Shown: in pieces, positions 1 to 64,000 of the stretch
How positions within the stretch are numbered: the first letter of the stretch is position 1
Layout of the letters: each line of letters opens with the position of its first letter
Virus record (IMG/VR): IMGVR_UViG_3300045988_078326
DNA length: 64,000 nucleotides
DNA from: a virus
Reading direction: 5' to 3' (one strand)
The notes under the pieces: model-generated
What the model was told of the DNA's origin: nothing
Seen by the model: only the letters and a program-made list of their open reading frames with translations
Database searches by the model: none
Program-made: the position numbers and the translations under genes

Positions 1-3
1 TCC

Positions 4-32
4 TTGATTTTTTATCTATTTTATGATATAAT
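4..32 (+). promoter_or_regulatory. sigma-70-like promoter for the early operon
   Basis: -35 TTGATT at 4-9, 17-nt spacer, extended -10 TGaTATAAT at 24-32. It lies directly upstream of the first + strand gene. Confidence 0.5.
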
Positions 33-69
33 ATTTATATAAGATTGTTATGAAAGGAGAGCGTAATGT

Positions 70-603
70 ATGGCTAAGCACATGGTAAAATGTTTTTACT
101 GTGGAGAAGTATTTGATGCATCAACTACACCATACGTTAAACCAAATTCAAGACGTTACGCTCATAAGACCTGTGCGCAAACGGCCGAGGAAAATAAAAC
201 GCAAGAAGAAAAGGATAGACAACTATTAGAAAATTATATAAAGAAGTTATTTGGAATTAACTGTATTTCTCCAAAAATTAAAAAACAAATTGAAACCTTT
301 AGAAAAGATAATAATTATTCATATACTGGAATGTATAAAACTTTAAAATACTTTTTTGAGATAAAAGGTAATTCTATTGAAAAGGCTAATGGAGGAATAG
401 GAATAGTTCCTTTTGTCTATGATGAAGCATATCTTTATTGGAGAGCATTATGGGAAGCAAGAGAAAGAAATGAGCAAATAGATATAGGAAAGTTTATTTT
501 GCCTGTAAGAGAAGTCCATATAGAACCTCCTCAACGGCAACCAATGAAACATATACGAAAGCTATTTACTTTCTTAAATGAGGAGGAAGCGCATGAAGAG
601 TAA
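70..603 (+). CDS. N-terminal zinc-ribbon protein; possible replication-initiation or helicase-loading factor
   Basis: 177-aa ORF with an N-terminal CxxC...HxxC cluster. It is the first gene of the replication module and overlaps the dnaB-like start. The functional assignment is inferred. Confidence 0.35.
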   Translation: MAKHMVKCFYCGEVFDASTTPYVKPNSRRYAHKTCAQTAEENKTQEEKDRQLLENYIKKLFGINCISPKIKKQIETFRKDNNYSYTGMYKTLKYFFEIKGNSIEKANGGIGIVPFVYDEAYLYWRALWEARERNEQIDIGKFILPVREVHIEPPQRQPMKHIRKLFTFLNEEEAHEE

Positions 604-2131
604 TTATATAGATACAGCGGCGATTACTTAGGTAATTGGATGTGTATTCAATAATGCTTCTATTCTTGATGATACAGATAAGTATATAATTCATGAAGAT
701 GACTTCCAAGAAGATTTTCATAAGATAATTTTCGGTAGTATCTATAATATCCATCTAACAGGTAGTCAAGTTAATATAGACGCGATTATAGATTATCTAG
801 CAAACAGACCAAAGTTTGACGCCATATTTAAGCAAAACAAGGGTGTAGAATATCTCCTTGAAGCATCGCAAAATGCAAGGCAAGATACTTTTAATTATTA
901 TTATAATAGATTAAAGAAGTTTACTTTGTTAAGAGCATATAGCAATTTTGGTCTTGATGTTAGCTATCTTTATGATCCAAATAATATCCTCGATACCAAA
1001 AAACGCCAAATGCAAGAAGATTGGCTGGATAATACTAGCTTAGTTGAAATAGCTCATGCTATTGATACAAAAATAGATGAAATCAAAAGTAAGTACATAG
1101 AAGATGATCTTGGATTAGGCTATCAAGCCGGAGACGGAATCAATGAACTTATTAGTGATTTAGAACAGCATCCCGAAGTTGGTATTCCACTATATGGCCC
1201 GTTAATTAATACAGTAACAAGAGGAGCAAGATTGCGAAAATTTTATTTGCGGTCGGCGGCTACGGGAACCGGTAAAACTAGATCTATGATAGCGGATGCG
1301 TGTAATTTTGCGTGCAATGAAATCTATCATGACCAATTTGGATGGATTAAAAATGGAACCTCTCAACCAACTTTGTTTATTGCCACAGAGCAAGATAAAA
1401 GCGAAGTTCAAACAATGATGTTAGCTTTCCTATCTGACGTAGATGAAGAACATATCCTTAACGGTCAATACTTTGAGGGTGAAAAAGAGAGGGTGCTAAA
1501 GGCCGCAGAAATAATTAAACGCAGTCCAATTTGGATAGAAGAATTACCAGATTTTTCTTTACAAGATGTAGAGAATAAAATAAAAAAGAATATTAGAGAA
1601 AATGAAGTTAAATATGTTCTTTTCGACTATCTTCAAACGTCGCTTAAAATTCTTGAAGAAATTAGTAAGAAGTCTGGGGGAGTTAGATTAAGAGAGGATA
1701 ATATCTTATTTATGCTCTCCGCTAGATTGAAAGATTTAGCTAATAAATATGGTGTATTTATCATGTCTGCAACTCAATTAAACGCCGATTATTAGAGTAG
1801 TGAAACGCCAGATCAAAATCTATTAAGAGGCGCAAAAAGTATAGCCGATAGAATAGACGTTGGCATGATTCTACTAAGTGTTACAGATGAGGACTTAGTT
1901 AAGTTAGATCCAATACTAGAGGGTAACAAGAACTTATTGCGTCCGAATCTAAAATTATCTATCTATAAAAATAGACGAGGTTCGTACAAAGGAGTATATC
2001 TATGGTGTTCTGCTAACTTAGGAACTTGTAGAATTTTACCACAATTTTGTACTAATTGGAGACATGAGATGGTGGGCATTGAAGATATTCGAGTAATTGT
2101 CGATGAAGGGCCAGCAGCTTGGGAAAAATAA
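593..2131 (+). CDS. dnaB: DnaB-like replicative helicase
   Basis: ATG at 593 joins ORF fragments 926..1795 and 1865..2131 in one frame. In-frame TAGs sit at 629-631 and 1793-1795. The N-terminal domain reads ...IDYLANRPKFDAIFKQNKGVEYLLEAS..., and the Walker A is RSAATGTGKT. The C-terminal part is DnaB-like. Confidence 0.85.
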
Positions 2132-2322
2132 TGGAGGAATATATAATGAAGAATAGTCAAGGTTTAGAGTACAGAATGAGCAAGAAAATGTTTAATGAGC
2201 TTCTTTCAAGCAGAACAGAGGAAGAAAAGAAACAGAATCCTTATGTTTATGTGATACAAATTATCAATGAGCAATTTGGCTTGAAAGAAACAGTAAATAA
2301 AGTATCTTTCTATGATGCTTAA
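2119..2322 (+). CDS. hypothetical small protein
   Basis: 67-aa ORF with an RBS-like GGAGGAA upstream, sitting between the helicase and primase genes. Confidence 0.4.
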   Translation: MGKIMEEYIMKNSQGLEYRMSKKMFNELLSSRTEEEKKQNPYVYVIQIINEQFGLKETVNKVSFYDA

Positions 2323-2324
2323 TT

Positions 2325-3428
2325 ATGTCAAGATACTATGATAAAGATGAGTTAAAGAGTAAACTTGAATTAGAACAAATTTATGATTTACTCGAAGCGT
2401 GGGGTGGTGAGCCTGAATATGTAGATGGCGGGCTCATCTCCCAAACTATATGTCATAATCTTCCCGGTGAAGGATCAAGAAAGTTATATTATTACGAAAA
2501 TACAAAACTTTTTAGGTGCTATACTGGATGCATAGATCCTACTTTTGATATATTTGACCTATGTATAAAGGTTAAAAAAAAGCAAGAAGATAAGAAATGG
2601 GAATTGTATAATGCTATGGATTATATAGCAGGATACTTTGGCTTCAACGGAGTAGAATTAGAAGATGAAAAAGAAGAATTAGAAGATTGGGATATATTTA
2701 GAAGGCATAATATTCAACTTCCAAAGTCCAAACAACCTATTTCTTTGAAAGAATATAATCCAATTATTCTTACTCGTTTTGCCTATCCTAGAATTTCAGG
2801 ATGGGAAGCTGAGGGAATTTTACCAGAAGTTAATAGAAGAAATTTTATTGGTTACTATCCTGGCGGAGGGCAAATAACAATTCCTCATTTCGATATTGAT
2901 AATAGATTAGTTGGAATAAGAGGGAGAACATTATCTTCTGAGGATGCAGAAAGATATGGTAAATATAGACCTCTTATGGTAAATAGACAGTTATACAATC
3001 ATCCTTTGAGCATGAATTTGTATAATTTAAACCATAGTAAAGAAAATATAAAAAAGGTGAAAGCCGCAATTATATTTGAATCAGAAAAAAGCTGTCTTAT
3101 GTATCAGTCTTATTATGGGTATGATAATGATATATCTGTGGCTTGTTGCGGAAGTAGTGTATCTAGCTATCATATAGATTTACTTAGGTCTTTAGGAGTT
3201 AATGAAATTATAATTGCTTTTGATAGACAATTTGTTGAGATTAGCGATGATGAATTTAAGAGATTAAAAGCAAAACTAATTCATATTTATAATAAATATA
3301 GTAAAAATGTTCGTATATCAGCTATATTTGATAAAGGAATGATTTTGCCATATAAAGCAAGTCCTATAGATAGAGGGCCGCAAATCTTTGAGAAGCTATT
3401 AAACGAAAGGATAATCCCTTATGAGTAA
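2325..3428 (+). CDS. dnaG: DnaG-like DNA primase
   Basis: CHC2-type zinc finger CHNLPGEGSRKLYYYENTKLFRCYTGC, followed by a TOPRIM-like region (IIFESEKSCLM...IIAFDRQFVE). 367 aa. Confidence 0.75.
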   Translation: MSRYYDKDELKSKLELEQIYDLLEAWGGEPEYVDGGLISQTICHNLPGEGSRKLYYYENTKLFRCYTGCIDPTFDIFDLCIKVKKKQEDKKWELYNAMDYIAGYFGFNGVELEDEKEELEDWDIFRRHNIQLPKSKQPISLKEYNPIILTRFAYPRISGWEAEGILPEVNRRNFIGYYPGGGQITIPHFDIDNRLVGIRGRTLSSEDAERYGKYRPLMVNRQLYNHPLSMNLYNLNHSKENIKKVKAAIIFESEKSCLMYQSYYGYDNDISVACCGSSVSSYHIDLLRSLGVNEIIIAFDRQFVEISDDEFKRLKAKLIHIYNKYSKNVRISAIFDKGMILPYKASPIDRGPQIFEKLLNERIIPYE

Positions 3429-3705
3429 AGAAGTTCTAAACTTAGTACCTGCTATTAAATCAATAGAAAAAGAGCTAAATGAATTGGCGCAGAGATATAA
3501 TAAGAAAATTCAACCATATTTAGATAGTTTAGAAAAACTTAGAGAAATAAATCAAGCGTGTGAACATTGTAACGGTACAGGTCGTGTTCTAAGAAACAGA
3601 TCTTGCGCAGAGGATGATAGGCCAGACCCTAATGATCTAAGTGATTATATTAAATGTAGGGGCTGTAATGGAACAGGACTGGCGCATCAAAATAAAAGGG
3701 AGTGA
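3421..3705 (+). CDS. DnaJ-type zinc-finger protein
   Basis: 94 aa with two CxxCxGxG motifs (CEHCNGTGRV, CRGCNGTGLA). Confidence 0.5.
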   Translation: MSKEVLNLVPAIKSIEKELNELAQRYNKKIQPYLDSLEKLREINQACEHCNGTGRVLRNRSCAEDDRPDPNDLSDYIKCRGCNGTGLAHQNKRE

Positions 3706-3711
3706 TAAGGA

Positions 3712-5463
3712 TTGGAATATTCATTAATAAATCCAAGAAATTAGAATTATAGTGCTTTAGAGCAAGTATTAGTTAATAGGGGTATTTAGTATAATGATAT
3801 ATAGCATTATTTAACAGTATCAGAAAAAGATAATTTATCCCCCTTACTTCTCAATAACATTGAGGACGCTGCTAAATTAATTATTAAACATATTTTAAAG
3901 GACGATTCTTACATCTATATCTAGGTAGATAGCGACTGTGATGGATATACTTCTTCTGCGTTGTTATTAAACTACCTTCATGCACAATTTCCTTCGGCCA
4001 TTAACAAGTTTATTTATAACTTTCATTCTGGCAAGATTCATGGAATAAAACCAGAGTTAATCCCCGAAAATGTTTCACTTGTTATTGCGCCAGATTCTAG
4101 CTCCAATGATTATCAAGAGCATGAAGAACTAGCTAATCGCGGAATTGACGTACTGGTCATAGACCATCACTTAGCAGATAAAGTATCCGAATATGCCTGC
4201 GTTGTTAATAATCAGCTTTGCGATTATCCAACAAAATCATTATCTGGTGTAGGAGTAGTTTATAAGCTATGCCAATATATGGATAGTATTTGCGGAACCG
4301 CATATGCGGACGATTATCTTGATATTGTAGCAACTGGTCTTGTTGGAGACATGATGGATATTCGAGATTTTGAAACTCATTATCTTATCCAGTAGGGGCT
4401 ATAGAGATCGAGTCTCCGCAATCCATTTATTAAAGGTATGGCTGATAAAAATGTTTATTAGTTAGGGAAAGGAGATTTAACTCCTATAGGAGTAGCGTTC
4501 TATATTGTTCCTCTTGTTAATGCTATTACTCGTGTGGGTACTCAAGACGAAAAGTAGATTCTATTTGAAAGTATGCTTGAATGGAAAGCATATGATCTTA
4601 TTCCTTCTACTAAACGAGGATGTAAGGGACAAGAAGAAACAAGATTAGAACAAGCACTAAGAGTTTGTACTAATGTTAAAAATCGTTAGACTAGAACTAG
4701 AGATGCAGAAGTTGAATGTATAGAGAATATAATCTAGGAAAATAATCTTCTGGAGCATAAAGTTCTGGCAATTAAATTAGATAATATGTCTATTGATAGA
4801 GGTATTACTGGGTTAATTGCTAACGAGTTAATGAGTAAATATAAACGACCTGTAGTTCTTCTTTCTAAAACAGAGCATGAAGGATTGGAGGCTTGGGAAG
4901 GGTCTGCTAGAGGATATGAAAAATCTAAAATGAAAGACTTTAGATAGTTTGTTAAAGAATCAAACTTAGTATTCCTCGCCGAAGGACACGCCAATGCTTT
5001 CGGTTTTGGTATTTATGATAAAGATTTTGAAAGTTTTATTTCATGGTCAGATAAATAGCTAAAAGATATAGAATTTTCTCCAAGTTACAAGGTAGATTTT
5101 ATTTACTCTATGTCAGATATTAATTCTAAGGATATTCTCGATTTAGGCGATGCAAAATATCTTTGGGGTCAAAATATCGACGAGCCGCTTATCGCGGTGG
5201 AAAATGTTGCAGTAACAAATGATATGATTGGTCTCATGTCACGAGACAAGAATCCTACTTTGAAGATTCAATTACCAAATGGAGTTACTTGCATCAAGTT
5301 TAAATCAAGCGAAGAGGAGCTAGATAATTTATCTAGCGAATTAGGTTGCGTGAGTATAAATTTGATTGGTAAACCAGAAGTAAATAGATACTTCGGTAGT
5401 GTGACACCACAAATTATTATTACAGATTATGAAATTATAAGTAGATAGAAGTATTACTTTTAA
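3712..5463 (+). CDS. recJ: RecJ-like DHH-family single-strand DNA exonuclease
   Basis: Hand translation with TAG read as sense joins ORFs 3961..4395 and 5110..5448. DHH motif I is VDSDCDGYTSSALL, motif III is VLVIDHH, and a DHHA1-like EGHANAFGF follows. Several in-frame TAGs are present (for example 3745, 3787, 3802, 3922, 5056, 5446). Start at TTG 3712 or nearby; end at TAA 5461-5463. Confidence 0.65.
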
Positions 5464-5502
5464 TGATTGCGCAACCTCTTACTAAAGGAGGAAACAATCA
5501 CA

Positions 5503-6270
5503 ATGAGACGTTTTATGAGTATTATACTAAGTTTAATCATTTTATTATCTATAATATGTAGTTGCAATAGTCCTTTCATTTCTATTGCATCAGCATATTC
5601 AGTACCGTATAACAGCAGTATTAGTTATACCTATAATGATTTAGATACATTGGTTGAGCTTATTGCGGAACAAATCTCTAATATGAACGCCGCACATCAA
5701 ATGGCCGATGCTGCTAGACAGTTAGGCTATTCTGAAAATCATGATGTTATCGAACTAGCCGTGAATGAATATGATAAGGCGAATGAGCTAAGACAATCTT
5801 ATCAAGATGTATATGATAACCTCATGGAACATTGGCATCAAAAGGAAGAAGAGTACCCAGTGGCAACATATATTTGGAGCTATTTCAAAGACTTAGGTTA
5901 TAACGATCAAGTTTGTGCGGGCATACTTGGTAATATAATGACTGAAGTTGGTGGTAATACATTGAACATTCAATATGAATTAAGCAATTCTTCATATTAT
6001 GGAATGTGTCAGTGGAATAAAGCGTATTCTGAGGTTTGGGGAGCCTCATTAGAAGAGCAATGCAATTATTTGAAAAATACTATTGAATATGAATTTAATA
6101 CATTCGGTCACGCCTATAAGAAAGGGTTTGACTATAATGATTTTCTAAATATGACAAGTATAACTGATACCGCTTTGGCATTTGCGAAATGCTATGAGAG
6201 GTGTGGATCTGGAAGTTATACGACAAGACAAAATAATGCAATTATCGCGTATAATTATTTTGTAAGCTAA
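5503..6270 (+). CDS. secreted or membrane-anchored lysozyme-like protein (phage tail-lysozyme family-like)
   Basis: ATG 5503 has a strong RBS (AAGGAGG). N-terminal signal/TM is MRRFMSIILSLIILLSIICSC. A conserved block AGILGNIMTEVGG...YYGMCQWNKAYSEVWGAS resembles phage tail-lysozyme or glucosaminidase-like domains. Confidence 0.45.
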   Translation: MRRFMSIILSLIILLSIICSCNSPFISIASAYSVPYNSSISYTYNDLDTLVELIAEQISNMNAAHQMADAARQLGYSENHDVIELAVNEYDKANELRQSYQDVYDNLMEHWHQKEEEYPVATYIWSYFKDLGYNDQVCAGILGNIMTEVGGNTLNIQYELSNSSYYGMCQWNKAYSEVWGASLEEQCNYLKNTIEYEFNTFGHAYKKGFDYNDFLNMTSITDTALAFAKCYERCGSGSYTTRQNNAIIAYNYFVS

Positions 6271-6279
6271 AATAAATAT

Positions 6280-6315
6280 CTGCGGGCTGGCCGGAACCTA
6301 GACGACCGCCCGCAG
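6280..6315 (+). terminator. GC-rich stem-loop; putative terminator after the lysozyme-like gene
   Basis: ctgcgggc...gcccgcag is a perfect 8-bp GC stem with a 20-nt loop, conspicuous in an AT-rich genome. A T-run lies about 20 nt downstream, which is not classical spacing. Confidence 0.35.
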
Positions 6316-6380
6316 GAAACTAAAATGGCTTTAACTATTTTTTGAGGTAAAATCGTCGGTTACGCGGTTTTATAAAATTT

Positions 6381-6575
6381 TTGGACAAATCCTACGAATT
6401 ATACTATAATAATATTCAGATAAGATATAAGAAAATAGGAGGAATTATTATTATGGTAAATAAATGTGTTGTATGTGGGAAGGATTTTGAGGCCATAAAA
6501 TCCACAAAGAAATATTGCAGTAATGATTGCATGAATGCTGCCAGAAGAGCTAGATATGGAGAACGACAAATTTAG
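6381..6575 (+). CDS. small zinc-ribbon protein
   Basis: 64 aa with CVVCGK...CSNDC. Confidence 0.4.
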   Translation: MDKSYELYYNNIQIRYKKIGGIIIMVNKCVVCGKDFEAIKSTKKYCSNDCMNAARRARYGERQI

Positions 6576-6980
6576 ATGGTTACTAATTCAATGGATTTAC
6601 ATAATAAAAGCTGTCTTATTTGTGGGAAAGATTTTACGCCTAAAACCCCCGCCGCGAATAATCGTCAATGCTGTTATAATTGTATGCCAGATGGAGTTCA
6701 ACTAACTAGAGGAATGTTTCTAGCTAAAATAAAAGAGCACCTAGGTGGAAGATGTATAAAATGTGGATACGATAAATGTTTAAAAGCTCTAGAATTTCAT
6801 CATTTAGATCCCTCTAAAAAAGATTTTACTATTAGTAACGATCATTTTAAGTTAAAAGAAGCGGTTGAAGAAGTAAAAAAATGTATTTTAATATGTTCTA
6901 ATTGTCATAAAGAATTACATGATAATTTATGGACTATAGATGAACTAAATCTTGAAGAAAAGGAGGAAGTAGAACCATGA
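6576..6980 (+). CDS. HNH homing-type endonuclease
   Basis: Two Cys pairs and the HNH core (CIKCGYDKCLKALEFHHLDP...CSNCHKELH). Its stop overlaps the next start as ATGA. Confidence 0.7.
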   Translation: MVTNSMDLHNKSCLICGKDFTPKTPAANNRQCCYNCMPDGVQLTRGMFLAKIKEHLGGRCIKCGYDKCLKALEFHHLDPSKKDFTISNDHFKLKEAVEEVKKCILICSNCHKELHDNLWTIDELNLEEKEEVEP

Positions 6981-8157
6981 CTCTAACTAACATGCAAGAG
7001 CAAGGTTTGAAAATCGCTGTAGCCCGATACAAAGCTCATGAGCCCTATACTTGTATCGCTGGCTACGCCTGACCGGAACAGGGAAAAGCACCTTAATTAA
7101 ATTTATTGTGGCTGCTCTTAATATGTATGAGGAAGAGGTTGCTTATATCGCTTTTACTGGAAAGGCTTCAGAAGTACTGCGAGAAAAAGGGTGTCCTAAT
7201 GCTCAAACCGCGCATAGATTACTTTATTATAGTAAACAAATGCCTAATGGTAAGTTTGTTTATAAACCTCGGCCACATATTGAATATAGTCTTATTGTTG
7301 TAGACGAGGTATCTATGTTACCTATTGATATGTGGGAATTGTTACTTTCTCATGGAGTATATGTTATTGCTTGCGGCGACCCGTTCCAGTTGCCACCTGT
7401 AGACAAGACTAAAGAAAACCATATACTTGACAACCCGCATATTTTCTTAGATGAGGTAATGAGACAAGCTAAAGAAAGCGATATTATTGTTACAAGTATG
7501 AATATCAGAGAAGGCAAATCAATCGTTCCAATGCGAGGAAATGATACTCAAATATTTAGAAAACAAGAACTTGTAGCTGGGATGTACGGTTGGGCCGATG
7601 AAATTCTTGTTGCGACAAATAAGAATAGATTTGATATAAATTAGTTTATGAGACTTGATGCCGGAAGAAGCTCAGAACCAGAAAGAGACGATAAAGTTAT
7701 TTGTCTAAGAAATACGTGGGATATTTGTTCTGTTAAAGATGAAAACCCTCTTATCAACGGCACAATAGGTTACTTAAAAGATTTCTCTCTAGTTACTATG
7801 CAGTACAAAACTCTTACTGAATCTTTTACGGCTCAAATACTTCTTTCTAGTATTGAGACAACCTCTGGAGACACCTATCTTGATGTTCCTATTGATTATA
7901 ATTCGCTTTTAACAGGTAAGAAAACTTTTACTCCACAGCAAGAATATTATCTTAATAAAAGAAAGGATAATCCACCTCTCCCAATAGAGTTTAACTATGG
8001 GTACGCAATCACTACTCATAGAGCCTAGGGTTCACAATGGGACAATGTATTGGTTATAGAGGAAAATTTTCCTTTCGATAAAGAAGAGCATGCTAGATGG
8101 CTTTATACCGCCTGCACTAGAGCAGCAAAGAAACTAACATTGATTTTAAAGAAATAA
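6977..8157 (+). CDS. dda: Dda/RecD-like SF1B DNA helicase, frame-disrupted inside the Walker A motif
   Basis: N-terminus MTLTNMQEQGLKIAVARYKAHEPYTCIAGYA resembles the T4 Dda start and runs into TGA at 7070-7072. Frame -1 continues as LTGTGKSTLIKFIVAAL... through ORF 7051..7644. In-frame TAGs at 7642-7644 and 8026-8028 continue to TAA at 8155-8157. Motif V reads THRA(TAG)GSQ, matching HKSQGS, and motif VI reads YTACTRAAKKL. Confidence 0.7.
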
Positions 8158-8199
8158 TATAGTATAATATATTATATAGTAATATAAGAGAGGTATAAT

Positions 8200-11100
8200 A
8201 TGAGTTACTTTAACAATCATTCGCATACGGAGTTTAGTAACTTGCGTTTGCTTGACTGTATAAATAAACCAGAAGAGCTGATTGATAAAGCTATTGAAGT
8301 TGGATTAACGGGAATAGCTATCACGGACCACGAATCTCTCTCCGCGCATATGAGAGTAAATAAATATGCGAAAAAAATCAAAGAAACTAATCCCAGTTTT
8401 GTTATAGCTCTTGGTAATGAAATCTATCTTACAGATACTAGAGATTTAGGACAAAGATACTATCACTTTATCTTAATTGCTAAAGACGAAATTGGTTATA
8501 GGGGACTAAAGGAGTTATCTTCTATCGCCTGGATGAATGGTTATTATGATAGAAGAATGGAAAGAGTTCCTTTGCTTAAATCAGAATTAAAAGATGTAAT
8601 GCAGAGATTTAAAGGGCATATTATTGGCACTACTGCTTGTATTGGCGGTGAATTAGGTCAATCCATTTTAAATCTAAATAATTGTGAAGAAATAAAAGAT
8701 GAAGTAAACGCAAAGCGTTATCATCAACAGATTGTAGATTTTATTACTTTCTGTATAGATGTATTTGGTCAAGATGATTTTTATATTGAGTGCGCACCAG
8801 CGTCATATCCTGACCAGATTATTGCAAATAAAAGAATGTTAAAAATTGCAGAAGCGTTCTCTGTTAATATGTGTATCGGCACAGATGCCCACTATCTAAC
8901 AAAAGAAGATAGATATGTCCATAAAGCATATTTAAATTCTAAGGGCGGAGAAAGAGAAGTCGATAGCTTCTATGAATTTACTCGTCTTATGGACGAAACT
9001 GAAACTAGAGAATTACTTCGTTTGAGCTATGAAGATAATATTATTGATTGGATTTTTAATTGCTCAAACGAGATTAAAGATAAAATAGAATTTTACTCTC
9101 TGGAAAAGCATCAGTCTATTCCAGAAGTAGAAGTAACTGATTACCCTCCTACTGCATGGTGGGGAACTAACAATGATTATGCAGATGAAATGTCTAAGTA
9201 TCCAATCCTAAAATCACTTTTCACTTCCGATAATATTCAAGAGCGTTATTGGATAAATGAATGCTGGAAAGCGCTAGAAGCAAAAGGTATTGATTGGATT
9301 GATAGACCAGAATATCCAGAAAGACTTGAAGAAGAAGCAAGAGTAAAGAGAGTGATTGGAGAGAAATTACAAACTTGTATGTTCGCTTATCCAAATACAT
9401 TAAAACACTATGTTGATTTGTTTTGGGATTGCGGAAGTACGGTAGGTGCGGGTCGAGGTTCGGCTTGTGCAGCTCTTAATCATTATCTTCTTGGAATTAC
9501 TCAGCTGGATCCAATCGAATGGGATCTTCCTTTCTGGAGATATATCAATGACAAAAGAACAGAACTTGGAGATATTGATTTGGACTTGGCTCCATCTAAG
9601 ATTCAAAAAATCTTTGCTGAAATCAGAAAAGAACGAGGAGAATTAGGGCTAGTCCAAGTATGTACCTTCGGAACTGAGGGAACTAAATCTGCCATATTGA
9701 CAGCCTGTAGAGGTTATAGATCTGACGATTATCCAGAAGGTATTGATGTTGATATGGCTCAATATATGAGTTCCCTAATTCCGCAGGAAAGAGGCTTCTT
9801 GTGGCCCATTGAGGACGTCGTTAATGGAAACCCAGAAAAGGGACGTAAAGCAGTTACTACATTTGTAAATACTGTAAATCAATATCCCGGTCTTCTAGAT
9901 ATTATTACTAGAATTCAAGGGCTTGTAAATAAACGTTCTAGTCATGCATCCGGCGTTATTTTGTTTGATGAAAATATTTTCGACAGTGCCGCAGTTATGA
10001 GAACACCAAAGGGTGCATTAATTACTCAATGGGATTTGCATGACCAAGAGGCTGCTGGTTCTGTTAAGTATGACTTTCTCTTAACAGCAGTTCAAGATAT
10101 TATTATCCAAGCTGTTGAATTACTACAAGAAGATGGAGTTATCGAAAAAGATTTAACTTTAAGAGAAGTATATAATAAATATCTTCATCCATCTGTCTTG
10201 CCTCAAGATGATAAAAAAATGTGGGATGCTTTAGCTAATGGTGATGTTCTTGGATGTTTCCAATTTGACTCAAGCGTTGGTGCACAAGCCGCGAAGAAGA
10301 TTAAACCTCAAAATCCGCATGAGATGGCTGACGCGAATGGATTGATGCGCCTAATGACTTCCGAAAAAGGTGCTGAAACTCCAATGGAGAAGTATGTTCG
10401 ATTTAAGAATAATATTTCTCTTTGGTATCAAGAAATGGACAGAGAAGGATTAACAAAAGAAGAACAAAGGATTCTCGAACCGCATTTCTTACGTTCTTAT
10501 GGTGTTCCTCCTAGCCAAGAACAAATGATGACCATGTTACAAGACGAGAATATCTGCGGATTTACTCTTGAAGAAGCGAATGCTGCAAGAAAAATTGTTG
10601 GTAAAAAGCAAATGAATAAAATCCCAGAACTTAAAGAAAAGGTCTTAAACTCTGCGAAATCTCCCGCGTTAGGACATTATGTCTGGACTTATGGCATCGG
10701 CCCGCAAATGGGTTATTCGTTCAGTATTATCCATGCTCTTGCTTATAGTTTTGTTGGTATGCAAACTCTGTATCTTGCTACTCATTTTAATCCGGTATAT
10801 TGGAATACGGCGTATCTGATTGTAAATAGTGGTGCTATTGATGAAGAAGAAGGAGAACAATCAGATTATACAAAGATTGCAAAAGCAATAGGAGAAATTC
10901 GTAATGCAGGAATTAAGGTTTCCCTTGTGGATATTAATAATTCTGACTTTGGATTTAAGCCAGATGTAAAAAATAACTAGATTCTTTTCGGATTAAAGGG
11001 TTTGTCAAATGTTAATAATGAACTGATAAAAACTATTGTAGATAATCGACCCTATGTATCTCTTGTTGATTTCTATAACAGAGTTCATCCTAATAAACAA

Positions 11101-12102
11101 GCAATGATTTCTTTAATTAAAGGTGGAGGATTCGACCAGTTTAGTTCACGTATGGAGGCTATGATTCAATATATATGGATTACCTGCGATAAGAAAAAGA
11201 GAATTACTTTACAAAACCTTCCTGGGTTAATGAGATATGATCTTATCCCCTATGAAGAAAAGTTTGTGATGCCGAAAAGAGTGTATGAATTTAATAGGTA
11301 TCTAAAAGCAGAGTGTAAAGATCCTTACAATGTAGCAAAATATAAACTCGACGAAAGAGCAATCACCTTTCTCGTTGAAATTGATTGCGAGGATCTATTG
11401 GAAACAGATAATCTAGCATGGTATATTGACATAAAAGCCTGGGATAAAATTTATCAAAGTTACATGGACGTATTTAGAAATTGGATCTCTGAAAATAAAG
11501 AAACGATTTTAGATAATTTAAACACCACCATCTTTATGGAAGATTGGAAAAAGTATGCTTCAGGGAACATATCTTCTTGGGAAATGGAATCTCTATGTTT
11601 TTATTATCACGACCATGAGCTAGCGAATATTAACAATAGCAAATATGGATTTGTAGACTTCTTTAGCCTTCCAGAAGAACCTCAAGTAGATAAAGTATTT
11701 AAAAAAGGTGCTTCTTTAATTCCTATTTATAAACTGCATAAAATCTGCGGGACGTGCATTGCAAAAAATAAGGTGAAGAGTACTGTATATCTTCTTACAA
11801 CAACTGGAGTAGTAGCAGTTAAATTCAGACAAGAATACTTTGCTTTGTTTGATAAACAAACCTTCCAAAGAAACGCAGATGGAACAAAGAGAGTTGTAGA
11901 GAAGTCTTGGTTTAATAGAGGTAATATGATTGTTGTGCAAGGGATTAGACGAGGCGATGAATTTGTAACAAAGAAATATGCAAGTTCTGGAGGCCATCAA
12001 CTTTATCACATTGATGAAATTATCAATGGAACAGATCTAATCTTGAGAAGCGAAAGAAAACAAGGAGAAGATGAAGATGAAGATAGTAGCATTAATGGGT
12101 GA
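8200..12102 (+). CDS. dnaE: DNA polymerase III alpha subunit (DnaE-type), about 1300 aa
   Basis: ORF 8200..10980 has a PHP domain at the N-terminus, plus a polymerase core. It ends at TAG 10978-10980, and the same frame continues as ORF 11002..12102, which encodes the HhH/OB C-terminal region (ILFGLKGLSNVNNELIKTIVDNRPYVSLVDFYNRV...LIKGGGFDQF). It is therefore one gene with a sense TAG. Confidence 0.85.
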
Positions 12103-12622
12103 AGCAGGAAGCGGTAAGGATACTATTCTCCATAGAATTATGGAGAAGTATCCTTCCTATTTCAATGAAATTATTAGTTGTACGACTCGACCTCCTAGGC
12201 AGGGAGAGAAAGAAGGAGTTAATTATCACTTCTTATCCGTTGAAGATTTTATTAGAAAAATCTTAAATGGAGATATGCTAGAGGCTACTGAATTTAATGG
12301 TTGGCACTATGGAACAGATAGTCAAAGTCTAACAATAGATAAGATAAATATAGGAGTATTTAATCCAGAAGGAGTTAGATGCTTACAGGAAGATGAAAAC
12401 ATTGAACTGTATGTATTTTATGTGCGGGCCGCGGGTAAGTAGCGTCTTTTAAGATAGCTGAATAGAGAAGAAAATCCTGATGTAGACGAAATAATTAGAA
12501 GATACAAAGCGGATACAGAAGATTTTAGTTTTCTTAATGATATAAAATATATAACTCTTTAGAACAATACCTTAGATGATATTGATATAGCTGTTGATAC
12601 TATATTTGGACAATTCTATTAA
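12071..12622 (+). CDS. gmk: guanylate kinase-like nucleoside-monophosphate kinase
   Basis: P-loop GEAGSGKDT and motif SCTTRPPRQGEKEGVNYHF. The frame continues through three TAGs (12440, 12452, 12560) to TAA 12620-12622, giving a typical guanylate-kinase C-terminus. Confidence 0.65.
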
Positions 12623-12679
12623 ATAATTATATTAGAAATCACAATATATAGTGTTCAACAAAAAATATATTACAAGGAG

Positions 12680-14869
12680 TTGTATTATATGTTACAAATA
12701 AAGAAAAGAAATGGTATAGTAGTTCCATTTGATAGAGAACGAATTATCAACGCTATCAATAAAGCCTTCATCGAAGTAGATGGAGAATTATATGAAGATG
12801 ATACTGCAAATGATATTGCAGATGAAATTAAGTATGCAGTAAAAACTTCTGACGATGTGGTTTCTGTAGAAAAAATTCAAGACATGGTGGAAGATTTTCT
12901 TATGAAGTCTGAGCGGAGAGACGTTGCTAAAGCATACATTAGATATAGATATAAAAGAGAAATTGCCAGAAAAGGGCAAGACGATTTTATGAAAGCCTTT
13001 TCTGCCAAAGTGCAGGGTTCAGATATAGAGAATCAAAATGCTAATGTTGATGAAATGTCATTCGGCGGAAGAGTTGGTGCAGCTTCTGATTTGCAAATGA
13101 AGAAGTACGCTCTTGATTATCTTGTATCTAATAAATCACGCGCAAACCATGAGAATAATGAGATTTATATTCATGACTTAAATGCTTATGCAGTAGGTAT
13201 GCATAACTGTCTTTCTATTCCTTTTGATGATTTGCTTGCAAAAGGATTCAATACAAGACAAACTGATGTACGACCAGCGGGTTCAGTAAATACAGCTTTT
13301 CAACTTGTTGCTGTAATCTTTCAGCTTCAAAGTTTACAGCAGTTTGGTGGCGTTTCTGCTACACATCTTGATTGGACTATGATTCCTTATGTAAGAAAAA
13401 GTTTCTATAAACATTATATGGATGGATTGACATATATCGAACAAGTCATTAGCATGGATGATAGATTAAATAATCAACTGTCTATTGAAGATCCTATCTA
13501 TAAGGAATTTAAAGGCGCATATTCATATGCTATCGCTATGACAGAAAAGGAAGTTCATCAAGCGGTTGAGGGAATGTATCATAATCTAAATACTCTTCAA
13601 TCTCGTTCCGGCAATCAACTTCCATTTACTTCTATTAACTATGGAACTTGTACTCTTCCAGAAGGAAGAATGGTTACTAAAGCTCTTCTGGAAGTCTCTA
13701 TTGAAGGACTTGGTAGACTTCACAAGACTTCAATTTTCCCCTGTGGAATTTTCCAATGTATGAAAGGTGTAAATAGGAAGCCTGGAGATCCAAATTACGA
13801 TTTATTTAGATTAGCATTAAAGTCTACTGCCACTAGATTATATCCTAATTATGCTAATGTAGATTGGTCTGGCAATGCCGGATATGATGTAAACGATCCA
13901 AGTACATATTTCTCTACAATGGGATGTAGAACTGCTAATGGATTCGATATTAACGGCTTAAAGCAACAGAAAGACGGTAGAGGAAATATCTGTCCTGTTA
14001 CTATTATAATGCCAACAATAGCAATGGAAGCTAATGGTGACGTAGAAACTTTTATGAAACTTTTAGATATTAAGATCGAAGAAGCGAAAGATATGCTTCT
14101 TGAAAGATTTGAATATATCTGTGCGCAACCTGCGGATTCGGCAAAATTCATGTATGAAAATGGCTTAATGGCTGGATATGATGGAATTTCTACTCGAAGT
14201 GCTTTACAACATGGCACATTGAGTCTTGGGCAGATTGGATTGGCAGAAACTTTACAAATTCTTATTGGATGTGATCATACTGAGCCAGAGGGCATGAAAT
14301 TAGCAAAAAGAATAGAGCAGTTATTTAAAGATAGATGCGCAGAGTATAAAGAAAAATATAGACTTAATTTCGGAGTATATTATACTCCAGCCGAGAATCT
14401 TTGCTATACCTCTCTTAAAAAATTCCGTGATAAGTATGGTATCATTCCTAATGTAAGCGATAGAGAGTTCTTTACTAATTCTATGCACGTACCAGTATGG
14501 CACCAACTCTCTCCATTTGATAAAATTGATATTGAAAGTCAATTAACTGGATATTCTTCTGCTGGTTGTATTACTTATGTTGAGTTAGATACTGGCATGG
14601 AAAAGAATATTGATGCTATGGAGACATTAGTAAATTATGCTATGGATAAAGATATTCCATACTTTGCAATAAATGTTCCATGTGACACCTGCCTAAATTG
14701 CGGATATACTGGCGAGTTTAATGATAAGTGCCCTCAGTGCGGTAGTAAAGAAATTCAACAGTTAAGAAGGGTAACAGGCTATCTAACTGGTAACTACAAG
14801 ACCGCCTTTAATAAAGGAAAGCAGGATGAAGTAAACAATAGAGTTAAACATGTGGGGTATATGGAATGA
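12680..14869 (+). CDS. nrdD: anaerobic ribonucleoside-triphosphate reductase NrdD (class III)
   Basis: 729 aa with an N-terminal ATP-cone. The C-terminal zinc ribbon is CDTCLNCGYTGEFNDKCPQCGS, and the glycyl-radical motif is RRVTGYL. The real start is probably ATG 12689 after an AAGGAG RBS. No TAG codons. Confidence 0.85.
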   Translation: MYYMLQIKKRNGIVVPFDRERIINAINKAFIEVDGELYEDDTANDIADEIKYAVKTSDDVVSVEKIQDMVEDFLMKSERRDVAKAYIRYRYKREIARKGQDDFMKAFSAKVQGSDIENQNANVDEMSFGGRVGAASDLQMKKYALDYLVSNKSRANHENNEIYIHDLNAYAVGMHNCLSIPFDDLLAKGFNTRQTDVRPAGSVNTAFQLVAVIFQLQSLQQFGGVSATHLDWTMIPYVRKSFYKHYMDGLTYIEQVISMDDRLNNQLSIEDPIYKEFKGAYSYAIAMTEKEVHQAVEGMYHNLNTLQSRSGNQLPFTSINYGTCTLPEGRMVTKALLEVSIEGLGRLHKTSIFPCGIFQCMKGVNRKPGDPNYDLFRLALKSTATRLYPNYANVDWSGNAGYDVNDPSTYFSTMGCRTANGFDINGLKQQKDGRGNICPVTIIMPTIAMEANGDVETFMKLLDIKIEEAKDMLLERFEYICAQPADSAKFMYENGLMAGYDGISTRSALQHGTLSLGQIGLAETLQILIGCDHTEPEGMKLAKRIEQLFKDRCAEYKEKYRLNFGVYYTPAENLCYTSLKKFRDKYGIIPNVSDREFFTNSMHVPVWHQLSPFDKIDIESQLTGYSSAGCITYVELDTGMEKNIDAMETLVNYAMDKDIPYFAINVPCDTCLNCGYTGEFNDKCPQCGSKEIQQLRRVTGYLTGNYKTAFNKGKQDEVNNRVKHVGYME

Positions 14870-15339
14870 AGTATGCAGGTATTATAAAAAATGACTTTGC
14901 TGCTGCTCCCGGAGTATCCTTGAGTTTCTTTACTCAAGGATGCCCCCATAGATGTAAAGGGTGTCATAATCAAGAGACTTGGGATTTTGATAGTGGCAGA
15001 GAATTTACTCATGAAACTCTTAATTCAATCTTAGAAGGGCTAACTGCTAATGGAATTAAGAGAACTTTATGTATAATGGGCGGCGAACCATTATGTCCAG
15101 AAAATACATTTTTAACCCATCTAGTAATACAAACCGCAAAGGAGACAATTCCTGATTTGAAGGTTTATCTATGGACTGGATACTTGTATGAAGATTTAAG
15201 AAAAACAACAGATACAGTTATTTAGAATATACTTCAATTAACTGATGTGCTAATTGATGGGCCATATATTGAAAATGAAAGAGATATTACAGAGCCTCTA
15301 AGGGGTAGTCGTAATTAGAAGATAATCTACCTAAAATGA
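14866..15339 (+). CDS. nrdG: anaerobic RNR activating enzyme NrdG (radical SAM)
   Basis: CPHRCKGCHNQ (CxxxCxxC). The frame continues through TAGs at 15223 and 15319 to TGA 15337-15339, giving the conserved C-terminus ...LIDGPYIENERDITEPLRGSRNQKIIYLK. Confidence 0.8.
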
Positions 15340-15368
15340 TTTTCGTAAAAAGTATTTTTGGAGGAATA

Positions 15369-15878
15369 ATGATAGCAATAGCAAGCTATATCTATTTGTC
15401 TGTTGGTGGTATAGTTGGAGCTATTATGTTTTCCATTGGTTTATTAACCATACTAAATATGTAGTTTAAGTTGTTTACTGGTTCAGTTGGTTATATCAAG
15501 AGCAAAAATGATATAAAAGACAATCTTATTATTTTATCAGGAAATATCATTGGAGCGTGCGGGATTTTAGCTTTTCCGCACGCAGCAGCTCTATCTTTGG
15601 TCTCTGCTAAGATTGCAGTTCCGCTATATCTAGTTTTCCTAAAAGGAATTGTTTGTGGTATATTTATATATTCGGCAGTATCTTCATTTAAGAGAAATAA
15701 AGATTATATGGTGCCAGTTTGTGTAACAGGCTTTATATTATTCGGTGGAGAACATTGCATTGCCGATCTTTGTTATGCCTTGGCCGCTGGTGTGCTTTCT
15801 ATTGATATAATATTATTTCTAATAGTAGTTACATTGGGTAATTCTATAGGAGCAATAATTGTTGACAGAATACAATAA
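15369..15878 (+). CDS. short formate/nitrite transporter (FNT)-like membrane protein
   Basis: ATG 15369, with TAG at 15462. FNT-like blocks are LNMQFKLFTGS (compare LFTGN), NLIILSGNIIGA and FGGEHCIADLCYA (compare EHsIANmf). About 5 TM helices. It appears N-terminally truncated relative to FocA-type channels. Confidence 0.45.
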
Positions 15879-15914
15879 TTATGATATTATATTAAAAGAA
15901 AAGGAGGGCTAGAT

Positions 15915-16259
15915 ATGACTTTATATGAGTTAAATCAAGCTGGATATGCTTCTCTTCCAAAAATGACAAAAGCCGAGCTAGATACGGCTAAAGAAGATAT
16001 TATCACATTTTTAAAATCTCACAACTCACAATATTACATGATGCTTAATCATGATAATAAATACTTCACTTTATTTGTTTATGAAAATAATATAGACGTA
16101 GAAAAAATGGCACGTGAGATTATCTCAGTCTCCAAGTCTCTTGGAGAAATTAAATCAATAGAAGTAAATGGAGATATTATAGAAATTTGGATTCTATATG
16201 AAGGCAAATGTGATATGTACGCATTTTTCGACTATGCAAAAGGGGTGATACAAGTATGA
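15915..16259 (+). CDS. hypothetical protein
   Basis: 114-aa ORF with RBS AAGGAGGG, intact in the standard code. Confidence 0.45.
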   Translation: MTLYELNQAGYASLPKMTKAELDTAKEDIITFLKSHNSQYYMMLNHDNKYFTLFVYENNIDVEKMAREIISVSKSLGEIKSIEVNGDIIEIWILYEGKCDMYAFFDYAKGVIQV

Positions 16260-16522
16260 CAAATAGCATTATTGTTAATTATGATCCATTCGCGATGGAA
16301 TCTACTGTATATATCCTAGAAGATGGATTGCAAAAACAAATGAAAGTATGCTCTGATATTAACGGCCTGGCGGAAACTCTGGTTGGACTTTCTTACGGAA
16401 ACAATATATATAGCATACTAATTCATGCCCCTCTTGCAATTACAGGGGAAATAAAGAATTTTGTGCGAGATTTAGAAGCAAGTATGTATTCAAATAATAA
16501 AATTACAGTTGAGGGAATTTAA
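16256..16522 (+). CDS. hypothetical protein
   Basis: 88-aa ORF overlapping its neighbours by 4 nt. Confidence 0.4.
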   Translation: MTNSIIVNYDPFAMESTVYILEDGLQKQMKVCSDINGLAETLVGLSYGNNIYSILIHAPLAITGEIKNFVRDLEASMYSNNKITVEGI

Positions 16523-16766
16523 TATGGTTTATAATTTAAAGTCTACAAATACTTATAGAGTGCCAACCGTAGAAGATGCACTTAGACTGCGGAAATGGCT
16601 AGAAAAGACGGCAGTAGGAGAGTTAACCTCATTTAAATATGCTACTAAGTATATTAAGCAAAAGGGAGAAATAATTGAGGAGTATCAACTCGTTACTGCT
16701 ACAATGACTATCGACAATGAAAAAGAACCAGAAGGCGTTATGCCAATTACTATTACGGAGGAATAA
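16509..16766 (+). CDS. hypothetical protein
   Basis: 85-aa ORF. Confidence 0.4.
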   Translation: MREFNMVYNLKSTNTYRVPTVEDALRLRKWLEKTAVGELTSFKYATKYIKQKGEIIEEYQLVTATMTIDNEKEPEGVMPITITEE

Positions 16767-16767
16767 T

Positions 16768-17334
16768 ATGAGCGTATATTTCGAGAAAGTAAGTCGTTTT
16801 AATGACATTGATCTACCTATACCAACTCGCGCAACCGCAAATTCCGCAGGCTATGATTTTGTAGTTGCAGAAGATGTCGTTCTTCCTCCAATGAATTTTT
16901 TAACTTCTAAGATTCAAGATCATGTTTTTGAAAAAAATGCTGACAAGGATTTTTATGGGTTCGTAGACCCATTTACTCTTGATGATATGGCTAATCTTAC
17001 TAAAGAATTAAAATCCAAGATTACGCTAGTATCAACAGGAATGAAATGTCATTTAAATCCTGGGCAGTATTTAGAATTAAGCGTCCGCAGTTCTACTCCT
17101 CTTAAACACTGGATTATTTGCGGGAATAGCGTAGGTATTATTGATGCTGACTATTGCGATAATCCCGATAATGAAGGAGAGATTTTCTTTCAACTCGTTA
17201 ATCTATCTCCTTTTGCTATCCAACTGAAGCGAGGAGATAAGATTGGTCAAGGTATTATTAAAAGCTATGGGATTACAGATAATGATGCTGCGACTGGAGA
17301 AAGACTTGGCGGATTTGGAAGCACTTCTGTATGA
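16768..17334 (+). CDS. dut: dUTPase / dCTP-deaminase superfamily protein
   Basis: ATG 16768 after ACGGAGGAATAAT. Motifs ANSAGYDF and GIIDADYCDNPDNEGEIFFQLVN...GDKIGQGII match dUTPase motifs. Confidence 0.6.
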   Translation: MSVYFEKVSRFNDIDLPIPTRATANSAGYDFVVAEDVVLPPMNFLTSKIQDHVFEKNADKDFYGFVDPFTLDDMANLTKELKSKITLVSTGMKCHLNPGQYLELSVRSSTPLKHWIICGNSVGIIDADYCDNPDNEGEIFFQLVNLSPFAIQLKRGDKIGQGIIKSYGITDNDAATGERLGGFGSTSV

Positions 17335-17810
17335 GTAATTTATTATCATTAGACTAGAGCTCCAGAATCACGGGGTACGCGGTCTTTGAAGATAATAAGT
17401 TAAAAACATTTGGTAAATTTGTTGTCGAAGATAGTAATATAGATACTAGATTAGTAAAGATAAGACAAAAGATAAAAGATCTTATTATCTAGTTTAATAT
17501 AGATGAAGTCGTTTTTGAAGATATACAATAGCAAAATAATGTATCTAATAATGTATAGACCTTTAAAATTTTAGCGGAGGTCTATGGAGTTATTTCCGAA
17601 TTATTAGAAGAAGAGAAAATACCTCATTCAACGATTTTATCTACTTCATGGAAATCTCTTCTTGGGATAAAGGGTCGCACTAGACCAGAATAGAAAAAAA
17701 ATGCCCAGGATTATGTGTTAAATAACTATGGTACAAAACCAACTCAAGATGAAAGTGATGCGGTTTGTATCGGCCTTGCGCATATAAAATAGAATTAGTG
17801 CGCTTGGTAA
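17331..17810 (+). CDS. ruvC: RuvC-like Holliday-junction resolvase
   Basis: The ATGA overlap with dut gives the start. Translation with TAG as sense gives MSNLLSLD(Q)SSRITGYAVFEDNK...DESDAVCIGLAHIK..., with RuvC N- and C-terminal catalytic motifs. At least eight in-frame TAGs. Ends at TAA 17808-17810. Confidence 0.65.
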
Positions 17811-17824
17811 TTGGTCCAAATAAA

Positions 17825-17879
17825 AAAATCCTCCTTTCTTAACTTTAAAATACTTTGAGAAGTTAAGAAAGGAGGATTT
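17825..17879 (+). promoter_or_regulatory. 20-bp perfect inverted repeat sequestering the RBS of the downstream gene; terminator-like
   Basis: aaatcctcctttcttaactt (17825-17844), a 15-nt loop, then aagttaagaaaggaggattt (17860-17879). The right arm contains AGGAGG one nucleotide before ATG 17881. Confidence 0.55.
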
Positions 17880-17880
17880 T

Positions 17881-18312
17881 ATGTTTACATTTATAGCAGA
17901 ACATATAGTAGAAATTCTGTTTGGTCTAATTTCCGCAGGTGCTTTGGCTTTTTGTAGATATTTATATAAACAATTAATAGCTTACAAAAAGATGTTACAA
18001 GAGAAAGAGAATGATGATATAGCTGAATTGATTGACGAAAAGTTGAAACCTGTAGTAGAAGATATTGAAGAACTTCGAAGATATATACGGAGGATTGAAA
18101 ACAAAGAAAATCAAGACTTGACCTTAATTATAGCTTCGTATAGATTTCGACTTGTTCAACTGTGTAAAATATATATCAAACAAGGATATATGACGCAAGA
18201 TCAATATGACCAGTTAACAGAATTTTATAAACTCTATACCTCTCTTGGCGGAAACGGTTAGGCGAAAGAATATTACGAAAAAGCGATTGAGTTAGAAATT
18301 AAATCTGTATAA
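17881..18312 (+). CDS. membrane-anchored coiled-coil protein
   Basis: 126-aa ORF with an N-terminal TM and coiled coil. It continues through TAG 18259-18261 to TAA 18310-18312 (...GGNGQAKEYYEKAIELEIKSV). Confidence 0.45.
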
Positions 18313-18313
18313 T

Positions 18314-18348
18314 AAAAAAAATGGGGAACTCTTAATTGAGTTCCCCAT
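18314..18348 (-). terminator. bidirectional rho-independent terminator at the convergence of the + early and - late units
   Basis: Perfect 11-bp inverted repeat atggggaactc / gagttccccat with a 6-nt loop. It is flanked by an A7 run, which reads as U7 on the minus strand. It overlaps the stop codon of the minus-strand gene. Confidence 0.6.
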
Positions 18349-18658
18349 CCTTCTTTAAACGATTGAAAATTGAGTTAGTCATATTTATTATCTCTTGACC
18401 ATAAGTTGCTATCAAATCTGCTAGCAATTCCTCTTGTTCAAATGATAATTCTATCCCATAACTAAACATTGCAGCGTGTGTTAATTCATGACATAAAACT
18501 TTTTTCATCATCGTTGAAGATAATTCTTCATTGATATAAATACCTTTAGTTTTGCTATCGCAAGCTCCTATTGTTAATTGACCATCACTTCTAATTAACA
18601 TAGGATGAATAGGAGAAGTTAAGAATAATTTCCATTCTTCTCCATTTATATTAAGCAT
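18332..18658 (-). CDS. ImmA/IrrE-family (DUF955-like) zinc metallopeptidase
   Basis: 108 aa with HExxH in VLCHELTHAAMFSYG. Confidence 0.5.
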   Translation of the reverse strand: MLNINGEEWKLFLTSPIHPMLIRSDGQLTIGACDSKTKGIYINEELSSTMMKKVLCHELTHAAMFSYGIELSFEQEELLADLIATYGQEIINMTNSIFNRLKKDGELN

Positions 18659-19253
18659 GGTTTAAAGAAGATATTTTTGTAGCAAGAGCAGAGATCTTTT
18701 TCTCTAGGAGCTGTCTTTCTTCTGGACTTGCATCATCAATCATTTCTACTAAATCCTCACTTAATTCTTTCATATATTTGTCCAATTCTCTAATTTTAGT
18801 ATCCTTGTCTTTATGCAATTCTTTTGATTCCATATACATACGACGAGTAATTGGACTGCGGCCTTCGCGAGAATCTCTTAGTTCCATGGGATATTCTCTT
18901 TCGTTGTAATAGATTGGTTTTTCTCCATATCCTTTACGACTACCTGACATATCCTCCATGTATCTGCCTTGAGAATCTCTAGAGCGAGGATAATACATTC
19001 TGCCCCAATCGTCTCTATCCATATCTCTATCTGGAAGATAATATGGTGGCATCATTGGGATGTAATATTTCTTATGTTCCTCTTCTTTCTCCTCCATTGC
19101 CTTGACAATAGAACAGTAATACATCGCCTGTTCTAAGTCTTTTATCATATCAATAACTTCGCCTAATTCATGGGTATCTACATTATGAATATCGCTTAGC
19201 TATGATTGAACACATCCAATAAGAGTTTCTTTCATATGTTTAAGTCTTTCCAT
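18651..19253 (-). CDS. Tyr/Arg/Asp-rich low-complexity protein of unknown function
   Basis: ATG 19253 with RBS AAAGGGTGG. One in-frame TAG at 19200-19202. Extends ORF 18651..19148. The repetitive region reads ...YYPRSRDSQGRYMEDMSGSRKGYGEKPIYYNEREYPMELRDSREGRS... Confidence 0.4.
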
Positions 19254-19303
19254 AATTAAGCCACCCTTTCAATAATTAGATTTGCGTTTTGGACGTCGAT
19301 TGC

Positions 19304-19678
19304 CTAAGTAGAAATATTTTTTACGGCAATTTCAAAACAACATCCTCTTGGTACATCAATAAATATAGAACTTGCTACATTATTGTAGTCTCCTACTGCT
19401 GGAGCTGTAGATATCATAGTAGTAGAAGCTACACCTTCTCCGTTAATAGCAATAGCTAAAGAAATTGGGCCTATTGTTCCACCTGCGGCGATCGCAATAT
19501 TGCCGCTAAAGTGAGCTTTATATCTAGCTCTACACTGAGTAGATGTATTACCTTTTAATGTTACTAGTCCACTCCCAACGCGGTGTAGTAGGCTGTTGGA
19601 GCAGCCTACTACCGCATCGGTAAAAAGGACATTCTGATTAGCTTGTACTGTTTGTACGGCATTCGCAATAATTTCCAT
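19304..19678 (-). CDS. C1q/TNF-like (BclA C-terminal-like) jelly-roll domain protein
   Basis: 124 aa. The pattern NVLFTDAVVG...GLVTLKGNTSTQCRARYKAHFSG...ISLAIAINGEGVAS...SSIFIDVPRGCCFEIAVKN follows C1q-domain spacing. Confidence 0.35.
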   Translation of the reverse strand: MEIIANAVQTVQANQNVLFTDAVVGCSNSLLHRVGSGLVTLKGNTSTQCRARYKAHFSGNIAIAAGGTIGPISLAIAINGEGVASTTMISTAPAVGDYNNVASSIFIDVPRGCCFEIAVKNIST

Positions 19679-19707
19679 TGAACCAAATCTCTCCTTTTAA
19701 TTTCTAA

Positions 19708-20613
19708 TTAGCACCCGCAACTATTCATGCTATAGCAGCAGTTGGGGTTTGGTACTACGTAAGCGGGAATTGGATTATCACGACCTAATCTGCGGATGAG
19801 CTCGGCAGTTTGAGCTTCCTGATTAGCTGTAATAAAGTTATTCTGAGCCTGTTGAGATGCGGCAAGACGAAGAGCCTGATTCTCGTTTTGCAAATCAGAG
19901 ATTTTCTCCTGGCAGAGATAATCGAGAATTGCACGAGTTCCAGCGTTCTGGCTATCAATAATATCACGAGTATTATTAGCCATAGAAGTTTGAAGCGCAT
20001 TTGTATTAGTTGCTAGATTGTAGTTGACGTCGGCAAAACCTCTCTCAATCTAACGACCAGTCTCGCAGCAGCAATCTGCAATTTGGCGAGAAATAGCATT
20101 TTGATTTGTGAGATTATCAAAGCTTGCTTGCTGAATTGCAGATTTAGTATCGCAGCAACAGTTAGAGAGCTGTGTAGCCAAAGCATTTTGACCCTGCATT
20201 AAAGCTACATTAGTGCTGTTAAATCCTTGCTGTGTCTAATATCCGAGATTACATACTGCATTATCAACTCCATGGAATCCATTAGTTAAAGCATTATTCA
20301 GAGCATAAGTGCTGTCACAGATTCCCTGTTGAATAGCATTAATACCAGACTGGAGATTTTGGAAAGCAAAACCTTCATTAATGTCTGCGCGAGTTGCCCA
20401 GCCTTGGCCAGAAGGGGAGCCTAAACCATTGCTATTAGCTCCGTATCCACCAAAGCCTCCGAATCCGTTTCCCCATCCAGAGAAGCAGAATAGGAATAGA
20501 ATTATAATCCACCAAGCTCCTCCGTCATTCCAAATTCCGCCGTTGTTACGCTCATTACCACCTGTAGCAGCGGCGATGTCAGCTAAAGAGTATCCATTGT
20601 TAGAATTGAACAT
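19708..20613 (-). CDS. Gly-rich, single-TM, Cys-cluster protein of unknown function
   Basis: ORFs 20236..20613 and 19708..19983 share a frame. They are joined by sense TAGs at 20236-20238 and 20050-20052, with no other stops. It has a Gly-rich N-terminus, a TM segment WWIIILFLFCFSGW, repeated NALTNGF/NQNAI segments, and CCC motifs (SNCCCDTK, ADCCCETGR, NPNCCYSMNSCGC). Confidence 0.45.
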
Positions 20614-20637
20614 TTAAGTTCCTCCTTTAAGAAAATA

Positions 20638-20871
20638 TTAAAGGCCGAGCATTTTCTTAAAGTCAGCAAACTCCTTGTCATAGTCTAATCCTCTTTGGGA
20701 TAAAAGATTTCTAGCTATTTGTTCTATCTCTTCTGTTTTATTCTACTTGGCAAGATCTAACAAATTAGCTCCAAACGGATTATTCCCCATCTAGCTTTCT
20801 AGCATATTTAAAGTTAGTTGCTGAGGATTCTATCCATTCCTAATCATTTGAATTAACTACATTGGATTCAT
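20638..20871 (-). CDS. small hypothetical protein (about 77 aa)
   Basis: RBS GGAG 8 nt before ATG 20871. Two sense TAGs. Ends at TAA 20638-20640. Confidence 0.4.
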
Positions 20872-20883
20872 TTTATCGACTCC

Positions 20884-21309
20884 TTAAAAATCTAATTTTG
20901 GCTTTGATTCCTGCTATTGCGCTGTAGGCTACTTACTTGCCTATGGCGCAATTTTTTCTTTTAGTTGAGCAAGTACGGTTTCAAATTCTTCTCTAGTAAC
21001 ATACTGAGAAGGATTGACAACTGTTTCAACTGGAATATTCTTTAATTCATAAACATTAAGCGTTGAAGTTCCATCTAAATTTATCTATTTTGTATATATT
21101 TTTTTATTAGCTAAATCAGGAAAGAAAAATACAGAACCATCAAAGTCAATGCTAGTTGCCTTCACTTCTTCTATTGAAGAAACTGGGCGACCTTTAATTC
21201 CAATCTAGGGCTATTCCACATACTGCATCCTTTGTTGCGGTATATAAGGGACTGCCGCATACTAAGGCTGCTATTGTTGTGGCATATAGTATGGATAATT
21301 AACTGCCAT
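20884..21309 (-). CDS. Gln/Tyr-rich protein with very dense TAG usage
   Basis: RBS GGAGGTAAAACT before ATG 21309. Hand translation gives MAVNYPYYMPQQ(Q)QP(Q)YAAVPYIPQQRMQYVE(Q)P(Q)IGIKGRPV..., with about 9 TAG in roughly 140 codons and no TAA or TGA until 20884-20886. Confidence 0.45.
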
Positions 21310-21357
21310 AGTTTTACCTCCTTTAAAATATTCCCTTGGCCTTTCATTATTATATGA

Positions 21358-21407
21358 AATTTTGGCAAAGATAATTTTACTATTTTGCCAAAATTTTTGC
21401 CAATTTT
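21358..21407 (-). promoter_or_regulatory. promoter/operator region A with three copies of a TTGGCAAAA / TTTTGCCAA-type motif
   Basis: tttggcaaag (21361-21370), ttttgccaaaa (21383-21393) and tttttgccaatttt (21394-21407). On the minus strand this reads as TTGGCA, an 18-nt spacer, then TAAAAT upstream of the gene at 21309. Confidence 0.4.
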
Positions 21408-21416
21408 AGTGTAAAA

Positions 21417-21448
21417 ATATATAATGGGACATAGTAGTCCCATTATAT
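21417..21448 (-). terminator. rho-independent terminator after the holin gene
   Basis: Perfect 11-bp inverted repeat atataatggga / tcccattatat, followed on the minus strand by a U-run. The right arm overlaps the holin stop. Confidence 0.45.
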
Positions 21449-21837
21449 CATGATAGTCTGTGCTCATTAACAGCAGCTTCGATAAGGTTAGTTAAATAAG
21501 TATTTAAGTCACCAGTTGTCTCGATAATATACTGTTTTGCATCACTAGAAAGGATTTCCAATACAGAGTTCATAGTCTTATCAAATGCAATTTTCTATGC
21601 CTCTGCATCAAAAGCACCCTGTTCTTTTAAGCTATCTACATAGGTTTGATTTGTTGCTATTACACACTTAGTAATAGTATCAAATATCATAGTAGTATAT
21701 TTCTGAGCTGTTTCATTCTCTGTTTTAGAATTTAACTCATCTCGTTTTGCAGAGAGGAAATCTACGAGATATTTTGTTAGAATACCAAGCAGAGGAAGAA
21801 TACAAAGCTAGAATATTTGAATAACAATTTCAGGCAT
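21448..21837 (-). CDS. holin (LL-H / Firmicutes phage holin-like)
   Basis: RBS GGAGGAATTAAT before ATG 21837. N-terminal TM is IVIQIF(Q)LCILPLLGILTKYL. C-terminus is ...IETTGDLNTYLTNLIEAAVNEHRLS. Two sense TAGs. Ends at TGA. Confidence 0.5.
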
Positions 21838-21924
21838 ATTAATTCCTCCTTTATATTATATATAAAACAAGAGGAAGATGGTTTAACTTTATTTGACCTG
21901 CGGATTTCCATTCAAACGATCGTT

Positions 21925-22512
<588 letters not shown>

Positions 22513-22541
22513 CTTTATCACCTCATAGATATATGAAAAAA

Positions 22542-22585
22542 TGGCAATTTTATATAACAAAAATTGCCCAAAAATTTGGCAATTC
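22542..22585 (-). promoter_or_regulatory. promoter/operator region B with three copies of a TGGCAATTTT-type motif
   Basis: tggcaattttat (direct), aaaattgccc (inverted) and tttggcaattc (direct). Together they form a 26-bp imperfect palindrome GGCAATTTTATAT|AACAAAAATTGCC. It lies upstream of the recombinase and resembles region A. Confidence 0.4.
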
Positions 22586-22638
22586 GGCGTTTTGATTTAT
22601 ATAAAATTTTATTATATAATATATAAAGAAAGTGAAAA

Positions 22639-22890
22639 TTACCAGGGATAATCTCTTGCAATTAAAACATTACCTTTGGGCATAACAAAATACATTTTGC
22701 CTTGTCCAAATGAATAATCCACGGAACTTCCATCCTCTAATAAATAAAAAGAATCTGAAATACCTGGAGATATATTTTTACCACTATAAACTATCTCTCC
22801 TGGAGATGCTCTTAATGGGAATTCATATTTAAAGCCTGACTTATCTATTATAGAATATCTTTCCGTTTGAGCGCTTGAATTAAAAATCAT
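22639..22890 (-). CDS. hypothetical protein
   Basis: 83-aa ORF with RBS GGAGGTAGTAGAAA. Confidence 0.4.
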   Translation of the reverse strand: MIFNSSAQTERYSIIDKSGFKYEFPLRASPGEIVYSGKNISPGISDSFYLLEDGSSVDYSFGQGKMYFVMPKGNVLIARDYPW

Positions 22891-23287
22891 TTTCTACTAC
22901 CTCCTATAAAATAATATACAGTCGTATACTATCAGTTGGAGTTATTAATGCTTTAAAAGTTAATTCATCCAATCCTTGATTAATACATAATATCCCAGCA
23001 TTAAAATATACTTCTTGAGATTCAATAGTTGGCATTACATAAATTAGCTATTTGCTTTCATCTGCGAGTACACCTGGAACCATTACTGTGCAGGTGTCAT
23101 CAGACCATTCAGATTCAAGAATAGCAATAAGTATAGCCTTCGGTTTAAGAGCTGTATTTGCTAAAATTTCATTAAATTCTTGTTCAGTTCCAGTAAACCC
23201 TCCTTCTTTAGCTGTTTCATAAGCAGACTTTCCATTGAGACCGGGCTGACCTATTCCGGCTACTTTCTTACCATTTATTTTAATCAT
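22880..23287 (-). CDS. small tail-fibre protein with collagen-like GxxG segment and SAYE...GF.GTE motif
   Basis: ORF 23048..23287 is (MIKINGKKVAGIGQPGLNGKSAYETAKEGGFTGTEQEF...). It continues through a sense TAG to about 22880. RBS GGAGGTAAATATAT. The low-coordinate end is approximate. Confidence 0.45.
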
Positions 23288-23308
23288 AATATATTTACCT
23301 CCTAAATT

Positions 23309-23951
23309 TTAATTACTACTTCCACCACCGCCAGAAGTAATTGTAGCAGAGTCAATAATTTTATATGCTATAACTTGACTATTATTATTTATCTGTATAG
23401 CACCTAATGCTTTGTATGCAGACTAAGGAGTAATTTTAAGTCCTGAAGAAGAGCCGCCGTTTATAGTTAAAATACTATTTTTTATTACTTTATAATTATT
23501 TTTCTACACTACCCATACTGACATTGGTGCATTTTCATGTTCTATTATTACTGTGCATCCACTTACGCCTGATAATGATTCAAATGTAATATCTACTGTT
23601 TCTATTGGAGTTTCAGTCTCAATTTGACTTATATTTTCTGCCATCTATTGAAAGCTATCGGTCGCCGCAGTTTCTATTCCCTTGTCAGTGACTGCGGTCG
23701 CTATTAGGGTTTTGCCCTCACTGACATCTGTAAAAAGTTCATCTATGGCCTCCTAAACATTGGTAGCGGCCATGCTCGAGGTGCTATTGTTATACTCTAT
23801 CAACGATGCAGTTAGACTTTCATTTTCTTCTTCATCAAATTCGATAGTGTAAGGTCCAACTCCCAAAGATTCTCCCATTTCTGCAATACCACCGCCCGGC
23901 ACAGTAATGGCATCTTTGTTCTTAACCTATCCAGTTAAAATACATTCCATG
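23309..23951 (-). CDS. tail-fibre N-terminal-domain protein
   Basis: RBS GGAGAAATTTTC before ATG about 23951. Hand translation gives ...TASLIEYNNSTSSMAATNVQEAIDELFTDV..., the NVQ.A.DEL motif common in Firmicutes phage fibres. Ends ...SGGGGSSN with TAA. Several sense TAGs. Confidence 0.45.
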
Positions 23952-24267
23952 AAAATTTCTCCTTTCATTTTTAAAAAAGTACACTTTACTGAACTTGGTC
24001 AAACATATATAATCAATCTATACTCTTTTTCAAGTATATTTGAAAAGAGTAAGATACTCACTTTTGGGAAAAGGGTTTCTTACCCTTTTCCCAATTTTTT
24101 GTTATCTAGGAAGAAAAAGTATTTTTCCTGTTAAAAAGTGTACTTTTTCTCGGAAATTGTTTATGGCTTTCTAAAAGACTGGAGCGAAGATCGCTTCCAT
24201 CCTCGACCTTCTATCTAGTAGTTTAGATTTGTTTGAAACAATAGCTAGATAGAAGGAGGTAAATAAT
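23952..24267. promoter_or_regulatory. divergent control region between the minus-strand fibre/lysis unit and the + strand retroelement island
   Basis: Direct repeats aaaagtacacttt (about 23977) and aaaagtgtacttttt (about 24133). Perfect hairpin gggaaaagggt/acccttttccc (24066-24092) followed by a T6 run. Inverted repeat ctatctag...ctagatag (24211-24254). RBS GAAGGAGG before the target gene. Confidence 0.4.
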
Positions 24268-26034
24268 TTGCCTAAATGTATTTTAGCTGAATAGGGTGGA
24301 AAAGGTGGAGGTTCTCTTTCTCTTGTAAAAATTGAAGTAACCACTCCCCCTACTAAAACGAGCTATCTTGCTGGTGATACTTTTAATCCCGCGGGAATGG
24401 TAGTCACCGCATCTTACGGCGTGGACGGCGTTATTGTAACAACAGCAGAAGTAACTGGGTATCAAGTTACTCCAAACCCTTTAACTGATGGGGTTACTAA
24501 AGTAACAATTACTTACTCTGAATCAGGAGAAACTTGTTAGACCACTCAAGACATTACTGTTATTCATAAACTTCTTAGTATTTAGGTTACTACTAACCCA
24601 ACTAAGACAACTTATGAATATGGAGACACTCTCCAAACAACAGGAATGGTAGTTACAGCAAGTTATTCTGATAGTACATCATCCGCGGTTACCGGGTATA
24701 GTTGCTCTCCAACGTCATTAACTGCGGTTGGCACCTAGAAAATTACTGTTTCTTACACAGAAAATGGAGTAACTCAGTCTGCTTCTTTCAATGTTACTGT
24801 TGAAAGAAAATCGGTGCCGAAACCAACATGGAAGAATAATCTTACCTATACTGGTAGTAGCCAATCAGTAAGTGGTGCTTCCTATTGGAATAACTTTAAT
24901 ACCACTTATATGACGATTGGCGGGACAACTTCCGCGACTAACGCTGGAACCTATACTGCTACTTTCACACTAAATAGTAATTATAGATGGGCCGATGGAA
25001 CTACATCAAATCTTGATGTAAACTGGACTATCAATAAAGCTGCTGGGACTTTAACAGTAAGTCCAACTTCTGTAGCTCTTGATGGAGATAACTATAGTGC
25101 AGGCGTAAAAGTTACTATTACCCGTCCTGGAGATGGAGCTATTAGTTATAGCCCAACTAGCGTTTCTGGCTTAACTTTATCTTTAAGTGGGAACGTTCTT
25201 ACAATTAAAGGCGACGGTAGTACAGCTATTTCTTCTACAACTATTACTATCAAGGTTGCAGCAGGAACTAACTATACGGCTCCAAGTAATAAAACTGTTA
25301 CAGTAACAGCTAGCTATTGGGAGTGGGGATCTGAAACTGCTGTTGGTGATGCTAAATGGTGGGCTGGATTAAAAACATGGGCCGCTAAGGCATCATCTGG
25401 AGAGCGACAAAATTGCGTAGGTAAGACTAAAAGAGTAAGTTTATCATCTTCTGTTTTAGGTGGTAATCAAGTATTAATGAGATGCGTTGGCGCAGATTAG
25501 GATGGAACAGGAACTTTAGCTTTTAATGCTGTCTCCGCTCTTCCTAATTCTACAGATTTTGGTAGCAATGCAATATGGATTGGATCAACTGCTAGAGATC
25601 TATGTCAAGATTTCTATAACCGCTGTAGCGCGAAAGATTCTATTAAGACAGTAAAGAAGGGTACTTGTCCTAGTACAAATAGCTCTAGAAATGGTTCTGT
25701 AACCTATAATGATGAAACAGTATTCTTATTATCCGAAAGAGAATACGGATTAGATTCTTACTCTCCTATCTCCACTTCAAACAGTACTACCTCTAAAGCA
25801 GAGTGTACTCAAGGTTATAATGCTGCGTATAGTTACTACACAAGCAACTCTAGAAGGGTTATGTACTTAGGAGATGCAAACGGTAATCCAACTAGCTCAT
25901 ATGTGTATCAATGGGAGAGGTCCCGTTACTACAACTACTCGTACAACGTTTGCTATGTCGACACCGATGGTTCTGCGAACTACACCGGCTACAACATCAG
26001 CCGTGGGCTCGCGCCGGCTTTCGTTATCGGATAA
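24268..26034 (+). CDS. retroelement target protein: Ig-like (Big) repeats plus C-terminal C-type-lectin-fold domain carrying the variable repeat
   Basis: TTG 24268 after GAAGGAGG. The frame is continuous through sense TAGs (24292, 24538, 24583, 24736, 25498) and contains ORF 24814..25500. Repeated domains read VTT(N)PTKT.Y..GDT....GMVVTASY. The C-terminus ...ECTQGYNAAYSYYTSNSRRVMYLGD...YNYSYNVCYVDTDGSANYTGYNISRGLAPAFVIG ends with TAA at 26032-26034. Confidence 0.8.
25919..26017 (+). repeat. retroelement variable repeat
   Basis: 99 bp aligned without gaps to the template repeat. All 14 mismatches lie at template adenines. Ends in the GC-rich box gggctcgcgccgg, 15 nt before the target stop. 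Confidence 0.9.
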
Positions 26035-26115
26035 CACAATAAAATAACAATTCGGGACAGTTAAGATTAAATTGTCCAACTAAAATTTTATATATTCAAG
26101 TGAGGGAGATTTTAA

Positions 26116-26610
26116 ATGTCTGTAAAAGTAAAAGATAGACACATATCAAAGCAAGATTGTCTTTATAAAGCACGCGACTTAATGGGATATATTTTAGTCT
26201 TAACTCGTCCTAGAGAATATGATAAGGATGGAAAACAAATTTGTAAGCCTGGACTGCTTGGAGAGGGTCAACCTCTTCAAGCGTTCGGGTACGATATAAT
26301 TAAGTGCGGAAAGGGCTTACATGCTTGCTGTTATGAGGCATGTAAGATAAACTTGAAAGACAAAGAAACCCTTGCAAAGAGAAATGACTATCATAATAAA
26401 GCACTAGAATATTGTGATAGTATATTTCGACAAATCGACCTATGTATTTATTAGTATGCTCAGAACAGCAAAAAGAAAAGACGCTCTTTTGAACATCTAG
26501 CTAGATTGACAAAGAGAGTAAAAGAGTCAATCCAAGATAGAAAAAATAGAGATAAACTTATAACAGAGCATAGATATTCAGCTCCTAAGAGATATAGGAG
26601 AGGTCGATAA
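26116..26610 (+). CDS. avd: putative accessory variability determinant (Avd-like)
   Basis: About 164 aa from ORF 26116..26454 extended through sense TAG 26452-26454 to TAA 26608-26610. Basic C-terminus. It sits between the target and template repeat, as avd does in canonical cassettes. Sequence similarity to Avd is not clear by eye. Confidence 0.35.
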
Positions 26611-26641
26611 TATTTTTCTACGGTTAAGTTCTGTATCTTTC

Positions 26642-26740
26642 GGTCCCGTAACTACAACAACTCGAACAACGTTTGCAATGTCAACAACGATGGATCTGCG
26701 AACAACAACAACTACAACAACAGCAATGGGCTCGCGCCGG
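26642..26740 (+). repeat. retroelement template repeat
   Basis: ggtcccgtaactacaacaactcgaacaacgtttgcaatgtcaacaacgatggatctgcgaacaacaacaactacaacaacagcaatgggctcgcgccgg. It is AAC-rich, and the variable repeat differs only where this repeat has A. Confidence 0.9.
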
Positions 26741-27051
26741 ATTAGATGGAGCTATCATGTTGCGAGTTAAGCTGCGGAGCAGCGCAAACGAGCAACGCCT
26801 AAATAGTACCCCGGAGTATATTATTATCCATCTAATTAAGGTTTACTCTGGATTGCACTCACTTTATGTGGGGAAGAGATTGAGAGACCATTAAAGAGCT
26901 TTGCTCTACAACTATCGAATAATATACTATAGGTAGATCTGCCTTTTCATCTAAGGAGAACTTAACCATTTCACTGAAAAAGTGGATAAAGTAAGACTGT
27001 AGACGTGGAGCTCGAGTAGCTACCACTATAGCTACATGATAAGGAGAAAGT

Positions 27052-28176
27052 ATGTCTGAAATAAAACAAGATACTGCTTTCGAGCGTTTTTGTAGTTTTG
27101 ACGCTATGTATGAGGCGTCTTATAAGGTATGTCGAAACGTTCGATGGAAAGATAGTACAATTAATTTTGGAGAGAATAGGATAGAAACAATTTTAAAAAC
27201 AGAAGCTGACCTGCGAGCGTGTGAATACGAACAGCTTGTGTTTAGTTGTTTTTCGATAATCGAACGAGGCAAACCAAGAGATATAAGAGCGTGTCATATC
27301 AACGACAGACTGGTACAAAATGCGTTATGTGAACAAGTTTTGCTACCAGAATTAACTCCTAGATTTATCTATGATAATTGTGCAACCCTAAAAGGAAAGG
27401 GAATAGACTTCGCTCTGGAAAGAGTTAAGAAACATCTCCAATAGGCTCATAAAGAGTATGGGTTAGGAAAAGATTTTTATGGATTAAGAATTGATATACA
27501 GAAATATTTTGATTCTATTGACCATGAATCTTTAAAGAAAGCAGCTAAACGGCTAATAAAAGATAAACTTGTTTATTAGTTATGTTGTTACTTGATAGAT
27601 ACATTTTCTTTTAAGCTAACAAAAGACACTTCGCCTATACCCGGTAAAATATATTACACAAGTAAGCGACACAAGTATGAAAGAGTTAATGTTACTCATT
27701 TCTAGCCTGGTCGTAAGTATTATGAATATGAAAGAAAGAGCCTGGGATTAGGAAGTCAAACGTCACAATTATTCGCATTGCTAGCATTGAACGAAATTGA
27801 CCACTTCATAAAAGAAGAGTTACATATTAAGTATTATGGTCGTTATATGGATGATTTATACTTGCTCCATAATGACAGTAAATACTTGGCCGAATGTGAG
27901 AAACAAATAGAAATTCGCTTAAATAAACAAGGATTAAAGATGAATAAGAAGAAAACTACTATCACTAGAATTTCTCCTATTCACGCAGATGGCGAACGCC
28001 ACGCTCCTTTTAAATATTTAAAGTGGAATTTTCATCTCACAGAAACTAATCATATAATACAACTTCCTTTCAAGAAAAAAGTAGCTCATCAGCGCAGAAA
28101 ACTAAAGAAAATGTAGGCTTTATGGTTAGATAATAAAATTTCAACTGAAGAAGTTTAGAAATCTTATTAGGGCTGA
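27052..28176 (+). CDS. retroelement reverse transcriptase
   Basis: ORFs 27052..27444 and 27778..28116 share a frame and are joined through sense TAGs. Reverse-transcriptase motifs 1-2 sit in the N-terminal part, plus YYGRYMDDLYLL (YMDD). It continues past TAG 28114 to TGA 28174-28176. RBS AAGGAGA. A hairpin gtagcta/tagctac lies just upstream. Confidence 0.85.
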
Positions 28177-28268
28177 AGGGCGCATATTTCTAAAGGAACT
28201 TGCTTTTATATAATTCAGGACATGGACAATTATTTTCGTTCATTATTCAAAGGAGTTGAAATAAAGTA

Positions 28269-28931
28269 ATGTATATTCTATTAAATAGAGAGAATATAGT
28301 AGTTGATATTCTTTCAGAAGCACGTTACATTAAACTGCAATCCTCAAATGGTATTGTCGTTGCCTGCGAGGAAGAAGAGGGAACTGGGGTTATCGGCTCA
28401 GATAGTGATACTCATTACACTCTAGTCAAAGCCGATGTATTAAATCAACCTAATGCTGTTACAGTATTAGAGTTGGAAACAATTCCATCAAACGTCATTC
28501 CTAACTATTCAAAGTATAATCAAGAAGATGGTACTTTCATCGCTGATTTAGATTAGGCAAAATATGATAAACAAGAGGAAAACAAGAAACTATTCGCAGA
28601 GTATCTTGCTACCCACCCGTTAACTTGGGTCGATGGAAAAGAATATGGAATTACGTAGGAGGACCAATCTGAGATTAGCTTAAATCTCAATCAATTCTAG
28701 GTGGCTGTAGCTGCTGAAGTAGAAAATCCTACGCTTGAGTGGCACGCTCGACACGAAGAGTGTGTACCATGGACTTTAGAGCAATTATCCGCTCTAAGTT
28801 TAGCTATTTCTAATGCGGTATATCCAAAATACCACTTAATGCAAGAATATAAAACCTAGATATTTGGAGCTAATTCAATAGATGAATTAAAAGCTATTGA
28901 ATTGAGTTATGAAGACACAGACAGCGAATAA
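28269..28931 (+). CDS. hypothetical protein
   Basis: ORF 28269..28556 continues through several sense TAGs to TAA 28929-28931 (about 220 aa). Confidence 0.4.
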
Positions 28932-29367
28932 AAATATAATTCTATTCGTAGTAGGAGGAACTCTATATTACAGTATAGAGTTCCTCTATAAAACTTTTAT
29001 TAGCCTTGGAGTTTGTCATTGGTCTATGTTTTTGCTAGGTGGCTTATGCTTTCTATTAATTGGACTAATGAATGAGAATATTCTTTGGGAAGAATCTATC
29101 TTAACTCAAGGAGTAAAAGGATCTTTAATTATAACTGCTTTAGAATTAATTTTTGGATTAGTTTTAAATATAAGACTAGGTTTAGGTATTTGGGATTATT
29201 CTAACATTCCACTTAACTTTATGGGGCAGATTTGCTTGCCCTTCTCTATTGCATGGTTCTTCTTGAGCCTTTTAGCAATAGTGTTAGATGATTACCTTAG
29301 ATGGAAATGGTTTGGAGAAGAAAAACCGCATTATCACTTATACAGTAGACCTCCTTGCGAGGAATAA
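28909..29367 (+). CDS. polytopic membrane protein
   Basis: 152-aa ORF with 4-5 predicted TM helices. Confidence 0.45.
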   Translation: MKTQTANKNIILFVVGGTLYYSIEFLYKTFISLGVCHWSMFLLGGLCFLLIGLMNENILWEESILTQGVKGSLIITALELIFGLVLNIRLGLGIWDYSNIPLNFMGQICLPFSIAWFFLSLLAIVLDDYLRWKWFGEEKPHYHLYSRPPCEE

Positions 29368-29421
29368 AAAAAATAGGGAGAACCTTAATTAAAAGGTTCT
29401 CCCTATTTTTTTTTTATTTTA
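29366..29421. terminator. bidirectional rho-independent terminator
   Basis: Perfect 14-bp stem atagggagaacctt/aaggttctccctat, preceded by an A8 run and followed by a T10 run. It separates the + island from the minus-strand fibre gene. Confidence 0.65.
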
Positions 29422-30196
29422 CATCAATAATAACAATAGCAATATCGCTTTCTGGTTTATCTTTTGTGTAGAAAGTGATTCCAGATCCTACAGTTGCATC
29501 AGCATGATCAATTTTACTATATTCCTCTAAATTAGAAGTATAAGTAATGATAGGTGGCACATTTCCCGCTTTTCCGCAAGTTAAAGCAGTATTAGAGTAT
29601 GTCTATGTATACATATCTCCGTTCAATACCCATGATGCCGCGGCAAGAGTGGTTGTATAAGCTACAGATGTGCTACCAGTAATTTGGTTATCTGTTTCTG
29701 ACTTGCTATATACATCCAAATTAGTTCTGGCTCGCGCGGCTGTCGTGCCTCCAGTTCCTCCAACCTAGATTGGAAGTGTACCAAATGTAGGTGCACCCGC
29801 AGTAATCGCGTATAAAGCACCAGCACCTTGTAAACCAGCCACACCATTTTCCGCATTTCCGATTACTAAACTGCCGGCTGCAATTTCAATCATTTTTAAT
29901 GCTTCTGTTCCATTTCCTACTAGCAAAGCATTAACAGTTAATGTATCATGTCCAGTTCCACCCTACGCTACAGTAGCAGTCATATTTTTAAGAAAAATGT
30001 CGTCAATATCAATTTCAGTAACATTATTCTTTAAAACTTGAGCAGCATAGGCATTGACCTGTAGACGTCCGCCCTCTATATTACTTACATCAATAAATAA
30101 ATTTCCTGTGTCCTCGCAGAAATAGGCGTATCCTTCATGAAGAGGTACATCATTAAGATCCTCTTCTGCGCCTTTAAAAATCTTAAATAAAGCCAT
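29414..30196 (-). CDS. tail-fibre protein with GGTG..TAA.AR.NL motif
   Basis: ORF 29963..30196 (MALFKIFKGAEEDLNDVPL...) continues through sense TAGs to TAA 29414-29416. It contains ...PIQVGGTGGTTAARARTNLDVYSK... Confidence 0.5.
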
Positions 30197-30229
30197 TTTA
30201 GGCCCTCCTTTATACTCTCTAAATATAAA

Positions 30230-32140
30230 TTAAGGTATTAAATCACTAAAACTTCCCCAAGATAGTAATTCTTCAATCTATGTTGCAGAATATGTCTATC
30301 TATCCTTATTTGTAATAGTTCCACCTATTAAGCTATTAATATAGTGAATACTGTAAGTTTTATTTGTTACTTCTCCACCATCTTCACTATTATAACTATT
30401 ATCAATAAGGTTAGAAATACCGCCAGTTAGCTAGACTCTTCCCCACACTCCATCTGCGGCTTTATAATACCAGTAAGAAGTTTCTTGGTTAGTTTCATAT
30501 TCTACCCACGTAATAGAGAAAATATCCTACGCGCTAATTTCTCCATCATAGTTTTCTTCAATATAATCTACACCATTCTATAAAGAATCTTTTAGCGTGT
30601 CTGTCTCATTTATTGTGTAGCTCTTAACGATATTAAGAGCCTCGCCAACAGGGCCTTTTAAATTGCCGGAATTTTTCTCCCATATACCAGAAGAATTTAA
30701 TTCATATATATCTCCGGTTTCTGTATTTAAATATAAATCTCCAGCTTTCGCACCCTCAATAACAGTAGATGTTGTTGAATCAGAAATCTAAGTTCCAGAG
30801 TATAATTTTGATCCTCTAGGAATCTTAAAATCAATATTTATAGTGTCATCTGCTGTAATTTCATTGGATACAGAGCCAGTTTCGTCAATTCCAACAAAAG
30901 CAAATGAAGTAGTGTATTTAACCGCGGATGGCAGCCCAAAAACTAGCTTCCAGGCAGTTTGTTCTTCGTTAGTAAACTCCCTTGTAACCGTAGGAATTGT
31001 CGGCTCAAACTCAGAACCTTTATCTGTATATGGCTTTAATTCTGTAACTTCTATAGTAGGAAGAGGAGACTAAATACAAGCTATATACTAAAAAGTACAA
31101 GTGGTTCCAGTTTTATTGATTACTTTATAAATAAAACCGGTTGGTGCATTAATGTAATAATCACCAACATTATAATCCACAAAAGAATCATTAGTTTCTT
31201 CGTAAGTTCCTTCTGTTCTCTCGCCTAGTAACTCGCCATAGTAAAATTTAACCGCTTCTGGTAAACTAAATTTCAATACTGGCGCATTAATATTCGAATC
31301 ATCCATTACTACAGATGGATTCTCCTCGGGTCCCACTACCGTAGTTTCTGGATCTCCCATCACCTAACTTTGAGGCAAGAAGAAATTAATAATTGGATTG
31401 TTTATATCATCAAAATTTATTTCAAATCTAGGTTTTTCATTAGCATCTAAAGTTGTAGTAATACCTTCCTATAATGACTAAGATACAGGTAGATAAAACT
31501 TAATTGCCGGTTTGTTGATAGAATAATCTCCTGAAACTTCTAAAGATACTCTTGGATTTTCACCTACATCTAATAATTCTACTAATGCAGTATTAATTAC
31601 CTAAGATTGCGGTAAGGACAACTTTAAGCTAGGATTATTTATATCGGTCGTGTCTAAAGACGCTTCTGGAAGTTCATTACAATCCAGAATAGTAGTCTCT
31701 CCTAACTAGATATTCTAACTCTATGGTAACTGAAAAGTAAGCCAAAGTCTATCTAGATCGGTATTATCCCAAACCACGTTTGGATCTTCATCTGCATCCA
31801 AGACTTCTGTGTCATTTAAGCTAATTCTTGGTGTATTACCAGTCATGGAAGCTATCATCTTATAGTATAGGCCGCCCGCAGATCCGCTTCCATCTTTATC
31901 ATTATAACATTTTTGCCAAAGAGTAGAGTTATAGCTTTTCCCATAATTCTATAAATCTTCATTCTTATAAATATCATAGTTTGTATCGCTTGGCAAACCA
32001 TATGATACAACAACGAGATCACCTGGGAAGATAGAAGATGTCCAACCCTTTGATAAATCTCTATCCATCTAATATTTGCTAGTAAAGATTTCCTTAATAT
32101 CAAAATCTCTACCTTTAGGTCCTCCATAGAAACTTTCCAT
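30230..32140 (-). CDS. large tail fibre / baseplate repeat protein (about 636 aa)
   Basis: RBS GGAGGTGTCAAACT before ATG 32138-32140. Same frame as ORF 31088..31363. Repeat units ...LKLSLPQSQ / KFYLPVSQ / NFFLPQSQ / KFSLPEAV occur. Ends at TAA 30230-30232. Many sense TAGs. Confidence 0.45.
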
Positions 32141-32154
32141 AGTTTGACACCTCC

Positions 32155-34666
32155 TTATACATAGATAAAATCAATAATAACATTATACAAATCCTAATAG
32201 TTCTCTGGAGCATCAATATTATCAGGATTGGGTAACACATATATACCGTTTACACCCTAATTATACAAACTTAATGCTGTCTAATAAGCCTCTATATAGG
32301 TAGTCTAAATATTATTATATGAATCCCAGTAAGCTCTATATCCCTCTGGATCTGTATCCGGGTCTGGCATAACTGGATTTTCTTTATAAAATTGTTCCAA
32401 ATCGTCTGCTCGTTTTTTATCCGCAGCCTACATTCCTTCAGTTCCCTACTCAATCGCCTACTAGGAGGCTTCTTCATCTTTTTCATACTTTCTAGGTCTA
32501 ATAAAATACATATTAGTAATAGCTATGTCATCATCTAGTTCATATATTCCAGTTCTACCAACCATAATAGTCTTTGATTCATTCATAACTATTTTTGTGC
32601 CGGCAGGAGCCTATACCCCAACTTTATTAAATTGAGAGGCTCCTACCTAGGCAATAATATCACTAAATATATTCTACCCACTAGAGACGTAGCTACCACT
32701 GTTATTATCTATTACATTATAATATACTTGACCAACAGTTGGCATTATCTCCTACTCCTCCTTATACTCTCGTTAATACTTCCGTTGCAGTAATGCTCAT
32801 AGTTCCATTATAAGCAAGAGGCAAAGTAAACTGAGTTATCTAGTAATTTCCACTAATGCCGCTATCTTTATCTTCAATATAGAGAATATTATTTGGCTCC
32901 ATATAATACTTTGGTAAGCAAGTAATAGATATGGTTGTATTATAATTTAAATTCTAATACAACATTTCTCTAATCTTATCAAAACAACTCGCATTAGTAG
33001 AGCTTATTGAAAATAAATCATAGTATTCAGAAGTAAGAACAAAAAATCTCTAACCTATCCCTCGATATTCTGCTATCAAGTCCTAATCAAGTCCTTCAAT
33101 AAAAATAATATCAGGGGCTTCCATATTATATACGGAAGTTATATCAGAACCATTAACCACTTTAGTCCTTCTGCCTATTTCATTTATTGAATATTTTCCC
33201 ATCTCTGAACCCGTATCTATAAAATCTAACCAATAGTTCAAATTTTCTGGATTGTTAAAAACATCAGGGTTCCAATGATCGTATTCATCCCATTTCTCAT
33301 TCAATGGATCATATAAATTACGCCATTCCGCGATTAATTCGGAATCATAGTAGTTATCATATACGCTATTAGTTACCTGCGCATTTAATGCTCTACGGTA
33401 CAGCTCTTCTCGCCACTCATCACATGGAGACCCGATTAATTTTGTTTCATATCCAGATACAGAGTAATCACTAGCTATATTATTAAAATCATATCTTACT
33501 ATTAGTCCAGTTTCTTTATCACTAATAGCCCACATATAATACCCAGCCAAATCTATAATAGGTTTGGTATCAATAGCTAAATGGTATCTAATGTCCACTT
33601 CTACATCAGATGTAGTTTTTCTTTTACCCCAAACATAAAAATCATTTTTAATATTATCAAACTTTGGACTGCGGGTTATCGCAGTCGTGGTATCAAGCTC
33701 GGTTAAAGAATATAAGAATTTAGCATTATTATAACTCTTTACATAGTTTGCTGGCGTAAGTTCAGTTAAAGGGCTTCCAGTATTAAGATAGTTCTTTATC
33801 TCCTAAAAGATAAAACGACCGTTTATATCATAGAAATATTCAAAATTTCCAAGAACATCCACTATCTTATCTAGTAATGCAGTTACAGTATCACCAGCAT
33901 CTAAAATCAATTCACCGGGATATGTAAATTCTGTTTCTTTATATCCAGCATCCTATCCATAGCTTACCATATGCGGGAAGTCTGAGCTGGGAGAGAAATC
34001 CATACTCTCATAATTATTACTAAAATATACTGGTTTGTCACCAATATACTTAACCAACATTTTACAGGTTTCCTCTATATCTGTAATAATTATATTCTCT
34101 ATAGCTTCCCCTCCCCAGTGGTTTACCGCTTCATATATAATCTGGAATATGGTCGGATATACAATCTCTATATCTCCATCATTCTTCTATATGTAACTTT
34201 CATGGAGGGTAATAGAACCTGGAAAGGTACCTCCCGCAGTTCCATCTAATAAACACATCTTATCTTTTCCATTTATAGAAATTGTCCATCCAGAAGTCGA
34301 TCTTGCTATTGATGCATTAGACAAGACAAATAGTCCGCAAGGAAACCAAATTATATCTCCATAACTAGAATAAGATCTTAAGGGGTTATTATATCCAACA
34401 AACACTTTAACCTTTTTGTTTATCGAAATCTCGTTATCTATATTCTCTATATCGCTATTATTTCCATCGGCTAGCATAGTTAAACTAATTGTTCTGCGCA
34501 CTGAAGATGAACCATTAACACTTAAACTTCCTGCTGTTATGCGACCTTGTATCTCTCTAATAGGTTTTTCATCGAAAGAAAGCAAAATAATTTTCGCATA
34601 ATGGGTTTTAATGTTTAACTTATCAAGGGCAGTAAGAAATTCCATATCGTTTAAATAATCAAACAT
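32155..34666 (-). other. tail-associated protein region (prophage-tail / Tal-like N-terminal domain); gene boundaries unresolved
   Basis: ORF 34187..34666 (MFDYLNDMEF...DIIWFPCGLFVLSN...) and ORF 33083..33598 share a frame. The 3' end near 32155 lies in another frame, so this span holds one or two genes. Confidence 0.35.
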
Positions 34667-34670
34667 AATA

Positions 34671-37448
34671 CTATTCCACCTTCATACGCATTTGATTTGT
34701 TAAACACTTATAGTTTATTACACAGAATTGAGCGCTTTCTAGAGCGATATATTTAATCATATTATCCAATGGGTTAAGTGTATATCTCCCTGTGGGACCG
34801 ATTTTTACAGTAATAGGATTACTTCCATCAGCATTTGAGCTAAGAAGAATAGTAGTTCCTTCGTCTGCTTCTATATCGAACAAAGTAATATCACTAAAAG
34901 TGTAATAAATCTCTCCGTCTGTTAGCTGTCCATCGCTACTTAATTCAAAGTGTGTATTATATATAAGCTCAACTTGCTTTTGTGTCTCTTCTTTTATTAT
35001 CTCGTAGATATTTACCGTTTTATATAGATTAAAAGTCGTATTATCAACAATAATATCTCCTTGTTTATCCCTAACTAGAAATTTTTCCATATTCGCAGGA
35101 ACATTACTAAATATGCGATATGTGTCACTATTCTTATAATCATAGTTATAAAACTTTAAAACACCATCTGTTCCTGTAAATATTCCAGAAATCTAACCCC
35201 AAATACGAGAAGCATCAATAGCAGAAACAACTCCCACTGAAACATCTTCAACCTAATTTAACTGACAAACATAATTCACAATAATAGGAACTGTTGATGC
35301 AGATAGAGATAGAGAATTAACATTCTCACTTAAATGATACATTCTACCTGGTGCAACTAAGATCCTTGAACCATTAACATTAATTTCAATAGTCGCAGAT
35401 TCAGGCCCATCAAGAGCAAGAATTAAATTTTCACATTCCTCAATCTATCTATCATACTCAGAAGTATCTTCTTCATTACCTGCGGCTTCCGCTCTAAGAG
35501 CTTCTAATTCTAGTAGCTACGCGGTTAGATCTATCTTTGGGTATTGTTCAACTAGGATATCAGTAACCTAAACTAAGTTTAGTTTATACCCTCCACCTAT
35601 GCTAACCTCTTCCTATTCTCTTATCTTTGCGTATAAGTCTATATTTCGACCATAAATTCCGCTTATCTGCCCAAAGGAATTTATTCTATCTTCGCTTGCT
35701 AAACTCTCAAATTCACCAATATCAATTATATTAACTTCATTTAAATTTTCTATGGTGTTCTCTAATACTTCATATGCCGTAGCAGAAAAAGAATAGAGCA
35801 TGCGGCCGACCGTATTATTCGGAGTCAAAGAAATATTAAGCAAGCCTATAACTATATTCCCTTCGGTTGGAGACTTAAATAATTTATAGTTAAAATCATT
35901 TAAAAATTCTTCTACCTTTTCTCTAAAAGCTCTTTCAATGAAAACATTATCATCTGTTAAATCAGTTGAAATAGATAATTTACTCTCATTAGTTGAGACT
36001 TCTGAATGAGTTGTCTATCTCTCTTGACATTTTCCTCTAACCACATTTTTGATAGTAAACTTATCTTCTGGGATTGCAAGTTTGCCATTATAATAAAGGC
36101 CATCATCATCTAGAGAGAAGAATGTCTAATATTCATCCATCTAAAAACTAATCAAACCAGAAATAGGAAATTCTGCATAGTAAGCATTACCATTCTAAAT
36201 TAAATGAGGGTATTTATCTCCTAAAGTATCCTATTTACTTCTTAAAGTGGTATGTTTAAAGCTGGATAAGGTTTGATTGAGTGATAGTTTTAACTATACT
36301 CCATCTCTATAAATATAGCTGTGCTCAAAATCAACACTACGACCTTGGTTAGAGGTTTCATATACCTAGGAAGTCCGCAATCCTGCGGAGTTCTCTTGCT
36401 ATATAGCGTATTTGTATCTAATTCCGCTTTCAATAATAAAATCGGTATAGATTAGTGAATCGTTCAAAACCTAATTAGAAAATTTAAGATACTTCAAATC
36501 TTCCCATATCTAATAATTATCTTTCTCTGAACTTCTAGTTATTACATAACTTCCACTTAATCCATCTTTTGCTGTGCAAAAAATCTTTATACAACCATTC
36601 TCTTTGCAATATATATCGCTATCTTCAACTCTTATAGATACTCCTTCTAAATCACCTAGATAAGTTCGACTAACAGAAAAATTATACTAATCAGACTCTC
36701 CCTCATAACCATTGACGGTAATAATAGAGTACACAACAGTATAATCTTCACTATTAGTTAATACTGTTTTAAATCTATGAGTATCTGTATTATTAATAGA
36801 GCCATTATGCTAGATCCACCCAGAGCTTTCGATTAAATCACTGAGATCCTACGAAGAACCTTTGTATAAATCAAATTTATATTTATCCAATAATTCATTA
36901 CTACTAGATTCAATCTTGTAACTGCCAATAAATAGCGGTGTTAAAGTTGCTTCTACTCGTTCTGTAGATATAACATCTTCTCGCTTTGCCTCGTCGTTTT
37001 CTATAATAATAGTCGGAGTATCTATCGCTTTAATTACCATTACAGTAGACCATTCAGAGAAAGCTCCTTCATCTATTTGCTATTGTTTCCATGTTGCAAA
37101 TTCATCTACCGAGGTATACATAGGATTAATTCCAAAGCGCATCTGCACTTTATATAAATACCCTGGCTACCAAGATTCGAACAATTCATTTTTATTGATT
37201 GATACAAAATACTAATTGCCCAGGGAACCAATAGCAGAGGGTGCTTTATAGATTGTCCCATCTGGGTATTGATTTGTATTAACAATGCTTTTATTATTCG
37301 ACTAACGCACTATTCTTACCTATATATGTCCTATATCATTAAAAGATGTAATTGACTGTAAGGTAAAATAGATTTGATATACATTCACACTGGCTAGAAA
37401 CGCTGGCTATGTGCTCTACAGAGTAGGCGGGTAAATACTAATTGGCAT
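34671..37448 (-). CDS. large baseplate / structural protein (about 925 aa)
   Basis: RBS GGAGGCGTTAACT before ATG about 37448. ORFs 36849..37040, 35613..35843 and 34671..35090 all lie in this frame and are joined by sense TAGs, with no TAA or TGA. Confidence 0.5.
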
Positions 37449-37536
37449 AGTTAACGCCTCCTTTTTCTCATCTAAGATATTTAAAAAATCTTATATCATT
37501 AATAAAGATAATTGGCCAAAAGGCTGACGAGTTTTA

Positions 37537-37905
37537 TTCCTCGTCAGCCTCCACCATAAAGTATAGAATATTCATAACCTTTAAAGGAATATCATATCCC
37601 TACAAAATATCAATAGAAAAGGTAGCTAATGGAACGCTAGTATTTACAGCTAATAAGTTATTTAGTTCTTTATTCGCCGCGTCTCTTTTCTCTTCTGGGA
37701 TTGAATAAGTAATATCGTCTACTTGTTCTCCATACCTTTCAATAATTTTCTTGCGCTCATTATAAATATCCTCAGCAATAGAAGAAAGAATTTTTAAATT
37801 TCTTATCACCGAATATGACACACTTGCGGGAAGGCATGATTGATCTTGAACTATATTACTTAATCCCTCGGTTATTTCTAAAATATCCTTGTTTGACATT
37901 TTCAT
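37537..37905 (-). CDS. hypothetical protein
   Basis: ORF 37600..37905 continues through a sense TAG to about 37537. Confidence 0.35.
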
Positions 37906-37930
37906 AATTAAAACTCCTTTTTCTCTTATG

Positions 37931-38666
37931 GCGAAACCGCATCCGCCAATGCTTCAAATAATGCTGCACTAATCAAGGTTTCATCCGCAGTAACTCTTGA
38001 AGTCCCGCAGGCAGATGCCATAGAATTATAAATGCTTGCGGTTATCCAATCTCCACTTGAAACTTTCAAATAATCATATGAAGAATACTAACTTGATTGA
38101 TTGCGCCAACTTTTATATTTACCAACCTAATCGGCTAATTCATTCCAGTTAGCTGCGGTGGCATAATCTGCTATATAATCTCCCGGGCTACACCCAAAAG
38201 AAAAACCAGTTGGTTGTGTATATACAGTTACACTATCTGATGCAGACCCCAAGCTAACTGTTGTCCTAGATGTAGTCGGACCAGTTGTTGTTGTTACATC
38301 TTCATAAATTGGATTTCCTTCCTCGTCTTTTCCTACCTCTTCTCTATGGGTAGACCATCTAGTTACAGTAGTGGTTTTTGTGCATCTAGCACTCAACGTC
38401 CCTCTTACCGTATTTGCCCTGCCCGCAGTTAAACCAGTAAAGGTATGAGTTGGTTCTTTAGAGCTAGAAGTTCCTCCATCACTAAAACTCCAACTCCATA
38501 CTGTATTACTATAAGAGATAGTAGTTCTAGAACCATTTTTACTATCTCCGGTTGTGGTTGTTCCAGAATCGCTTGGATATACCCATCCTACCGCAGTACA
38601 ACTTATTGAAGCATATCTCTATCCAACACTAGAATAAGAGGGAGAGTGTAAGGTTACAGAACCCAT
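37931..38666 (-). CDS. hypothetical structural protein (about 245 aa)
   Basis: RBS GGAGTGATTATAT before ATG about 38664. Same frame as ORF 38127..38396. Ser/Thr-rich. Confidence 0.4.
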
Positions 38667-38679
38667 ATATAATCACTCC

Positions 38680-41600
38680 TTATGCAAACTAGGCATAAAT
38701 ACCTTTCTATCCAGATTTTGGTACATTCATGTTGAAATTTTCTGCATTTACCCAGATACCTGCTCCCTCAGCATTTAAAGCTATATTTCTTGCAGACTAA
38801 AGAATAATACTCTATCCCTAATCAAGTGTCCTAATACCAATATTGTCAGTAACACCATCATCATCTCTACCTGGTACATATCCTAAAAATCCAAGATAAG
38901 TATTCCAGCGACCATGATCATTATAATATATTTGTACCTATTCTGTCTATACTAAGCCGTTAAACAATCTTGTAGTACCATTCTCTAATCCATCTTCACT
39001 AATAGTCCACCCGCCGATTTCGCCATTATCACAGGTTAAAGTAGTCGCATTAATATCTCCACTAATATCTACGTTATCAGATTCAAAATCCTCACATACA
39101 ATCCTACCATTTGAATATAGAGTGGTTCCGCCTCCAGAGATTCTACTTGGACTAATAGTCCACCCGCCGATTTCGCCATCGTCTGCATAAATAGAGCCAT
39201 TAATCGTTGCATTTTTACACTACATCTCACCTGAACTGGTAACATAAAAATAAGAAGAACCAGAGAAAACAGGTCTATCTGCTGTGCTGCTAGAACTAGC
39301 TCCAGCCCAGAAACGATAAGTTCCTGAACTTGCTATACCGGTTCTGTAATTATCGCTAGTAAGTTTATTAGAAGAAAGAATCCATCCTCCAATATTTCCC
39401 TATTTAGCAGTAATTAATCCACCTTTAGAGACAGAAAACTTAGCGCTTGAAGCAGTTGCACTACCAGCCCACATAGCAAAATCATTATTATTTGTAGGTG
39501 TAGATGTATTAGTAGGCGACTGGCTATTCAATTCGACTCTTGTTGAACCAGAACCGCTATACAGTCTATTGGTTTCAATAGTCCAACCATTAGACCCAGT
39601 TTTTGTACCACCTATCTTGCCGGAAGAAGCATAAATAGTTCCTGAAATTTCAGCATTGGCCGCATTTACAGTACCATTATACTTTACTGTGAAAACACCG
39701 CCACCGATTTTAATAGCCTCTGTAGAGCCATCAGCTTTAAGATCTGCTAGTGTAATAGTCATTCCATTGGATGCGTCTCCACCTTCACCAGAAGAATTTC
39801 CTCCTCCATAAATTTCGGCAGAGGTACCATCAATAATAATCTACCCACCACCAGTTTTGGATCCAAAGAAGGCTGTACCATCTTCCATTAGACCAAAGGT
39901 ATTAACTCCTGCTTTATATCCATACAAACCAATTTTAGACTAGACACTATCTTTCCCCATTACTACACCAGTAAAACGATTAAAGCTATCTTTTTCTCCT
40001 GCGCCTATCTATGGTGCCAAAATATACTGACCATTTTCTTCATCAATTTCAAGCTATGTACCATCCCACCCATTGATTAATTCATTTCCATAGGTGTCAA
40101 GATACAAGATGATTGGATGATAAATATATTTCCCTTCATACTCACACTTTAATAATGCGATGCTATTATCTTCAAAGATAAAGCTAGAAGCTGGTTCCAA
40201 ATAGTAAAGACCATCCTATTCTTTTATTGTTAGTATTTCTTCTATAATAGAAGTAATATTCTTGCTCTAATCAACTTCGTTGACAATAAATTCAATATTA
40301 TTACTATAGAACTAGGGATTTACTCCAGAAGCAGTATATTTAATATAAGAAGGAATAGAGCTAATATCAATACTCTCTATTTCTTGATCAGAAAAATTAA
40401 CAGCGACATCAATAGGATAATTACTATAAATATCATAAGTTCTATTATTCTTATTATCATTAATAGTAACTTGTACTTTCACATAACCGCCAATGGGAGT
40501 AGATACCAGTTGATTATCTCCACTAATTATCTTGCGGTCATCCAAGGTGCTATCCCCAATATTAACATTAACCCCTGTCCATTTATAGGTCAATGTATAG
40601 TTTCCATTGTCGTTAATTAACTCTCCATCTTTATATACGTAACATCTTAAAGGTAAAGTATTTTGCCATGAGTTATCCCTATAGATAAGAGGAACCAGGC
40701 CAGAAAGTTTTAGACCAGTATTTTCATCAAAAGGACGAATTGCAGTAACATAGGTCGTACCATTAGTACCCTAATCTCCATCTTTTAAGAATAAAATCTC
40801 TTTCTAGAAAGAGTATCTCTATTCATCCATAGTAACTATACGAACTAAGATAGTATTATTATTAAAATTAACTTTATACTTCTATTTAATAGTATAATGT
40901 AAAATATTGCTATTGTCAACCCAAAGATTTTCTATCATAGATTCACTAGGATTATATCTTGAATTAGTGATATTTTTCCCATCTGGGCCAATCCATTCAA
41001 CCTTATAAGAAGTTCCAACTCCATCTTTCCAAGTTAAAACAACCTAAAGAGTTCGTTCCTTCTCAGCATCTTCTATTGTTATATCTCCGTTTGCATCATA
41101 TCTAAAGGTATCTTCTCCATTATAAATGATTGTAACATCTTCCTCGGAAGAACTATTTGTGACAAGATGCTCTAATACACAAATAATCTAGCTATGCTCT
41201 TTATTATAAACGCCGCAAACAAAAGTAACAGAAGAATATAGCAGTAAATTAGTTACAGTGATAGAATTTTGTTTTAACCCTACTGCGGTATAACTTCCAT
41301 CTGGATAAAGCATATACCAATCTCCAATTAAAACAGTATCATCTACATTGTTCTAAATTTGAATGATAATATCTTCACCAACCGTAGTTTGATCTAACTC
41401 AAAACTATAGTCACTTGTTAAGTTATAAATCGTTGTTTCTGCGCTTAATGTCACGCTATCATTATATACAACGATCAATTTATACTACTTTTGATACTCA
41501 ACCTATTCAGCATTAAGTGTCAGCGTATTGCTCTCGGACGCTGTGACGGGAGCCCATCCTACCCCAGCATTTTTGTCATACAAATCGCTCCCTAGTAAAA

Positions 41601-42600
41601 CGCTTACATCCCTCTCAAACCATTTACATTCACAGGTTTCTTCGTCCATAATATTATCGCCCTAATAAATCAATCTACCAACCAAATCAAGAGAAGAGAT
41701 CTCGTTAGTGAATGAGTTTCCTCGCGGGGTTGATATATCTAAGTAATATAAATTATCAGTTAAATCTTTCTATTCAACAAACTGAATCTCTATATCCTTT
41801 ACAAAAATATTAGGTACAGTTCTATTCTCTTTATCTGTAACTACACCAGATTCTACATAACGATCATAGACAAAGTTTTCTTCAAATAATTTAATCTGTT
41901 TAAGTCCAGTTAAATAATTCTTTTGAGTTTTTATGACTACAGATTGCGGGCTATAGACCTAAAAGCGATATGGATCTCCATTAAAAGAGCTTAGATCTAG
42001 TTTGTAAGAAACTATATCTCCACTTTTTGTGAAAAACTATATATCTAAACCATAATTTCCTTTTGTATGCTCACAGTGGAAGGTGGTCAAGAAAGAAGCC
42101 TTGATTCTAATAAGTTCATTATTGTTTGCGTATTGTTGGAATAATCCATGATAACCCTCTTCAGCACCATCATAAATAATCTATTGACTTAGATCACTAT
42201 CGGCAGGTGCTCCAGCTACAACGCCCCTTTCCGCACTCTTATCATATTCATACATAGTATCAAAGGTTGGACTTTTCTCTATTATTGAATTGGATAGGGA
42301 CAACATCTCTCCATATGATAGCGACTATTCACTTGTTTTACATACTATTCTTTTCCTTGCTGACAAATCGTCTTGAGGTATGGTAACGTATACGGTATCT
42401 CCCACTTTATATTGTTTCTTTACATCATCGGAAAAAGCAGATACTATATTACCAGAATATTTAACTTTATATTCTCCAGTATCCAAATTAACTATACTAT
42501 TAATCTCTGCTGAAACAGTTTTATCATAAGTTAATTTTGATAGTGCTTTATCAACAAGAATATCTATTGTCTAAAAGATAGATTCAGAAGCTGTATTCAT
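38680..42600 (-). CDS. giant tail fibre / tail spike with GEIGGWTI beta-helix-like repeats (about 1300 aa)
   Basis: RBS AAGGAGG before ATG 42598-42600. Same frame as ORFs 40312..40593 and 39400..39762. The C-terminal part has repeated ...DDGEIGGWTISPSRISGGG...DNGEIGGWTISEDGL... Ends at TAA 38680-38682. Dozens of sense TAGs. Confidence 0.5.
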
Positions 42601-42624
42601 ATTCTTCCTCCTTTTACTCATAGG

Positions 42625-42657
42625 GAATAATAGGGGAGATTTTCTCCCCTATTATTC
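42625..42657 (-). other. stable stem-loop at the 3' end of the tape-measure gene
   Basis: 15-bp perfect inverted repeat gaataataggggaga/tctcccctattattc with a 3-nt loop. It overlaps the tape-measure stop codon and has no adjacent U-run. Confidence 0.35.
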
Positions 42658-45600
42658 TTTTCTTCTATTCGCCCATTGAGTAGCATCATCCGCCAAACTA
42701 CGAATAGCATCTTGAATTTCATCAGAAGATGTCGCATTGGGGAATTCAACTCGTTCAATATTTATATTTGGCTAAACCACATTATCTGTCGGCGCAATCT
42801 AGGTATTAGTTCCCAATCTAGATGCCATAATACTAGAAATAGATAATGCATTTCCATCAAGAGTTTTCTCAATAGAGGCTATAAAACTAGGTCCAAAGGC
42901 TCTCATAGCAGAGACCGCCGCCAAGATATTTTTCGTATCCTCTTGATTTAAAACTAGCTCTTTTTCATGCAAGAAAGCTAATTTAGCATTATCAAATTCT
43001 CCGGTATATCCTCCAGTATCGAAACCACTTATCTAACTTTCTTTTAGCCATCCATAGGCAGAATTATTAGACTGCACATGGATTGGATATGGTCTACCCT
43101 TAGCTATATTTGTTATTCTAACCTTTTTACCTGGACCACGTCTACCAGCAGGATCAGTACCATAAGAGTCATGATAATAAGTTCCGCCAATATAAGTAAC
43201 TTCGTCTCCTACTTCGGGGATTCCATTACCCCCTCCGGTTCCACTGCTAGAAGACCCACTACCACTATTACCTGAGTTACCTTTATCAGTATCAGAAGAT
43301 TGACTTGAATCAGAAGAAGGTAAGTCATCTTTATCTATACTTCCTGCACTTTCTATTGTGCTACCAGCAGCTCTAGCGGCTTCTTCAAGCGCTCTTATAT
43401 ATTCTCTGACTGAATCGGCCATATCTAAATACTCTTGACTTAAATCTTGAATAGTGCTTATCTATTCTAACATCTAAGTAACGGCATTTGATCCAGCCTC
43501 AGAGCACAAATCAGTAGAAGTTGAAACATCGTCGATATAATCTTTTAAATCATCGAGACTTGTTCCAGTCTAATCGGCTACTCCAGAAACAGTAGTTTGA
43601 TAATCTTCCATCGCTCCGCTAGCTTCATCCATTGCATTAGATAAAAACTCTTCAAAGTTACCAGCATTAGCGGTCATATTGGCTAAGTCTTTCGCAAATA
43701 CATTATCAAATAGGTCAATAAGTTTTGTATTACTTCCTACTATATCTTGAATCTACTCGTTATCTGATAGTAACAAATCAATAATGCTAGAGCCAGAGTT
43801 AGCTATAATATCTTGAATTTCTTGACTTGTAATTCCAGTTAGGTCACTTACCTCGTCTCCCGCAACAATAGCCATATCAATTAAAGCTTTATTGCCGGCT
43901 TCGGTCATATCCTAAATAGCGATCTATTTTTCGTTCTCTAGGTCCTTAACCTTCTGCGTATAATAAGAATAGATTTCTTGCGCGCGGGCAGATCTTTCTT
44001 CATCAGTCAAGGTCATATCAGAATAGATTTCTTTTATCTTATCTTGACATTCTTGCCAAGTAGAAATAATCTCTCCTGTAACATCCTCTACCTACTGCTT
44101 TGCTATATTATACCACTCATTCTCCGCATCAAGCAAATTCTATTCTGCGTCAGCTATCTGGCTCGCATCTGCGGTGTATTGATAATTCCAGTTACCTTGA
44201 CTATCTCTCACTAGTCTAAGTTGATTTTTCGCATTTTGAGCATCTTCAAGTGCCATCTAAGCCTAAAGAACATTATACTTAGCTTCGAGAATTTCTAAAT
44301 CGTATTCAGATAAGGTATTGTTCTCTCTACGTATATCAATTTCCTCTTGTAGCTATTTTAACTAATCTTTCATCTTAGAGTTAGTAGCCTTATCAATATC
44401 CTGTTGTAGTTTATTATACCAAGAAGATACCTCATACGCTTCATTTACTTTATCTAAATATCTATCCTCTTGCTCGATATAATGATCAAACTTGTCTTGT
44501 AGTAGATCTAATCCTACTCCGCCAGAAACAGCCTATCCAAATTCATATACTGCTCTCTCAATAGCTTGAGTATACATCTCCTAGGCAGTTTCCATAGCGG
44601 CTTGCGCAGAACTTAACATAGCCTCTTGTGCTTCATTATATTCTTCTAGTAGAGCATCTCTATTAGCTTTTAGACCATCATATGCAGGATCCGTTTCATC
44701 TCCGCCTAATGCGTCTAGTGCAGCTTGAGCTTCCAATAGTTCTTGACGGATTCCATCGTACCATTGTTTATTTAGCTGCGCATTGGCGACCTGAGCCTTC
44801 ATAGTTTCTTCGCTTACTTCCTGAAGCTACTCAAATCCTTCCTCAGTCTTATATGTAACTCCCTAAAGAGCATATAGTTCTTTGATAAGTCCTAGAACGG
44901 ATTCATTATGGTCAAGCTAATCAGTAAAAGCTGCAAATCTTTCTGACGCGGCATCTAATGCATCTGGTAGCATTTCTTCAAGACCTTCTACCCAATCAAG
45001 CAAAGCTTCCGCAGTAGAAATCATTTTACCTTGCAAGTCAGATAACTTGCTTACAATCTCATCAATATTAGTCGCATCTGTGGCATTAGCTAATTCTTCC
45101 TGATAACTTTTAAGGGCTTCTTCATAGCTCTTGATGATTTCCTTATTCTCATTCATACTGTTTTCATCAATACGAGCGACTTCCATTCCATGAGTTAGTT
45201 CATCACCAAAAGATTCTGCTATTTGTCTTGTTAGCTCATTAACCGCATCTTTAGCATCTTTTATATCTATTGCAACTTCAAGTTTATATTCAATCTAATT
45301 TAATCTATTATCTGCAATATTTCTTTCTAGCTCTTCTTGCTCATCTTTTACATCTTGAATCTTGTCAAGAGTTTCTTCATATTGAGCTAAAGCGTCCTAA
45401 CGAGCCTAGAATAATTCATCAGCAACTTCTTTTTGTAATTGCCAACTATCATATTCTGCCTATCTAGCCTCCTATTCATCTTTAGTAAGACTGCTAAACA
45501 TTAATAAGAAAGCGTTGTAATCGGTTAAGAAGTTATTATTATAATCATCAACAATAGATTGAAGAACGTCTTGATAACCTTCAATTTCTCCATTTTCATC

Positions 45601-48600
45601 AAAAGTAAGAGAATTGTTGAATAATCCTTGAAGGTCTGATCTATCTTTCTCAAGATAGGTCTCAGCCTCATCAAGCATCTTATTATAATTAGCTTGCTGT
45701 TTTTCTAACTCTTGAAGCTCTTTCTAATAAGCCTATAATTTCTTCGCTCCATATGCTCTATCTATATTATTACCAATATCATCTAATAAATTATTCTAAT
45801 TCTCAATCTCACGAGTTATTTCATGGTATCTATCTTCTATATCTTCAAGAGTTTTTTCATCTTCGGCATCATATTTTGTACCTTCGTTATCTCCGCCAGA
45901 ATCTTTATTTCTAATATTGTCTGTTGCTATTCTATTCGGATCTAATGCTCCATCAGGATCAAATGCAAATGGCTCCTAACCATAATCAAAAATACCATTC
46001 TATCCAGATCCCGTACCCTAAGAAGATAAATATGAACCAGCTTCTTTTAGAGCATTAGTAAAATTACCAATAGCATCTCCGCCCTCGCCGGAAATTTTTA
46101 ATCCTAGAGTGGGAAGCTCAAAAGGAAGATCCGCTTTGCCAGCTAGCCAATCATCTATCTATAATTTTCCCCATGATTTTACATATGGAGTAAAACCTAA
46201 ATCATATTCAAAATTAGAAATTAAATCTCCTAGTGCTGTTAGAACAGCCCCAGCCGCCTATGAAGTTGAGCTAATTGTATTAGCACTCTCGGACATAGTA
46301 GAATTAATAACGGCTCCAGCGATACTAGCATCAGTGGACATTGCTTGCATTAAAGCATCGGCGCTTGTATCTAGTCCATTTGCTAGCGTTATTCCCTAAT
46401 CAAGAACACCCTAGAGAATCCTTTTATAAGATTCGTTATTAGTCTATTCTAGTCCTACGAGCTATTGTCCAATACTTGATACCATTGCCTAAAATTCTGT
46501 CGCAGTAGTATCGAAATTATTATCAATGGTAAAATCTATCGCTCCAAAGCTATCAGCATAGTTTAATAAGTAATCGTAATTATCTACTAAACTATTTACA
46601 ATTCCCATCATGTCTTGGGCATCGCTCACTTGTTTTTCCCAAGTATTTAAATTAGATATATCAGACATGGTTCTGGCATATTCTTCCTCAGAAATTGTAG
46701 TTTGATCTACTCCATCTTTGAGTTCCCAAACTCCGTCTGTATTTTTTGTAATATTCTAATTTAATTTAGACTAAGCCGTAATTAATGCTTTCGTGGCAGC
46801 GATTGTTCCCTCATAGTAATCATCCATATTGATGGTTCCAGATTTAAACTTTTTATTTAAATCTATCAGTCCATCCCCTATAGACCCGGTTGCAGCGACC
46901 AAAGTAGCTTCATATAAATCAGTTTCTTCTATATTATCGTCAATTTCTTCGTTTAATCTATGAAAGCCTGCATTTATATTACTTAATCTTTTATTAATCG
47001 TATCAAAATATTCTTGGGCAGATATTGCCCCCTCCTGATACGCTTTCGCATTATCACTAAGGGCCTATGTTCTCTCTTTAAACAATTCTACATCAGTTTC
47101 ACTTGTAAACGTATAATCATTTATTGCATTTGAATCACTGGCTCGCGATACTAATTCATCCCACATATTAATATAATTCTAGAGATAATCAGTATTTACC
47201 CCATATTTTTCTTTCATAGATTCTATTGTAGCATCAAGAATTTGCTCTTCTTGTCGTTCAGAATCTAAAAATGTCTAAAGAGACTAATTTGTTAGTTTAT
47301 ACGCATCTCCAACTTTAACAATATACTAAGCATATCTTTCATCTGCATTAATGAGTTCTTGAACTTGATCCATGGTTAGATAGCCTTCTTGATCCTTATA
47401 TGACTATAAGGCAGATTCAAGAGCACTCTAACTATTATTTAATTCTTCCAATATAGATTTTAAGTCGTCTATTCCCTTTACATTTATATTTATTTCATTA
47501 ATTTTATAATTATCTAAAAATTCCTATAATTCTTCAACCGTATCAAAATTATCTATATTGACATCCATAAGGATTTCCCAATCCTCATTTGATAGAGAAT
47601 CAAAATCAAAATCACTAAATTTACTTTCTACTTTTTCCTTTGCTTCATCTACTCTGCTATCTACAAAAGTTAAAAACTCATCTACGCTGACTCCAGCTAA
47701 CATTAATTCATTTTTAATGGATTCTGTTATCAAACCAGAGGCTGCACTAATATCACTACTAGCCAAAGTGCTATAAAGCTAAGTAGAAATCTATTTAACT
47801 GATTGGTTATCTAAAATTGGTTTTAATATAACCTCTTCATATTCACTTTGACTGCCATAAAGATTTTTACGAATAAGAGATAACTGCTCCTGCATTGAAG
47901 CTATCATTTCTGGATTATACTCAATAACCCCGTCAGTAACAGATTTAATATATGCAGCATAATCATCTTCTGCTTGCTATATAGCTTCAGAATTGTCAGT
48001 TACCCACTGTGCCGTAATCTATTCATTTTGAGTAACCCAATCTTGATACTCTACTAAGTAATCACGATAGGCATCAGAATTTTTATCAAGGCCCTAAGTA
48101 ATACTATTAAACCAAGTGTCTGCATCTACGTACTAATCTTTATAAGTATATCTATTCTATTCAAGTACAGATTGAGCATTTGGATCATTTAAATCCATGC
48201 TCTATTCTAACTCTTTAAACCAGTCCTAGTCTCCATTGTATTCATTCCAACTTCTCCACTAGGTTAAATCTGGTCCTCCTGCCAAACTCTTAGTAGATTT
48301 ATCATAATTCTCTTCGATAGTTTTTGCCTAGGCTTTTTGCGCTTCTTCTGTTAACTTCTCTTGTAACTCAACCTATCTCTACAAAGAAGATTCTGCCTAT
48401 TTAAGTTTTTCTAATTCTTCTTGTTCGACTATACTTAAAGAATCCTAATTATTTAATTCTTCTATTCTATCTTTCGTTGTCTATAATTCAGAATTTAAAG
48501 ATTCTAATGCAGATTTCTAATCCTCATAAGCCTAGGTAGCATTAGATATTTTTTCTCTAGCCTCTTCTTCCGTAACAATAATGAGAGAAATAACATTAAC

Positions 48601-51351
48601 AAGTAAGGTTACTCCCAAAGTGATTAACCCAATAAGTGGTAAAGCAGTTGAGATAGCCGCACCAACAGTAGTAATACCAGCAGCCGCAGTTTTAGCTGAA
48701 GCTCCAACTGTTAAATACGATATTGCAGTTAAACTATTTTGTAATGCCTGCTTTTTAAACAAGGTAGAGATTGTTGGTAATAACATTCCAAAGTTAGTAA
48801 GAATAACTGTAAAATCTTCAACAGTAAACTCTCCCTCTTTCACAGAATTTGTAAAAGTAGAGAACATGGAATTAATACTTGTCATTCCCATTGTAACTTG
48901 CGATAAAGTGGTTCCTACTTTAACCAATGTCTCAGCCCAGTCTAAAGTAGCATATCTGTTATTCTTTAACCCCTCACTAATTTCTTTTGTTTTCTACTGT
49001 AATAATTCTAATCCCTATCTAAAAGCCTCAGCACTAATTTCATTATTCTTAAAAGCTGCTACAAGACCACTTAGATCATTTTTAAATTTAACAGAACCAT
49101 CACCTAAAGAAGTAATAACTCTATTTAATGCAGCAACGTCTGATTCTGCCCCCTTTAATGCTTCCTAAAACTACTAAGAGGTAGTAAGATATTCTATTAT
49201 CTCCTAATTTGTTGCATCTTGAGCACCTTCAAAAAGATTTAGGCTTCTTACTAAATTAATAGTTTCTTGAGAGATTTCATTGGTTCCAGAACCAACTAAT
49301 TTCTATACTTGCTAAAACTTAGAAAGACTTACGCTCGCCACTTTTAATTTGTCAATTAAACTCTAAAGGGCTTGCTAATTTGTCTTTGAACTATAGAGAA
49401 TTTCTGTTTCTATGTCCTCATAAAAAGAAAATTTATTTTCATCTTCTAACACAAGCGCCGATAGTAGATTATCCTTCCATTTTTTATTGGGAACTAAACG
49501 CTCAGACAAACTATTTGTATAAGCTGTAATAAGTTCATCTGATTTGCTAACCTACTACCCAATTAAATTAACCTATGTCTATAAAACCTTTACTCTATCT
49601 AAATCTTGTTGTAAAATACCAGCCTAGCGCTCAGATAGTTGTGTGGCCGCAGCGGACGCTTCTCCTTCAAGCTAAACAATCTAAGCTTGAGTATTTACCA
49701 TCTATCCCTAAATAGTATTATCAAGTGCGGATTTCGCGATAATATCAGCCATCTATGCGGCTTCAGTTCTCAAAGTTTGCGCTCTATCCTTTTCTCTCTA
49801 TCCGATAATACCAAGATTAGAAGCAATATCTCTCATTCCTTGCGCAATCTTATCACCAAAAGCCTTATTCATCAGTAAAGCAGTTGTTGCTAAAACGCCA
49901 GACATTCCGCCTAAACCATCAATAATATCAGCAGTTGTACTTAAAATAGGACTAAGAACATCATCTACCCCAATATAAAAATCAGGATTTATTAAACTAT
50001 CATAAATATCTTCCGCGGATGCTCTTACTCTATCTCTTGCCGCCTCCCAAGATTCAGCATAAATATCTGCTTGTTCTTGTAGAGATCCTTCTGCTCCATA
50101 AGAACTCTCCAAATTTTCCTAGAAGAAATCCCAGTTATCCATAAGAGCAATAAGACGAGTATATTGACGTACTCCAGCTACAGTCTGTGCTAATGCAATC
50201 TATTGATCATTAGATAGAGTTTCCCATTTCTCTCCCATTTCATCTAATAAAGTATCCATAGTCTTGATTTCTCCATTAACGTCAAAGATGTTAATTCCAA
50301 CTTTATCAAGAGCCTAAGAATATTTATTTAGAGTAGTTCCATCATCAAGTGTTTCTCCAAGATTTAAGCCCTGAATACGTGCAAATAATGTTCTAAATGC
50401 AGTACCTACAGTATTCGCAGATTCACGAGTTGTAGCAGTAACAGTAGCAAGCGCAGATGCGGCATACTCATAACTCAAACCTACCGTCTCTGCAACTGCG
50501 GCAAACTGCTAGATACCTTCTGAAATTTCATCAGAGCTTGATGCAGTATCTGCACCTAAGCGCACCATGACGTCTGCATAATACTCAAGACTTTTACTTC
50601 CATCATAGAAGTTATTCCATACCGCAGTTAACTAGTCAGATGCAGTCTAAGCGCTAACACCCGCGGCGTTTGCCATTTTTATAGTAGTTTCAGTTCTATC
50701 TAAAACTTCCTACTCAGTAAGGCCCTACTGATAGTAAATCAGAGCTGCGTCAGTATAATCTACTGTAGTTGTACTCAATGCCTTAGCTGCTTCGTTAGCC
50801 TACTTAGCAAAAACAGCCATATCCTCGGCAGAATTTTCAGTAACTATACGAATGTTTGTCAGAGATTCATTTAAATCTTTTGCATAACCATAAGCTGTCT
50901 CTAAAGAGCCAATAAAACCCTATAAAGTGCTTGCTGTAATCTACCAACGAACCGTATTTTTCATTGTAATCCACAAATCAGACATTAACTTATTAGTTCT
51001 GATTAACGGAGTTTCCGCCGCCATAATAGCCTGAGAAAGATTTAAGAATGTTTCTTGCCCCTAAATTCCCAGTTTGCTTAGTTGATTATAATAGTCTGTT
51101 AAAGTCTTTCCGCTTTTTACTAAACTATCATTAAAAGCAGTCAAATCTAACTTACCTGAATTTCCATTAGTAGCCATCTAAAGATTACGGCTCAATTCAA
51201 GGGCCGCCAAAGATGCCTACTGAAGTTCACTAGAAATAGATGGCTAATTGCCTAATTTCTATAAACTATTTATAACTTCATTAACAGAGGTTTTTAGCTG
51301 ACTCGCGTCAGCGGTAAACCCAATCTAATAGTTTAATCTTTTATTAGCCAC
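42652..51351 (-). CDS. tape measure protein (about 2900 aa) with a C-terminal globular domain
   Basis: GTG 51349-51351 after AAAGGAGGAAAAGGACT. Seven ORF fragments (49798..50112, 48532..48927, 47524..47766, 45472..45678, 44917..45186, 44581..44802, 43033..43422) all lie in the same frame and are joined by sense TAGs. It is a coiled-coil-rich protein with TM-like segments. The C-terminal region is ...VTYIGGTYYHDSYGTDPAGRRGPGKKVRITN... Ends at TAA 42652-42654. Confidence 0.6.
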
Positions 51352-51388
51352 AGTCCTTTTCCTCCTTTATCTCTACGATAAAACAAAT

Positions 51389-51423
51389 AAGGCTCTTGAG
51401 AATTATATCTTCTCAAGAGCCTT
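51389..51423 (-). terminator. rho-independent terminator/attenuator between the chaperone and tape-measure genes
   Basis: Perfect 14-bp stem aaggctcttgagaa/ttctcaagagcctt with a 7-nt loop, followed on the minus strand by AUUUGUUUUAU. Confidence 0.5.
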
Positions 51424-51461
51424 TTAATTCTCTATCTAATTTGTAAATTTTATTAGATTTA

Positions 51462-51992
51462 TTAATCTTTTCCAACCACATCTTTAATTACTGATAGTGT
51501 TTCAAGATTTTCACCATTCTTAATCTTTTCTAGCATATCAGTAATATATGTATCAAGACCAGAAGCATTTTTATTCATCATCTGAATAATGCCGGCCGCA
51601 GAACTATTATATCTTGAAATATCGCTTATAGTATCCTTAACTAAATCCTCAATAAAAGATAGTTCCTCCACCGGAATAATATCACGAATTGCATCAATTA
51701 CACCGTTTGTCTCAAGAGTGTCATAGGTTTTTGCGATATTTTCATGCACATCTTCTGGCTCAAAAGTAATTCCGCCATACCATCTGCATATAGCAATAGC
51801 AAAATAGGTCTCCACTCTAACTGGACTAAAACAGCCAGTTGCCTCATCTATTGATAAATCAGTGACAAACATAATAAGATTTGTTTTATCAGCAATAGGA
51901 AGATAATTAGCCACAGACAAAATCTTATCTGCTCCAACCTTTACTTCTGTATATTTAACTTTAGGCTCAAGCCCCAAATCTTTAAAAGTCAT
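51462..51992 (-). CDS. XkdN-like tail assembly chaperone
   Basis: 176 aa with RBS GGAGATTTTACA. It sits immediately before the tape-measure gene, in the same position and size class as PBSX XkdN-family chaperones. No TAG codons. Confidence 0.5.
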   Translation of the reverse strand: MTFKDLGLEPKVKYTEVKVGADKILSVANYLPIADKTNLIMFVTDLSIDEATGCFSPVRVETYFAIAICRWYGGITFEPEDVHENIAKTYDTLETNGVIDAIRDIIPVEELSFIEDLVKDTISDISRYNSSAAGIIQMMNKNASGLDTYITDMLEKIKNGENLETLSVIKDVVGKD

Positions 51993-52055
51993 TGTAAAAT
52001 CTCCTTTATCTCATTTATATTTTTATTATACTAGAAAAATTAACTATTGTCAAGT

Positions 52056-53492
52056 TTAATATGCGTATTTAGATAGTATATTATTATTTAAAGTTGCTGC
52101 AATAGTTAATTTATTTATAACTCCATTGACTATATCACTACGAGTAATTGCATCTAATATGTTTGCTCCAGAATTACCATACCACTTATTACCTAAAACG
52201 CCTTCTCCACCGATAGAAACCACTTCATGAGCACTATTTCTAACAATATCATCACAGATATTATTAATAATTCGCTAGATAGAAAATACTCTACCATTAA
52301 CTATGATAAACTATCCTAAATGGCCTTTCTATGAGCTAAACTCTCCTGACTAAATCCACTAATTAAAGAAAGATGCCGCGACAGAGGCTCGTATATTATT
52401 AAATGATTCTTCAAAATCAGCTCCAGTATATCTGTGAGCAATCATATTATAAGCAAGATATTTTTCTGGCTAACCAGAAAAATATTCTCCAACATTCATA
52501 CTTGAAGAAGCAGAAATTTTATTCTAAGATACTTTCTTATTTTGCCATCTTGCATTTACATTTGTCCCTATTTCTATATTAAAAGTCTAATTACCCTTGG
52601 TTACTTGTAAACTAAAAGTATCATTATTAAATATATTTGTAGTACCTTTAGACTTAGAGACATTATTCTATCCTTTATCAGCCCATCTCAATTTCCCACC
52701 AGATTGCGCGATTACCTTATCTAATATACTATCCGCGGTATTAACTCCTATTGATATACCTTCTGCTACTATCGCCTAGCTAATCTAATTTCCAATAACT
52801 TTTCTAAATATATAAGCAATAGTATTAGCAAAAGAACGAGAATTTACTGATCCCTATTCACTTAAACGAGTAACAGCTCTATTTAAAGAATCTATTACAT
52901 CTTTCGCGATATTTATATCCCCTTCCCCAACTGCCATAACATAACTTTGCTATGCCTAATCTATCTAAAAACTAGTTCCTATTAGCTATCTTCCAATCTA
53001 TGTTAAAGCATCAAGAACATTAACATTTATCATATTCGCTTTCGTTAAAGCTGATATAAGTAATCTAAAGAAATCATTCACTCTCTATATTTCCGGTGTA
53101 CCAGTTGATAACAAGTTATTAAAACTTCCAGCCTATTGCAATATAGTATTATAGTTTTCAAAATCTACCTATCCGCCAGCTAATTCAATACCTTCATTAA
53201 TACCAGCGGCAATCTAATCAAGAGTAGAATCCAATAGAGTTCCCATTTCTAGATCACTTAGAATCTTTAATCCACTTGCTGCGGAAGGCGCCTTTAGCTG
53301 CATCTATTCTTGAATTGAGGAGATCTAAGCCTCAATTCCCGCGGTCTATGCTTTATTTACTGCCTATTGATACTATGCGCTGAATAAGGTATTCGCTGAT
53401 TCTACGTCGCCATATTCTCTCAAATGGCTACTGTGATATACAATATAGTTAATAGACCAACGCTAAACATAATCATAAATATCAATATCCAT
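52056..53492 (-). CDS. extremely TAG-rich structural protein in the tail-tube position (about 478 aa)
   Basis: RBS GGAGTAATTGGAGTT before ATG 53490-53492. Hand translation is continuous (MDIDIYDYV(Q)RWSINYIVYHSS...LTIAATLNNNILSKYAY), with about 40-45 sense TAGs against about 8 CAA/CAG codons. Ends at TAA 52056-52058. No standard-code ORF longer than 60 aa is seen here. Confidence 0.5.
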
Positions 53493-53520
53493 AACTCCAA
53501 TTACTCCTTATAAAAAGAAA

Positions 53521-53545
53521 AAGGGAGGACATTAAGTCCTCCCTT
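53521..53545 (-). terminator. rho-independent terminator/attenuator after the sheath gene
   Basis: aagggaggac/gtcctccctt is a perfect 10-bp stem, followed on the minus strand by UUUUCUUUUU. Confidence 0.5.
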
Positions 53546-53549
53546 TAGA

Positions 53550-54944
53550 TTAAATTCCGTCATCCTCGGTGACAGAGACTAACTTATTGCGGGTGCTAGT
53601 CTTAGCTTTTGCTGCGGCAGATGTAGCAAAGCTAAGTTTGTTATTAATGGTATAAGTCTTTTCAAAATCACCATTAATCTTATTAATCTTTGCGGTAATA
53701 GGAGTTGCCTGATCTTCGCTAGTAAGAATTACAAGCAATCCTTGAGCTAACTCTTCGCCGCTAACGGTTTGAGTCTTTGTATTACCTTCAATTCTTGGGT
53801 CTGTAGAGAAGTATCTCTCATAAGCTGGGTTTGTAGTTACCACATTATATTGGGTACTATCACTCTCTACTGGGATTTGCAGGCTGATCTGAGCAGCTTC
53901 TGCTATAGTATCGCCATAAGCCTCAGTGTCATAAGCCTTTCCTGTTACACTACCAGTAACATCAAGCTCTGCGGCTGTAGCACTATTAGATACGAAACTT
54001 ACAGTCACATCAGCAGCTTCGCTCTCATAAGTACCTACATTCTCAGAGCATGGCTCACGAGTTTCCTCGGTTTCACCGCTTTCATCAGTGATTACTTGAA
54101 TTGCAGCCAATACCTTATGGGTTTGGTCGAACTTGGTGTAATCAGGGAAAGCGTCCATTGTAAAGGTAAAGGTAGAAGGATCTCCGTTAGCTGCCATGCT
54201 GAATGTGAAGTTACTCTGAACTTTACAGTTAGGAATAATAAATTCAGCAGGCATATCTACGCCATCGCTCTCACGACGGAATAGAGTTGAAGCCTCAAGA
54301 TAATAGTTACCACCAAACTTATCAGCAGTAATTTCAATCATCTGTGCTCCACCGGTACGCTTTACATAGTAGTCAACTAAAACAATGGTTCCCGCAGGAA
54401 GTACGCCAGCATGAGAATAACAAGTTAAAGTTGTTTTGCCATCTTCTGTGTAACTTACAGAAACAGGAATACAAGGCTCGGCATTAACTTGACCATCATC
54501 GCCTAACACCATCACAAAGATGTCGGCAGAACGGTGATACATTTCATTATCATGGTCAGTAAATCCATTCCAGCAAGCCTTGTCTGGAACAATAATAGTA
54601 TTGGCAGTCTCAACTTCAATCTGAGAAGTCTGGTGAACATAGATAGGAGCTTCTTTTGTTGCATCAAGTAGGCCAGCACCAGAAAGAATAGAGAAGCTTT
54701 CTGGAGAAAGTAGAGCATCTTCCATTGTAAAGGTTAGAGTACGCTCACCTTCCCAAGCAATCAATCTAGAATATCCACGTCCGCCCTGCGCATATACTGT
54801 TGTTGCAGCACCCTCAAGAGTAGAGGTTCTTAAAGTGTCGAAATATAAAACTGGTTCATTTTTGTAGAACTTACGATTACCAAGGGTTTGATAACTCTTC
54901 GCACGAAGCACTACATCGCAAATCTCACGAATACCAAAACGCAT
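53550..54944 (-). CDS. contractile tail sheath protein
   Basis: 464 aa. The N-terminus ...SYQTLGNRKFYKNEPVLYFDTLRTSTLEGAATTVYAQGGRGYSRLIAWEGERTLTF resembles PBSX XkdK-type sheath proteins. RBS GGAGGAATTAGCTC. No TAG codons. Confidence 0.75.
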   Translation of the reverse strand: MRFGIREICDVVLRAKSYQTLGNRKFYKNEPVLYFDTLRTSTLEGAATTVYAQGGRGYSRLIAWEGERTLTFTMEDALLSPESFSILSGAGLLDATKEAPIYVHQTSQIEVETANTIIVPDKACWNGFTDHDNEMYHRSADIFVMVLGDDGQVNAEPCIPVSVSYTEDGKTTLTCYSHAGVLPAGTIVLVDYYVKRTGGAQMIEITADKFGGNYYLEASTLFRRESDGVDMPAEFIIPNCKVQSNFTFSMAANGDPSTFTFTMDAFPDYTKFDQTHKVLAAIQVITDESGETEETREPCSENVGTYESEAADVTVSFVSNSATAAELDVTGSVTGKAYDTEAYGDTIAEAAQISLQIPVESDSTQYNVVTTNPAYERYFSTDPRIEGNTKTQTVSGEELAQGLLVILTSEDQATPITAKINKINGDFEKTYTINNKLSFATSAAAKAKTSTRNKLVSVTEDDGI

Positions 54945-54958
54945 GAGCTAATTCCTCC

Positions 54959-55684
54959 TTAATTTTTAGGATGTATATCTCGCATCCATGATTCAACTGG
55001 TTTATCCGGTTTGCCGCCTGCAAGACGAATCCGCAGATCAACATCCCATTCAATAAATGCATTATATCTTTCCATCAAGTCAAATATCTAAAACATATTG
55101 AGATTAAGGCAATCCTCCAAGCTCATTGTCTAAGATCCAACTGTTAGGATAGATACATAACGTGTTAAAACACTTTCATTATTTCCCTTATTCTTTATTT
55201 CCGCTACTTTACGACGTCCCCGCATTAACTTCTCTGCTATTTCTTTTGCTCTATCATTCGCAGGATTATAGATAACATTATTACCTTGAAATATGCTATT
55301 TACACATAAGACCTCTTTTAATGTATCTTGGAAAATATCAAAGTTATTATCATCTATCAAAATAGGTTGCTTTTCATTCTATTTTGTTAAAATAATAGAA
55401 TTTCTCGTAAATAGTGGTATATAGTCAGGAAATAATAACGTAAGAAGCATGATAATTGCATCTTTCTTATCCTTATCCTAAGATTGTTCTAACACCTTCA
55501 TCAATACTTGAAAATTAGTTAAGGATGATGAAAGAATTTCGTCCTATATTAATGATTCTTTGTCTAAACAAAGATATTGAACTGCCATAAAAAATTTTGT
55601 CTCGCCTATAAGAGCTATTTCTTTAATGGTGGGAACATGAATAATAAGTTGTAATTCAGGAATGGGAATATCAATCCCAGCCAT
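54959..55684 (-). CDS. hypothetical virion protein upstream of the sheath gene (about 241 aa)
   Basis: ATG 55682-55684. It contains ORF 55130..55360 in frame and is joined through sense TAGs to TAA 54959-54961. Confidence 0.4.
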
Positions 55685-55700
55685 TAAAGCTAATCTATAA

Positions 55701-56237
55701 TCAGACAAGTGGATTTACCTTATCCTCATTACCACGAATTGCAAGATAGGTAAGAGACAAACCGGCAAACTCTTCATCATAAATATACGGAACAGCGGAT
55801 ACAAATTCAAGTTCTCCTATCCCAGTTAAATGAGTTTTATCCAACATTGAATCTATCTCTCCGGCTATCCTATAAGGACGCAAATCATAATCTCCTAAAT
55901 CCCAATTATCATAATGACATATAATATCTATTCCAAAGGTATTATCTCTATATTCAGGATTAGTAGAATTTCTAACCATCGTACCATAAATTAATCGCAA
56001 ATATGATTTTTCTGGCCTATCTACTTTAATTTTAGGCACAGGAGAAATTTGCTATGTTTCAATCATTTCCTTTATCATATCTCCGGTAACCGCAGGTTTA
56101 CTTTTCCAATCTCTAGTATTATAAGCTAATAACTTTAAAACATTCTAATTAGAAAGTATCCTCTCCATAATCAATGAAGCGTCTTTCTAAATTCCCAATA
56201 AACTAGATTTAGGATATTTATAGGTATTCTTTTTCAT
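55701..56237 (-). CDS. hypothetical head-tail or tail-completion protein (about 178 aa)
   Basis: RBS GGGGTGAAATTA before ATG 56235-56237. Contains ORF 55701..56039 in frame. Three sense TAGs. Confidence 0.4.
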
Positions 56238-56249
56238 TAATTTCACCCC

Positions 56250-57050
56250 TTAGAACAAAGACTCTACCACAATAACTTTTTCTAGCGTAATATTTTCTTT
56301 TTCCCATATTAGAGTGAATTGACCATGAGTAGATTTATTCCATACTAAATCTACTGCTTTATTTCCATTCGGACATAAAGTTACAGGGAAATCTTTTTCT
56401 AGTATTGACCAAGTTCCATTAGGTTCTTCAACAGAATAAGTCTCTTTTATTAAGGGCTTAATGAAAGTTTCACCTAATATTCCACTTTCTGGAGTAGGAT
56501 CAACAGGCTCAAAAACTAATCCATCTTTCATACTATTCTCAATATCGTCTGTATCTCTATTGATATAGTCCTCTTCTGCATTGACTTCAATAACATTTCT
56601 CATGCTAATATCGTCTGGAGCCTAGACTTTCCAGCACCGTCCCGCAAATAGAAATTCTTTATATCTATCAAAAGCATGAATTGTTTTCTCATTTCTTGGC
56701 ATGAGGATATTTAAACTTAAATTAGGTTTATCTAATCTCTCTTGATTTTTCTGAATAGATTCTATCTAAGTTTCAACTGGCCCTCTAATTGCCGCCCATG
56801 TTTCACACCATTTTCCATCCTAATCTTTAAATTTAATCTTATATCTACAACGTCTTATTTCTCCTCTAAAGTAAGCATCCTCGGTTATTTCTTCTAAATA
56901 GATAATCCAATAAGTCCCAGTTCTTTTCCACTCAAAGACATCTCCCGGTTCATATTTTGCCATATGATCTATTGAAATTATCTTATCATCATAATCTTGT
57001 TTTACTTTATCGGGATTAATAAGCGCTCTATATATAGGATAAATACCCAT
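56250..57050 (-). CDS. hypothetical head-tail connector region protein
   Basis: ORFs 56820..57050 and 56250..56603 share a frame and are joined by sense TAGs. It may start further upstream, near 57198. Confidence 0.35.
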
Positions 57051-57218
57051 TTCATTATCAATAGCATCTAAAGATGCATCTAATACCTAAGATGATTTTT
57101 GTACCATCTAAACTGAACAACTTTGATAAGAATACTATAACGCTTTTTGAAGAGTGCGCCATTTATCCTTTATCATTCTATCTTCTTGCCGAACGCCGCC
57201 TTGCCACTCGAGTCTTTT

Positions 57219-57453
57219 CCTCATTAATTCAAGATTCGTCATCTTTTATTACCTATGCCAATAAATCTATACATCTAAAGACTGTTTTTCGATAAATCAT
57301 AAAATCTTCTTTACATACACTTGAAGTTAAACCTTCTAATTTAGATAATAAGATAAGACCTTCGACTTTATCTTTATATATCCTAACCAAACCACTAATT
57401 TCCTCTATCATAGTATTTAAATGATTTATCCAGTCTTCATCGTTTTCCTTCAT
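57219..57453 (-). CDS. small hypothetical protein
   Basis: ORF 57253..57453 extended through a sense TAG to TGA about 57219. Confidence 0.3.
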
Positions 57454-57538
57454 TGGTATTAACTTCCATAACTAATTGATTAGCCTCTTTAAGTCTTGCT
57501 CTCTAGTATCTAATGGAAAATCAATTTCATATTTATCC

Positions 57539-58069
57539 ATCAAAAACACTCGTTTCTCTAAGAGTAGACCAATTCGACTTATAAGACCCTTCATTATCAA
57601 TTAGTTTTCTTCTTTTATAAAGACGTTGCATATGGTGGCTTTGACGCTCAGCTTCCTTCTTTAGCTCTATCAATTTTGCTAAATGATTAGCCTAAGAAGT
57701 CATTTTAAAATCTGTACCAGAATATTTCATTCTCGTCTACTCTATTGATGCTACCTAACGCTATAACCAAGTATTATACATCAATAATGCAAGAATGTTT
57801 ATTTCTTCAGTTGTTAAATGTGCGGAAAAGGCTGGAACAGCAACCGTCCCAGTCTCTTCACTAGCTATCTCAACATTGGTAAAACTATATAATGGAAATC
57901 TAGGAAATTCAAACCCTGGGAGCGCATCCATTAAAATATTATACAAATCTTTCTCGGTATCTTCCTTAGTCCATTCCATATACATATCATCAGTAATTTT
58001 ACCAAAAAATCTATCGTACACTTCTTCAAAAAGGGTAGGATCGCCCTAAATTGGATACTTATTATCCAT
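57539..58069 (-). CDS. hypothetical head-tail connector region protein (about 176 aa)
   Basis: Strong RBS TAAGGGAGGTTATAGCC before ATG 58067-58069. Contains ORF 57761..58021 in frame. Sense TAGs. Ends at TAA about 57539. Confidence 0.4.
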
Positions 58070-58088
58070 GGCTATAACCTCCCTTATC

Positions 58089-58646
58089 TTACTCGGATAT
58101 AGTTACTCTACGCTTTGGAGTATCATCACTTGCAACCGATGCTCTTCTAACAGGCTTAACCTCATTTTTAGAATTTTTTCCTTCGTCCGCGGTTAATTCC
58201 AACGCTTTAGTAACGTTAAAACCTAATTGTTTTTCTATCGCATCTCGCTTTGAAATATCATTCAAAGGAAGAGAAACCGCGTGAGCCTTAATCAAATCTT
58301 TTGTCCCATCAGGGGCAAAATCAAGAGCATCCTTGAATTCATCCAAAGAGCATGACTGCATCCACGAATCAATATCTTTCTCTTTTAACCAATATTCTGG
58401 TTCAACTTTCCCATTAATAAGATATTCAATAATTTCTTTATCATCAATTAATAGATAATTATAAATCAGCTTGCGGCCTCCGGGTGTTTGAACCAACTTT
58501 TCAAGCTCAGATACACTAATCTCTTTATGCTCACCTGGATAGAACATACGACGTACACCAAGCTCAGGCAGTTTATATACCGCGCGGCCCGCACTTTTAT
58601 TATAAACAATACACTTATCTTTCATATTATATCTCCTTTTTCTCAA
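58089..58646 (-). CDS. hypothetical protein downstream of the major capsid gene
   Basis: 185-aa ORF. The likely true start is the internal ATG about 58625 after AAAAGGAGATATAAT. Confidence 0.4.
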   Translation of the reverse strand: MRKRRYNMKDKCIVYNKSAGRAVYKLPELGVRRMFYPGEHKEISVSELEKLVQTPGGRKLIYNYLLIDDKEIIEYLINGKVEPEYWLKEKDIDSWMQSCSLDEFKDALDFAPDGTKDLIKAHAVSLPLNDISKRDAIEKQLGFNVTKALELTADEGKNSKNEVKPVRRASVASDDTPKRRVTISE

Positions 58647-58651
58647 TAAAT

Positions 58652-58684
58652 AAAGGGGATAGGGATATTTCCCTATCCCCTTTT
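58652..58684 (-). terminator. rho-independent terminator/attenuator after the major capsid gene
   Basis: Perfect 14-bp stem aaaggggataggga/tccctatccccttt with a 5-nt loop, and a U-rich run on the minus strand. Confidence 0.5.
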
Positions 58685-58686
58685 AA

Positions 58687-59739
58687 TTAACCATTATTTG
58701 GATTTGGGTTAGTATTATCAAGCTCACCTTGAAGTTCAGTATCAACGTAAGAGAAAATGTTATTTGCCATCATTACGCCAACTCCGACCTTGCGGTAAAC
58801 CTGAATATCACGAGACCAGTCGTCGTTATCATCGCGCTCGCGCACGTGAGTAGTACCCTCAAAAGCAACTTTAACAGGACGAGTATCTGCTCCACCGGGG
58901 ATAACCCAAGCATAACCAGGGTCAATCATCTTTCTAGAGTTAGTCTCATCCTCAAGGGTTTGAGGTAGAATTACCACTCTAGTTCCCTTGTAGTTAGCAA
59001 GGTATCCAGTTCCCCAATACTGATCTCTCATGTTATCAGAAATCCAAGCCTCGTTGTCTGGAATCATCTTTACTGCAAACTCACGAGTACAGTAAATAGT
59101 GGGCTGACCATAAGCACTAGCAGTATTTACAAGATAATCCATAGTAGCTTCATCAAAACCAGCAACGGCACAACGGTTTGCCGCGGGAAGCTGATTAATA
59201 GAACCCATAAGAGCTTGAGCAATCTCTCTATAAATAAGCTCTTGCATACCCTCAGTTACAATCTGAGTAAGTTCTGCGAAGTTTACTCTTCCGTCGAGGA
59301 ACTCCTCGAATCCGATACGAGCAGCTCCGCCGATAGCACTTGTACCAACTTCGAAGCTCTCAGAACCGAGCTTAAAGGTCTCGTATACGCCAGCAAGTCC
59401 CACACGAGTGATGAATTGCTTAGCACGGGTAAGTCCAGTTCTACGAGTAAATACAGGTTTATCTCCCTGTCCGAAAGTTCTAATCTCGGCAAAATTGCCA
59501 TAAGAATTGAGTAAACGATTAGGAACAACTTCATCCATAGTTTGCTCAATTAAAGAGAATAGAGTATGTTTATTTTCTCTATAAAGTTCATCTGTGCCAA
59601 CAAGCTCATTTAACTCATTGCGCAAAGTGGTGTTCAAAGCGTCGTAGCTAAAGGATTCTCCTTGATAGCTATAGGTACCAGAAGGATTTGCATTGGCGAC
59701 AGTCTTCATTAAACTAAGTAAATTAGCTTTATCTAACAT
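58687..59739 (-). CDS. major capsid protein (HK97-fold family)
   Basis: 350 aa. It sits between the scaffold and head-completion genes, with composition and length typical of Firmicutes myophage/siphophage major capsid proteins. No TAG codons. Followed by a strong terminator hairpin. Confidence 0.65.
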   Translation of the reverse strand: MLDKANLLSLMKTVANANPSGTYSYQGESFSYDALNTTLRNELNELVGTDELYRENKHTLFSLIEQTMDEVVPNRLLNSYGNFAEIRTFGQGDKPVFTRRTGLTRAKQFITRVGLAGVYETFKLGSESFEVGTSAIGGAARIGFEEFLDGRVNFAELTQIVTEGMQELIYREIAQALMGSINQLPAANRCAVAGFDEATMDYLVNTASAYGQPTIYCTREFAVKMIPDNEAWISDNMRDQYWGTGYLANYKGTRVVILPQTLEDETNSRKMIDPGYAWVIPGGADTRPVKVAFEGTTHVRERDDNDDWSRDIQVYRKVGVGVMMANNIFSYVDTELQGELDNTNPNPNNG

Positions 59740-59758
59740 TCTTCTTCACTCCTTCCAA

Positions 59759-60448
59759 TTAACCTACACGCTGTACTTTTACACCGGGTTGAAGATCGGG
59801 CATGGTGTATACTTTTACTACTGTAAAGATAGGATCTAAATCTCCACCCTTAGCAGAAGATTCAGTATCCTCGGTTAAATAACCATCAGTACCAATCTTT
59901 AAACGATCTCCAACAGCAAGTGAACCGGCATCAGCCTTAATAGTATTAGTTGTCCAAATATCACCAATACTAATCTTAATTACACGTGGAACCATTTTAG
60001 TTCCTTCTGGCATCAAAGCTGGATAAGTAAATGTTTCCATATTCTTTTTATATGCTACGTTACTACCTTCACGTACAGCTTCACCAGTATAGTCATTAAT
60101 GGTAGCGAGTGTAGAAACGGTCTGTCCGATTGGGCTATAAACACGAGCGTTATAGTTATCTTTAATCATAGCAAAATCGGCATCAGTCTCACGATCTCTA
60201 TAAATTTTTACCTCATTGAATACCATCATCCAAGCACCAGAAGTAGCCTCTGTGCTAAAATCACATACACCCTTAGCATAGTCATACTTTACGAATTGAC
60301 CATTCTCAAGAAGGGTGATTGTGCTAGCAGCAGGAAGCTGGGCATATACCTGACCATTTCTTGGAGCGGAAAGATGGTTTGGTTCTACTTGACCATATCC
60401 ATATTGGACAAAAGTAGCATTACCTAATCTTTTAGAACTCTTAGCCAT
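59759..60448 (-). CDS. capsid-associated protein of unknown function
   Basis: 229-aa ORF between the scaffold and major capsid genes. No TAG codons. Confidence 0.4.
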   Translation of the reverse strand: MAKSSKRLGNATFVQYGYGQVEPNHLSAPRNGQVYAQLPAASTITLLENGQFVKYDYAKGVCDFSTEATSGAWMMVFNEVKIYRDRETDADFAMIKDNYNARVYSPIGQTVSTLATINDYTGEAVREGSNVAYKKNMETFTYPALMPEGTKMVPRVIKISIGDIWTTNTIKADAGSLAVGDRLKIGTDGYLTEDTESSAKGGDLDPIFTVVKVYTMPDLQPGVKVQRVG

Positions 60449-60461
60449 TCTTTAATCCTCC

Positions 60462-61589
60462 TTAAATACTGCTCTTAGCAGTCTCACGAATTGCTTTTAC
60501 CCAATCAGGAACATTATCTGTCTCTGGATGCTCCAAATTGAAAAGTCCTTTTGGGGTCTTATCATCCTCTTCATGTTTATCCTCAAGGTTAAAGTTTACC
60601 TTATTTCTAACACAAAGAATAGATAACTTAGCTTCAATATCATCTAAAGAATAAGTGTCAATATGCTCCACGACGTCTTTCTTATCATCATCGCTAAGCA
60701 TATAGAAACTATCAATCATTTGTTGCTTATTTTGACGTTCAGCTTTGAGCTTAAACTCTTTCAATTCATCAACTTCGGTATCTAGAGTATTCTTCTCTTG
60801 CTCAAGAGCAGAATATTTACTCTCTAATTCATTAAATTTAGCAAGCAACTCTGTATATTCAGTTACATCTTCGAGATTATACTTGCCTTTCTTATCCTTA
60901 TCCTCTTTTCCCTCTTTCTCAGGGGCAGGAGTTCCAGAAGAATTTTCTTTCTCCTTGTTTTTATCCTCTGGATTAGGATTATTTTTCTCGAATTCGGTAA
61001 GTGCTTTATTCTCATTATCCATAGGTTCTTGAGAGCCTCCTTTATTAAAAGTTTCTTTTAATTGATCCATCATAGAGTATACCATAGTTTTAAGTTTCTA
61101 AAACTCTTGATTACCCTCTAAAGAAAATTGAGAACTAAATTGAGCTCCCTCGAAACAAGGCTCAACATTTTCTCCGAGAACACATAATTTCTCAATCAAT
61201 GCTTCATTGTAGATAAAGATTCTTTCATTTGTTTTTTCATCTTTTGTCCAAAATCCTGACTGATTTTTTTCATTTAATTCCATAGAATGGTTGTTTCCAT
61301 TTTCTAAAATTCTCTTAGATTCTGGATAAACACCAGTCCAAATATATACATCAGTAACTAGATATTCTCTTTCTACACCTTCATCATTGAACTTCTAAAA
61401 CCATACATTAGCGTTATCTGGAACAAATCCATAAGGTCTTGTTACATCAACAATAGCAAACTTGCCGTCTTTAATATCAATCGCTCTATTGTGACCTTCA
61501 AAATCCTTTGTCTCTTGATTAAAATAGCCAACAATAGGACTTCCCGGCAATTTACGCCCCATCTCTACAGCTACTTCCTTAGTAATCAC
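60462..61589 (-). CDS. scaffolding-like protein (acidic coiled-coil C-terminal half)
   Basis: ORFs 61395..61589, 61098..61283 and 60462..61085 share one frame and are joined by sense TAGs at 61395-61397 and 61098-61100. GTG start 61587-61589 overlaps the portal stop as GTGA. The C-terminal half is Glu/Lys-rich coiled coil. Confidence 0.5.
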
Positions 61590-63358
61590 TGTATGATTGC
61601 GGTTTGGCTGTTGACCGACATAACAAACTTTACAAACGCCTTTGCTAACTAGAGGAGAAATCTAAGTGTTCTAAATATATTCCATTGTGTTTAAAATAGG
61701 AACACTAATATGCAAGTTCAATCCCTCCTTTATGACGAACTTTCTTGATTAGCTATTGTCTTATCAGACTTTTCGCCATCTTCCTTCTTTGGCCTTCCGG
61801 CTCCATTATTGTTAGTTGAACTTGTCTATTTATTCTAAGAATTAGTATTAGATGACTAATTATTATTACCCAAATCTTTTCCGCTTCTGGTATTAGAACT
61901 CATAGGAGGAATCATAATCTCCGCCAAGTTCAATACTTCATTCTCAAACGTTAATGTAGCTAAAATGCTTGATTGAGAATGCCCTAAAGCGATTTGTGGC
62001 AACATCTTAGAATATCCTAACTGAGCGTGTTCTTTATACAACTTTGATAATTCTTTATAATTAAACTATGTTGTTTCTAACATCTCAGCTCTAAATTCAT
62101 AATGATTCTTGCGATTGAATTTTTCTACCACTCTATTTAGTAATTCTGTAAACATGAGAGGTATATCTCTAACGCTAGATTCATCAGTCAATATAGAATT
62201 TGTTACAGCAATATTTCCATCGGCATTAAACAAATTATGAGTTACACCTGAATTGTTGTAAACTGTACGTTCAACCTTTTCCAAATCGTCGGTTGTTGTA
62301 TTGGAGTTATTGTCTTTTGTATCAATTTTTTCAATATCCGCAAAAGTTGTCAATACATCTACTCCAATAGCTCTTTTAAGCATTGCAACTGCGTTATTAT
62401 GAATATCTCTGGCTTCATCAACGTCAAAAATTAAATCACCATTCTTATCAAGAGGCAACTTCTAAATGATGATTTTCAATAGTTGCTACATTGTTTTTTG
62501 ACGATCCAATTCTTGCGCCTAATCCAAATCAATAATAGAAGGAATAACTCCCGCAAGAAAGGGAAATTCATTATCGTTTAAGCTAAACTTAACTGAAACA
62601 CTAGGATCTAGAGGATACCAAACAGTTGTACTCCCCGGGTAATCTCCCTTTAATTTCCCCTACTTATAAAGAATATAAGCCTTCTATATATCTTGAGGAA
62701 AAATCTTTAATATCTGAACCTTATACTGTGGGTTTGGGAAATAAACATCAAAAAACTCAAGATTTAATTCAACAATAGGATTAGGGCCTTGGAAATATCT
62801 ATTGCGACAATATGAAGCAGGTAGCTTCTAAATGGCAAACCTATCTCCGAAGTCAACAATTATACCATAATATGCCCCTTCTTTGATGATATCTAATGAT
62901 ATATTACCAAACATTCTCTTTATATTAGATTTATCAAGATAAAGCAATACTTTAGAAAAGTCTTTTAATAACTTCTCCTTATCTTTCTGCGCGCTTACGG
63001 TATATGGGGTTATATACCAATCAAATCTGTATAAGAAAGCTAGGTATTTACATAATCTGTAATATATACCGCTACTTTCATAGAAATAATTAGAGATTTC
63101 TCTTAGAGTTCTATAATCATGCTTATAAATAGCATTTAATACGAACTTCTTATCTCCATAATTTCTATTTATTTTCTTATATGTACCTAGATTAATAAGC
63201 GCATCATCTACCGAGCGAAGCCCCACCCGCATCTTAGCATAATCAATGCTCTTATAATCTAAGTCATCTTCTTCCTCTTGCTGCTAATAGCGAGTAACGT
63301 CTTGATTTAATAAATCAAAACCTTTGGCTCTAATACTTTCTTGTCTACTCTTTAACAA
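61586..63358 (-). CDS. portal protein (about 590 aa)
   Basis: TTG 63356-63358 after GGAGGTGA. ORFs 62828..63232, 62066..62458 and 61856..62041 share a frame. It continues through sense TAGs (61856, 61835, 61826, 61749) to TGA 61586-61588. Ser/Asn-rich acidic C-terminal tail. Confidence 0.5.
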
Positions 63359-63377
63359 AATATCACCTCCCGGATTC

Positions 63378-63738
63378 AGTATCCAGCCTTGCTCATTAAG
63401 TAATCATAAGAGATGATATTTTCCTCGGTATAGGGAACTTCTATAAGCGTAATTCCTTTTAAGGCACAAAATCTACGCTTTTGATTATCATTATATTTCT
63501 ATTGATATAATCCTCTATTTCCACCAAATTTACTTACAGCCTAATAGTGCTATTTTCCTTGATATTCAATTAAAAAATCAAGATTTCCATCGTCATCAAA
63601 AACAGCAAAATCAAAACGAAGTGGTCTACCGCTTGGCGCTTTTAACCCAGGAAATTCATACTCTTCTTTAAAGTTTATGCCATTTTGCTCTAGTATTTCA
63701 TGAATTTTAATTTCTCCACGACTAGCTTTCATACTCAC
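63378..63738 (-). CDS. Vsr-like / DUF559-type PD-(D/E)XK endonuclease domain protein
   Basis: ORF 63550..63738 extended through sense TAGs. Motif GRPLRFDFAVFDDDGNLDFLIEYQGKQHY...DNQKRRFCALKGITLIEV. Confidence 0.4.
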
Positions 63739-63803
63739 ACCTCGCTCATAAACATAAAGTCTGAAAATCTTCTACTTTTACGCTTGCGTTTACTATCTTC
63801 TTC

Positions 63804-63986
63804 CTATTTAATATAATACAACCCATATTCAAGCGCAGAGAATTTATCTTTAGGCACGGATTTATTTGCTTGTTTCAAAATAATATTCACGCCTTCATTT
63901 TCTTCTCGCAAATTCAGCATTTCTTCTCTTAATATAGAAGTTAAAGTGAACGGTTTTAAATATTCTGCCCGTTCTTCTGGTTTCAT
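63804..63986 (-). CDS. hypothetical protein; may continue upstream beyond the window
   Basis: 60-aa ORF at the window edge. The upstream frame is open to the window end. Confidence 0.25.
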   Translation of the reverse strand: MKPEERAEYLKPFTLTSILREEMLNLREENEGVNIILKQANKSVPKDKFSALEYGLYYIK

Positions 63987-64000
63987 AGCCTAACCTTTTT

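Follow-up and report, generated by a model that had tools for sequence, protein, structure and literature searches.

In the described code-15 gut phages (Borges 10.1101/2021.08.26.457843; Devoto PMC6784885; Yutin PMC7886860), TAG is read as glutamine, a tRNA(CUA) is found in the lineage, and TAG is used by structural genes, most replication genes keeping the standard code. The use of TAG versus CAA/CAG was already tested per gene family by Borges et al. (10.1101/2021.08.26.457843). For phAss-1, of the proposed Phassvirus (Babkin et al. 2023, PMC10607447; OQ749652), the TAG-bearing ORFs were listed but their pattern was not analysed. In the Bacillus phage SPP1, gene 13 (capsid) and gene 17.1* (tube) are each immediately followed by a predicted terminator (8775-8815 and 11255-11304, respectively), and the abundant virion genes were noted for their special stop-codon use, all UAA (PMC6316719).

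The window analysed here is a 64-kb (64,000-nucleotide) part of the genome of a phage from IMG/VR (IMGVR_UViG_3300045988_078326). Judging from its sequence, this phage is a gut siphovirus using the TAG-to-Gln code (code 15) and a relative of phAss-1. Under code 11, ORFs of at least 100 codons add up to 57% of the window length; gene calls under code 15 cover 95%. Pfam domains run through in-frame TAGs, for example the HhH domain of DnaE beyond codon 927. At 372 positions aligned with relatives, window TAG faced TAG in 75 cases, CAA/CAG in 97 and gaps in 21, the remainder being mostly Glu, Lys and Asn codons. TAG positions shift fast between closely related phages: a relative with a 97% identical capsid retains 38 of 64 TAGs of the window. 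No tRNA(CUA) gene occurs in the window, and four contigs bearing a 96-97% identical capsid gene carry one each; phAss-1 has three. TAG would be decoded as Gln by the phage's own suppressor tRNA(CUA), the host presumably keeping release factor 1.

The initial annotation had proposed a strong gene-to-gene partition of TAG, and counts of TAG versus CAA/CAG per gene bear this out. With the Gln codon number of each gene taken as given in the tests, TAG use is heterogeneous among 60 genes (chi2 = 231, df 59, P = 3e-22) as well as among the 23 genes of the late operon (chi2 = 74.7, df 22, P = 1e-7), and no permutation matched the observed heterogeneity. The published early/late division is found in the window: TAG represents 0.15 of Gln codons in the plus-strand replication block versus a mean of 0.51 in the late operon. 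As stated initially, NrdD (12689-14869) has no TAG (31 CAA/CAG), DnaE has a single one, at codon 927, among 48 Gln codons, and the short gene at 20884-21309 is TAG-dense (8 TAG in 141 codons). The RecJ-like (13/25) and RuvC-like (7/12) genes are TAG-rich exceptions in the replication block. Features of the late operon, with TAG counts given over Gln codons, are the following:

61730-63232, minus strand: portal gene, TAG 10/22.
60462-61685, minus strand: 407-aa gene with an acidic coiled-coil C-terminus, putative protease/scaffold, TAG 4/17; TAG use and codon adaptation both intermediate.
59759-60448, minus strand: 229-aa head-module protein, in scaffold or decoration position directly upstream of the capsid gene, TAG 0/8, strongly codon-adapted.
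58687-59739, minus strand: putative major capsid protein gene, 350 codons, TAG 0/13, codon-adapted, TAA stop.
58652-58683, minus strand: GC-rich 14-bp hairpin, 3 nt past the capsid stop codon, followed by ATTTATT, an imperfect U-tract.
58089-58625, minus strand: 178-aa gene 3' of the capsid hairpin, TAG 0/3, uninformative with so few Gln codons.
57533-58069, 57229-57600 (not called), 56250-57242, 55701-56237 and 54959-55684, minus strand: head-completion and connector-region genes, TAG 40-75% of Gln codons.
53550-54944, minus strand: siphovirus major tail tube protein gene, 464 codons, TAG 0/15, codon-adapted.
53520-53546, minus strand: canonical intrinsic-terminator-like hairpin, 3 nt past the tube-gene stop, 11-bp stem with 6 GC pairs, then TTTTCTTTTT.
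52056-53492, minus strand: gene for a 478-aa protein without assigned function, with a helical N-terminal half and an alpha/beta C-terminal part.
52025-52053, minus strand: sigma-70-type promoter sequence with perfect consensus (TTGACA-17-TATAAT), upstream of 51462-51992.
51462-51992, minus strand: 176-aa gene in tail-assembly-chaperone position, TAG 0/1.
51389-51423, minus strand: 14-bp hairpin between the chaperone-position and tape-measure genes, with tail ATTTGTTTT.
42652-51351, minus strand: tape-measure gene, about 2,900 codons, about 104 TAG among 204 Gln codons; its start is probably the GTG at 51351, preceded by AAGGAGG, the alternative being the ATG at 51177.
29414-42621, minus strand: genes of the distal tail, baseplate and fibres, the larger ones with TAG at 43-79% of their Gln codons.
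29366-29413: bidirectional terminator sequence at the end of the late operon.

Heterogeneity within the late operon resides in a small set of genes. Together, the capsid gene, the tube gene and 59759-60448 contain TAG at 0/36 Gln codons; between 42652 and the window end, all remaining genes total 163/322 (Fisher P = 6e-11). Once this TAG-free set and 60462-61685 are left out, the remaining late genes share one TAG fraction, 0.56 (P about 0.1). Fibre, baseplate and tape-measure genes are indeed TAG-dense (50-79% of Gln codons). Across eight lineages, which span capsid identities from 97% to 51% and are not fully independent samples, the three genes add up to 0/33, 0/27, 0/31, 0/37, 0/25, 1/27, 0/37 and 0/30, versus 12-53% in neighbouring genes; capsid orthologues have no TAG in nearly all lineages and those of 59759-60448 none in 7 of 8.

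By tblastn, the capsid gene finds matches among Bacillus siphophage proteins annotated as major capsid, and one member of its family matches Pfam Phage_capsid_4; this weak homology, together with position, points to a major capsid protein. The 59759-60448 family corresponds to phrog_35301, a PHROG without assigned function. The 53550-54944 product had been taken for a contractile-tail sheath, a candidate rejected for lack of a sheath fold or family match: the protein, whose C-terminal domain (residues 300-440) is predicted well, has a tail-tube (tube/Hcp-like) fold and its gene sits upstream of the chaperone-position and tape-measure genes. Conversely, the 52056-53492 product, initially placed as the tube-position protein, was rejected as a tube since it has no tube fold. 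With the tube assigned to 53550-54944, the paradox of a TAG-dense tube gene disappears. The XkdN-like label given to 51462-51992 is without Pfam support, XkdN and tail-chaperone families yielding only insignificant matches and its PHROG having no assigned function, and position alone suggests a chaperone. This gene is free of TAG as claimed, like the capsid gene, 53550-54944 and NrdD, but its single Gln codon makes it uninformative; its orthologues range from 0/2 to 0/10 in all lineages, and a near-consensus promoter is kept upstream of them in all lineages examined.

A principal component analysis of synonymous codon usage, from which Gln codons were left out, placed the capsid, tube, 59759-60448 and 19708-20613 genes at one extreme of PC1. 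The adapted set prefers CGT (0.57 vs 0.18), CTT, GCT, GGT, ATT/ATC, TTC and AAC and is nearly devoid of ATA (0.02 vs 0.30), AGG, CGA, CGG, GGG, ACG, CCG and TCG. Its synonymous bias is coherent over many amino acids and sets it apart within the genome, 14 of 16 tested amino acids differing at P <= 0.03, and is repeated in 8 of 8 lineages and in the standard-code Enterococcus phage EF1. A high-expression codon pattern is known in Firmicutes. "Codon-adapted" means here resemblance to that pattern and to EF1. The tRNAs of phAss-1, though another phage, include Arg(ACG), Leu(GAG), Gln(CUG), Lys(CUU) and Glu(CUC), which match the preferred codons. The TAG fraction correlates with PC1 (rho = 0.39, P = 0.006) and with GC3 (rho = -0.50, P = 3e-4). 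Based on protein identity and codon bias, the TAG-free late genes would encode abundant virion proteins, in agreement with the initial annotation.

Chance, low Gln content or capsid and tube genes recently acquired from a phage with the standard code could be invoked, as TAG-free genes have a higher GC3 (0.24-0.33 vs about 0.22) and fewer Gln residues (3.2-3.7% vs about 7% in the most TAG-dense genes). Such an origin is very improbable: the tests are conditioned on Gln codon number, the pattern recurs in eight lineages with synteny kept down to EF1, and the bias is of the adapted type, with rare codons absent, beyond a GC shift. Alternatively, capsid and tube might have to be translatable before the suppressor tRNA builds up, and would then use the standard code like early genes. 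DnaE and NrdD, TAG-poor without codon adaptation, are consistent with this and with the published early/late model. Yet the genes for capsid and tube sit within the late operon, 13-14 nt downstream of TAG-containing genes and without their own promoter, their codon usage is unlike that of early genes in the PCA, and their adjacent assembly partners (portal, connectors) contain TAG, so that early capsid synthesis would gain nothing. We consider this explanation quite improbable, if less so than an artefact.

Another proposal, following the idea of the initial annotation, is that TAG density is an adaptive throttle: low-copy or late-needed proteins would be loaded with TAG, tying their yield to suppressor-tRNA capacity, abundant proteins would be exempt, and terminator read-through and TAG suppression would together set virion stoichiometry. 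It draws support from 52056-53492, directly behind the tube terminator, which is the most TAG-biased late gene, with 27 TAG versus 8 CAA/CAG among 35 Gln codons (77%, rather than the 40-45 TAG first reported), and is TAG-enriched above other late genes in every lineage carrying it. The fibre genes 30230-32140 and 32155-32745 reach 74-79%, and Borges et al. report gene families preferring recoded stops and propose regulation (10.1101/2021.08.26.457843). Several observations argue against it. A single TAG fraction describes the late genes beyond the purged set. In-frame TAGs are evenly distributed within genes, their positions matching those of CAA/CAG (KS P = 0.70), with none of the concentration at 5' ends to be expected of a cheap gate. 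T follows in-frame TAG less often than AAG/GAG/CAG in the window (15% vs 22%, P = 0.007) and in seven relatives (12% vs 22%, P = 0.002), all seven agreeing in direction, while the next base is T at 45% of true stops. The effect is modest in size. A T at +4 is a strong-termination context, and its avoidance indicates selection for read-through, not stalling. In addition, TAG positions turn over rapidly, and the TAG fraction follows low GC3 as expected of mutation pressure under weak selection. The GC3 of 52056-53492 is 0.17, among the lowest scored (one short gene has 0.16), and no homologue was detected in the structural region examined of EF1. A throttle is consequently unlikely overall, although the enrichment of 52056-53492 leaves some room for regulation and could reflect throttling rather than relaxed selection.

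The hairpins also bear on this point. The three hairpins first described are present on the coding strand and conserved in position. That at 53520-53546 has every feature of an intrinsic terminator (GC-rich stem and U-tract, intergenic, on the coding strand) and recurs in every lineage, shifted downstream by about 100 nt in two of them (L008, L010), and in EF1. Those at 51389-51423 and 58652-58683 have long stems and interrupted U-tracts; the position of the former is kept across lineages with a changed stem sequence, and that of the latter, probably a partial terminator or 3' stabiliser, is occupied in most lineages with differing stems. While hairpins do follow the TAG-free capsid and tube genes, they are not exclusive to TAG-free genes, a fourth being found 3' of the TAG-dense tape-measure gene, and the gene directly past the capsid hairpin, 58089-58625, is itself TAG-free instead of TAG-rich. 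As the capsid and tube genes of EF1 are also followed by canonical terminators, and SPP1 has the same architecture, the hairpins predate recoding and are independent of it, which further weakens the throttle. Of the two expression classes suggested initially, the partition, the abundant TAG-free genes and the hairpins stand; an unusual regulatory layer awaiting suppressor capacity is not supported as proposed.

The pattern is most probably explained by expression-dependent purifying selection against a stop-derived codon, atop an ordinary phage expression architecture. At each in-frame TAG, translation would risk terminating prematurely or slowing down, a cost that would rise with how often the gene is translated. 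Selection would purge TAG from the capsid, tube and 59759-60448 genes, whose products would each be present in hundreds of copies per virion, and in the low-copy portal, tape measure, baseplate and fibres TAG would drift towards the equilibrium set by AT pressure, about 55% of Gln codons. Adapted codons and a downstream terminator or stabiliser hairpin, the other marks of high expression in TAG-free genes, would be inherited from standard-code ancestors. Codon adaptation of the TAG-free genes, the single 0.56 fraction, the lack of 5' bias and the avoidance of +4 T all indicate that selection minimises the cost of TAG, which does not serve as a throttle. The counts, their conservation in the lineages, the link to codon adaptation, the hairpins and the +4 context are observed, whereas we infer that RF1 competes at TAG, how strongly the genes are expressed and in which direction selection acts. 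The paucity of TAG in most replication genes, without codon adaptation, would be a separate effect, these genes presumably being translated before the suppressor is available; it was already published for other recoded phages (10.1101/2021.08.26.457843). Some capsid genes of crAss-like recoded phages hold recoded stops, and the TAG-free rule is thus not universal (PMC7886860).

The window phage shares with the code-15 gut phages the reading of TAG as Gln and the contrast between replication and structural genes, and a tRNA(CUA) occurs in its lineage. Studies of these phages differ in their emphasis on structural and lysis genes being enriched in recoded stops and on a role in timing; neither TAG-free genes for the most abundant structural proteins within a recoded late operon nor a link of TAG use to codon adaptation or +4 context is reported in Borges, Devoto or Yutin. 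As the partition of recoded codons by gene class is already published, our result is a modest extension. phAss-1 belongs to the same broad clade (capsid 51% identical) and is likewise a human gut, code-15 phage with a tape measure of about 3,000 aa, a siphovirus-type tail, SPbeta/EF1-like relatives and capsid and tube orthologues without TAG, but the window phage represents another lineage (genome about 147 kb) in which TAG is far denser, at 51% of late Gln codons versus about 17%. SPP1 has the same order of portal, scaffold, capsid, connectors, tube, chaperone and tape measure, and EF1, whose tape-measure region is homologous to that of the window phage, shares this order as far as homology shows, from portal to tube and then tape measure. 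Both have predicted Rho-independent terminators directly after capsid and after tube; without recoding, they lack the TAG contrast which the window phage adds to the same architecture. Finally, as in translational selection on highly expressed genes, a small set with abundant products shuns rare or slow codons, among which TAG acts as the worst. The difference is that the avoided codon is a reassigned stop, whose cost would come from release-factor competition and not only from tRNA scarcity.

The window has a GC content of 35%. Under the standard code its ORFs of at least 100 codons total 57% of its length; with TAA and TGA as sole stops, 60 non-overlapping genes cover 95% of it. Codons of relatives aligned to in-frame TAG are mainly TAG, CAA or CAG, otherwise Glu, Lys or Asn codons, and Pfam domains run on across TAG, the HhH domain of DnaE resuming right after the sole TAG of that gene at codon 927. 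The capsid protein shares 51% identity with its counterpart in phAss-1 (OQ749652), a human-gut code-15 phage with a ~3,000-aa tape measure and a siphovirus-type tail, whose standard-code relatives include Enterococcus phage EF1 (PMC10607447). The window phage is very common in public assemblies (longest contig, 147 kb), its YorH-like protein being indexed in 1,393 blocks of the assembly collection, and a megablast search of its 9-kb late region against GenBank phages returned no match. ENA ERZ28625867 scaffold_7 is a candidate for its full genome of about 147 kb, and its host is probably among the Clostridia (PMC10607447). No tRNA genes were found in the window or in the capsid-centred loci. 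One tRNA(CUA) is encoded on each of four IMG/VR contigs whose capsid gene is 96-97% identical. These suppressor tRNAs (L089 8938-9013; also L085, L038 and L084) have an encoded CCA end and are scattered among Met, Ser(UGA), Leu(CAA) and Cys tRNAs beside fibre-like genes, unlike in phAss-1, where two of the three encoded tRNA(CUA) lie directly upstream of NrdD.

TAG counts were compared with CAA+CAG counts gene by gene, with permutations. The strong partitioning between genes proposed by the initial annotation was upheld both for all 60 genes (chi2 = 231, df 59, P = 3e-22) and for the 23 genes of the late operon, from 29414 to the window end on the minus strand (chi2 = 74.7, P = 1e-7), no permutation reaching as high in either case. 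The mean TAG fraction of the late operon is 51%.

TAG share of Gln codons (TAG, CAA and CAG) in individual genes
58687-59739, minus strand: capsid gene, TAG 0/13 (P = 1e-4)
53550-54944, minus strand: 464-codon gene (tube), TAG 0/15 (P = 2e-5)
59759-60448, minus strand: head gene, TAG 0/8
52056-53492, minus strand: 478-aa gene, TAG 27/35
51462-51992, minus strand: chaperone-position gene, TAG 0/1, a single Gln codon and uninformative
58089-58625, minus strand: gene directly behind the capsid hairpin, TAG 0/3
20884-21309: small gene, 8 TAG per 141 codons
NrdD: TAG 0/31
DnaE: TAG 1/48

The capsid gene, the 464-codon gene and NrdD are thus TAG-free and DnaE has its single TAG, as first noticed. 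Other early claims held in part: the small gene is TAG-dense, with 8 rather than about 9 TAG; the 478-aa gene is TAG-biased, with 27 rather than 40-45; and the chaperone-position gene does lack TAG, which its one Gln codon deprives of meaning. Once the TAG-free genes and 60462-61685 are removed, a single TAG fraction of 0.56 fits the 17 remaining late genes (P about 0.1). Early genes, DnaE and NrdD among them, use little TAG and show no codon adaptation, an early/late effect previously described in other recoded phages. Two TAG-rich islands stand in the TAG-poor replication block, a RecJ-like exonuclease gene (3712-5463, plus strand; TAG 13/25), cut to 394 aa in public assemblies by standard-code gene calling, and a RuvC-like resolvase gene (17331-17810, plus strand; TAG 7/12); both may be expressed late.

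The identity of the TAG-free genes bears directly on their interpretation. The product of 53550-54944, initially labelled a sheath, is, judging from modelling, the major tail tube protein of a non-contractile tail, in agreement with the 2,900-codon tape measure. The tube position had been assigned to 52056-53492, for which we obtained a low-confidence, mostly helical model without any tube-like structural match. This relabelling matters because a TAG-dense tube gene would contradict any explanation based on abundance, while no TAG occurs in the true tube gene. The capsid assignment of 58687-59739 is based on its place in the operon, on tblastn matches to annotated capsid proteins of Bacillus siphophages and on a Pfam Phage_capsid_4 match in one family member. 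None of the capsid, tube, 59759-60448, 478-aa and chaperone-position proteins had a direct match when searched by sequence against PDB, Pfam and NCBIfam, and the XkdN-like label of the last-named protein found no family support. We infer that 60462-61685 encodes a protease/scaffold protein, and the 2,900-residue tape measure would imply a tail of roughly 400 nm with several hundred tube subunits. In two relative loci (L008 14734-15800 and L010 14820-15910) the tube ORF stops after ~310 residues and a terminator hairpin follows ~100 nt further on, which hints either that frameshifting or read-through extends the protein at its C-terminus or that the C-terminal domain seen in the window tube has been lost.

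Scanning IMG/VR with the capsid protein gave 30 loci at 97, 81, 76, about 65 and 55% identity, and code 15 raised coding coverage in all 30, to varying extent. Orthologues of the window late genes were mapped in the relatives and their codons counted, one representative standing for each of eight lineages. Taken together, the orthologues of capsid, tube and 59759-60448 use TAG at 0/33, 0/27, 0/31, 0/37, 0/25, 1/27, 0/37 and 0/30 Gln codons, against 12-53% TAG in their neighbours, a contrast significant in seven lineages (P from 0.01 to 4e-10) and at P = 0.055 in the eighth (L015). TAG positions elsewhere turn over fast, the 97% relative keeping just 38 of the 64 window TAGs, and the exemption has therefore persisted through this turnover.

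A principal component analysis of relative synonymous codon usage, from which Gln codons were left out, set four genes apart at one extreme of axis 1: the tube gene, 59759-60448, the capsid gene and 19708-20613. The three late genes, pooled, favour CGT (0.57 vs 0.18), CTT, GCT, GGT, ATT/ATC, TTC, AAC and GAC and nearly lack ATA (0.02 vs 0.30), AGG, CGA, CGG, GGG, ACG, CCG and TCG. In low-GC Gram-positive bacteria, a bias of this kind is the textbook mark of highly expressed genes shaped by translational selection. All eight lineages share it, as does standard-code EF1 (CGT 0.80 vs 0.34; AGA 0.06 vs 0.40). Across genes, the TAG fraction drops with GC3 (rho = -0.50) and climbs along PC1 (rho = 0.39), and 60462-61685 is intermediate in both TAG use (4/17) and codon adaptation. 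That the TAG-free late genes owe this state to low Gln content, or to horizontal acquisition, was rejected on the per-gene counts, the lineage comparison and codon usage. The tRNA set of phAss-1 (L033, 59000-108999) includes Gln(CUG), Lys(CUU), Glu(CUC), Arg(ACG) and Leu(GAG), which read CAG, AAG, GAG, CGT and CTT, codons favoured in the abundant late genes of the window; EF1 shows no AAG/GAG/CAG preference. The fourth gene at the extreme, 19708-20613 (minus strand), has the highest codon adaptation in the whole window and is TAG-poor (2/26), and is therefore probably very highly expressed; its 301-aa product has one predicted membrane helix, a Gln/Asn-rich middle and Cys-rich motifs (CCC, and CC...C at the C-terminus) and belongs to phrog_16490 (function unknown).

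We propose that TAG, though reassigned, would remain the costliest codon and that selection would purge it in proportion to translation load. TAG would then be missing from the capsid, tube and adjoining head genes, of intermediate frequency in 60462-61685 and, in all other genes, at an equilibrium driven by mutation, and recoding would have been overlaid on an older expression architecture of codon-adapted genes, then terminators. With protein copy numbers inferred, this cost of TAG is the best-supported explanation. Sequence context after TAG was also considered. In bacteria, termination is most efficient with a U at +4, and T comes next after 45% of true stop codons. After in-frame TAG it follows in 15% of cases in the window vs 22% after sense AAG/GAG/CAG (P = 0.007) and in 12% vs 22% in seven relatives (P = 0.002), the direction being the same in all seven. 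This depletion, the sole +4 bias to survive the NAG-codon control, suggests that selection favours read-through where release factors compete for the codon. A also follows TAG in apparent excess (40% vs 26% after CAA/CAG), but AAG and GAG share this, and it was dropped as a TAG-specific signal.

The initial annotation suggested that TAG-dense genes translate only when suppressor capacity is high. In an extended form of this idea, TAG load would be an evolved second dial for virion stoichiometry: abundant subunits may keep to the standard code, with partial terminators as a cap, while dense TAG may throttle low-copy or potentially harmful proteins, with yields tracking suppressor-tRNA supply and RF1 competition. 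We consider such a dial unlikely. TAG positions along genes match those of CAA/CAG (KS P = 0.70), and no 5' enrichment of TAG as a translational gate was found along genes. The clearest candidate may be the conserved 478-aa gene directly behind the tube terminator, which is TAG-enriched in every lineage carrying it (L002, L008, L010, L016, L018 and L023) and has the strongest TAG bias of all late genes in each. Its GC3, the lowest among the longer genes, fits weak selection as well as a throttle. Its 42 detectable homologues are confined to the clade of the window phage, with no family assigned, and none was detected within the structural region of EF1 examined.

The hairpins, presented initially as part of an unusual control linked to recoding, are present on the coding strand behind the capsid, tube and chaperone-position genes.

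Hairpins and terminators of the late operon
58652-58683, minus strand: capsid hairpin
53520-53546, minus strand: tube hairpin
51389-51423, minus strand: hairpin of the chaperone-position gene
42626-42656, minus strand: hairpin at the tape-measure end, 12 bp, no T-tract, overlapping the tape-measure stop codon
29366-29413: bidirectional terminator at the end of the late operon

The first three occupy the same positions in relatives with differing stem sequences, the tube hairpin lying ~100 nt further downstream in two lineages. The claim that TAG-rich genes follow fails behind the capsid hairpin, where 58089-58625 has no TAG. Three of the four internal hairpins of the late operon lie behind TAG-free genes (nominal P about 0.02 by hand calculation, one of these three genes having a single Gln codon). 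A general rule that hairpins follow TAG-free genes was rejected: an energy-only scan of all gene 3' ends also flags TAG-containing genes, as well as structures inside coding regions downstream of DnaE and NrdD. The hairpin at 42626-42656 stops 4 nt short of the next ATG. No Shine-Dalgarno sequence precedes this ATG, and AAAGGAGG occurs a short way into the gene, whose true start is therefore possibly further downstream. A perfect TTGACA-17-TATAAT promoter (52025-52053, minus strand) just upstream of the 176-aa chaperone-position gene has a near-consensus version in every lineage, often with an extended -10 TG; this strong host-type promoter and hairpin 51389-51423 bracket the gene within the late operon, like a putative self-contained, highly expressed unit or moron. 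Behind the RuvC-like gene, a 19-bp inverted repeat followed by TTTT (17811-17880, plus strand), whose 3' arm includes the Shine-Dalgarno sequence (AAAGGAGGA) of the next gene (ATG at 17881), could act as both a terminator and a structure sequestering the ribosome-binding site.

In standard-code EF1, a canonical terminator follows both the capsid gene (15-bp stem, TTTTCTTTT) and the tube gene (13-bp stem, T8). Likewise, in the model siphovirus SPP1, predicted Rho-independent terminators lie at 8775-8815, directly behind gene 13 (capsid, ends 8777), and at 11255-11304, directly behind gene 17.1* (tube, ends 11279), both proteins being required in hundreds of copies (PMC6316719). The hairpin layout is therefore ordinary, older than recoding and uncoupled from it.

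For stop-codon-recoded phages, it is too crude to say that the late genes are recoded: those genes of a recoded late operon that are probably translated most keep the standard code over long evolutionary spans. This suggests that a reassigned codon is still costly even with a phage-supplied suppressor, and leads to testable predictions on RF1 competition, read-through context and codon choice. For annotation, standard-code callers get capsid and tail-tube genes right, making them usable as anchors, and TAG-free capsid genes mislead capsid-based code detection. No new regulatory mechanism is revealed. The literature searched yielded neither the exemption of the most abundant late proteins, nor the coupling of TAG use with codon adaptation, nor the +4 context bias. 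Per-gene partitioning of recoded stops and the TAG-vs-CAA/CAG test per gene family are already published (Borges et al. 10.1101/2021.08.26.457843), block-wise TAG use has been described in Lak (PMC6784885), crAss-like (PMC7886860) and phAss-1 (PMC10607447) phages, and recoded stops do occur in capsid genes of some crAss-like phages (PMC7886860). Set beside these systems, the exemption, its coupling with codon adaptation and the +4 bias are a modest extension from known principles rather than a new kind of system.
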